IMG/VR virus record: IMGVR_UViG_2585427773_000007
Length of the DNA: 25,384 bases
Strand: one strand, 5' to 3'
Source: a virus
Lineage: Duplodnaviria > Heunggongvirae > Uroviricota > Caudoviricetes
The notes under the pieces were generated by a model that did not search any database, was not told the origin of the DNA, and saw only the letters and a list, made by a program, of their open reading frames with translations. Position numbers and translations under genes: made by a program. This document shows positions 1 through 25,384 of this stretch, in pieces (within the stretch, counting starts at the first letter, position 1; the number at the start of each line of letters is the position of its first letter).

Positions 1-1572
1 TTACTGAGAGCTCAGATCAACTTTCCAGGGCAACAGATCGCGTACCCGGTTTGCCGGCCAGTCCTGGATATGTTCAATGACGTAACGCAGCCACTTTTCT
101 GGCTCCACATTGTTCAGACGGCATGTGCCGATCAGCGAGTACAACACCGCCGCATGTTCACCACCGCTGTCGGAACCCGCGAACATCCAGTTTTTCCGGC
201 CTACGGCCACTCCCCGTAAGGCGTTCTCTGCGATGTTGTTGTCGATTTCCACCCAGCCATTACTGCAGTACACGTTCAGTGCATCCCACTGTTTCAGCAG
301 GTATGCGAACGCTTTTGCCGTATCTGAGTGACGCGACAGTGTTTTCATCTGTTGCTGTATCCAGTCATACAGTGACTGCATCAGTGGCGCGGCTCTGGCT
401 TTTCTTGCCGCCAGACGCTGTTCTGCTGAACAGCCCCGGACCTCTGCCTCGATGGCATACAGTTCACCGATACGCTGCAGGGCTTCCGTGGTGATGTAGG
501 TGGGCGCTCTTGCATGCACATCGTGGATTTTTCTCCGGGCATGAGCCATACACGCGACTTCCGTTATTCTGCCGGATTCGTATAACGCCCGGTAACCACC
601 GTAAGCATCGGCCTGAAGCACACCGCTGTAACCGGCCAGGTGATTTTGTGGATGGATACCTTTCCGGTCCGGACTGTACGCGAACCAGACCGCCGGGGGC
701 ATCTGTGAACCGGCGTTACGGTCATCACGGACGTAGACCCACAGCCGGGCTGTCCGGGTTTTACCGCTGCCCGGCTCCTGGACCGGGACGGGGATATCAT
801 CAGCATGGACTTTACCGGGCATCAGCACATACTGGCGCAGGACGTCATACAGCGGCTCCAGCAGTTCAGCAACAGCACCTGTCCAGCGCCCCAGTGTGGC
901 ACGGCTCAGCTCCACTCCCTGACGACGGTATATTTCTGACTGGCGGTATAACGGCAGATGGTCTGCATATTTCCCGGTGACAACATGGGCCAGAAGCCCC
1001 GCTCCGGCATAACTGCGTGCAATGGGTTTTGAAGGTACTGGTGCCTGCACGATATGGTCGCACCGGCAACAGGCCTGTTTCGGACGTTGTGTTTCGATAA
1101 CCTTAAAGGCGCTGCTGATAAGCTCCAGTTGCTCTGACACATCACATCCCAGAGAACTGAGTTCACCACCACAGGCAGGACAGCATTCCTCTTCCGGCCG
1201 GATAACCCGGGTTTCACGGGGAAGTGAGGCCGGTAACGGTTTACGGGCTGAAGACTGGCGCAGGGCGGATGGCAGTACCGGGTCATATTGCTCACCCAGC
1301 GTTTCCGCCATTTCTTCCTGAAGTGCGCTGATTCGCTCCTGTGCTTCCTGTATCTGCCGTTCGGTTTTTGCACGAAGTTTTTCTGAGCTTTTACCGAACT
1401 GCATACGTTGCAGTTTCGCAACCAGCGCCTTCAGCCGGTTGATTTCGGAAGCATAAGCCGCCACCCGCTGTGAGAGCAGGCGGTTGTATTCAGCCATCTG
1501 GCGGATGGTGTCCTGTTGCGTCTGCAACAGTGCCCGCAGGCGGGCGTTCTCATGAGCAAGTGAGGTGTCCAT
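1..1572 (-). CDS. tnpC: IS66-family transposase (TnpC/Orf3), 523 aa
   Basis: N-terminal coiled-coil/leucine-zipper-like region (LRALLQ...LKALVAKL), paired Cys motifs CCPACGG and CCRCDH (zinc ribbon), and a long C-terminal catalytic region typical of IS66 transposases. Confidence 0.9.
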
Positions 1573-1591
1573 ATCCTCACTTTACAACGGG

Positions 1592-1939
1592 TTATATGCG
1601 GATTCCAGCGCGTTCCGTTCGTTTCGGGTGCTTCCAGTTGATACCTTCAAGAAGCATGGATAACTGAGCCGGAGTAAGGTGCACCTTGCCGTCACGGGTG
1701 ACTGGCCAGACGAAGCGGCCCCGCTCCAGGCGTTTGGTGAAGAGGCACAGTCCGTCACTGTCAGCCCACAACACTTTTATCTGGTCACCCCGGCGTCCGC
1801 GGAAGATGAACAGGTGTCCGGAGAACGGGTCATCCTTCAGGACGTTCTGAACTTTTGATGCCAGGCCGTTAAAGCCATTTCGCATATCGGTGATACCTGC
1901 AACCAGCCAGATACGCGAACCTGCAGGGAGAGATATCAT
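1592..1939 (-). CDS. tnpB: IS66-family accessory protein TnpB (Orf2), 115 aa
   Basis: Size and sequence (ITDMRNGFNGLA...) typical of IS66 Orf2, sitting between tnpA and tnpC. Confidence 0.88.
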   Translation of the reverse strand: MISLPAGSRIWLVAGITDMRNGFNGLASKVQNVLKDDPFSGHLFIFRGRRGDQIKVLWADSDGLCLFTKRLERGRFVWPVTRDGKVHLTPAQLSMLLEGINWKHPKRTERAGIRI

Positions 1940-2616
1940 CAGTGGCTGCTCCCTTTTATTTCGCGGATAAGTGTCTGTAATAACGCCGGCGTCAGTTTAC
2001 CTTTAAGCCTGAGAGTTCCGGCCGGCAGAACCAGCTCACAACACAGACTGTCGGACGGTGTATTTATCTGCTCTGGTTCCTGTGCGGGGGCCGGGATTTT
2101 ATTATCCGGCTCCGGCGTTAACGTCACGGGAAGCAGTGCCGGCATATTTTTTCCGGAAGGCAGCAGGCCACCTTTCCGGTATTGATGGCGCCAGTTGAAG
2201 AGCAGGTTATCGTTGATTCCGTTTTCCCGGGCGATCTGCGCCACACAGGCTCCGGGCTGCAGTGACTGCTCCACTAAGGCGATTTTAAACTCATAAGGGA
2301 AGTTGGGCCGCCGGGGACGTTTTTTTACCACGGGGGCTTCGGATATAACGGTGCTTTCAGGACGTACGACTGGTACCGTGGAAAATTGTCCGTAAAGGCA
2401 GGCATCAAGTTCCTGCTCCGACATGCCTGCGGGCAAAGGCCACGAAAGGCCAGCTCTCCGAAAGCGCACGAACATACTACAAACTGTTGATTTTGGTACA
2501 CCCAGGCGACGCCCGGCCACAACCCGGGGTAAATGTTCTTCAAAGTGAAGACGTAAAGCTTCAGTGATCCAGGTCCGGTGTTTCATACGATAGTGTCCAT
2601 TAAAAATGATGGACAT
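1939..2616 (-). CDS. tnpA: IS66-family TnpA-like protein (Orf1) with helix-turn-helix; 225-aa ORF, true start may be internal
   Basis: HTH-like segment (PGACVAQIARENGINDNLLFNWRHQYRKG) resembling IS3/IS66 OrfA DNA-binding domains. The ORF is longer than a typical IS66 Orf1, so the start codon is uncertain. Confidence 0.7.
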   Translation of the reverse strand: MSIIFNGHYRMKHRTWITEALRLHFEEHLPRVVAGRRLGVPKSTVCSMFVRFRRAGLSWPLPAGMSEQELDACLYGQFSTVPVVRPESTVISEAPVVKKRPRRPNFPYEFKIALVEQSLQPGACVAQIARENGINDNLLFNWRHQYRKGGLLPSGKNMPALLPVTLTPEPDNKIPAPAQEPEQINTPSDSLCCELVLPAGTLRLKGKLTPALLQTLIREIKGSSH

Positions 2617-2649
2617 TATTTTTGTAGAGCCGGAGGAAACAGACCAGAC

Positions 2650-5255
<2,606 letters not shown>

Positions 5256-5275
<20 letters not shown>

Positions 5276-6575
5276 TCTCCCGCATATTGCCAGCATGGCC
5301 TTTAATGAGCCGCTGATGCTTGAACCCGCCTATGCGCGGGTTTTCTTTTGTGCGCTAGCAGGCCAGCTTGGGATCAGCCGCCTGACAGATGCGGTGTCCG
5401 GTGACAGCCTGACTGCCCCGGAGACACCCGCGACGCTGGCGTTATCCGGTGATGATGACGGACCACGACAGGCCCGCAGTTATCAGGTCATGAACGGCAT
5501 CGCCGTGCTGCCGGTTTCCGGCACGCTGGTCAACCGGACGCGGGCGCTGCAGCCGCATTCGGGGATGACCGGTTACAACGGCATTATCGCCCGTCTGCAA
5601 CAGGCTGCCAGCGATCCGATGGTGGACGGCATTCTGCTCGATATGGACACGCCCGGCGGGATGGTGGCGGGGGCATTTGACTGCGCTGACATCATCGCCC
5701 GTGTGCGTGACATAAAACCGGTATGGGCGCTGGCCAACGACATGAACTGCAGTGCAGGTCAGCTGCTTGCCAGTGCCGCCTCCCGGCGTCTGGTCACGCA
5801 GACCGCCCGGACAGGCTCCATCGGCGTCATGATGGCTCACAGTAATTACGGCGCTGCGCTGGAGAAACAGGGCGTGGAAATCACGCTGATTTACAGCGGC
5901 AGCCATAAGGTGGATGGCAACCCCTACAGCCATCTACCGGATGATGTCCGGGAAACACTGCAGTCCCGGATGGATGCAACTCGCCGGATGTTTGCACAGA
6001 AGGTATCGGCATATACCGGCCTGTCCGTGCAGGCTGTGCTGGATACCGAGGCTGCAGTGTACAGCGGTCAGGAGGCCATTGATGCCGGACTGGCTGATGA
6101 ACTTGTTAACAGTACCGATGCGATCACCGTCATGCGTGATGCACTGGATACACGTAAATCCCGTCTCTCAGGAGGGCGAATGACCAAAGAGACTCAATCA
6201 ACAACTGTTTCAGCCACTGCTTCGCAGGCTGACGTTACTGGCGTGGTGCAAGCGACGGAGGGCAAAAACGCCAGCGCGGCGCAGCCGGATGTGAACGCGC
6301 AGATCACCGCAGCGGTTGCGGCAGAAAACAGCCGCATTATGGGGATCCTCAACTGTGAGGAGGCTCACGGACGCGAAGAACAGGCACGCGTGCTGGCCGA
6401 AACCCCCGGTATGACCGTGGAAACGGCCCGCCGCATTCTGGCAGCTGCACCACAGAGTGCACAGGCGCGCAGTGACACTGCGCTGGATCGTCTGATGCAG
6501 GGGGCACCGGCACCGCTGGCTGCAGGTAACCCGGCATCTGATGCCGTTAACGATTTGCTGAACACACCAGTGTAA
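5256..6575 (+). CDS. C: Head maturation protease / ClpP-like gpC, 439 aa from a GTG start
   Basis: GTG at 5256 preceded by AGGAGG (5244-5249) gives MTAELRNLPHIASMAF..., the lambda C N-terminus. The longer 5142 ORF start is upstream read-through overlapping B. Confidence 0.88.
5970..6575 (+). CDS. nu3: Scaffolding protein Nu3, translated in-frame from an internal start within C
   Basis: In-frame ATG at 5970 (MDATRRMFAQKVSAYTGL...) corresponds to the lambda Nu3 start; this nested-gene arrangement is established for lambda. Confidence 0.7.
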   Translation: MDATRRMFAQKVSAYTGLSVQAVLDTEAAVYSGQEAIDAGLADELVNSTDAITVMRDALDTRKSRLSGGRMTKETQSTTVSATASQADVTGVVQATEGKNASAAQPDVNAQITAAVAAENSRIMGILNCEEAHGREEQARVLAETPGMTVETARRILAAAPQSAQARSDTALDRLMQGAPAPLAAGNPASDAVNDLLNTPV

Positions 6576-6584
6576 GGGATGTTT

Positions 6585-6917
6585 ATGACGAGCAAAGAAA
6601 CCTTTACCCATTACCAGCCGCTGGGCAACAGTGACCCGGCACATACGGCAACCGCGCCCGGCGGATTGAGTGCGAAAGCGCCTGCAATGACCCCGCTGAT
6701 GCTGGACACCTCCACCCGTAAGCTGGTTGTGTGGGATGGCACCACCGACGGTGCTGCCGTTGGCATTCTGGCGGTTGCTGCTGACCAGACCAGCACCACG
6801 CTGACGTTCTACAAGTCCGGCACGTTCCGTTATGAGGATGTGCTCTGGCCGGAGGCTGCCAGCGACGAGACGAAAAAACGGACCGCGTTTGCCGGAACGG
6901 CAATCAGCATCGTTTAA
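6585..6917 (+). CDS. D: Head decoration protein gpD, 110 aa
   Basis: [27 protein letters not shown]... matches lambda D; the start is taken at the second ATG of the ORF. Confidence 0.9.
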
Positions 6918-6934
6918 CCTTATCCTTCATCACT

Positions 6935-6959
6935 AAAGGCCGCCTGTGCGGCTTTTTTT
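6935..6959 (+). terminator. GC-rich hairpin followed by a T-run between D and E (intrinsic-terminator-like attenuator)
   Basis: AAAGGCCGC-CTGT-GCGGC followed by TTTTTTT, read directly from the sequence. Confidence 0.5.
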
Positions 6960-6972
6960 ACGGGATTTTTTT

Positions 6973-7998
6973 ATGTCGATGTACACAACCGCCCAGCTGC
7001 TGGCGGCAAATGAGAAGAAATTTAAGTTTGATCCGCTGTTTCTGCGTCTCTTTTTCCGTGAGAGCTATCCCTTCACCACGGAGAAAGTCTATCTCTCACA
7101 AATTCCGGGACTGGTAAACATGGCGCTGTACGTTTCGCCGATTGTTTCCGGTGAGGTTATCCGCTCCCGTGGCGGCTCCACCTCTGAATTTACACCGGGA
7201 TATGTCAAGCCGAAGCATGAGGTGAATCCGCAGATGACCCTGCGTCGCCTGCCGGATGAAGATCCACAGAATCTGGCGGACCCGGCTTACCGCCGCCGTC
7301 GCATCATCCTGCAGAACATGCGAGACGAAGAGCTGGCCATTGCTCAGGTCGAAGAGATGCAGGCCGTTTCTGCCGTGCTTAAGGGCAAATATACCATGAC
7401 CGGTGAAGCCTTCGATCCGGTTGAAGTGGATATGGGCCGCAGTGTGGCGAACAACATCACGCAGTCCGGCGGTACGGAGTGGAGCAAGCGTGACAAGTCC
7501 ACGTATGACCCGACCGACGATATCGAAGCCTACGCGCTGAACGCCAGCGGTGTGGTGAATATCATCGTGTTTGATCCGAAAGGCTGGGCGCTGTTCCGTT
7601 CCTTCAAAGCCGTCAAGGAGAAGCTGGATACCCGTCGCGGCTCTAATTCCGAGCTGGAGACAGCGGTAAAAGACCTGGGCGAAGCGGTGTCCTATAAGGG
7701 GATGTATGGCGATACGGCGATCGTCGTGTATTCCGGACAGTACGTGGAAAACGACGTCAAAAAGAACTTCCTGCCGGACAACACGATGGTGCTGGGGAAC
7801 ACTCAGGCACGCGGTCTGCGCACCTATGGCTGCATTCAGGATGCGGACGCACAGCGCGAAGGTATTAACGCCTCTGCCCGCTACCCGAAAAACTGGGTGA
7901 CCACCGGCGATCCGGCGCGTGAGTTCACCATGATTCAGTCAGCACCGCTGATGCTGCTGGCTGACCCTGATGCGTTCGTGTCCGTACAACTGGCGTAA
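6973..7998 (+). CDS. E: Major capsid protein gpE, 341 aa
   Basis: MSMYTTAQLLAANEKKFKFDPLFLRLFF... matches lambda E; start at the internal ATG of the 350-aa ORF. Confidence 0.93.
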   Translation: MSMYTTAQLLAANEKKFKFDPLFLRLFFRESYPFTTEKVYLSQIPGLVNMALYVSPIVSGEVIRSRGGSTSEFTPGYVKPKHEVNPQMTLRRLPDEDPQNLADPAYRRRRIILQNMRDEELAIAQVEEMQAVSAVLKGKYTMTGEAFDPVEVDMGRSVANNITQSGGTEWSKRDKSTYDPTDDIEAYALNASGVVNIIVFDPKGWALFRSFKAVKEKLDTRRGSNSELETAVKDLGEAVSYKGMYGDTAIVVYSGQYVENDVKKNFLPDNTMVLGNTQARGLRTYGCIQDADAQREGINASARYPKNWVTTGDPAREFTMIQSAPLMLLADPDAFVSVQLA

Positions 7999-8000
7999 TC

Positions 8001-8025
8001 ATGGCCCTTCGGGGCCATTTTCTCT
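8001..8025 (+). terminator. Hairpin with a UUCG tetraloop and U-rich tail immediately after the E stop
   Basis: ATGGCCC-TTCG-GGGCCAT followed by TTTCTCTCT, read directly from the sequence. Confidence 0.4.
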
Positions 8026-8039
8026 CTGTGGAGGAGTCC

Positions 8040-8435
8040 ATGACGAAAGATGAACTGATTGCCCGTCTTCAGGTGCTGGGTGAGCAACTGAACCGTGATG
8101 TCAGCCTGACGGGGACGAAAGAAGAACTGGTGCTCCGTGTGGCAGAGCTGGAAGAGGAGCTTGATGACACGGATGACGCTGCTGGTCAGGACACATCTGT
8201 CAGCCCGGAAAATGCGCTGACCGGACATGAAAATGAGGTGGTATCAGCGCAGCCGGATACCGTGATTGATACGGCTGCTCTGGTCACGGTCGTGGCACTG
8301 GTGACGCTGCATACTGATGCACTTCACGCCACGCGGGATGAGCCTGTGGCATTTGTGCTGCCGGGAACGGCGTTTCGTGTCTCTGCCGGTGTGGCAGCCG
8401 AAATGACAGAACATGGCCTGGCCAGAATGCAATAA
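8040..8435 (+). CDS. FI: DNA-packaging/head assembly protein gpFI, 131 aa
   Basis: MTKDELIARLQVLGEQLNRDVSLTGTKEEL... matches lambda FI; GGAGG RBS at 8029-8033. Confidence 0.88.
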   Translation: MTKDELIARLQVLGEQLNRDVSLTGTKEELVLRVAELEEELDDTDDAAGQDTSVSPENALTGHENEVVSAQPDTVIDTAALVTVVALVTLHTDALHATRDEPVAFVLPGTAFRVSAGVAAEMTEHGLARMQ

Positions 8436-8446
8436 CGGGAGGCGCT

Positions 8447-8800
8447 GTGGCTGATTCCGATAACCTGTTCGATGCTGCCATTGCCCGCGCCGATGAAACG
8501 ATACGCGGGTACATGGGAACGTCAGCCACCATGACATCCGGTGAGCTGTCCGGTGCTGTGATACGTGGTGTTTTTGATGACCCTGAAAATATCAGCTATG
8601 CCGGACAGGGGGTGCGCGTTGAAGGCTCCAGCCCGTCCCTGTTTGTCCGGACTGATGATGTGCGGCAGCTGCGGCGTGGAGACACACTGACCATCGGCGA
8701 GGAAAACTTCTGGGTGGACCGGATTTCGCCGGATGATGGCGGAAGCTGTCATCTCTGGCTTGGGCGTGGCGTGCCGCCTGCCGTTAACCGTCGCCGCTGA
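8447..8800 (+). CDS. FII: Head-tail connector protein gpFII, 117 aa
   Basis: Length and sequence match lambda FII. Confidence 0.9.
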   Translation: MADSDNLFDAAIARADETIRGYMGTSATMTSGELSGAVIRGVFDDPENISYAGQGVRVEGSSPSLFVRTDDVRQLRRGDTLTIGEENFWVDRISPDDGGSCHLWLGRGVPPAVNRRR

Positions 8801-8811
8801 AAGGGGGATGT

Positions 8812-9390
8812 ATGGCCATAAAAGGTCTTGAGCAGGCCATTGAAAACCTCAGCCGTATCAGCAAAACGGCGGTGCCTGGTGCCGCCGCAATGGCCATTAA
8901 CCGCGTTGCTTCATCCGCGATATCGCAGTCGGCGTCACAGGTTGCCCGTGAGACAAAGGTACGCCGGAAACTGGTAAAGGAAAGGGCCAGGCTGAAAAGG
9001 GCCACGGTCAAAAATCCGCAGGCCAGAATCAAAGTTAACCGGGGGGATTTGCCCGTAATCAAGCTGGGTAATGCGCGGGTTGTCCTTTCGCGCCGCAGGC
9101 GTCGTAAAAAGGGGCAGCGTTCATCCCTGAAAGGTGGCGGCAGCGTGCTTGTGGTGGGTAACCGTCGTATTCCCGGCGCGTTTATTCAGCAACTGAAAAA
9201 TGGCCGGTGGCATGTCATGCAGCGTGTGGCCGGGAAAAACCGTTACCCCATTGATGTGGTGAAAATCCCGATGGCGGTGCCGCTGACCACGGCGTTTAAA
9301 CAAAATATTGAACGGATACGGCGTGAACGTCTTCCGAAAGAGCTGGGCTATGCGCTGCAGCATCAACTGAGAATGGTAATAAAGCGATGA
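8812..9390 (+). CDS. Z: Tail assembly/completion protein gpZ, 192 aa
   Basis: Length, position and sequence match lambda Z. Confidence 0.9.
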   Translation: MAIKGLEQAIENLSRISKTAVPGAAAMAINRVASSAISQSASQVARETKVRRKLVKERARLKRATVKNPQARIKVNRGDLPVIKLGNARVVLSRRRRRKKGQRSSLKGGGSVLVVGNRRIPGAFIQQLKNGRWHVMQRVAGKNRYPIDVVKIPMAVPLTTAFKQNIERIRRERLPKELGYALQHQLRMVIKR

Positions 9391-9782
9391 AACATACTGA
9401 ACTCCGTGCAGCCGTACTGGATGCACTGGAGAAGCATGACACCGGGGCGACGCTTTTTGATGGTCGCCCCGCTGTTTTTGATGAGGCGGATTTTCCGGCA
9501 ATTGCCGTTTATCTCACCGGCGCTGAATACACGGGCGAAGAGCTGGACAGTGATACCTGGCAGGCGGAGCTGCATATCGAAGTTTTCCTGCCTGCTCAGG
9601 TGCCGGATTCAGAGCTGGATGCGTGGATGGAGTCCCGGATTTATCCGGTGATGAGCGATGTCCCGGCACTGTCAGATTTGATCACCAGTATGGTGGCCAG
9701 CGGCTATGACTACCGGCGCGACGATGATGCGGGCCTGTGGAGTTCAGCCGATCTGACTTATGTCATTACCTATGAAATGTGA
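9387..9782 (+). CDS. U: Tail tube terminator protein gpU, 131 aa
   Basis: Length and sequence match lambda U; start overlaps the Z stop (ATGA). Confidence 0.9.
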
Positions 9783-9789
9783 GGACGAT

Positions 9790-10530
9790 ATGCCTGTACC
9801 AAATCCAGTAATGCCGGTGAAAGGGGCCGGGACCACACTGTGGGTTTATAAGGGGAGCGGTGACCCTTATGCGAATCCGCTTTCAGACGTTGACTGGTCG
9901 CGTCTGGCAAAAGTTAAAGACCTGACGCCCGGCGAACTGACCGCTGAGTCCTATGACGACAGCTATCTCGATGATGAAGATGCAGACTGGACTGCGACCG
10001 GGCAGGGGCAGAAATCTGCCGGAGATACCAGCTTCACGCTGGCGTGGATACCCGGAGAGCAGGGGCAGCAGGCGCTGCTGGCGTGGTTTAATGAAGGGGA
10101 TACCCGTGCCTATAAAATCCGCTTCCCGAACGGCACGGTCGATGTGTTCCGCGGCTGGGTCAGCAGTATCGGTAAGGCGGTGACGGCGAAGGAAGTGATC
10201 ACCCGCACGGTGAAAGTCACCAATGTGGGACGTCCGTCGATGGCAGAAGATCGCAGCACGGTAACAGCGGCAACCGGCATGACCGTGACGCCTGCCAGCA
10301 CCTCGGTGGTGAAAGGGCAGAGCACCACGCTGACCGTGGCCTTCCAGCCGGAGGGCGTAACCGACAAGAGCTTTCGTGCGGTGTCTGCGGATAAAACAAA
10401 AGCCACCGTGTCGGTCAGTGGTATGACCATCACCGTGAAAGGTGTTGCTGCAGGCAAGGTCAACATTCCGGTTGTATCCGGTAATGGTGAGTTTGCTGCG
10501 GTTGCAGAAATCACCGTCACCGCCAGTTAA
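9790..10530 (+). CDS. V: Major tail tube protein gpV, 246 aa, with a C-terminal Ig-like (Big_2-type) domain
   Basis: [30 protein letters not shown]... matches lambda V; C-terminal beta-rich TVT.../[19 protein letters not shown] segment typical of Big_2. Confidence 0.9.
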
Positions 10531-10545
10531 TCCGGAGAGTCAGCG

Positions 10546-10968
10546 ATGTTCCTGAAAACCGAATCATTTGAATATAACGGTGTGAGCGTCACGCTTTCTG
10601 AACTGTCAGCCCTGCAGCGAATTGAGCATCTCGCCCTGCTGAAACGGCAGGCAGAACAGGCGGAGTCAGACAGCAACCGGAAGTTTACTGTGGAAGACGC
10701 CATCAGAACCGGCGCGTTTCTGGTGGCGATGTCCCTGTGGCATAACCATCCGCAGAAGACGCAGATGCCGTCCATGAATGAAGCCGTTAAACAGATTGAG
10801 CAGGAAGTGCTTACCACCTGGCCTACAGAGGCAATTTCTCATGCTGAAAACGTGGTGTACCGGCTGTCCGGTATGTATGAGTTTGTGGTGAATGATGCCC
10901 CTGAACAGGCAGAGGACGCCGGGCCTGCAGAGCCTGTTTCTGCGGGAAAGTGTTCGACGGTGAGCTGA
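10546..10968 (+). CDS. G: Tail assembly chaperone gpG, 140 aa
   Basis: MFLKTESFEYNGVSVTLSELSALQRIEHL... matches lambda G. Confidence 0.9.
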   Translation: MFLKTESFEYNGVSVTLSELSALQRIEHLALLKRQAEQAESDSNRKFTVEDAIRTGAFLVAMSLWHNHPQKTQMPSMNEAVKQIEQEVLTTWPTEAISHAENVVYRLSGMYEFVVNDAPEQAEDAGPAEPVSAGKCSTVS

Positions 10969-11384
10969 GTTTTGCCCTGAAACTGGCGCGCGAGATGGGG
11001 CGACCCGACTGGCGTGCCATGCTTGCCGGGATGTCATCCACGGAGTATGCCGACTGGCACCGCTTTTACAGTACCCATTATTTTCATGATGTTCTGCTGG
11101 ATATGCACTTTTCCGGGCTGACGTACACCGTGCTCAGCCTGTTTTTCAGCGATCCGGATATGCATCCGCTGGATTTCAGTTTGCTGAACCGGCGTGAGGC
11201 TGACGAAGAGCCTGAAGATGATGTGCTGATGCAGAAAGCGGCAGGGCTTGCCGGAGGCGTCCGCTTTGGCCCGGACGGGAATGAAGTTATCCCCGCTTCC
11301 CCGGATGTGGCGGACATGACGGAGGATGACGTAATGCTGATGACAGTATCAGAAGGGATCGCAGGAGGAGTCCGGTATGGCTGA
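10546..11384 (+). CDS. GT: Tail assembly chaperone gpGT, the -1 frameshift fusion product (G frame to 10950, then T frame from 10950)
   Basis: The T-frame ORF (10950-11384) has no plausible independent start or RBS and begins exactly at the slippery site, as in lambda. Confidence 0.78.
10944..10950 (+). other. Programmed -1 ribosomal frameshift slippery heptamer G_GGA_AAG that generates the G-T fusion
   Basis: GGGAAAG is in the zero frame of G as G GGA AAG, 6 codons before the G stop; the -1 frame continues open as the T ORF to 11384. Confidence 0.8.
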
Positions 11385-13938
11385 ACCGGTAGGCGATCTG
11401 GTCGTTGATTTGAGTCTGGATGCGGCCAGATTTGACGAGCAGATGGCCAGAGTCAGGCGTCATTTTTCCGGTACGGAAAGTGATGCGAAAAAAACAGCGG
11501 CAGTCGTTGAACAGTCGATGAACCGGCAGGCGCTGGCTGCACAGAAAGCGGGAATTTCCGTCGGGCAGTATAAAGCCGCCATGCGTATGCTGCCTGCGCA
11601 GTTCACTGACGTGGCCACGCAGCTTGCAGGCGGGCAAAGTCCGTGGCTGATCCTGCTGCAACAGGGGGGTCAGGTGAAGGACTCCTTCGGCGGGATGATC
11701 CCCATGTTCCGGGGGCTTGCCGGTGCGATCACCCTGCCGATGGTGGGGGCCACCTCGCTGGCGGTGGCGACCGGTGCGCTGGCGTATGCCTGGTATCAGG
11801 GCAACTCAACCCTGTCCGATTTCAACAAAACGCTGGTCCTTTCCGGCAATCAGGCCGGGCTGACGGCAGATCGTATGCTGGTCCTGTCCAGAGCCGGGCA
11901 GGCGGCAGGGCTGACGTTTAACCAGACCAGCGAGTCACTCAGCGCACTGGTTAAGGCGGGGGTAAGCGGTGAGGCTCAGATTGCGTCCATCAGCCAGAGT
12001 GTGGCGCGTTTCTCCTCTGCATCCGGCGTGGAGGTGGACAAGGTCGCTGAAGCCTTCGGGAAGCTGACCACTGACCCGACGTCGGGGCTGACGGCGATGG
12101 CGCGCCAGTTCCATAACGTGACGGCGGAGCAGATTGCGTATGTTGCTCAGTTGCAGCGTTCCGGCGATGAGGCCGGGGCATTGCAGGCAGCGAACGAGGC
12201 CGCAACGAAAGGGTTTGATGACCAGACCCGCCGCCTGAAAGAGAACATGGGCACGCTGGAGACCTGGGCAGACAGGACAGCGCGGGCATTCAAATCCATG
12301 TGGGATGCGGTGCTGGATATTGGTCGTCCTGATACCGCGCAGGAGATGTTGATTAAGGCAGAGGCTGCGTTTAAGAAAGCAGACGACATCTGGAATCTGC
12401 GCAAGGATGATTATTTTGTTAACGATGAAGCGCGGGCGCGTTACTGGGATGATCGTGAAAAGGCCCGTCTTGCGCTTGAAGCCGCCCGAAAGAAGGCTGA
12501 GCAGCAGAGTCAACAGGACAAAAATGCGCAGCAGCAGAGCGATACCGAAGCGTCACGGCTGAAATATACCGAAGAGGCACAGAAGGCTTACGAACGCCTG
12601 CAGACACCGCTGGAGAAATATACCGCCCGTCAGGAGGAACTGAATAAGGCACTGAAAGACGGGAAAATCCTGCAGGCAGATTACAACACGCTGATGGCGG
12701 CGGCGAAAAAGGATTATGAAGCGACGCTGAAAAAGCCGAAACAGTCCGGCGTGAAGGTGTCTGCGGGCGATCGTCAGGAAGACAGTGCTCATGCTGCCCT
12801 GCTGACGCTTCAGGCTGAACTCCGGACGCTGGAGAAGCATGCCGGAGCAAATGAGAAAATCAGCCAGCAGCGCCGGGATTTGTGGAAGGCGGAGAGTCAG
12901 TTCGCGGTACTGGAGGAGGCGGCGCAACGTCGCCAGCTGTCTGCACAGGAGAAATCCCTGCTGGCGCATAAAGATGAGACGCTGGAGTACAAACGCCAGC
13001 TGGCTGCACTTGGCGACAAGGTTACGTATCAGGAGCGCCTGAACGCGCTGGCGCAGCAGGCGGATAAATTCGCACAGCAGCAACGGGCAAAACGGGCCGC
13101 CATTGATGCGAAAAGCCGGGGGCTGACTGACCGGCAGGCAGAACGGGAAGCCACGGAACAGCGCCTGAAGGAACAGTATGGCGATAATCCGCTGGCGCTG
13201 AATAACGTCATGTCAGAGCAGAAAAAGACCTGGGCGGCTGAAGACCAGCTTCGCGGGAGCTGGATGGCAGGCCTGAAGTCCGGCTGGAGTGAGTGGGAAG
13301 AGAGCGCCACGGACAGTATGTCGCAGGTTAAAAGTGCAGCCACGCAGACCTTTGATGGTATTGCACAGAATATGGCGGCGATGCTGACCGGCAGTGAGCA
13401 GAACTGGCGCAGCTTCACCCGTTCCGTGCTGTCCATGATGACAGAAATTCTGCTTAAGCAGGCAATGGTGGGGATTGTCGGGAGTATCGGCAGCGCCATT
13501 GGCGGGGCTGTTGGTGGCGGCGCATCCGCGTCAGGCGGTACAGCCATTCAGGCCGCTGCGGCGAAATTCCATTTTGCGACCGGGGGATTTACGGGAACCG
13601 GCGGCAAATATGAGCCAGCGGGGATTGTTCACCGTGGTGAATTTGTCTTCACGAAGGAGGCAACCAGCCGGATTGGCGTGGGGAATCTTTACCGGCTGAT
13701 GCGCGGCTATGCCACCGGCGGTTATGTCGGTACACCGGGCAGCATGGCAGACAGCCGGTCGCAGGCGTCCGGGACGTTTGAGCAGAATAACCATGTGGTG
13801 ATTAACAACGACGGCACGAACGGGCAGATAGGTCCGGCTGCTCTGAAGGCGGTGTATGACATGGCCCGCAAGGGTGCCCGTGATGAAATTCAGACACAGA
13901 TGCGTGATGGTGGCCTGTTCTCCGGAGGTGGACGATGA
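11377..13938 (+). CDS. H: Tail tape measure protein gpH, 853 aa
   Basis: Identical length to lambda H; coiled-coil-rich centre and Gly-rich C-terminal region; overlaps the T stop and the M start. Confidence 0.93.
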   Translation: MAEPVGDLVVDLSLDAARFDEQMARVRRHFSGTESDAKKTAAVVEQSMNRQALAAQKAGISVGQYKAAMRMLPAQFTDVATQLAGGQSPWLILLQQGGQVKDSFGGMIPMFRGLAGAITLPMVGATSLAVATGALAYAWYQGNSTLSDFNKTLVLSGNQAGLTADRMLVLSRAGQAAGLTFNQTSESLSALVKAGVSGEAQIASISQSVARFSSASGVEVDKVAEAFGKLTTDPTSGLTAMARQFHNVTAEQIAYVAQLQRSGDEAGALQAANEAATKGFDDQTRRLKENMGTLETWADRTARAFKSMWDAVLDIGRPDTAQEMLIKAEAAFKKADDIWNLRKDDYFVNDEARARYWDDREKARLALEAARKKAEQQSQQDKNAQQQSDTEASRLKYTEEAQKAYERLQTPLEKYTARQEELNKALKDGKILQADYNTLMAAAKKDYEATLKKPKQSGVKVSAGDRQEDSAHAALLTLQAELRTLEKHAGANEKISQQRRDLWKAESQFAVLEEAAQRRQLSAQEKSLLAHKDETLEYKRQLAALGDKVTYQERLNALAQQADKFAQQQRAKRAAIDAKSRGLTDRQAEREATEQRLKEQYGDNPLALNNVMSEQKKTWAAEDQLRGSWMAGLKSGWSEWEESATDSMSQVKSAATQTFDGIAQNMAAMLTGSEQNWRSFTRSVLSMMTEILLKQAMVGIVGSIGSAIGGAVGGGASASGGTAIQAAAAKFHFATGGFTGTGGKYEPAGIVHRGEFVFTKEATSRIGVGNLYRLMRGYATGGYVGTPGSMADSRSQASGTFEQNNHVVINNDGTNGQIGPAALKAVYDMARKGARDEIQTQMRDGGLFSGGGR

Positions 13939-14264
13939 AGACCTTCCGCTGGAAAGTGAAACCCGGTATGGATGTGGCTTCGGTCCCTTCTGTAAGAAAG
14001 GTGCGCTTTGGTGATGGCTATTCTCAGCGAGCGCCTGCCGGGCTGAATGCCAACCTGAAAACGTACAGCGTGACGCTTTCTGTCCCCCGTGAGGAGGCCA
14101 CGGTACTGGAGTCGTTTCTGGAAGAGCACGGGGGCTGGAAATCCTTTCTGTGGACGCCGCCTTATGAGTGGCGGCAGATAAAGGTGACCTGCGCAAAATG
14201 GTCGTCGCGGGTCAGTATGCTGCGTGTTGAGTTCAGCGCAGAGTTTGAACAGGTGGTGAACTGA
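13935..14264 (+). CDS. M: Tail tip assembly protein gpM, 109 aa
   Basis: Length, position and sequence match lambda M. Confidence 0.9.
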   Translation: MKTFRWKVKPGMDVASVPSVRKVRFGDGYSQRAPAGLNANLKTYSVTLSVPREEATVLESFLEEHGGWKSFLWTPPYEWRQIKVTCAKWSSRVSMLRVEFSAEFEQVVN

Positions 14265-14962
14265 TGCAGGATATCCGGCAGGAAACACTGAATGAATGCA
14301 CCCGTGCGGAGCAGTCGGCCAGCGTGGTGCTCTGGGAAATCGACCTGACAGAGGTCGGTGGAGAACGTTATTTTTTCTGTAATGAGCAGAACGAAAAAGG
14401 TGAGCCGGTCACCTGGCAGGGGCGACAGTATCAGCCGTATCCCATTCAGGGGAGCGGTTTCGAACTGAATGGCAAAGGCACCAGTACGCGCCCCACGCTG
14501 ACGGTTTCTAACCTGTACGGTATGGTCACCGGGATGGCGGAAGATCTGCAGAGTCTGGTCGGCGGAACGGTGGTCCGGCGTAAGGTTTACGCCCGTTTTC
14601 TGGATGCGGTGAACTTCGTCAACGGAAACAGTTACGCCGATCCGGAGCAGGAGGTGATCAGCCGCTGGCGCATTGAGCAGTGCAGCGAACTGAGCGCGGT
14701 GAGTGCCTCCTTTGTACTGTCCACGCCGACGGAAACGGATGGCGCTGTTTTTCCGGGACGTATCATGCTGGCCAACACCTGCACCTGGACCTATCGCGGT
14801 GATGAGTGCGGTTATAGCGGTCCGGCTGTCGCGGATGAATATGACCAGCCGACGTCCGATATCACGAAGGATAAATGCAGCAAATGCCTGAGCGGTTGTA
14901 AGTTCCGCAATAACGTCGGCAACTTTGGCGGCTTCCTTTCCATTAACAAACTTTCGCAGTAA
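14264..14962 (+). CDS. L: Tail tip protein gpL, 232 aa, with a C-terminal Cys cluster
   Basis: Length and sequence match lambda L; C-terminal CxxC...C cluster (CTWTYRGDECGY...CSKCLSGC). Confidence 0.9.
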   Translation: MQDIRQETLNECTRAEQSASVVLWEIDLTEVGGERYFFCNEQNEKGEPVTWQGRQYQPYPIQGSGFELNGKGTSTRPTLTVSNLYGMVTGMAEDLQSLVGGTVVRRKVYARFLDAVNFVNGNSYADPEQEVISRWRIEQCSELSAVSASFVLSTPTETDGAVFPGRIMLANTCTWTYRGDECGYSGPAVADEYDQPTSDITKDKCSKCLSGCKFRNNVGNFGGFLSINKLSQ

Positions 14963-14967
14963 ATCCC

Positions 14968-15711
14968 ATGACACAGACAGAATCAGCGATTCTGGCGCAC
15001 GCCCGGCGATGTGCGCCAGCGGAGTCGTGCGGCTTCGTGGTAAGCACGCCGGAGGGGGAAAGATATTTTCCCTGCGTGAATATCTCCGGTGAGCCGGAGG
15101 CGTATTTCCGTATGTCGCCGGAAGACTGGCTGCAGGCAGAAATGCAGGGTGAGATTGTGGCGCTGGTCCACAGCCACCCCGGTGGTCTGCCCTGGCTGAG
15201 TGAGGCCGACCGGCGGCTGCAGGTGCAGAGTGATTTGCCGTGGTGGCTGGTCTGCCGGGGGACGATTCATAAGTTCCGCTGTGTGCCGCATCTCACCGGG
15301 CGGCGCTTTGAACACGGGGTGACGGACTGTTACACGCTGTTCCGGGATGCTTATCATCTGGCGGGGATTGAGATGCCGGATTTTCATCGCGAGGATGACT
15401 GGTGGCGTCACGGTCAGAATCTCTATCTGGATAATCTGGAGGCCACAGGGCTGTATCAGGTGCCGTTGTCAGCGGCACAACCGGGCGATGTGCTGCTGTG
15501 CTGTTTTGGTTCATCGGTGCCGAATCATGCCGCCATTTACTGTGGTGATGGCGAGCTGCTGCACCATATTCCTGAACAACTGAGCAAACGAGAGAGGTAT
15601 ACCGACAAATGGCAGCGACGCACACACTCCCTCTGGCGTCACCGGGAATGGCACGCATCTGCCTTTACGGGGATTTACAACGATTTGGCCGCCGCATCGA
15701 CCTTCGTGTGA
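14968..15711 (+). CDS. K: Tail tip assembly protein gpK, full 247-aa ORF with JAMM/MPN+ and NlpC/P60 motifs (the classical 199-aa lambda K would start at ATG 15112)
   Basis: HSHPGGLPWLSEAD gives H-x-H-x7-S-x2-D (nt 15169-15210) with a candidate catalytic Glu 49 residues upstream; downstream Cys/His/His residues (DCYTLF, HAAIY, LLHH) consistent with an NlpC/P60 triad. Confidence 0.82.
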   Translation: MTQTESAILAHARRCAPAESCGFVVSTPEGERYFPCVNISGEPEAYFRMSPEDWLQAEMQGEIVALVHSHPGGLPWLSEADRRLQVQSDLPWWLVCRGTIHKFRCVPHLTGRRFEHGVTDCYTLFRDAYHLAGIEMPDFHREDDWWRHGQNLYLDNLEATGLYQVPLSAAQPGDVLLCCFGSSVPNHAAIYCGDGELLHHIPEQLSKRERYTDKWQRRTHSLWRHREWHASAFTGIYNDLAAASTFV

Positions 15712-16280
15712 AAACGGGGGCTGAAGCCATTCGGGCGCTGGCCACACAGCTCCCGGCGTTTCGTCAGAAACTGAGCGACGGCTGGTATCAGGTACGGATT
15801 GCCGGGCAGGATGTCAGCACGTCCGGATTAACGGCGCAGTTACATGAGACTCTGCCTGATGGCGCTGTGATTCATATTGTTCCCAGAGTCGCCGGGGCCA
15901 AGTCAGGTGGCGTATTCCAGATTGTCCTGGGAGCAGCCGCCATTGCCGGATCATTCTTTACCGCCGGAGCCACCCTTACAGCATGGGGGGCAGCCATTGT
16001 GGCCGGTGGTATGACCGGCATCCTGTTTTCTCTCGGTGCCAGTATGGTGCTCGGTGGTGTGGCGCAGATGCTGGCACCGAAAGCCAGGACGCCCACGGCA
16101 GCAAGTACAGATAACGGAAAACAGAACACCTATTTCTCCTCCCTGGATAACATGGTTGCCCAGGGCAATGTTCTGCCTGTTCTGTACGGTGAAATGCGCG
16201 TGGGGTCACGCGTGGTTTCTCAGGAGATCAGCACGGCAGACGAAGGGGATGGTGGTCAGGTTGTGGTGATTGGTCGCTGA
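15609..16280 (+). CDS. I: Tail tip assembly protein gpI, 223 aa
   Basis: MAATHTLPLASPGMARICLYGDLQRFGRR... matches lambda I; 103-nt out-of-frame overlap with the K 3' end. Confidence 0.9.
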   Translation: MAATHTLPLASPGMARICLYGDLQRFGRRIDLRVKTGAEAIRALATQLPAFRQKLSDGWYQVRIAGQDVSTSGLTAQLHETLPDGAVIHIVPRVAGAKSGGVFQIVLGAAAIAGSFFTAGATLTAWGAAIVAGGMTGILFSLGASMVLGGVAQMLAPKARTPTAASTDNGKQNTYFSSLDNMVAQGNVLPVLYGEMRVGSRVVSQEISTADEGDGGQVVVIGR

Positions 16281-16298
16281 TGCAAAATGTTTTATGTG

Positions 16299-16320
16299 AA
16301 ACCGCCTGCGGGCGGTTTTA
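16299..16320 (+). terminator. Hairpin plus T-run between I and J
   Basis: AAACCGCC-TGCG-GGCGGTTTTA, read directly from the sequence. Confidence 0.4.
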
Positions 16321-16340
16321 TCGTTTATGGAGCGTGAGGA

Positions 16341-19300
16341 ATGGGTAAAGGCAGCAGTAAGGGGCATACCCCGCGCGAAGCGAAGGACAACCTGAAGTCC
16401 ACGCAGCTGCTGAGTGTGATCGATGCCATCAGCGAAGGGCCGGTTGAAGGTCCGGTGGACGGATTAAAAAGCGTGCTGCTGAACAGTACGCCGGTGCTGG
16501 ACAGTGAGGGGAATACCAATATATCCGGCGTCACGGTGGTGTTCCGGGCCGGTGAGCAGGAGCAGACACCGCCGGAGGGATTTGAATCCTCCGGCTCCGA
16601 GACGGTGCTGGGTACAGAAGTGAAATATGACACGCCGATCACCCGGACCATCACGTCGGCAAACATTGACCGTCTGCGTTTTACTTTCGGTGTACAGGCA
16701 CTGGTGGAAACCACCTCAAAGGGGGACAGGAATCCATCGGAAGTCCGCCTGCTGGTTCAGATACAGCGTAATGGTGGCTGGGTGACGGAAAAAGACATCA
16801 CCATTAAGGGTAAAACCACCTCACAGTATCTGGCCTCGGTGGTGGTGGATAACCTGCCGCCGCGCCCGTTCAATATCCGGATGCGCAGGATGACGCCGGA
16901 CAGCACCACAGACCAGCTGCAGAACAAAACGCTCTGGTCGTCATACACCGAAATTATCGATGTGAAACAGTGCTACCCGAACACGGCACTGATCGGCGTG
17001 CAGGTGGACTCGGAGCAGTTCGGCAGCCAGCAGGTGAGCCGTAATTATCATCTTCGCGGGCGCATTCTGCAGGTGCCGTCGAACTATAACCCGCAGACGC
17101 GGCAATACAGTGGTATCTGGGACGGAACGTTTAAACCAGCATACAGCAACAACATGGCCTGGTGTCTGTGGGATATGCTGACCCACCCGCGCTACGGCAT
17201 GGGAAAACGTCTTGGTGCGGCGGATGTGGATAAATGGGCGCTGTATGTCATCGGCCAGTACTGCGACCAGTCAGTGCCGGACGGCTTTGGCGGCACGGAG
17301 CCGCGCATCACCTGTAATGCGTACCTGACCACACAGCGCAAGGCGTGGGATGTGCTCAGTGATTTCTGCTCGGCGATGCGCTGTATGCCGGTATGGAACG
17401 GGCAGACGCTGACGTTCGTGCAGGACCGACCGTCGGATAAGGTGTGGGCCTATAACCGCAGTAATGTGGTGATGCCGGATGATGGCGCGCCGTTCCGCTA
17501 CAGTTTCAGCGCCCTGAAAGACCGCCATAATGCCGTTGAGGTGAACTGGATTGACCCGAACAACGGCTGGGAGACGGCGACAGAGCTTGTTGAAGATACG
17601 CAGGCCATTGCCCGTTACGGTCGTAACGTCACGAAGATGGATGCCTTTGGCTGTACCAGCCGGGGGCAGGCGCACCGCGCCGGGCTGTGGCTGATTAAAA
17701 CGGAACTGCTGGAAACGCAGACCGTGGACTTCAGCGTGGGTGCCGAAGGGCTTCGCCATGTGCCGGGGGATGTCATTGAAATCTGCGATGATGACTATGC
17801 GGGTATCAGCACCGGCGGGCGCGTGCTGGCGGGGAACAGCCAGACCCGGACGCTGACGCTCGACCGTGAAATCACGCTGCCATCCTCCGGTACCACGCTG
17901 ATAAGCCTGGTTGACGGTCAGGGTAATCCGGTCAGCGTGGAGGTCCAGTCCGTCACCGACGGCGTGAAGGTAAAAGTTAGCCGTGTTCCTGACGGCGTTG
18001 CCGGATACAGCGTGTGGGGGCTGAAGCTGCCGACGCTGCGCCAGCGCCTGTTCCGCTGCGTGAGTATCCGTGAGAACGACGACGGTATGTATGCCATCAC
18101 CGCCGTGCAGCATGTACCGGAAAAAGAGGCCATCGTGGATAACGGGGCGCACTTTGACGGCGACCAGAGCGGCACGGTGAATGGTGTCACGCCGCCAGCG
18201 GTGCAGCACCTGACTGCCGAAGTCACCGCAGGCAGCGGGGAATATCAGGTGCTGGCGCGCTGGGACACGCCGAAGGTGGTGAAGGGCGTGAGCTTCCTGC
18301 TCCGTCTGACCGTAACAGCGGATGACGGCAGTGAGCGGCTGGTCAGCACGGCCCGGACGACGGAAACCACATACCGCTTCACGCAACTGGCGCTGGGGAA
18401 CTACAGGCTGACAGTCCGGGCGGTAAATGCGTGGGGGCAGCAGGGCGATCCGGCGTCGGTATCGTTCCGGATTGCCGCACCGGCAGCACCGTCGAAGATT
18501 GAGCTGACACCGGGCTATTTTCAGATAACCGCCACGCCGCATCTTGCGGTTTATGATCCGACGGTACAGTTTGAGTTCTGGTTCTCGGAAAAGCGGATTG
18601 CGGATATCAGGCAGGTTGAAACCAGCGCGCGTTATCTTGGTACGGCACTGTACTGGATAGCCGCCAGTATCAATATCAAACCGGGCCATGATTATTACTT
18701 TTATATCCGCAGTGTGAACACCGTTGGCAAATCGGCATTCGTGGAGGCTGTCGGTCGGGCGAGCGATGATGCGGAAGGTTACCTGGATTTTTTCAAAGGC
18801 GAGATAACCGAATCCCATCTTGGCAAGAAGCTGCTGGAAAAAGTCGAGCTGACGGAGGATAACGCCAGCAGACTGGAGGAGTTTTCGAAAGAGTGGAAAG
18901 ACGCCAACGATAAATGGAATGCCATGTGGGGCGTCAAAATTGAGCAGACCGAAGACGGCAAACATTATGTCGCGGGTATTGGCCTCAGTATGGAGGACAC
19001 GGAGGAAGGCAAACTGAGTCAGTTTCTGGTTGCAGCAGACAGGATTGCGATGATTAATCCTGCGAATGGCAACACAAAGCCGATGTTTGTTGGTCAGGGC
19101 GATCAGATATTCATGAATGAAGTGTTCCTGAAACGCCTGACGGCCCCCACCATTACCAGCGGCGGTAATCCTCCGGCATTTTCCCTGACATCAGACGGGA
19201 GACTGACGGCGAAAAATGCGGATATCAGTGGCAGTGTGAATGCGAACTCAGGAACGCTCAACAATGTCACGATTAACCAGAACTGTACGATTAAGGGCAT

Positions 19301-19754
19301 GCTGGAGGCGACCCAGGTCAGAGGGGATTTCGTTAAAGCTGTATCAAAAGCCTTCCCGAAAAAAGTCGGTACGTGGGGTAACACGGAAACACCAAACGGT
19401 ACGGTTACAGTCACCATCAGCGATGATCATAACTTTGACCGCCAGATTATTATTCCGCCCATTATTTTTAACGGTATAGCGTATGACGATCCGGGGAGCG
19501 GAAATAACCCAGGAGGCACGCGATACACGGGTTATGGTTTTGAAGTTCGCAAAAACGGCGTATTAATCGCATCCAGAGAAACTAAAGGGGCCATTCCCGG
19601 TAGTTACAGTGCAGTTATTGATATGCCGAGTGGCAGGGGAAGCGTCACTCTGGAGTTTAAGATTTTCCAGAAAGGCAATCAGGGGGCAGGCAATATCACC
19701 GACTGTACGGTGATTGTGACCAAAAAAGCCGCTTCCGGCATCAGTATTCGTTGA
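16341..19754 (+). CDS. J: Central tail fibre / host specificity protein gpJ, 1137 aa
   Basis: Size, position and N-terminus match lambda J; GAGGA RBS 6 nt upstream. Confidence 0.93.
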
Positions 19755-19772
19755 AATATTTATAACCCCAAT

Positions 19773-19800
19773 AAAGGGCGTCAGGAATGACGCCTTTTTT
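19773..19800 (+). terminator. Rho-independent terminator after J
   Basis: AAAGGGCGTCA-GGAA-TGACGCC followed by TTTTTT. Confidence 0.6.
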
Positions 19801-19824
19801 ATTGCAGAAAAGCGAGAGGTAATT

Positions 19825-20424
19825 ATGCGTAAAGTTTGTGCAGCAATTTTGTCCGCAGCCATTTGTCTGGCCGTATCCGGTGCGCCTGCATGGGCGTCTG
19901 AACATCAGTCCACGCTGAGCGCGGGGTATCTTCATGCCTCGACGAACGTCCCCGGCAGTGATGATCTGAACGGGATTAACGTGAAATACCGTTATGAGTT
20001 TACGGACACACTGGGGCTGGTGACGTCATTCAGCTATGCAGGAGACAAGAATCGCCAGCTGACCCGTTACAGCGATACCCGCTGGCATGAAGATTCCGTT
20101 CGTAACCGCTGGTTCAGCGTAATGGCGGGGCCGTCTGTGCGCGTGAATGAATGGTTCAGCGCGTATGCGATGGCGGGTGTAGCTTACAGCCGTGTGTCGA
20201 CTTTCTCCGGGGATTATCTTCGCGTAACTGACAACAAGGGGAAAACGCACGATGTGCTGACCGGAAGTGATGACGGTCGCCACAGCAACACGTCTCTGGC
20301 GTGGGGGGCTGGCGTGCAGTTTAACCCGACCGAATCCGTGGCCATTGATATTGCTTATGAAGGCTCCGGCAGTGGTGACTGGCGCACTGACGGTTTCATC
20401 GTGGGTGTCGGTTATAAATTCTGA
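19825..20424 (+). CDS. lom: Lom outer-membrane beta-barrel protein (Ail/Lom/PagC family), 199 aa with signal peptide
   Basis: N-terminal signal peptide (MRKVCAAILSAAICLAVSGAPAWA), C-terminal aromatic residue (...GVGYKF) and alternating beta-strand pattern; lambda lom position between J and stf. Confidence 0.88.
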   Translation: MRKVCAAILSAAICLAVSGAPAWASEHQSTLSAGYLHASTNVPGSDDLNGINVKYRYEFTDTLGLVTSFSYAGDKNRQLTRYSDTRWHEDSVRNRWFSVMAGPSVRVNEWFSAYAMAGVAYSRVSTFSGDYLRVTDNKGKTHDVLTGSDDGRHSNTSLAWGAGVQFNPTESVAIDIAYEGSGSGDWRTDGFIVGVGYKF

Positions 20425-20450
20425 TTAGCCAGGTAACACAGTGTTATGAC

Positions 20451-20477
20451 AGCCCGCCGGTTCAGGCGGGCTTTTTT
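20451..20477 (+). terminator. Rho-independent terminator after lom
   Basis: AGCCCGCC-GGTTCAG-GCGGGCT followed by TTTTTT. Confidence 0.6.
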
Positions 20478-20488
20478 GTGGGGTGAAT

Positions 20489-23326
20489 ATGGCAGTAAAG
20501 ATTTCAGGTGTACTGAAAGACGGCACAGGAAAACCGGTACAGAACTGCACAATCCAGCTGAAAGCAAAACGTAACAGCACCACGGTGGTGGTGAACACGC
20601 TGGCCTCAGAAAATCCGGATGAAGCCGGGCGTTACAGCATGGACGTTGAGTACGGGCAGTACAGCGTTATTCTGTTGGTGGAGGGATTCCCGCCGTCACA
20701 TGCCGGGACCATCACCGTGTATGAAGATTCCCGGCCCGGTACGCTGAATGATTTTCTCGGTGCCATGACGGAGGATGATGCCCGTCCGGAGGCACTGCGC
20801 CGTTTTGAGCTGATGGTGGAAGAGGTGGCGCGTAACGCGTCCGCGGTGGCACAGAACACGGCAGCCGCGAAGAAGTCAGCCAGCGATGCCAGCACATCAG
20901 CCCGTGAGGCGGCAACCCATGCGACTGATGCTGCAGGCTCAGCACGCGCAGCCAGCACGTCAGCCGGACAGGCCGCGTCGTCGGCTCAGTCAGCGTCTTC
21001 CAGCGCAGGAACGGCATCGACAAAGGCCCGTGAAGCAGCAAAAAGTGCTGCTGCTGCAGAGTCCTCAAAAAGCGCGGCAACTACCAGTGCCGGTGCGGCG
21101 AAAACGTCAGAAACGAATGCGGCAGCGTCACAACAATCAGCAGCCACTTCTGCATCCGCCGCGACCACGAAGGCGTCAGAAGCAGCCACCTCAGCCCGGG
21201 ATGCGGCGGCCTCAAAAGAGGCAGCGAAATCATCAGAAACGAACGCATCATCAAGCGCCAGTAGTGCCGCTTCCTCGGCAACGGCGGCAGGCAATTCCGC
21301 GAAGGCGGCAAAGACGTCTGAGACAAACGCCAGGTCTTCTGAAACGGCAGCGGGACAGAGCGCCTCGGCTGCGGCAGGCTCAAAAACAGCGGCTGCGTCG
21401 TCTGCCAGCGCCGCGTCAACAAGTGCCGGGCAGGCCTCAGCCAGTGCCACCGCCGCCGGAAAATCGGCAGAAAGCGCCGCATCATCCGCTTCAACAGCCA
21501 CAACGAAGGCTGGCGAAGCCACTGAGCAGGCCAGCGCAGCAGCGAGGTCAGCTTCCGCAGCGAAGACATCCGAAACGAACGCGAAAGCGTCGGAAACCAG
21601 CGCAGAATCCTCAAAAACGGCTGCCGCATCGTCAGCCAGTTCGGCGTCGTCATCGGCCTCATCGGCGTCTGCTTCAAAAGATGAGGCGACCAGACAAGCG
21701 TCAGCAGCGAAGGGCAGCGCCACGACGGCATCCACGAAGGCAACAGAGGCTGCTGGCAGTGCGACGGCGGCATCTCAGAGCAAAGTTGCTGCTGAATCCG
21801 CGGCAACGCGTGCCGAAACAGCGGCAAAACGGGCAGAGGATATTGCTGATGCCGTATCTCTGGAAGATGCGAGTACGACGAAAAAAGGTGTGGTTCAGCT
21901 CAGTAGCGCCACTAACAGCCCGTCTGAAACGCTGGCTGCGACACCAAAAGCGGTTAAGGCGGTAATGGATGAAACGAACAAGAAAGCGCCCTTAAATAGT
22001 CCTGCACTGACCGGAACGCCAACAACGCCAACTGCGCCAAAAGGTACTAATAATACTCAGATCGCAAGTACGGCTTATGTGATGGCCGCGATTGCCGCCC
22101 TTGTAGACTCGTCGCCTGACGCACTGAATACGCTGAACGAGTTAGCGGCGGCGCTGGGCAACGACCCGAATTTTGCGACCACCATGACTAACGCGCTTGC
22201 GGGTAAGCAACCGAAAGATGCCACCCTGACGGCGCTGGCCGGGCTTGCTACTGCGGCAGACAGGTTTCCGTATTTTACGGGGAATGATGTCGCCAGCCTG
22301 GCAACCCTGACAAAAGTCGGGCGGGATATTCTTGCGAAATCGACCGTTGCTGCCGTTATCGAATACCTCGGTTTACAGGAAACGGTAAATCAGGCTTCTG
22401 GCGCATTACAGAAAAACCAGAACGGCGCAGATATTCCGGGAAAAGATACCTTCACCAAAAACATTGGTGCCTGCCGCGCATATAGCGCATGGCTGAATAT
22501 TGGTGGCGATAGTCAGGTCTGGACAACTGCGCAATTTATTTCGTGGCTGGAGAGTCAGGGGGCATTTAACCATCCTTACTGGATGTGCAAAGGCTCATGG
22601 GCTTATGCAAATAATAAGGTTATTACAGATACAGGTTGCGGAAATATTTGTCTTGCAGGTGCTGTGGTGGAAGTTATTGGCACTCGCGGCGCAATGACCA
22701 TACGCGTTACTACGCCGAGCACGTCCAGCGGTGGCGGAATTACTAACGCTCAATTCACTTATATTAATCATGGTGATGCTTACGCTCCTGGCTGGCGACG
22801 AGACTACAACACGAAAAACCAGCAGCCTGCATTTGCTTTAGGGCAAACAGGACGCAGGGTCGCAAATGATAAAGCTGTTGGCTGGAACTGGAATAGCGGT
22901 GTTTATGATGCAGATATCAGTGGTGCATCGACATTAATCCTCCACTTCAATATGAATGCGGGGAGTTGCCCTGCTGTACAGTTCCGCGTGAATTACAGGA
23001 ACGGCGGGATTTTTTATCGTTCAGCGCGTGATGGTTATGGCTTTGAAGCTAACTGGTCAGAGTTTTACACCACAACACGCAAACCCTCTGCGGGGGATGT
23101 TGGTGCATATACGCAGGCAGAATGTAACTCAAGGTTTATTACAGGTATTCGCCTTGGCGGTCTGTCATCTGTTCAGACATGGAAAGGCCCCGGCTGGTCT
23201 GACAGGTCAGGTTATGTCGTTACGGGTTCAGTTAACGGAAACCGTGCTGAATTAATTGATACAACTCAGGCAAGGCCAATTCAGTATTGCATTAATGGGA
23301 CGTGGTATAACGCGGGGAGTATTTAA
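20489..23326 (+). CDS. stf: Side tail fibre protein Stf, 945 aa from ATG 20489: lambda-Stf-like N-terminus with an Ala/Ser-rich tract, then a Mu S / P1 S-like variable C-terminal domain
   Basis: MAVKISGVLKDGTGKPVQNCTIQLKA... matches the lambda Stf N-terminus; a gix-like site sits in-frame at 22356-22383; the C-terminus ends ...INGTWYNAGSI, mirrored by the inverted alternative exon. Confidence 0.88.
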   Translation: MAVKISGVLKDGTGKPVQNCTIQLKAKRNSTTVVVNTLASENPDEAGRYSMDVEYGQYSVILLVEGFPPSHAGTITVYEDSRPGTLNDFLGAMTEDDARPEALRRFELMVEEVARNASAVAQNTAAAKKSASDASTSAREAATHATDAAGSARAASTSAGQAASSAQSASSSAGTASTKAREAAKSAAAAESSKSAATTSAGAAKTSETNAAASQQSAATSASAATTKASEAATSARDAAASKEAAKSSETNASSSASSAASSATAAGNSAKAAKTSETNARSSETAAGQSASAAAGSKTAAASSASAASTSAGQASASATAAGKSAESAASSASTATTKAGEATEQASAAARSASAAKTSETNAKASETSAESSKTAAASSASSASSSASSASASKDEATRQASAAKGSATTASTKATEAAGSATAASQSKVAAESAATRAETAAKRAEDIADAVSLEDASTTKKGVVQLSSATNSPSETLAATPKAVKAVMDETNKKAPLNSPALTGTPTTPTAPKGTNNTQIASTAYVMAAIAALVDSSPDALNTLNELAAALGNDPNFATTMTNALAGKQPKDATLTALAGLATAADRFPYFTGNDVASLATLTKVGRDILAKSTVAAVIEYLGLQETVNQASGALQKNQNGADIPGKDTFTKNIGACRAYSAWLNIGGDSQVWTTAQFISWLESQGAFNHPYWMCKGSWAYANNKVITDTGCGNICLAGAVVEVIGTRGAMTIRVTTPSTSSGGGITNAQFTYINHGDAYAPGWRRDYNTKNQQPAFALGQTGRRVANDKAVGWNWNSGVYDADISGASTLILHFNMNAGSCPAVQFRVNYRNGGIFYRSARDGYGFEANWSEFYTTTRKPSAGDVGAYTQAECNSRFITGIRLGGLSSVQTWKGPGWSDRSGYVVTGSVNGNRAELIDTTQARPIQYCINGTWYNAGSI
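20850..21850 (+). repeat. Low-complexity Ala/Ser/Thr-rich coding repeat tract within stf (iterated ...AAKTSETNA... / ...SASSAS... units)
   Basis: GC-rich GCN/TCN codon repeats visible in the translation; they leave two other frames stop-free (spurious ORFs 20886-21965 +, 20986-21735 -, 21081-21827 -). Confidence 0.8.
22356..22383 (+). other. Candidate gix/pix-type recombination (crossover) site for a serine DNA invertase, embedded in stf at the constant/variable junction
   Basis: TTATCGAATACCTCGGTTTACAGGAAAC differs at only about 2 of 28 positions from the Mu gixL sequence as I recall it, has imperfect dyad symmetry around the central TC, and encodes the ...IEYLGLQE... junction. Confidence 0.6.
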
Positions 23327-23328
23327 CG

Positions 23329-23862
23329 ATGATGCACTTAAAAAACATTACTGCTGGCAACCCTAAAACAAAAGAGCAATACCAGCTAACAAAGCAATTT
23401 AACATCAAATGGCTTTATTCAGATGATGGAAAAAACTGGTATGAGGAACAAAAGAATTTCCAGCCAGACACTTTGAAAATGGTCTATGACCATAACGGCG
23501 TTATTATTTGTATTGAAAAGGATGTTTCAGCAATTAATCCAGAGGGTGCAAGCGTCGTTGAATTACCTGATATTACAGCAAATCGCCGGGCTGATATTTC
23601 GGGGAAATGGATGTTCAAAGATGGCGTAGTGATAAAGCGAACTTATACCGAGGAAGAGCAGAGGCAACAAGCGGAAAATGAAAAGCAAAGCCTGTTGCAA
23701 CTTGTCAGGGATAAAACCCAGCTATGGGACTCACAGCTACGGCTGGGCATCATTTCCGACGAGAATAAACAAAAATTAACCGAGTGGATGCTCTATGCGC
23801 AGAAAGTCGAATCTACAGACACTTCCGGCCTGCCAGTAACGTTTCCCGAACAACCAGAATGA
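23329..23862 (+). CDS. tfa: Tail fibre assembly protein Tfa (Mu U-like), 177 aa
   Basis: Starts 3 nt after the stf stop; about 55% identical to the inverted paralogue at 23891-24418 (shared [28 protein letters not shown] motifs). Confidence 0.85.
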   Translation: MMHLKNITAGNPKTKEQYQLTKQFNIKWLYSDDGKNWYEEQKNFQPDTLKMVYDHNGVIICIEKDVSAINPEGASVVELPDITANRRADISGKWMFKDGVVIKRTYTEEEQRQQAENEKQSLLQLVRDKTQLWDSQLRLGIISDENKQKLTEWMLYAQKVESTDTSGLPVTFPEQPE

Positions 23863-23865
23863 GAG

Positions 23866-23892
23866 AAGGCCCGCTATCGGGCCTTAATTTTT
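23866..23892. terminator. Hairpin between the convergent tfa genes, with a T-run on the + strand
   Basis: AAGGCCCG-CTAT-CGGGCCTT followed by AATTTTT. Confidence 0.5.
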
Positions 23893-24418
23893 ACTCTGGT
23901 TTTTGTGGCCATTCAGGATTTGCCGTATCCACACGGCTGACCAGAACACTGTAGCGTTCCCATGCTTCCAGTCGTGTGCGTTCCTCGTCTGTTGCCATAT
24001 TCAGCCTGACAGCGCGTTCCAGCGGTTGGATGACTGATTCAGCTTCGGAAAGCAATGCGGCCTTTTGTGATTCGGCCTGTTGTTGTTGCTCGTCTGCCGT
24101 ATAAATCCGTTTAACCACAGCTCCGTCCCTAAACATCCACTTACCGGAATCATCAGCGCAGCGGTTGGCTGTAATATCTGGAACCTCAACGACGCTATAA
24201 CCTTCAGGGTTAAGCGTGGAGGCATCTTTGGTGATGGCGACAATAATATTATTTGCATCGTAAACAATCTTTATTGTGTCTGGCTGAAAGTTTTTCACTT
24301 CCTCATACCAGTTTTTTCCGTCTTCGGACCATAACCAGATAACATCAAAATTCTTTGTTAGCTGATATTGTTCTTTTGTTTTTGGATTTCCAGACTTAAT
24401 ATTTTTTAAATGCTGCAT
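23891..24418 (-). CDS. Alternative tail fibre assembly protein Tfa-prime (Mu U-prime-like), 175 aa, inverted orientation
   Basis: Paralogue of the + strand tfa in convergent orientation; positioned directly downstream (on the - strand) of the inverted alternative fibre exon. Confidence 0.85.
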
Positions 24419-24421
24419 AAA

Positions 24422-25384
24422 TTACACCTGTACGACGTTATACCATGTGCCATTGATGTATTTTTGTATTGGTCTGAATACTGCCGGATCATCGCCATCA
24501 ACTGCACCGATAATGCCAAGCCCCGTAATTGCATGACCTGATTTCTCATACATCACGCCTTTTTGCATAGTCTGAACAACACGTGTACCAAGTCGGACAT
24601 CTCTCACATAACGTGAGTCAAAATTACCATAATTGCCGGGAATAACTTGCGCACCGCAAAGCCAGTTGCCATTGTTGTCCATGTACGCCTGACCATCGGT
24701 GCCATTGGCTGTCCTTGAGTTATTAATCATGTAGATGCCAAATTGCTTATTCCCCAGTCCACCAATCATAAATTTGCGATCAGCGTGGTCCTGACGAAGT
24801 AATGCCTGCGCACCATCGGTGGATACCGCATTGCGTCCCAAAATAACATTCTGGTCACGCATATGAATCCACATGCCGGTACTACTGTTAATTGCAAAAC
24901 GGTTTGCAAATATATCCCCTGTAACATCAAGACCATGCCCCATGCTTATCCGACCAGTTCTGAGATTAAGCGTAAAGGGGCGTAGTGGCCCTATATCACC
25001 ATTTTCTCCCTCATTCTCTCGTGTAGGGATGATATGCAGGCATTCTTCAGAACGACGAAAAATAGCACCAAAAGATGAATTAAATATCCTCAGTGCATTG
25101 ACTGTCGATATTTTTACTTCACTGCTGAAAAGGGCTTTAACAAGGACAGACAAAGCATCCCATTTAAGAGTCATCAGGTCTTTTGTTGTGGTGCTCTGGC
25201 GGCTTCTCCATTTGAAATATTCATTGCCGTTGTCGCCTGTTTCAAACCACATGTATGAATCAGTGTCGCTGTCGGCATTATTTTTAAAACCAATCTTTGC
25301 CCAGTCAGTATTTCTAATCCAGGCAAGGATTGAGTCGTTTTCAAAAGTAAGCCCACCGGACAAGGTATCGCCATTCTTTTGCAC
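24422..25384 (-). CDS. Alternative side-tail-fibre variable C-terminal exon (Sv-prime-like), partial; runs off the 3' window edge and has no start codon in this orientation
   Basis: At least 320 codons on the - strand ending ...PIQKYINGTWYNVVQV, parallel to the stf C-terminus ...PIQYCINGTWYNAGSI. The M at the window edge is an artefact (the codon is GTG). Confidence 0.78.
   Translation of the reverse strand: MQKNGDTLSGGLTFENDSILAWIRNTDWAKIGFKNNADSDTDSYMWFETGDNGNEYFKWRSRQSTTTKDLMTLKWDALSVLVKALFSSEVKISTVNALRIFNSSFGAIFRRSEECLHIIPTRENEGENGDIGPLRPFTLNLRTGRISMGHGLDVTGDIFANRFAINSSTGMWIHMRDQNVILGRNAVSTDGAQALLRQDHADRKFMIGGLGNKQFGIYMINNSRTANGTDGQAYMDNNGNWLCGAQVIPGNYGNFDSRYVRDVRLGTRVVQTMQKGVMYEKSGHAITGLGIIGAVDGDDPAVFRPIQKYINGTWYNVVQV

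Follow-up and report, generated by a model that had tools for sequence, protein, structure and literature searches.

Gene K of the lambda-like siphophage analysed here very probably encodes a 247-residue, non-virion assembly enzyme that starts at the ATG at position 14968, combines a JAB domain with an NlpC/P60 domain and acts in the cleavage of gpI, the 199-codon K of the lambda reference being an artefact. The biology of K is already established: its metalloprotease motif was listed in 2003, its domain architecture was described in 2006, and 247-aa annotations have appeared in relatives since 2000. The use of the present finding lies in curation, namely in an explicit account of the 199-aa K as a frameshift artefact: a single base missing from the founding reference has carried a wrong gene model through four decades.

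According to the ORF list and Pfam profiles, the window (the whole stretch of DNA analysed, 25,384 nt) comprises the block of tail-tip genes from a lambda-like siphophage, with lambda-like head and tail genes extending over approximately positions 2670-21960 (Table 1). K is located between L and I and upstream of J, which is its place in the lambda-type H-M-L-K-I-J module. Its start lies 5 nt after the end of L, which terminates with a TAA at 14960-14962, and its end overlaps gene I by 103 nt, an overlap of the same length as in lambda. The L-K-I DNA shares 97.5% identity with phage lambda; with other lambdoid phages, the identity reaches 99%. The TMP-M-L-K-I-J gene order is kept in distant loci, where K is 34-40% identical and its start is -1 to +11 nt away from the stop codon of L. 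The K gene of phage phi330 is preceded by an anti-repressor gene (Ant) and a hairpin in place of L, and an AGGAG of its own lies 6 nt ahead of the upstream ATG (MLYSNILAHARRCAPAESCGF...). A scan for promoters and terminators around K revealed nothing relevant above the shuffled expectation.

Table 1. Coordinates of K, its predicted domains and residues, and neighbouring features in the window
Feature	Position	Strand	Basis and remarks
Gene H (tape measure)	11377-13938		ORF list and Pfam
Gene M	between H and L in window gene order		ORFs and Pfam
Gene L (tail tip protein)	14264..14962	+	Pfam Phage_tail_L, E = 3e-101
Gene K, full-length ORF	14968..15711	+	247 codons and stop; predicted 28.3 kDa
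JAB/MPN+ (JAMM metalloprotease) domain	14968..15282	+	residues about 1-105; Pfam PF14464, AlphaFold2 (AF2), Foldseek
E19 codon, candidate general-base Glu (E-x-C-G)	15022..15024	+	alignment, conservation
SD-like GGAGG	15096..15100	+	11 nt before ATG 15112, within codons E42-P43-E44-A45
G absent from lambda reference	15102..15102	+	after J02459/NC_001416 nt 14266, ten bases before ATG 14276
Internal ATG (Met49), 'classical' lambda K start	15112..15114	+	alignment to NC_001416
H68-S-H70-x7-S78-x2-D81, putative zinc-binding JAMM motif	15169..15210	+	regex match
NlpC/P60 (C40 papain-like) peptidase domain	15298..15639	+	residues 111-224; Pfam PF00877
Candidate triad C121, H187, H199	15328-15330, 15526-15528, 15562-15564	+	homolog conservation
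Gene I	15609..16280	+	Pfam Lambda_tail_I, E = 5e-28
gpI (probable substrate), ubiquitin-like beta-grasp	15648-15899	+	residues 14-97, then Gly-rich linker and C-terminal plug
Gene J	16341-19754		ORF list and Pfam

Reading frame of K and the base absent from the lambda reference

The first-pass annotation of this DNA, made from the letters alone, had described a 247-codon ORF at the K locus and had regarded it as a likelier functional product than the protein starting at the traditional lambda ATG. The ORF finder and re-translation recovered the same frame, which runs from the ATG at 14968 to a TGA at 15709-15711; the nearest upstream in-frame stop is a TAA at 14944, with ATG 14968 as the first start codon to follow. 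The internal ATG at 15112 had been correctly matched to the traditional start, as it aligns base for base with position 14276 of NC_001416, where the 199-aa protein begins. The preference for the longer ORF is supported by family-wide conservation, by the non-conservation of Met49, by third-position substitutions, by synteny and by the SD sequence of the upstream start in phi330. We conclude that the true length of K is 247 codons; the SD-like GGAGG leaves room for a minor short isoform that may be made from ATG 15112 in lambda itself.

The library scan (1.8 billion representatives) identified 2769 homologs of K. Conservation was analysed in a sample of 99 full-length homologs with at most 62% identity, and the N-termini of these proteins are within a few residues of the start of the 247-aa K. 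Residues upstream of Met49 count among the best-conserved positions of the family (G22 and N38, 100%; E19, 98%; F47, 96%; C21, 93%; P17, 91%), and the Met49 position itself is occupied by Ile in 64% of the sample and by Met in 13%. Nucleotide substitutions in the segment 14968-15111 follow the same frame: relative to phage JLK-2012 they are distributed as 2/1/14 over the three codon positions (binomial p = 5e-5), and in three relatives pooled, 32 of 43 substitutions are at third positions (p = 4e-8). Two other ORFs touching this segment (14925-15092 on the plus strand and 14983-15411 on the minus strand) were rejected as coding, since the substitutions fall on K-frame third positions. In protein databases, the 247-aa protein belongs to clusters that hold thousands of sequences and bear the names 'C40 family peptidase' or 'phage tail protein'; 199-aa clusters also exist.

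The textbook 199-codon K goes back to the 1982 lambda reference, which lacks one G upstream of the 'classical' start, and is an annotation artefact of that reference. At the point of the indel, the aligned NC_001416/J02459 sequence is CCGGAGGC-TATTTCC versus CCGGAGGCGTATTTCC in the window, lambda imm21, phage 434 and JLK-2012; in a longer view, the reference reads CCGGAGGC-TATTTCCGTATG, and the window and the same three phages read CCGGAGGCGTATTTCCGTATG. Because the reference is without this G, the first 45 codons, including that of the putative catalytic Glu, are out of frame with the remainder of the gene: the reference ORF that starts at ATG 14133, the counterpart of ATG 14968, leaves the frame after codon 45 and ends at 76 codons. 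Repair of the G in silico restores a 247-aa protein with four differences from that of the window, all of them beyond residue 147. The family PHROG 7305 (76 positions, unknown function) matches K residues 1-76, and its length equals that of the frameshifted 76-codon remnant of the reference.

A 200-nt query from the reference was compared with its 60 best-matching records. Full identity (100%) over 200 nt is limited to four of these 60 (J02459 with its RefSeq copy NC_001416, OR474059 and OR974322). The remaining records of the 60 cover 201 nt, except for mEp332 (PV340541), which is one base short owing to a different deletion. Among the 201-nt records are independently sequenced lambda genomes (KT232076, LC730321, PV340536), DE3, lambda imm21/imm434 and HK629/HK630. 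The two further lambda records without the G, OR474059 and OR974322, possibly sequenced independently, count against the artefact reading. The deletion in mEp332 is located in a G-run at codons 29-31 and is likely a homopolymer sequencing error; if real, it would represent a viable phage without an in-frame E19. In view of this deletion, the G-run at 15053-15060 was also considered as a programmed frameshift site and rejected, as it is not an X-XXY-YYZ heptamer in the K frame.

An insertion of this G is listed in sequence notes for commercial lambda. A literature search for an explicit revision of the lambda K start returned the MutaMouse variant table alone. The notation '14266 C>CG' was reported in whole-genome sequencing of a lambda gt10 transgene (PMC6760142). 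The 247-aa K is annotated in VT1-Sakai, 434, JLK-2012 (RefSeq), PhiR46_1 and recent automated annotations, and in the record of phage 434 it carries a note beginning 'This start has ...'. The G is present in the records of HK630 and lambda imm21, yet the 199-aa annotation was copied into them. J02459 and NC_001416, with these copied entries the most-used lambda records, present K minus its first 48 residues, including the candidate catalytic Glu. The NlpC/P60 domain alone is visible in analyses that were built on the 199-aa entry, and a 2020 review gives K 'a peptidase domain, residues 52-182 out of 199'. For cloning, mutating or modelling gpK, or for work on gpK-gpI processing, we advise the use of the 247-codon gene from 5 nt after L.

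With regard to ribosome binding, the sequence alone favours the internal start, because a GGAGG precedes ATG 15112 (anti-SD duplex of -9.5 kcal/mol, among the strongest 3% of the window ATGs) and no SD sequence was found before ATG 14968 (anti-SD duplex of +0.7 kcal/mol). The same two features explain why the annotators of 1982-83 accepted ATG 15112, and the GGAGG is annotated as an RBS in the lambda imm21 record. Its spacing to the ATG is 10-11 nt, longer than optimal. Since the start at 14968 is without an SD sequence, we infer that initiation there probably proceeds by translational coupling to L. In phage JLK-2012, the codon at the Met49 position is ATT, and the GGAGG is retained without a following ATG. 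As Met49 is unconserved and JLK-2012 keeps the motif in this setting, the upkeep of GGAGG points to the E-P-E-A codons and not to a ribosome site.

The JAB and NlpC/P60 domains

The Pfam search of the 247-aa form identified both domains. The Prok-JAB profile (PF14464; gathering cut-off of 25 bits) aligns with residues 3-104 over profile positions 3-112 of 114 (52.3 bits, E = 6e-14), and the Glu, His, His, Ser and Asp residues pointed out from the sequence fall on the JAMM active-site columns. The outcome named in the first-pass annotation as refuting, a failure of profile searches to place them there, thus did not occur. In the 199-aa form, the match is reduced to profile positions 63-112 and to 23.3 bits, under the cut-off. 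The motif H-S-H-x7-S-x2-D is present exactly where the first-pass annotation had placed it (HSHPGGLPWLSEAD), and the pattern H.H.{7}S..D has one occurrence in the six reading frames of the window. The candidate Glu that was said to precede it by 49 residues, upstream of the classical start, is E19 in APAESCGF, 90 nt upstream of 15112. This agrees with the early-strand Glu about 45-50 residues before HxH that is typical of the class, E19 being 49 residues before H68. All residues of the motif are well-conserved in the 99 homologs (H68, 100%; H70, 99%; S78, 92%, with Thr in another 7%; D81, 100%).

Comparison with PDB sequences by HMMER aligned E19-x-C21-G22 with the E-x-C-G of 2KKS, 2KCQ and Pyrococcus furiosus JAMM1 (5LD9/5LDA), and the HSH...S..D of K with the zinc motif of the same three proteins. 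In AfJAMM, zinc is bound by H67, H69 and D80, the water on the zinc is positioned by E22 of strand beta2, and the ancillary Ser is S77 (PMC300881). By analogy with this enzyme, H68, H70 and D81 of K would bind zinc, E19 would activate water, and S78 would correspond to S77 as the ancillary Ser of the active site.

The AlphaFold2 model of K, built on 67 diverse sequences, has a pLDDT of 96.7 and a pTM of 0.91. Its N-terminal domain contains a helix (residues 3-15) and strands at residues 21-27, 30-36 and 62-69; H68 and H70 close the last of these strands, and S78 and D81 open a helix at 79-88. The predicted MPN alpha/beta fold was recovered by Foldseek, with a target-normalised TM-score of 0.67-0.69 to PfJAMM1 (5LD9/5LDA, alone and with SAMP2) and with CSN5, Rpn11 and AMSH among the other matches of this domain. 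In the model, residues 1-48 belong inside the MPN fold, and a K protein without them would be predicted to have this fold minus a helix, two strands and the putative catalytic Glu.

The C-terminal half had been noted to contain NlpC/P60-like Cys/His/His residues, and here the profile search went further than the individual residues. PF00877 (gathering cut-off of 23 bits) matches residues 111-224 over its whole length (profile positions 1-105 of 105, 49.2 bits, E = 6e-13). The catalytic Cys, His and polar residues expected of this class correspond to D120-C121 (C121 opening the model helix 121-131), H187 and H199/H200, which are 94-100% conserved (C121, 99%; H187, 99%; H199, 98%; H200, 94%); C121, H187 and H199 form the candidate triad of a cysteine peptidase. 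Foldseek matches of this domain include MepS/Spr, LytE and the Acd autolysins of Clostridioides.

Proposed function and alternative readings

We propose that K is a 28-kDa enzyme with two protease domains, translated from ATG 14968 and probably coupled to L in its translation. The JAB domain would most likely act as a deubiquitinase-like peptidase on gpI, the product of the gene immediately downstream. During tail-tip assembly, the N-terminal ubiquitin-like beta-grasp of gpI would be cut from its C-terminal plug domain, and gpK would then leave. The candidate substrate is taken from earlier publications. A 2003 paper already listed the JAMM motif for lambda K (PMC300881). [quoted passage not shown] Cryo-EM and mass spectrometry found virions without gpK, with gpI ordered in the tail tip at residues 135-223 only (PMC10721106). 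[quoted passage not shown]

The GGAGG before ATG 15112 is the starting point for two-isoform readings, in which the 247-aa K is made via coupling to L and a 199-aa, NlpC/P60-only product with a possibly separate role is made from ATG 15112. We consider such a pair unlikely. The anti-SD duplex at 15112 contrasts with its absence at 14968, the NlpC/P60 domain, with its beginning at residue 111, would be intact in a product from residue 49, and NlpC/P60-only variants of K are found in some prophages (Iyer et al. 2006, PMC1779556). However, Ile predominates at the Met49 position, JLK-2012 has ATT there despite its GGAGG, and the spacing is above the optimum; the product from residue 49 would, in the model, have half of an MPN fold and be unlikely to fold, and a search for experimental evidence of two isoforms found none. 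A bolder form of this idea, confined to lambda and its nearest relatives, is that an abundant 199-aa protein is also made from the K cistron and has a job of its own, for example in the conversion of gpH to gpH*. We regard it as more doubtful still; if true, the 'classical' K would exist as a second product and not purely as an artefact. Finally, it is extremely improbable that the classical annotation is right, with K starting at ATG 15112 as a 199-aa protein and the 144 nt before it being an untranslated spacer or an incidental frame. This annotation is given in J02459/NC_001416, HK630 and lambda imm21 (with the RBS), and it is in line with the strong SD-like sequence and with the 199-aa database clusters, but the reference annotation was built on a sequence minus one base. 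In addition, the upstream 48 residues hold the most conserved positions of the family together with the third-position bias, the JAB match falls under the Pfam cut-off without them, and most homologs have no Met at the proposed start. The classical reading is thus largely refuted by the comparative data, in favour of the 247-codon K.

Many MPN proteins are non-catalytic scaffolds, and the JAB domain of K could by the same token be devoid of activity, a reading that we find very improbable. It would be consistent with mEp332, which would lose E19 if its frameshift were real, and with the suggestion, also raised by Iyer et al. in 2006, that NlpC/P60 is a possible processor of gpI (PMC1779556). 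On the other hand, MPN- proteins are without the motif, whereas K has E19, H68, H70, S78 and D81, and the meeting summary credits gpK with both the domain and the cleavage. These five residues are 92-100% conserved down to 34% identity, a level of conservation that points to selection on catalysis.

Comparison with known systems

The gpK of lambda (J02459 AAA96551/NP_040598, 199 aa) is the same gene in a close relative, at the same position between L and I; its record holds residues 49-247 only, whereas the window has the intact 247-codon frame. Another counterpart is PA0639/PyoF8 of the F-type pyocins, which occupies the same cluster position, is absent from mature particles and is needed for tail-tip formation. 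The neighbouring gpI homolog is seen from residue 127 onward only. The F-type pyocin is a tailocin, whereas K belongs to a phage.

The NlpC/P60 domain of K resembles E. coli MepS/Spr and B. subtilis LytE/CwlO in its full Pfam match, in its conserved Cys-His-His residues and, in the model, in its papain-like fold. Unlike these proteins, K is cytoplasmic and has no signal peptide or cell-wall-binding module. A peptidoglycan substrate for K is unlikely, because the protein is cytoplasmic and absent from virions.

The JAB domain is closest in its features to the prokaryotic JAMM peptidases. The residues E22/H67/H69/S77/D80 of AfJAMM and E19/H68/H70/S78/D81 of K have nearly the same spacing, and AfJAMM (1R5X/1OI0), Pyrococcus JAMM1 (5LD9/5LDA), the Haloferax desampylase HvJAMM1 and DSY2949 (2KKS) likewise possess the E-x-C-G...H-S-H-x7-S-x2-D arrangement. 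K scores 29.7 bits against the NCBIfam desampylase equivalog, far below its cut-off of 130 bits, and is therefore a relative and not an orthologue of the desampylases. The prokaryotic JAMM peptidases and K share an MPN fold of minimal size (about 105 residues) and a small beta-grasp partner ending in Gly. In contrast to these peptidases, K is fused to NlpC/P60 and dedicated to virion assembly, and its presumed substrate is a linear fusion within gpI, as opposed to the isopeptide conjugate of the deubiquitinase-like peptidases.

Upstream part of gene K

Residues 1-76 of the K product (window 14968-15195) match the 76-position profile of PHROG 7305, a family of unknown function. The family may be made up of pieces of K that are truncated or frameshifted, because its profile is exactly as long as the frameshifted 76-codon ORF that precedes the annotated K gene in the lambda reference. 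A one-base deletion within the upstream part of K is present in phage mEp332 (PV340541.1, locus positions 350-360), which has GGAGGGG vs GGAGGGGG at window 15053-15060; in the annotation of that record K is 233 aa long, with an out-of-frame N-terminus. The deletion could be either a homopolymer sequencing error or a genuine frameshift in a viable phage.

In the Stx phage relative phi330 (PV189401.1, locus positions 1-880), an anti-repressor gene (Ant), with a terminator-like hairpin after it, replaces L, the usual neighbor of K. DNA similarity between phi330 and the window begins ∼25 nt inside K. The boundary of the long-form K gene is thus the site of a mosaic junction in phi330.

Start of gene I and its overlap with K

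Annotations of the gene I start disagree between records, the discrepancy involving the K/I overlap (window 15609-15711) and position 15708. The classical ATG is accompanied by a Shine-Dalgarno-like AGAGG (-9.3 kcal/mol), and recent automated records use a downstream GTG. The Pfam Lambda_tail_I alignment, which covers the ubiquitin-like domain, begins at residue 14 of the 223-aa product, and thus the 190-aa call would cost the beta-grasp its first strands.

Gene I start calls and ORFs in the outer parts of the window
Feature	Window position	Strand	Description
ORF	1-1572	-	
ORF	1939-2616	-	
Gene I, classical start	ATG 15609	+	223 aa; 103-nt overlap with K
Gene I, alternative start	GTG 15708	+	190 aa; GTGTGA overlap with K stop
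199-aa ORF	before 20483		like J, upstream of the 947-aa ORF
947-aa ORF	20483-23326	+	with the 177-aa ORF, at the position of lambda side tail fibre and tail fibre assembly genes
177-aa ORF	23329-23862	+	see 947-aa ORF
ORF after 177-aa ORF	23891-24418	-	
Last ORF of window	24422-25384	-	

Outer parts of the window

The lambda-like phages that match the remainder of the window do not cover its first 2.7 kb (1-2670). As this part is uncovered and carries ORFs on the minus strand, the beginning of the window may belong to another module or to flanking DNA of the host. Yersinia phages and Peduovirus are among the whole-window matches. At the opposite end, downstream of J, the layout of ORFs at 20483-25384 resembles an invertible tail-fibre segment of the Mu, P1 or e14 type.

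Follow-up and report, generated by a model that had tools for sequence, protein, structure and literature searches.

The 3' part of the window, by which we mean the whole 25,384-nucleotide stretch analyzed here (IMG/VR record IMGVR_UViG_2585427773_000007), contains an invertible segment of the Mu G type in the side tail fiber gene (stf) of a lambda-like prophage. The segment is homologous to Mu G, is bounded by inverted gix-type sites, joins either of two fiber tips in frame to one constant part, is followed in close relatives by a decayed invertase gene, and occurs in both orientations with identical haplotypes. The explanation that we favor, with a probability of about 75%, is that the segment's own gin gene has decayed and that the segment is still inverted in trans.

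A Mu-type segment in a lambda-type stf gene

The element that hosts the cassette is a lambda-like E. coli prophage, with the cassette grafted onto a lambda-type stf; in its closest complete-genome relatives the integration adjoins bio (attLambda). When nearly the whole window was compared with complete E. coli genomes the best coverage was 90–95%, and contigs encoding the exact 945-aa Stf are 97.9–99.9% identical to the window. Indels in gene J separate the window from L001 and from L015–L024, and these were compared with it by BLAST and anchored comparisons for that reason. The features of the region are as follows.

20483–23326, plus strand: whole stf open reading frame, 947 aa, with an N-terminal Pfam phage_tail_N domain; the PGAP start is the ATG at 20489
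20483–22367, plus strand: constant part of the stf open reading frame (N-terminal region and shaft), ending at the crossover dinucleotide
22356–22381, plus strand: left crossover site, gix-type 26-mer TTATCGAATACC-TC-GGTTTACAGGAA, with the central TC at 22368–22369
22368–25384 in the window, no strand: invertible segment, 3055 bp, the last 38 bp lying past the window end (window-equivalent 25422)
22370–23326, plus strand: expressed variable Stf C-terminus of Mu S' (G(-)) type, 95.4% identical to Mu S' over 323 aa
23329–23862, plus strand: tfa, 177 aa, assembly chaperone of Mu U' type that goes with the expressed tip, Pfam Caudo_TAP, 97.2% identical to Mu U'
23866–23885, plus strand: terminator-like hairpin, rich in GC and with a T-run after it, in the gap that separates the convergent tfa genes, from a consensus scan only (L001 9867–9886)
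23891–24418, minus strand: tfa', silent alternative chaperone, Mu U type, 175 aa, Pfam Caudo_TAP, 93.7% identical to Mu U
24422–25384, minus strand, plus 38 nt past the window to the crossover: silent alternative fiber C-terminal exon of Mu S (G(+)) type, 70.2% identical to Mu S aa 171–504

The 28-nt site TTATCGAATACCTCGGTTTACAGGAAAC at 22356–22383 occurs once in the window, with no matches expected by chance and none of 100 shuffled sequences matching it at three or fewer mismatches. Two positions of the 26-mer, both of them in the outer half-site, differ from Mu gixL (TTATCCAAAACCTCGGTTTACAGGAA), and this outer half is fixed in place in both orientations at 10 loci. The right site lies outside the window and was read from sequences identical to the window end: in L001 and in all 10 contigs with the exact 945-aa Stf it is present in inverted orientation, starting 23 nt past the window end. 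The first-pass annotation had suggested an inverted copy 0.1–1.5 kb downstream; the copy exists in these relatives, albeit much closer. The right copy of the 28-mer has two mismatches, and together the two arms form a 38-nt inverted repeat that is 92% complementary. Both sites have a central TC/GA and depart from Mu gix by 1–2 nt, in the outer halves only, and the inversion breakpoints fall within the 25-nt identical core of the two arms. Segment boundaries were taken from L001 (8369–11423).

Within the segment, the order proposed in the first-pass annotation (stf, site, C-terminus, tfa, inverted tfa paralogue, inverted exon) is present in full, and the suggested match to the architecture of the Mu G, P1 C and e14 P cassettes extends, for Mu G, to homology, with 87.5% identity and the four coding parts matching S', U', U and S. 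The best PDB match of the expressed tip is 8ju3_A, 'Tail fiber protein S,S'' (E = 6.7e-214), and those of the silent exon and tfa' are 5yvq_A (E = 5e-140) and 5yvq_B (E = 1.5e-107); tfa and tfa' are 57% identical. The phage_tail_N match covers aa 3–136 of Stf. The window is in the equivalent of the G(-) state, with an S'-type tip and a U'-type chaperone as the expressed pair. Tandem Repeats Finder detected no tandem repeats in 20400–25384, and promoter and terminator scans showed no enrichment over shuffled sequence.

The silent exon was expected to have no start codon of its own, and this is the case. The 'GTG start' listed at 25384 arises only because the window ends there; where other genomes extend the sequence, a TAA in the outer half of the right site closes the frame, and no start codon was found between that TAA and the crossover point. 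None of the contrary outcomes named in the first-pass annotation was seen. In-silico inversion at the central TC/GA places the silent exon in frame behind the constant part, yielding a Stf' of 961 aa that has this constant part in common with the 947-aa Stf. The proposal that two alternative tips are encoded also agrees with naturally flipped complete E. coli genomes, in which the flipped form is full-length, with intact fused stf open reading frames of 959–1003 aa. Disruption of stf in flipped L005, L006 and L011, implied by PGAP pseudogene calls, was rejected since translation shows intact open reading frames, and both alternative fiber frames are intact in all 10 loci examined.

The gin remnant and the orientation of the cassette

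A serine invertase of 180–200 aa had been anticipated downstream; close relatives have a 64-codon stub in its place, with the exception of L023. In all 43 complete-genome records with a cassette at least 99% identical, gin is cut down to 64 codons by a TGA at codon 65, and a tfa fragment fused to this remnant replaces its 3' part. The deletion junction is spanned by contiguous alignment in 28 unflipped and 15 flipped records and is identical in all genomic contexts, and the same gin stop context is present in nine of ten contigs with the exact Stf. The tenth, L023, has an identical 945-aa Stf and an intact 195-aa recombinase. We note that in L023 the cassette is the point at which lambda-type tail genes meet P2-type ones, and that this contig may represent a rearrangement or a misassembly.

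The remnant protein keeps Ser9 without the rest of the catalytic domain and without the helix-turn-helix, and matches positions 2–73 of the 145 in Pfam Resolvase. At the DNA level the first ∼190 nt of gin persist, and over nucleotides 1–110 the remnants match both Mu gin and the P2-like copy at 100% identity. It is in the 5' part of gin that Mu has its Fis-dependent recombinational enhancer. For Hin, the enhancer is located ∼100 bp from a hix site (PMC3798978), and the Mu Gin enhancer is cited there as acting at a distance by DNA looping (Kahmann et al. 1985, cited in PMC3798978). Judging from the relatives, in the region just past the window end, the invertase of the window's own prophage has probably decayed in the same way. 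With only this dead stub of 64 codons beside it, the cassette of these relatives is unable to invert on its own and has to rely on an invertase from another locus.

Among complete-genome records with at least 99% identity, this orphan cassette is unflipped in 28 and flipped in 15 (35%). Both orientations occur across four genomic settings (attLambda, a deleted attLambda remnant, prfC and Rac), and within three of these the flipped and unflipped haplotypes are identical; a prophage stub whose stf N-terminus is deleted exists in both orientations. Flipped and unflipped copies show no differences over 3055 bp in the prfC pair, in the Rac pair, or between L007 and L001, which points to recent and repeated inversion events, whereas 2–5 SNPs in the segment and 4–5 in the right flank separate one context from another. 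Since both orientations carry the same deletion junction, the inversions postdate the decay of gin, and these comparisons imply at least three independent inversions after the death of the invertase. Two other origins of the flipped copies were considered. Import from P2-like or Mu-like cassettes was rejected, as those donors are 93–96% identical while the flipped copies are 99.8–100% identical to the unflipped orphan; spread of a single inversion by recombination in the flanks was rejected as unparsimonious, as each context's SNP haplotype is common to both orientations.

Routes of inversion and possible roles

Several candidate invertases reside in the same genomes. STEC309 carries an intact pinE, and in the Rac context pinR lies ∼100 nt from the gin remnant. 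Adding pinE and pinR to the query gave extra matches in 11 of 14 flipped genomes, a crude tally in which matching places were counted per record, and in one flipped genome, PEC1003, no pinE, pinR or gin was detectable elsewhere by megablast. PinQ inverts the e14 P segment in trans (PMC12529663), and the same article cites inversion of Mu G by PinE (van de Putte 1984, cited in PMC12529663) and states that Pin complements gin. Resident Pin-type invertases acting in trans are the most likely drivers of the post-decay inversions; which enzyme acted in a given genome we infer rather than observe.

We propose that a late-operon transcript would read the stf constant part across the gix-type site into whichever exon faces it, together with the matching chaperone gene. 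In the window's orientation, equivalent to Mu G(-), the fiber would bear a tip of the S' type that a chaperone of the U' type folds. The two inverted 26-bp sites would each be cut in staggered fashion at their central TC/GA and their ends exchanged, inverting the 3055 bp, after which the same N-terminus would carry an S-type tip, with the U-type chaperone gene downstream. The gin stub may contribute the enhancer region that it retains, and the recombinase would be supplied in trans by Din-family invertases of co-resident elements, such as PinE of e14, PinR or PinQ, or the Gin and Pin proteins of Mu-, P1- or P2-like prophages.

It is unlikely that the segment is a frozen relic that no longer inverts, its two orientations being leftovers of old events. 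The dead adjacent invertase and the flipped state of PEC1003, with no detectable pinE, pinR or gin-type gene, would fit such a relic, but the shared deletion junction places the inversions after the decay, the absence of differences over 3055 bp in three separate comparisons and the two orientations of the stub lacking the stf N-terminus argue against old events, and trans-inversion by the Pin family is documented by experiment (PMC12529663). We regard as very unlikely an autonomous switch, in which the window's source has an intact Gin- or Pin-type invertase after the right site and flips itself as Mu does. Related cassettes with intact invertases are known in a P2-like prophage (L002, 195 aa) and an N15-like element (L014, 184 aa), and in L023 the identical 945-aa Stf is followed by one; the first two types are, however, only 93–96% identical to the window, L023 may be a rearrangement or misassembly, and the remnant is found in every one of the 43 closely matching complete-genome records and in all other contigs with the exact Stf.

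It is extremely unlikely that the inversions come from RecA-dependent homologous recombination across the two short repeats and involve no site-specific invertase. The 25-nt identical core in the 38-nt repeat is near the minimum length for homologous recombination, and the two mechanisms are inseparable from sequence data alone. At least three independent events in ∼40 near-identical copies, 35% of them flipped, are nevertheless far above expectation for 25 nt, the breakpoints coincide with the canonical gix site, a longer 161-nt tfa/tfa' inverted repeat (75% identical) has yielded no recombinants, and gix-acting invertases are present in the same genomes.

For this copy of the prophage the switch may be moot, with no consequence for host range through a virion, because an IS66-family element lies inside its terminase gene. 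A further idea, which we consider distinctly doubtful, is that the orphan segment and its gin 5' stub are more than decaying remains and are kept, in lambdoid prophages and prophage stubs at several chromosomal sites, as a host-level phase-variable module flipped by resident Pin-type invertases. By analogy with the report for PinQ and StfE2 in e14, the alternative Stf tips and chaperones of such a module could possibly interfere with the adsorption of other phages; another possible role is as a recombination reservoir of fiber tips. The occurrence in both orientations of a stub without the stf N-terminus, the intact open reading frames and the identical junction are compatible with such a module, and recency explains them equally well.

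For annotation, this lambdoid prophage family encodes two alternative side tail fiber tips, and where the silent exon, or the fused stf of flipped genomes, is annotated as a 'pseudogene', this is an artefact of overlooking the inversion. The cassette also offers a clean natural example of a site-specific inversion module without its own recombinase that is probably still switching; with that recombinase lost, switching would depend on which other prophages share the cell. This agrees with recent work in which the Pin invertases of a cryptic prophage were found to act on a second one.

Relation to known inversion systems

How the G segment inverts has been in the textbooks since the 1980s, and the kind of system described here is already known; it adds little on that mechanism. 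Phages Mu, D108, SfMu, P1, P7, D6 and P88 carry the segment at 88–94% identity. Relative to Mu G, nucleotide identity is 87.5% over 3114 nt, the length is 3055 bp against 3059 bp, and the genes follow one another in the same way (Sc-gix-Sv-U / U'-S'v-gix-gin). Amino acid identities for S', U', U and S are 95%, 97%, 94% and 70%, a pattern resembling the 96/97/90/65% reported for SfMu (PMC4406740), and the first 64 Gin codons are 95% identical to those of Mu. Two features differ: the constant part here is a 625-aa lambda-type Stf N-terminus (phage_tail_N) in a siphovirus-type prophage, whereas that of Mu is a 170-aa myovirus Sc, and of gin only 64 codons are left here, running into a tfa fragment. 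Mu in the G(+) state infects E. coli K-12; the hosts of Mu G(-) are E. coli C, Citrobacter, Shigella sonnei, Enterobacter, Serratia and Erwinia (PMC4406740). The two tips described here may have corresponding receptor specificities, by an extrapolation from Mu, with whose S protein the silent tip has only 70% identity.

The P1 and P7 C segments, served by Cin, belong to the same S/U cassette family (89–93% nucleotide identity over ∼3 kb) and similarly combine a constant fiber N-terminus with invertible tips. The P1 C segment is, however, 4.2 kb long (PMC12529663), compared to 3055 bp here, and has an intact Cin adjacent to it. Two closer copies are self-sufficient. A P2-like prophage of E. coli O145 RM12275-C1 has a segment 95.9% identical with the same two sites, but with an intact 195-aa invertase 86% identical to Gin. 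The N15-like phage-plasmid pZ1323HEC0355-3 has a 93% identical segment, lambda-type tail genes and the same Stf constant part, but its intact 184-aa invertase is 56% identical to Gin.

The e14 P segment of E. coli K-12, with PinE and with PinQ and PinR also acting on it, is likewise an invertible cassette of fiber and chaperone genes in a defective prophage. Both of its orientations are present in deposited genomes, and it is inverted in trans by another prophage's invertase (PMC12529663). Trans inversion would be a further likeness, with PinE, present in STEC309, a likely driver here. The e14 segment differs in its length of 1.8 kb, in its sites (AAACCTTGGTTTGGGAGAA, with a central AA) and in its fiber sequences, and e14 has kept its own intact pinE.

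The Mu G-type cassette and its prophage

The window spans the late genes of a lambda-like prophage (terminase to J, lom, stf and tfa), and its 3′ end holds what the first-pass annotation described as an invertible tail-fibre cassette resembling the Mu G segment. All of the parts then listed (stf, a crossover-like site, tfa, an inverted tfa paralogue and an inverted fibre exon) were found in the ORF map and the sequence.

Features of the window
1-2616, minus strand: IS66-family element, inside the lambda-type large terminase gene
4-1572, in the minus-strand element: IS66-family DDE transposase, 523 aa
1595-1939, in the minus-strand element: IS66 Orf2-like ORF
1942-2616, in the minus-strand element: HTH ORF
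2578-3474: large terminase remnant, nuclease-domain part only
20483-23326, plus strand: stf, 947 aa (ORF map), carrying the Pfam domain 'prophage tail fibre N-terminal'
22356-22383: left crossover site, 28 nt, single copy in the window and not expected by chance
23329-23862, plus strand: tfa, 177 aa
23891-24418, minus strand: tfa′, 175 aa, convergent paralogue 57% identical to tfa
24422 to the window edge, minus strand: fibre C-terminal reading frame (ORF map)

The classical system had been correctly recognised. BLAST comparison with Mu G (3059 bp in the annotated Mu record) gives 87.5% nucleotide identity over 3114 nt, with the segment running opposite to that of the G(+) GenBank record. The two tfa genes have the same sizes as Mu U and U′ (528 and 534 nt), and protein identities are 95.4% between the expressed variable part of Stf and Mu S′, 97.2% between Tfa and U′, 93.7% between the silent Tfa′ and U, and 70.2% between the silent exon and residues 171-504 of Mu S. 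Searches of PDB chain sequences agree with these assignments (8ju3_A, 5yvq_B and 5yvq_A), and a phage collection search shows the segment at 88-94% identity in Mu, D108, SfMu, P1, P7, D6 and the P2-like phage P88. The 26-nt core of the left site is TTATCGAATACC-TC-GGTTTACAGGAA, with two outer-half positions unlike Mu gix. By analogy with Mu, the window represents the G(-) state. Mu G(+) particles infect E. coli K-12, and the hosts of G(-) particles are E. coli C, Citrobacter freundii, Shigella sonnei, Enterobacter, Serratia and Erwinia (PMC4406740); these specificities may carry over to the lambda-type side fibre here.

This prophage copy is probably packaging-defective, because the IS66-family element splits the large terminase gene; its relatives align to the window only from position 2286 on. 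The terminase is intact in the relative 101EVA and in the N15-like phage-plasmid described below. We note that the tail-tip gene J (16341-19754) encodes 1137 aa here and in contig L018, versus 1165 aa in STEC309 and 101EVA, the complete genomes closest to it; prophages that are otherwise nearly identical therefore differ in their central-fibre specificity module as well. In the Ala/Ser/Thr-rich middle of Stf (20700-21970), spurious long ORFs arise in other frames and on the complementary strand, such as 20886-21965 (plus), 20986-21735 (minus) and 21081-21827 (minus), and Tandem Repeats Finder detected no DNA-level tandem array in this interval.

The right crossover site and the invertase stub

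Three complete genomes of E. coli, those of STEC309, 101EVA and fS58a, match window positions 22000-25384 at 100% identity. In the STEC309 locus (L001, in which coordinates equal window position minus 13999), the predicted inverted copy of the site is present beyond the 3′ end: the inverted 28-mer begins 23 nt past the window with two mismatches, and its 26-mer form, TTCCTGTAAACCGAGGTTTTAGATAA, shorter by 2 nt, begins 25 nt past it. The site lies within a 38-nt inverted repeat (92% complementary), and a TAA in its outer half closes the minus-strand fibre frame, so the silent exon has no start codon of its own, as had been proposed. Inverting in silico the 3055 bp bounded by the central TC and GA dinucleotides joins the constant part of stf, in frame, with the silent exon; the resulting fibre is 961 aa long, with ...AAVIEYLGLQETVN common to the 961-aa and 947-aa forms.

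The further expectation of a serine invertase of 180-200 aa past the 3′ end was not borne out in the close relatives, which have a 64-codon stub instead. In STEC309 and 101EVA this 'recombinase family protein' lies 3′ of the right site and is 95% identical to Gin residues 1-64, with Ser9 kept. The stub region is a mosaic (L001 11490-11816, window-equivalent 25489-25815) of gin-like codons 1-64, a TGA, about 14 pinE-like codons and a C-terminal tfa fragment. The stub matches positions 2-73 only of the 145 in the Resolvase model and no HTH domain was found in it, while the intact 195-aa homologue of a P2-like prophage has both Resolvase and HTH domains. Among complete genomes with a cassette at least 99% identical, contiguous alignments span the stub junction in 28 of 28 unflipped records (those in the window's orientation) and 15 of 15 flipped ones, and the same stop context occurs in nine of the ten contigs encoding the exact 945-aa Stf, the tenth (L023) having an intact gene. 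Judged from these relatives, there is a strong case that the stub also follows the window's own cassette. Nucleotides 1-110 of the stub are 100% identical to the 5′ end of Mu gin, and the Fis-dependent enhancer of Mu reportedly lies inside the invertase gene, a location attributed to Kahmann et al. in 1985. In the Hin system, roughly 100 bp separate the enhancer from hix (PMC3798978).

Outside the window, the STEC309 locus carries a gene for a 443-aa MASE4-GGDEF diguanylate cyclase (L001 11890-13221), with the fibre cassette on one side of it and ybhB-bioA on the other. Lambda has its b region at this position, and the gene therefore resembles prophage cargo beside the attachment site.

Orientation of the orphan cassette

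Complete genomes were queried with the in-silico flipped construct, including the stub and downstream flank, and full-length one-piece matches at 99.8-100% identity were recovered. These are genuine flipped copies, since a genome of the opposite orientation covers at most 78% of the query. The cassette with its stub occurs in four settings, with both orientations in each.

Settings of the orphan cassette and loci in each orientation
Lambda-like prophage adjoining bio: unflipped L001, L004; flipped L005, L006
Prophage stub at the same bio-adjacent site, stf N-terminus deleted: unflipped L008; flipped L007
Prophage near prfC: unflipped L010; flipped L009
Rac locus: unflipped L012; flipped L011

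When the 3055-bp segments were compared after normalising orientation, no differences were found between flipped and unflipped members of the prfC pair, of the Rac pair, or between L007 and L001; between settings there are two to five SNPs in the segment and four or five in the 370-nt right flank. Haplotypes are thus common to both orientations, and orientation is independent of haplotype. These comparisons imply at least three inversions after destruction of the invertase gene. The outer half-sites are unmoved in all loci compared, which places the breakpoints inside the 25-nt identical core with the gix centre. The identical gin-stub/tfa junction at three chromosomal sites (attLambda/bio, prfC and Rac) indicates that cassette and stub moved between lambdoid prophages as a unit.

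The fused stf ORFs are intact in the flipped genomes. PGAP labels the fused gene a pseudogene 'missing C-terminus' in L005 (1491-3881), L006 (1491-3881) and L011 (1491-2987), and separately annotates a short 'tail fiber protein' on the exon that has become silent. Disruption of stf in these loci was ruled out, as translation gives one intact 959-aa ORF, and the labels are an annotation artefact of invertible genes.

The bio-adjacent pair L007 (E. coli Z0117EC0098) and L008 (EC20-4B-2) represents a heavily deleted prophage stub at attLambda (locus 1-6700), in which stf without its N-terminus abuts DUF1398/ynfO/nohD and an inverted terminase fragment. It keeps the cassette in both orientations, with a segment difference of 0-1 nt.

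Candidate invertases in trans and related cassettes

Being orphaned yet still polymorphic in orientation, the cassette relies on invertases supplied from elsewhere in the cell, and we infer that resident Pin-type enzymes flip it. In STEC309, pinE is intact within an e14-like element that also contains a P segment of its own; in the Rac setting, the stub has an intact pinR some 100 nt away. With pinE and pinR added to the query, 11 of the 14 flipped genomes gave more matching places. Among complete E. coli genomes, 69% or more have a gin/pin homologue detectable by blastn. In PEC1003 (NZ_CP160643.1, L006), whose orphan cassette is flipped, megablast gave no further match to gin, pinE or pinR; the inversion was either inherited or carried out by a more distant or transient invertase. 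As cited in PMC12529663, PinE was first identified as a function complementing Mu gin and inverting G (van de Putte et al. 1984). That 2025 paper reports that PinQ of Qin inverts the e14 P segment in trans, and that both P orientations occur among deposited genomes (PMC12529663).

Across all cassettes with at least 80% query coverage there are 100 unflipped and 76 flipped records. Cassettes with an intact invertase have opposite orientations in the near-clonal 2022S01-140 (NZ_CM125670.1) and 2022S01-140-18 (NZ_CM125663.1), near-identical 4.94-Mb genomes for which orientation is the sole difference at the cassette locus in the match tables. In E. coli E110019 (NZ_CP035751.1, NZ_CP035755.1), also with an intact invertase, the chromosomal cassette is flipped and that of a separate 25-kb record unflipped. 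Both pairs are consistent with ongoing switching.

In contig L023 (GCA_045075905.1, DBBXYB010000002.1; 6001-14838), J and lom of lambda type precede the gene for the identical 945-aa Stf, and the cassette is followed by an intact 195-aa recombinase, P2 GpU and a tape-measure gene. Its gene order makes it a lambda-like/P2-like chimera joined at the cassette, and the junction could reflect either a genuine inter-prophage rearrangement via the common segment or a misassembly.

P2-like prophages of O145 strains carry a 95.9% identical cassette with the same two sites, but with an intact 195-aa invertase (86% identical to Gin) in place of the stub of STEC309 and 101EVA. The same stf-G cassette, 93% identical, is found in an N15-like phage-plasmid (L014, pZ1323HEC0355-3, 45.9 kb) that encodes protelomerase, SopAB and RepA together with lambda-type head and tail genes, and there it is followed by an intact 184-aa invertase only 56% identical to Gin. 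Different elements have evidently combined the cassette with different Din-family invertases. Its persistence as an orphan still polymorphic in orientation is the only fresh element; the rest is the classical system.

Follow-up and report, generated by a model that had tools for sequence, protein, structure and literature searches.

Sequence comparison supported positions 22356-22381 of the window, the whole 25,384-nt stretch of DNA analysed here, as a Din-family (Gin/Hin/Pin) crossover site, namely the stf-proximal bixL of a tail-fibre invertible segment. The crossover site is of an already described type, and as such is known biology of low novelty. What goes slightly past the textbook is the population evidence for at least three inversions of a segment whose own invertase is dead. 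We consider it very likely that the site is the bixL of a Mu G / P1 C / Shigella B-type segment in a lambda-like prophage, with a dead cis invertase, and that the segment is flipped in trans.

The crossover site within the stf gene

The original prediction marked a 28-mer, TTATCGAATACCTCGGTTTACAGGAAAC, as a crossover site of the Gin/Hin/Pin family nearly identical to Mu gixL. The sequence was read directly at window 22356-22383 on the plus strand, as predicted, and occurred there as a single copy in the window. The canonical crossover site comprises the first 26 of these 28 bases, with the trailing AC lying outside; the site itself was real, and its proposed 28-bp extent was two bases too long. 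The predicted pair of imperfect inverted half-sites around a central dinucleotide was present as two 12-bp arms flanking a 2-bp core, and 7 of the 12 arm positions agreed after one arm was reverse-complemented. The site and the gene part that precedes its core are as follows:

22356-22381, plus strand: bixL-type crossover site, with outer half-site TTATCGAATACC, core TC (22368-22369) and inner half-site GGTTTACAGGAA
20489-22367, plus strand: constant part of stf with a lambda-type N-terminus (open reading frame; Pfam PF08400 at residues 3-136; start as given by RefSeq in the near-identical L001)

To place the site within its family, we compared it with the Din-family crossover sites tabulated in Table 3 of PMC3241671, which include bixL and bixR and supplied the bix sequences used here, and aligned it with cixL/R and pix from the annotated P1 and K-12 records. 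The results showed that its reverse complement was identical (26/26) to bixL of the PinB invertible B segment as listed in Table 3 of PMC3241671. Both gix sites (gixL and gixR) of the Mu record, TTATCCAAAACCTCGGTTTACAGGAA, agreed with it at 24 of 26 positions, so the resemblance to gix stated in the prediction was essentially right and the family assignment held, with bixL, not gixL, as the best published match. The hixL and cixR sites each agreed at 21 of 26 positions (five mismatches for cixR), and the pix sites differed by 8-10 mismatches.

A position weight matrix was built from hix, cix, pix and mix sites only, with gix and bix left out. By this matrix, window 22356-22381 ranked first among 50,718 window positions (score 24.6, z ~6), and the runner-up (score 9.9) was the same site on the opposite strand. 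None of the dinucleotide-preserving shuffles matched the 28-mer at three or fewer mismatches. Window 10549-10574, a second-best matrix match, stood at chance level (12.8 vs 30.5) and was rejected. The 26-mer had no exact match in the species-representative genomes scanned, probably since that collection holds one genome per species; this result says little about how widely the site is distributed.

The prediction also placed the site exactly where the lambda-like part of Stf gives way to a divergent C-terminus, and the alignments agreed. Nucleotide similarity to lambda stf (83.5%) ended at window 22368, the site core, and megablast similarity to the Mu G, D108, P1 C and P7 C segments began at window 22352-22356, the outer edge of the site. 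The constant part of Stf comprises 625 residues, and over its final ~100 nt it also shares homology with the P1 Sc end.

The stf reading frame runs through the site (...A V I E Y L G L Q E T V N...), and conservation of the encoded peptide extends across Stf, Mu S and P1 S, which raises the reading that a conserved fibre peptide, IEYLGLQE, merely looks gix-like by chance or through coding constraint. This reading was refuted by the 26/26 identity to a published recombination site, the matrix rank of 1 in 50,718, an inverted partner with the same core and natural inversions joined at the site (both described below), and also by lambda, which has no switch and retains the outer half-site only.

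Partner site and layout of the invertible segment

E. coli genomes that are nearly identical to the window (99.9-100% over its last 3.6 kb) have a downstream partner site, as presupposed by the prediction, in inverted orientation 25 bp beyond the point where the window stops. In L001 and ten other loci, this partner site reads TTATCTAAAACC TC GGTTTACAGGAA on the minus strand at a distance of 3,055 bp, and it is identical to bixR (26/26), with the same TC core as bixL in inverted orientation. An identical 25-bp stretch (site positions 10-34) is shared by bixL and bixR. Since the window ends 25 bp early and its exact source lay outside the searched collections, we infer from its relatives (best, 98.9% identity over 90%) the presence of a partner site, the state of the invertase gene and the existence of any helper in the window's own genome. 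The segment and its genes are arranged as follows:

22368-25384, no strand assigned: invertible segment, 3,055 bp in full, whose first 3,017 bp fall within the window, which ends 25 bp short of bixR
22370-23326, plus strand: variable C-terminus of Stf, predicted to be currently expressed, homologue of Mu S' (G(-) fibre tip; 95.4% amino acid identity, 323 residues)
23329-23862, plus strand: tail fibre assembly gene, predicted to be currently expressed, homologue of Mu U' (97.2% identity; Pfam PF02413)
23891-24418, minus strand: tail fibre assembly gene, silent alternative, homologue of Mu U (93.7% identity; Pfam PF02413)
24422-25384, minus strand: fibre-tip cassette, silent alternative, homologue of the Mu S C-terminus (70.3% identity to Mu S residues 167-504; Pfam PF21446)

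The genes follow the order stf / tfa / tfa' / Sv', as they do in the Mu and P1 segments, to which nucleotide identity was 89-94%. Two alternative fibre tips are carried in opposite orientation, each with its own assembly gene, and tfa and tfa' match each other as an internal inverted repeat (161 nt, 75%). The silent fibre-tip cassette is without its own start codon and is truncated at the window end. The window orientation is the state predicted to express the Mu S'/U' homologues. In-silico inversion yielded an in-frame Stf of 959 aa, and the Stf reading frame of the alternative orientation was intact in an inverted genome (L003). With the junction at the site and an in-frame C-terminus in either orientation, the segment has the gene architecture of an invertible tail-fibre segment of the Mu G / P1 C / Shigella B type.

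An IS66-family element lies within the terminase gene of the window's prophage, which looks defective from its sequence. Because this element interrupts the terminase gene, the switch may be without consequence for phage particles in the host.

Natural inversion beside a dead invertase gene

At least 13 complete genomes carried the predicted inverted junction, with 701 nt matching at 100%. The 3,055-bp segment was the exact reverse complement in several genomes, among them PEC1003 and ETEC6 (3-4 SNPs), in which the outer half-sites were unmoved; because the segment had flipped with the outer half-sites fixed, the exchange maps to the core-containing 25-bp stretch. Both orientations thus occur with their junction at the bix site, which is population evidence, from genomes alone, for recombination there.

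No intact serine invertase gene, the mark of an autonomous system, adjoined the segment in the closest genomes. The invertase gene beside it is a dead remnant, with a premature stop followed by a deletion that fuses it to a tfa fragment, and this makes the bix segment a non-autonomous derivative. The remnant is 64 codons long (CGA to TGA) in most carriers. The PSS-16 / 2018-02-2CC sub-lineage has TGG at the CGA/TGA codon but an earlier TAA, and its deletion is identical. The Pfam Resolvase match of the remnant is limited to positions 2-73 of the 145-position model, and the DNA-binding domain is missing. Nucleotides 1-105 of the remnant are 100% identical to Mu gin and span the counterpart of the enhancer annotated in P1 (cin nt 19-90), and the distance from the core to the invertase start is 67 bp, equal to that in Mu. 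Like Mu gin, the remnant has Fis-consensus-like 15-mers at nt 34-48 and 71-85; the strict-consensus scan is a loose check, with ~0.6 chance matches expected per 200 nt. The remnant thus retains an enhancer-homologous sequence, a putative enhancer. In six ETEC strains of one lineage (E54, E1316, E1535, E1648, E1654 and E1739), examined for orientation differences, the remnant is more degraded, bixL is lost and only Sv'-bixR-remnant is kept, which makes them uninformative on orientation.

Orientations were counted with queries forced to span both the crossover site and the invertase deletion junction. Among carriers of the dead invertase, 97 genomes had the window-type orientation and 58 the inverted one. 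We also compared opposite-orientation pairs, counting differences over the left 2.5 kb, the segment and the right 2.1 kb. The pairs differed at 0/0/0 positions (63-2 vs PEC1003), 0/2/0 positions (PSS-16 vs 2018-02-2CC) and 2/0/3 positions (ET76 vs PSS-13), and the three sub-lineages differed from one another at 15-25 (left), 5-6 (segment) and 19-229 (right) positions. Because dead-invertase genomes show both orientations and include three near-identical opposite pairs, inversion recurred after invertase loss. By this population evidence, the segment with its dead invertase has inverted at least three separate times, presumably driven in trans.

RecA-dependent homologous recombination between short inverted repeats could also cause an orientation polymorphism, and the sites do share a 25-bp identical stretch inside which the exchange maps. 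A length of ~25 bp is near the minimum for homologous recombination, and recombination on such a length is very rare. Switches were nevertheless found in every one of the three sub-lineages, and the genomes concerned differ at 0-5 positions in 7.6 kb. In addition, the longer internal inverted repeat (tfa/tfa', 161 nt, 75%) was not seen as a junction, and each junction coincided with a sequence that matches a published invertase site in full. We regard the RecA route as very improbable.

Candidate helper invertases, proposed mechanism and known systems

At least one further invertase-like place on the chromosome was found in 45 of the 60 carriers listed. The chromosome of PEC1003, an inverted carrier, was without a second invertase-like place; either its segment may no longer flip, or its helper may be plasmid-borne or already lost. 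In a P2-like prophage the same cassette adjoins an intact 199-aa invertase, and ~14 IMG/VR loci combine Stf and bixL with an invertase reading frame of 195-199 aa. Inversion in trans between prophages has been shown experimentally for PinQ, PinR and PinE on e14, for PinE on the Mu G segment and for Fin on the H segment (PMC12529663). Repeated inversion without a cis invertase fits these recent experiments, in which prophage invertases act on each other's segments (PMC12529663).

In the mechanism that we propose, dimers of a Din-family serine invertase would bind bixL and the inverted bixR, 3,055 bp apart, and the two bound dimers would join a Fis-bound enhancer in the 5' end of the invertase gene, ~85-155 bp from bixR. 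The 2-bp core (TC/GA) would be cut at both sites, one subunit pair would rotate by 180 degrees, and the ends would be religated. Each inversion would swap the last ~320 stf codons together with the downstream assembly gene, between a Mu S'/U'-like and a Mu S/U-like state, and the exchanged fibre tip would change receptor choice. The inversion would be carried out in trans by invertases elsewhere in the cell, such as those of P2-like, Mu-like, e14, Rac/Qin or P1-like elements. The inversion chemistry is established knowledge for the Hin/Gin family; for this segment we infer the chemistry, the Fis dependence, the acting invertase and continued flipping in the window's own host.

Alternatively, the site could be a genuine bixL that nothing flips any longer in the window's host, with its orientation fixed and its sequence kept as Stf coding. 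Consistent with such a relic, the cis invertase is dead in all close relatives examined, the PEC1003 chromosome is without a second invertase-like place, one ETEC lineage has lost bixL and keeps only Sv'-bixR-remnant, and the IS66 insertion in the terminase gene makes the window's prophage look defective. However, the three near-identical opposite-orientation pairs indicate that inversion went on well past invertase loss, most carriers have other invertase-like loci, and both sites, their matching cores and the enhancer-homologous region are all intact. We consider a relic unlikely and favour a bixL segment flipped in trans.

The crossover site marks a probable switch of host range, in which a side tail fibre of lambda type is built with Mu-type parts, and which clearly illustrates modular exchange between unrelated phages. 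The site also explains a 3-kb stretch that differs between assemblies of otherwise identical E. coli strains, and a tail fibre gene that annotation pipelines label 'incomplete' in one orientation. More speculatively, the orphan cassette (sites, enhancer sequence and both tips) might be kept in a lambda-like prophage that occupies the lambda attachment site and is itself defective, since flipping by invertases of co-resident prophages benefits the host, an idea to which we give little credence. If it were true, the cassette could yield Stf variants that keep other phages from adsorbing, for which PinQ and e14 StfE2 are a reported precedent, and could also serve related phages that acquire it by recombination.

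The invertible B segment of Shigella, with bixL/bixR and the pinB invertase, was reportedly described by Tominaga, Ikemizu and Enomoto in 1991 (J Bacteriol 173:4079; GenBank D00660). Compared by sites and size, both of its 26-bp sites are identical to bixL/bixR here, including the GA/TC core, and a size of ~3 kb agrees with the D00660 span 600-3788 (PMC3241671). According to the P1 record annotation, the P1 segment is 93% identical to D00660. Shigella pinB is reported to be functional, whereas the neighbouring gene here is a dead remnant fused to a tfa fragment.

The Mu G segment has the same TC core, a 24/26 site, the same gene order and 92-94% nucleotide identity over the segment, with S' and U' at 95% and 97% protein identity, invertase nt 1-105 identical and the 67-bp core-start spacing shared. 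It differs in its constant part, which is Sc in Mu and a 625-residue lambda-type Stf here, in the silent S-type cassette, which is only 70% identical to Mu S, and in the invertase, which is dead here. The P1/P7 C segment follows the same logic, with a P1 Sc end homologous to the end of the constant Stf and an enhancer annotated in the 5' end of cin, but its core is TT/AA in place of TC/GA, it is 4.2 kb long with longer inverted repeats, and its cin gene is on the opposite side with respect to S. The e14 P segment (pinE) is likewise an invertible stf/tfa cassette in a defective lambdoid prophage, and its inversion by PinQ/PinR, the invertases of the Qin and Rac prophages, has been shown experimentally (PMC12529663; PMC4272514). 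It differs in its pix sites (8-10 mismatches), its 1.8-kb segment and its pinE gene, which is intact in K-12.

Crossover site in stf and its partner

The stf (side tail fibre) reading frame was found to contain a 28-mer at window positions 22356-22383, where the original prediction had placed a gix-like site, and both the sequence and the ORF read agreed with this placement. The surrounding ORF (945/947 codons, 20483/20489-23326) contains the 28-mer in frame and carries the Pfam 'prophage tail fibre N-terminal' domain at its N-terminus. The 28-mer occurred once in the window, and shuffled sequence gave no matches to it with three or fewer mismatches. The site was present as described except in length, its canonical extent being only 26 bp:

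First 26 bases of the 28-mer, canonical site: TTATCGAATACC, core TC (22368-22369), GGTTTACAGGAA

Reference sites of the Din family of serine invertases were drawn from sequence records and the literature. The Mu genome record has TTATCCAAAACCTCGGTTTACAGGAA at both G-segment boundaries, matching the window site at 24 of 26 positions, which bears out the predicted near identity to Mu gixL. The annotated P1 record gave TTATCCAATACCTTGGTTTAAGAGAA for cixR and CAATCCTAAACCTTGGTTTAAGAGAA for cixL, and a pix site of K-12 e14 reads CTCTCGAAAACCTTGGTTTGGGAGAA. In the tabulation of all Din-family sites (Table 3 of PMC3241671), bixL is the reverse complement of the window site (26/26), and bixR equals the partner site in near-identical genomes (26/26). 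A weight matrix trained only on hix, cix, pix and mix sites ranked the window site first among 50,718 positions, more than 6 standard deviations over the mean. These record and table matches and the matrix rank place the likeness to Din sites far beyond chance, and the proposed alignment against published sites thus favoured the prediction. The second-best matrix match in the window (10549-10574, TTCCTGAAAACCGAATCATTTGAATA) was rejected, as only its inner half-site is good and its score (12.8 vs 30.5 for the real site) is at chance level. Judged by these alignments, bixL is the most exact name for the window site. The bix sites are those of the Shigella system made up of pinB and its invertible B segment (Tominaga et al. 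1991; GenBank D00660). The system is already known; both of its sites agree with the published B-segment sites in every base, and the proposed mechanism is that of the classic Hin/Gin systems.

The partner, bixR, was read together with the invertase gene in genomes 99.9-100% identical to the window's last 3.6 kb; it is present there 25 bp past the window end, in minus-strand orientation and with an identical core, at a distance of 3,055 bp from bixL. If the window end is a contig end, assembly may have broken off there because the segment is found in both orientations; the end at 25384 may equally be an arbitrary cut. In the outer half of bixR (9624-9636 of L001, a near-identical E. coli locus), the T at position 6 gives a TAA stop just upstream of the silent tip cassette and in its frame, so that there is no read-through into this cassette from the invertase side, whereas Mu has no stop at the matching position.

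Fibre cassettes and the constant/variable junction

The four units after the site follow the same order as in the Mu G and P1 C segments.

Units following the site in the window
Site to 23326, + strand: rest of stf, expressed tip, 95.4% identical to Mu S'
23329-23862, expressed side: tail fibre assembly gene, protein 97.2% identical to Mu U'
23891-24418, other strand: second tail fibre assembly gene, silent, Mu U counterpart (93.7%)
24422 to window end, other strand: fibre C-terminus without a start, silent, counterpart of the Mu S C-terminus (70.3%)

With the S'/U' counterparts expressed and the U/S counterparts silent, the window is in a 'G(-)-like' state. Megablast similarity to Mu, D108, P7, P1 and relatives (89-94%) begins at the site's outer edge (22352-22356), and lambda stf similarity (83.5%) ends at the core (22368), which agrees with the predicted position between the lambda-like part of Stf and the divergent C-terminus. 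When lambda imm434 (~3230-3260) was aligned to window 22340-22372, lambda stf kept the outer half-site alone, followed by TTGG (GTTCTTGAATACCTTGGggcc), and departed from the window sequence at the core. The fixed tip of the lambda fibre seems to have been joined at a former inversion site.

Inversion of the segment in natural genomes

In-silico inversion between the two cores produced an in-frame 959-residue Stf. At least 13 complete genomes contained the predicted inverted junction with 100% identity across 701 nt, and the native junction was equally frequent. In PEC1003 and ETEC6, the prophage, locus and dead invertase are all as in window-orientation relatives, and the 3,055-bp segment is exactly reverse-complemented, with 3-4 SNPs. 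The outer half-sites have not moved, so the exchange maps to a 25-bp identical stretch with the core. The fused stf is intact in inverted genomes as a 959/961-codon ORF (L003 4466-7351; also L004 and L114-L117); annotation pipelines called it 'incomplete, missing C-terminus' or split it. With a partner present and natural inversions joined at the site, the Din-family reading was upheld: the window site is a partnered Din-family crossover site, located where the constant part of a tail fibre gene meets its variable part.

Queries required to span both the site and the junction of the invertase deletion counted 97 genomes oriented as the window and 58 inverted. A comparison of eleven loci covered 2.5 kb to the left of the segment, the segment itself and 2.1 kb to its right. 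Sub-lineages differed from each other at 15-25 (left), 5-6 (segment) and 19-229 (right) positions, and both orientations occurred within three sub-lineages.

Differences within pairs of opposite orientation (window orientation / inverted)
63-2 / PEC1003: left 0, segment 0, right 0
PSS-16 / 2018-02-2CC: left 0, segment 2, right 0
ET76 / PSS-13: left 2, segment 0, right 3

The invertase deletion was common to all 11 loci; with both orientations in three sub-lineages, at least three inversions therefore took place after invertase loss. RecA-dependent exchange on the 25 bp could account for any single event, but it poorly explains three switches among genomes otherwise identical. Invertases encoded elsewhere would flip the segment in trans, and population evidence of such repeated inversion is the modest addition made here. 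One ETEC lineage (E54, E1316, E1535, E1648, E1654 and E1739; L104-L109) retains a partial J, half the segment, bixR, the remnant and the cyclase gene; with bixL lost, its orientation is frozen.

Invertase remnant, candidate invertases and flanks

In near-identical genomes, 67 bp separate the invertase start codon from the bixR core, the same spacing as in Mu. The gene is dead: most carriers have a CGA-to-TGA change that ends it after 64 codons, and a downstream deletion joins it to a tfa (tail fibre assembly) gene fragment. The locus is therefore a non-autonomous derivative. Of the resolvase catalytic domain, Pfam recognized the first half alone. Over its first 105 nt the remnant matches Mu gin at 100% identity, and this stretch aligns with the annotated enhancer of P1 cin (nt 19-90); such enhancers usually lie ~100 bp from one site and require Fis (PMC3798978). 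In the PSS-16 / 2018-02-2CC remnant, the codon-65 stop reads TGG and an earlier CAA has become TAA, with the deletion unchanged.

A search used a full-length invertase linked to the cyclase gene. Of the 60 carriers that it listed, 45 had one or more additional invertase-like places on their chromosome, and the PEC1003 chromosome had none. In a P2-like prophage, an intact 199-residue invertase adjoins the same cassette. Among 95 IMG/VR contigs with exact bixL, ~14 loci have a lambda-type Stf followed by bixR-type sites and 195-199 aa invertase ORFs, and ~16 have an invertase truncated at 64 or 60 codons. In strain 2017.02.04CC (L112 9971-10976), the stf/segment/remnant/tfa-fragment end lies at the Rac locus, not the lambda attachment site, with intact pinR ~200 nt past the remnant, then ydfK, uspF and ompN. 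Inversion of the e14 P segment by PinQ, PinR and PinE, of the Mu G segment by PinE and of the Salmonella H segment by Fin has been shown experimentally (PMC12529663).

At window 1-2650, an IS66-family element (three minus-strand ORFs; Pfam IS66 transposase, IS66 Orf2 and HTH transposase) adjoins a terminase large-subunit gene, of which the nuclease part alone is left, from 2578. Near-identical prophages have no similarity to the window before ~2670. The window's prophage is probably defective and, given the element in its terminase gene, the fibre switch may be without consequence for particle production in this genome.

Past the tfa fragment come a diguanylate cyclase gene and ybhB-bioA, neighbours that mark the lambda attachment locus as the prophage's position. 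The cyclase gene, an A+T-rich sensor type (L001 10090-11421, ~700 nt past the window end) between the prophage end and ybhB-bioA, may be prophage cargo. Together with the tfa fragment, it also occurs in many genomes without the remainder of the prophage.

What the first reader, a model, noticed from the sequence alone, without database searches (positions are those of the whole stretch)
20489..23326. Mosaic side tail fibre: lambda Stf-like N-terminus joined to a Mu/P1 S-like C-terminus
The first roughly 625 residues track lambda Stf (N-terminal domain, Ala/Ser-rich tract, region up to ...VIEYLG), after which the sequence switches to a Cys- and Trp-containing domain unlike lambda's His/Gly-rich distal fibre. 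The switch point coincides with the gix-like site, consistent with this junction being a hotspot for modular exchange between tail-fibre genes.
Basis: partly seen in the sequence, partly recalled or inferred. Interest (0 to 1): 0.45.

Follow-up and report, generated by a model that had tools for sequence, protein, structure and literature searches.

The report
Lambda side fibre with switchable Mu tip
A lambda-type prophage tail-fibre gene whose receptor-binding end comes from phage Mu and lies on a flippable 3-kb DNA segment; this is a well-known way for phages to change host range, so the case is clear but ordinary.

Summary
The 945-aa protein (20489-23326) follows lambda Stf up to EYLG (residues 625-628). 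From residue 631 it is 95% identical to the phage Mu S' distal fibre, which has a solved structure (PDB 8JU3).

The breakpoint is more than an evolutionary seam. It is the left crossover site (gixL, 22356-22381) of a complete 3,053-bp Mu G-type invertible segment. That segment carries two distal-fibre-plus-chaperone cassettes and ends 25-50 bp beyond the window.

Flipping it in silico fuses the same constant part in frame to the silent alternative tip, giving a 959-aa fibre. The segment's own invertase is cut to 64 codons and fused to a lambda tfa remnant.

Both orientations nevertheless occur in complete E. coli genomes, 42 as here and 21 flipped. Near-identical prophages carrying the same truncated invertase differ only by the inversion. 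At least one such genome (EC31) holds an intact invertase in a P2-like prophage. Inversion supplied in trans is therefore the likeliest mechanism.

All components are well known (Mu G/Gin, P1 C/Cin, mosaic tail fibres). This is a new member of a known kind, and interest is low to moderate.

The parts
20489..23326 (+). stf: 945-aa side tail fibre gene, in the orientation that expresses the Mu S'-type tip
   Evidence: ORF; RefSeq CDS WP_077763067.1 in a genome 100% identical over window 20000-25384; identity profile
20489..20890 (+). Lambda-type N-terminal domain that attaches the fibre to the tail (residues 1-134)
   Evidence: Pfam PF08400 phage_tail_N, E=1.2e-71, residues 1-134; 87-97% identical to lambda Stf over residues 1-120, falling to 60% in the 121-150 bin; PDB 9e7m 'Tail fiber protein', residues 1-94, E=1.2e-51
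20831..21881 (+). Ala/Ser-rich shaft tract (residues ~115-464). Includes about 105 residues (~21389-21703) that lambda lacks
   Evidence: Proximal part is 27% Ala and 16% Ser; gap against lambda at residues ~301-405; no DNA tandem repeats found
21882..22368 (+). Distal constant module (residues ~465-627). Shared with lambda Stf (76% aa) and with the H fibre genes of P2-like prophages (92-93% nt). Begins at the conserved KKGVVQLSSATNSPSETLAATPKAVK motif
   Evidence: (P2-like phages match from query position 1394 = window 21882); the motif also aligns to Mu S and S'
22356..22381 (+). gixL: left 26-bp crossover site TTATCGAATACC-TC-GGTTTACAGGAA. It lies in the codons for VIEYLGLQE. Lambda homology ends and Mu homology begins here
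   Evidence: The partner site gixR lies at window-equivalent 25409-25434, outside the window, and was seen in L001 at 11410-11435. Both sites have the same central TC
22369..23326 (+). Sv': expressed variable distal fibre / receptor-binding domain, Mu S' type
   Evidence: 95.4% aa identity to Mu S' and 86.3% to P1 Sv'; 96.9% to P7 Sv; PDB 8JU3 'Tail fiber protein S, Tail fiber protein S'', E=2e-220, residues 623-945
23329..23862 (+). Tail fibre assembly chaperone for the expressed tip (Mu U' type, 177 aa)
   Evidence: Pfam PF02413, E=2e-36; 97% identical to Mu U' and 95% to P1 U'
23891..24418 (-). Silent alternative chaperone (Mu/P1 U type, 175 aa)
   Evidence: Pfam PF02413, E=7e-38; 94% identical to Mu U and 97% to P1 U
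24422..25384 (-). Silent alternative distal fibre (Sv). It has no start codon of its own and is open to the window edge. It continues 37 nt further to the centre of gixR
   Evidence: ORF; 70% identical to the Mu S variable part and 74% to P1 S; PDB 5YVQ Mu 'Tail fiber protein S', E=5e-140; in-silico inversion gives an in-frame 959-aa fibre

Best explanation
The gene encodes the side tail fibre of a lambda/434-like prophage inserted next to the bio operon, at the position of the lambda attachment site. It is built from three modules:
- a lambda Stf N-terminal attachment domain plus Ala/Ser-rich shaft (residues 1 to ~464)
- a distal constant module shared with lambda Stf and with P2-like H fibres (~465-627)
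- a receptor-binding tip of the Mu S' type (~629-945)

The seam between the second and third modules is gixL. This is the left crossover site of a complete 3,053-bp Mu G-type invertible segment (window 22369 to about 25421, ending just past the window). The segment holds two convergent cassettes: Sv' with a U'-type chaperone, expressed here, and a U-type chaperone with Sv, silent here. Inversion between gixL and gixR would fuse the same constant part in frame to the other tip and bring its own chaperone into the transcribed orientation. That would change which surface receptor the side fibres bind.

By analogy with Mu G(-), the tip expressed here should bind an LPS-core structure found on E. 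coli C, Shigella sonnei, Citrobacter and similar hosts.

The segment's own invertase is a 64-codon stump fused to the last ~76-100 bp of a lambda-type tfa gene. Inversion therefore cannot be self-catalysed. It most likely depends on a Gin/Pin/Cin-family invertase supplied in trans by another prophage, for example a P2-like one. The retained stump still carries the stretch that corresponds to the recombinational enhancer.

Shown here: the mosaic, the exact breakpoint, both sites, intact frames in both orientations, the truncated invertase, both orientations in natural genomes with that truncation, and an intact invertase co-resident in at least one such genome.

Inferred: receptor specificity, catalysis in trans, enhancer function, and that the fibre is assembled on virions.
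For: Mosaic and breakpoint.

The DNA alignment places the end of lambda homology at the centre of gix. The window reads TTATCGAATACCTCGG|TTTACAGGAA and lambda reads TTCTTGAATACCTTGG|GGCCGGTGAG.

The whole segment is collinear with the inverted Mu G segment at 87.5% nt identity and is followed by gin at 93%.

There is a 38-nt inverted repeat with 3,011 nt between the arms. The two 26-mers share an identical central TC.

In-silico inversion gives an uninterrupted 959-aa ORF.

The invertase is 195 nt (64 aa) and is annotated next to a tfa fragment. Five genomes examined carry the 195-nt stump, and the truncation junction is base-for-base identical in the three that were aligned. Columns 101-200 of that alignment, which correspond to the stretch of cin annotated as the P1 enhancer (nt 19-90), are 100% identical to Mu.

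Population evidence:
- 42 genomes carry the window arrangement and 21 the flipped arrangement.
- A flipped locus is collinear with the in-silico flipped reference over 5,405 nt at 99.65%.
- Two constant-part haplotypes that differ by 5% each occur in both orientations. Strains 63-2 (as here) and ETEC6 (flipped) have 1,880/1,880 identical constant-part bases and 3 differences in the 3,053-nt segment. This implies at least two inversion events after the truncation.

Strain EC31 carries the flipped locus with the 64-aa stump, plus a P2-like prophage with an intact 199-aa recombinase. EC958 likewise has an orphan locus and an intact copy elsewhere.

Literature:
- Pin-family invertases of one prophage invert a segment in another (PMC12529663; bioRxiv 10.1101/2025.03.28.646004).
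- An engineered lambda Stf N-terminus fused to a P2 fibre C-terminus is functional (PMC11338833). P2 H is 71% identical to this tip over 77% of its length.
- Mu G(-) host range is summarised in PMC4406740.
Against: No invertase is encoded at the locus. The right-hand site and the stump lie outside the window and were read from a genome that is 100% identical over window 20000-25384.

Orientation polymorphism between genomes is indirect evidence. RecA-dependent exchange within the ~25 bp of identical repeat, or recombination with another prophage carrying a G-type segment, could also produce it.

The outer half of gixL differs from Mu's at 2 of 12 positions.

The window's own copy of the prophage has an IS66-family element in the large terminase gene. 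It may therefore no longer make particles.

Receptor specificity was not tested. The silent tip is only 70-74% identical to characterised Mu S and P1 S, so its target is uncertain.
Confidence: 0.85

Rival explanations
1. Frozen relic. The Mu-type segment was captured once, the invertase was then lost, and the fibre tip is now fixed in each lineage. The two orientations seen among genomes would stem from old events, or from rare homologous or inter-prophage recombination, not from ongoing site-specific switching.
For: The invertase is truncated to 64 codons in every copy examined. The same scar is present in 536 of 5,426 genomes, so it is old. The window's copy has an IS66-family element in the terminase gene. 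No read-level evidence of within-culture heterogeneity is available.
Against: Strains 63-2 and ETEC6 are identical over 1,880 nt of constant part and differ at 3 of 3,053 segment bases, yet have opposite orientations. A second haplotype pair shows the same. The inversions are therefore recent, repeated, and later than the truncation. The breakpoints are exactly at the gix centres. All four cassette ORFs are intact. Intact invertases co-reside in the same chromosomes.
Confidence: 0.12
2. Host-domesticated switch. The orphan segment is kept by the bacterium, not by the phage. When flipped by another prophage's invertase it would yield a fibre protein that blocks adsorption of other phages, as reported for e14 StfE2 with PinQ.
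For: A published precedent exists for trans inversion producing an anti-phage fibre chimera (PMC12529663). The truncated-invertase scar is widespread. The segment is more conserved (99.8-99.9%) than the adjoining constant part (93-95%).
Against: The segment sits in a full late operon that is 97% identical to the functional phages 434 and lambda h434. In strain 101EVA the prophage appears complete. Ordinary phage function therefore explains its conservation. No expression or defence data exist, and e14's fibre genes are unrelated.
Confidence: 0.03
3. Assembly artefact: a false join between a lambdoid prophage and a Mu-, P1- or P2-like element at a shared repeat.
For: The join lies at a short repeated sequence that is present in several prophages per genome.
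Against: The same in-frame join is present in 42 independently assembled complete genomes, and its flipped counterpart in 21. The flanks continue into lambda-type tfa remnants and host genes.
Confidence: 0

Closest known systems
Phage Mu G segment with Gin invertase (genes S/U and S'/U')
   Same: Same 3-kb architecture and gene order, collinear at 87.5% nt identity. Protein identities: S' 95%, U' 97%, U 94%. The gix sites have the same central TC. The gin 5' end, including the stretch corresponding to the enhancer, is 93-100% identical.
   Different: The constant part is a 627-residue lambda Stf type on a siphovirus, not the ~170-residue Mu constant part on a contractile tail. The second tip is only 70% identical to Mu S. 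gin is truncated after codon 64 and fused to a lambda-type tfa remnant.
Phage P1 / P7 C segment with Cin invertase
   Same: Invertible distal fibre plus chaperone cassettes. P7 Sv is 96.9% identical to the expressed tip, P1 Sv' 86%, P1 U 97% and P1 U' 95%.
   Different: The P1 segment is 4.2 kb with longer variable parts. cin lies on the other side of the segment and is only 72% identical to the stump.
Ur-lambda Stf and Tfa (side tail fibres)
   Same: The N-terminal domain, the Ala/Ser-rich tract and the distal constant module up to EYLG are 60-97% identical. The gene position after J and lom is the same. The 3' end of a lambda-type tfa survives downstream at 93%.
   Different: Lambda has a His-rich distal part (OmpC binding, per PMC11338833) and a single tfa. 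It has no inversion system. At the equivalent position it keeps only the outer half of a gix-like site. The window's shaft is ~105 residues longer.
P2-like prophage H fibre genes with an invertible tip and intact invertase (e.g. E. coli O111:H8 and EC31 prophages; phages P88, 520873)
   Same: They share the last ~490 nt of the constant part (92-93%), the gix sites, the chaperone genes and the overall segment layout. They are the most likely donors of both the cassette and the trans-acting invertase.
   Different: They are myovirus baseplate fibres with a different N-terminus, and their invertase is intact (199 aa).
e14 P segment with PinE, inverted also by PinQ/PinR of other cryptic prophages
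   Same: Site-specific inversion that swaps fibre C-termini in a defective E. coli prophage. There is documented action of an invertase from a different prophage (PMC12529663, PMC4272514). PinE is 77% identical to the 64-aa stump.
   Different: The fibre and chaperone genes of e14 show no detectable similarity to this Stf or its Tfa proteins. e14 keeps its own invertase.
Engineered lambda-P2 STF chimera (Brodel et al. 2024, PMC11338833)
   Same: A lambda Stf N-terminal part fused to the receptor-binding end of a myovirus fibre, retargeting the side fibres from OmpC to LPS. It was shown to be functional.
   Different: It is man-made, has a fixed tip and no inversion. P2 H is 71% identical to this tip over 77% of its length.

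Membership tests
Lambda Stf-type side tail fibre (prophage tail fibre N-terminal family) | N-terminal phage_tail_N domain (PF08400) | tested here: met
   E=1.2e-71, 239 bits against a cut-off of 26.6, residues 1-134; 87-97% identical to lambda Stf over residues 1-120
Lambda Stf-type side tail fibre (prophage tail fibre N-terminal family) | Gene position downstream of J and lom in a lambda-type late operon, followed by a tfa chaperone gene | tested here: met
   J at 16341-19754, Lom at 19825-20424, stf, then tfa; late region 97% identical to phage 434 / lambda h434
Lambda Stf-type side tail fibre (prophage tail fibre N-terminal family) | Lambda-type distal receptor-binding part | tested here: not met
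   Mostly 13-23% identity in 30-residue bins (one bin 40%), or no alignment, beyond residue 631; composition differs
Mu S' / P1 Sv' distal tail fibre | Full-length sequence match to the variable S' part, including the C-terminal end | tested here: met
   95.4% over residues 623-945 against Mu S'; PDB 8JU3 residues 166-488, E=2e-220
Mu S' / P1 Sv' distal tail fibre | Cognate U'-type assembly chaperone encoded immediately downstream | tested here: met
   ORF at 23329-23862, 97% identical to Mu U'; PF02413
Mu S' / P1 Sv' distal tail fibre | Binds the Mu G(-) receptor (LPS core of E. coli C, Citrobacter, S. sonnei and others) | not testable with these tools
   Inferred from 95% identity. Host range as stated in PMC4406740
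Gin/Cin/Pin/Hin-type invertible segment | Two 26-bp crossover sites in inverted orientation with identical central dinucleotide | tested here: met
   gixL at 22356-22381. gixR at window-equivalent 25409-25434, read in L001. Both have central TC. 0 of 200 shuffles gave a match
Gin/Cin/Pin/Hin-type invertible segment | Constant 5' gene part outside the segment, with two alternative 3' parts and their chaperones in opposite orientation inside it, both fusing in frame | tested here: met
Gin/Cin/Pin/Hin-type invertible segment | Adjacent intact serine invertase gene | tested here: not met
   Only codons 1-64 remain (95% identical to Mu Gin 1-64), fused to a tfa remnant. The same junction is present in the three loci aligned
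Gin/Cin/Pin/Hin-type invertible segment | Cis-acting recombinational enhancer (Fis-binding; lies in the 5' part of the invertase gene in Mu and P1) | tested here: inconclusive
   The corresponding stretch is retained and is 100% identical to Mu over alignment columns 101-200. Its position is taken from the P1 annotation, cin nt 19-90. Function was not tested
Gin/Cin/Pin/Hin-type invertible segment | The segment is actually found in both orientations | tested here: met
   42 versus 21 complete genomes. Near-identical pairs differ only by the inversion. Switching within one culture was not testable

The most novel reading that the evidence does not exclude
The segment is an 'orphan' host-range switch. 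A lambda-type phage has lost its own invertase but kept both crossover sites and the enhancer stretch. Its side-fibre specificity is now flipped only when a co-resident prophage (P2-like, e14-like or similar) supplies a Gin/Pin-family invertase. The same truncated-invertase scar is present in about 10% of complete E. coli genomes (536 of 5,426). This would make one prophage's host range routinely dependent on another prophage.
Probability: 0.5. Interest if true: 0.4.

Novelty: new member of a known kind. Interest (0 to 1): 0.25.

Why it matters
The locus is a clean natural example of two textbook ideas working at the same 26 bp. One is modular exchange of tail-fibre parts between unrelated phages (siphovirus lambda, myoviruses Mu, P1 and P2). 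The other is programmed host-range switching by DNA inversion.

For annotation, it shows that the 'incomplete' fibre fragment and the 64-aa 'recombinase family protein' listed beside such genes belong to one functional unit.

For phage engineering, nature uses the EYLG position of lambda Stf as a fusion point for myovirus tips. This is close to what has been built artificially.

The one point that goes beyond routine is that the switch has lost its invertase yet evidently still flips. This implies cross-talk between prophages.

Tried and rejected
- Tandem repeats in the Ala/Ser tract. Tandem Repeats Finder and self-BLAST found none, so the extra ~105 residues are not a recent duplication.
There was no similarity at E<1e-3; only PinE matched the invertase stump.
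It was not run, because PDB 8JU3 covers the domain at ~96% identity.
- A truncated terminase. I first thought the prophage lacked its terminase 5' end. That was wrong: the window's copy has an IS66-family insertion there, and strain 101EVA has the intact gene and a full early region.
- Locating the window's exact source genome. No complete genome in the collection has the same IS66/terminase junction in one piece.
- An intact invertase in the strains that are 100% identical over window 20000-25384 (101EVA, STEC309). The tools cannot restrict a search to one genome. Co-residence was shown in EC31 and EC958 instead.
- Classical papers (Sandmeier et al. 1992; Mehta et al. 2004) were not held in the library. 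A search for 'GAGENS', the motif that follows the junction in lambda, found nothing relevant.
- The large protein-database searches, metagenome scans and fold searches were not used. The local comparisons were decisive.
Full report
CONTEXT

The window is the late region of a lambda-type prophage.
- Positions 2670-20488 are 97% identical to phage 434 and lambda h434, from the large terminase gene to lom.
- The region 20000-25384 is 100% identical to three complete E. coli chromosomes.
- In one of them, strain 101EVA, the prophage lies next to ybhB-bioA, the position of the lambda attachment site. It has an apparently complete early, lysis and packaging region.
- The gene in question follows J (16341-19754) and lom (19825-20424).

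THE OBSERVATION

The ORF at 20489-23326 encodes 945 residues.

Against lambda DNA, tblastn gives three matches:
- 80% identity for residues 1-352
- a gapped 59% match for residues 315-500
- 76% for residues 498-631, in the second lambda reading frame. This is expected, because lambda PaPa carries the known stf frameshift (my knowledge: Hendrix and Duda 1992).

I rebuilt the 774-aa Ur-lambda protein and computed identity in 30-residue bins.
- Lambda similarity is 60-97% up to residue 300.
- It is absent for about 105 residues of extra Ala/Ser tract.
- It is 67-93% from residue 421 to 630.
- It is mostly 13-23% beyond 631, with one 30-residue bin at 40%.

The mirror-image profile against Mu S' is near zero upstream, apart from one conserved motif at 451-480, and 83-100% from 631 to the end. 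The refuting condition, uniform similarity to lambda, is not met.

WHAT THE DISTAL PART IS

Residues 623-945 are 95.4% identical to the Mu S' variable part, the form made in the G(-) orientation. They are 96.9% identical to P7 Sv and 86.3% to P1 Sv'. They match PDB 8JU3 ('Tail fiber protein S, Tail fiber protein S'') at E=2e-220 over chain residues 166-488. That made a structure prediction unnecessary. P2 H matches at 71% over 77% of the domain.

THE JUNCTION IS A RECOMBINATION SITE OF A COMPLETE INVERTIBLE SEGMENT

At 22356-22381 lies TTATCGAATACCTCGGTTTACAGGAA. It differs by one base from the pattern searched (position 6 left as N), or by two bases from Mu's own gix. No shuffle of the window gave a match.

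In the identical genome, the partner site TTCCTGTAAACCGAGGTTTTAGATAA lies at window-equivalent 25409-25434, which is 25 bp past the window end. It forms a 38-nt inverted repeat with 3,011 nt between the arms. Both sites have the same central TC.

The 3,053 bp between the centres align end to end with the Mu G segment in inverted orientation at 87.5% identity, followed by gin at 93%. The contents are:

| Element | Window position | Closest relatives |
|---|---|---|
| Sv' (expressed tip) | 22369-23326 | Mu S' 95% |
| U'-type chaperone | 23329-23862 | Mu U' 97% |
| U-type chaperone | 23891-24418, minus strand | Mu U 94%, P1 U 97% |
| Silent Sv | 24422 to beyond 25384, minus strand | Mu S 70%, P1 S 74%; PDB 5YVQ E=5e-140 |

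Flipping the segment in silico at the site centres gives an uninterrupted 959-aa fibre. It has the same 627-residue constant part, followed by the other chaperone gene.

The DNA alignment shows that lambda homology stops at the site centre. Lambda keeps an outer half-site (TTCTTGAATACCTTGG) and then diverges. G+C content falls from 0.55-0.62 to 0.42-0.48 across the segment, which fits a foreign origin.

THE INVERTASE IS GONE BUT THE SEGMENT STILL FLIPS

Downstream of gixR only 64 codons of gin remain, 95% identical to Mu Gin residues 1-64. They are joined to about 76-100 bp of the 3' end of a lambda-type tfa gene (93% to lambda), and then to host DNA. A 64-residue stump lacks most of the catalytic domain and the DNA-binding domain (my knowledge of serine recombinases), so it cannot act as an invertase.

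The stump does retain the stretch that corresponds to the recombinational enhancer. In P1 the enhancer is annotated at cin nt 19-90. The corresponding columns are 100% identical to Mu.

A 2-kb probe across the junction as it stands in the window finds 42 complete genomes. A probe built for the flipped arrangement finds 21, one of them at 100% identity. All five loci examined carry the truncated (192-195 nt) stump, and the truncation junction is base-for-base identical in the three that were aligned.

One flipped locus is collinear with the in-silico flipped reference over 5,405 nt at 99.65%.

A four-way comparison is the most telling.
- Constant-part haplotype A occurs in both orientations: 101EVA as in the window and UID2404240038 flipped, 10 differences in 1,880 nt.
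- Haplotype B, 5% different from A, also occurs in both: 63-2 as in the window and ETEC6 flipped, 0 differences in 1,880 nt.
- The segment itself differs at only 2-6 of 3,053 positions among all five.

So at least two precise inversions happened after the invertase was lost.

Strain EC31 carries the flipped locus with the stump. Two megabases away it carries a P2-like prophage with its own invertible fibre segment and an intact 199-aa recombinase. EC958 shows the same co-residence with a related orphan locus. This invertase type is full length in at least 641 of 5,426 genomes.

Cross-action of Pin-family invertases between prophages is documented (PMC12529663; bioRxiv 10.1101/2025.03.28.646004). 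Functional interchangeability of Gin, Cin, Pin and Hin is established knowledge that I recall from the 1980s literature and did not re-read here.

I therefore rate inversion in trans as the most likely mechanism. Catalysis itself is inferred, not shown.

MODULARITY

- The last 519 nt of the constant part occur in 1,003 genomes (at least 80% cover).
- The Sv' part occurs in 334 genomes, on chromosomes and on P1/P7-like plasmids.
- They are joined as in the window in 42 genomes.
- The last ~490 nt of the constant part (from 21882) are also found at 92-93% in the H genes of P2-like prophages that have intact invertible segments.

The protein therefore has at least three modules. P2-like elements are plausible donors of the cassette.

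The truncated-gin/tfa scar is present in 536 of 5,426 genomes and occurs with different segment contents, for example in ST131 strain EC958. No record in the phage collection carries this whole arrangement; the best covers 62% of the query.

LIKELY FUNCTION

By analogy with Ur-lambda Stf, which speeds adsorption through a secondary receptor (OmpC; PMC11338833), this fibre should give the lambda/434-type virion an LPS-directed secondary attachment. The expected specificity is that of Mu G(-): E. coli C, Shigella sonnei, Citrobacter freundii, Enterobacter, Erwinia (PMC4406740). Inversion would switch it to a Mu S/P1 S-like but diverged specificity.

An engineered lambda-P2 Stf chimera of the same design works (PMC11338833). 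Receptor binding here is inferred from sequence identity only.

COMPARISON AND NOVELTY

Every component is known:
- mosaic tail fibres shared among lambda, Mu, P1 and P2 (my knowledge: Haggard-Ljungquist et al. 1992; Sandmeier 1994)
- G/C/P-type inversion systems
- lambdoid phages with an invertase and two fibre genes (LLS, PMC12315714)
- invertases acting in trans

The particular combination, a lambda/434 virion module with a Mu G-type cassette in the G(-) state and a truncated gin, is not represented among deposited phage genomes. I did not find it described in the papers I could search. It is a new member of a known kind.

The main addition is that the C-terminus is a programmed alternative, not only a historical mosaic.

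CAVEATS

- The right-hand site and the invertase stump lie outside the window and were read from a genome that is 100% identical over window 20000-25384.
- The window's own prophage copy has an IS66-family insertion in the terminase gene and may be defective.
- Orientation differences between genomes do not prove switching within a strain.

Noticed in passing
window 1-2669 (minus strand) and 2670-3474: An IS66-family element interrupts the large terminase gene about 1,120 nt into the gene. Its ORFs are a 523-aa DDE transposase, a 115-aa TnpB and a 225-aa TnpA, and the window starts inside the element. Only the gpA endonuclease part follows it. Strain 101EVA has the intact gene, so the window's copy of the prophage is probably defective in packaging. 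No complete genome in the collection has this exact junction in one piece.
   Followed up: partly
window 2670-20488: The head and tail genes are 97% identical to phage 434 and lambda h434. The central fibre J is therefore the 434 type and not lambda's LamB-binding type. From my own knowledge, phage 434 uses OmpC.
   Followed up: partly
window 18838-18965: The region near the C-terminal end of J differs from strain 101EVA, including an 84-nt length difference (J is 1,137 aa here and 1,165 aa there). The flanks on either side are 98-99.6% identical. This suggests a second small exchange in a receptor-binding gene.
   Followed up: no
L001 11490-11816 (window-equivalent about 25489-25815, outside the window): The 64-codon invertase stump fused to a lambda-type tfa 3' remnant is a shared scar. 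A 251-nt probe across it is covered at least 80% in 536 of 5,426 complete E. coli genomes. These include ST131 strain EC958, where the invertible segment has different contents.
   Followed up: partly
window 22369-25384 compared with 20489-22368, in loci L001, L005, L006, L011, L013: The invertible segment is 99.8-99.9% identical among prophages whose adjoining constant fibre part differs by 5-7%. Either the cassette has spread recently between prophage lineages, or the shaft evolves much faster than the tips.
   Followed up: partly
L002 2290-2330 (lambda 21189-21229): Lambda's own stf keeps a recognisable outer half of a gix-like site (TTCTTGAATACCTTGG) at the position where this gene has the full site, but no inner half. 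Lambda's fibre may descend from, or have recombined with, an invertible ancestor at this point.
   Followed up: partly
window 21389-21703: About 105 extra residues of Ala/Ser-rich shaft relative to lambda Stf, with no detectable tandem repeat at DNA level. Strain EC31 has a further 132-nt length difference in the same tract.
   Followed up: partly
window 22500-25000: G+C content drops to 0.42-0.48, against 0.55-0.62 in the rest of the late operon. The drop coincides with the Mu-type segment.
   Followed up: no
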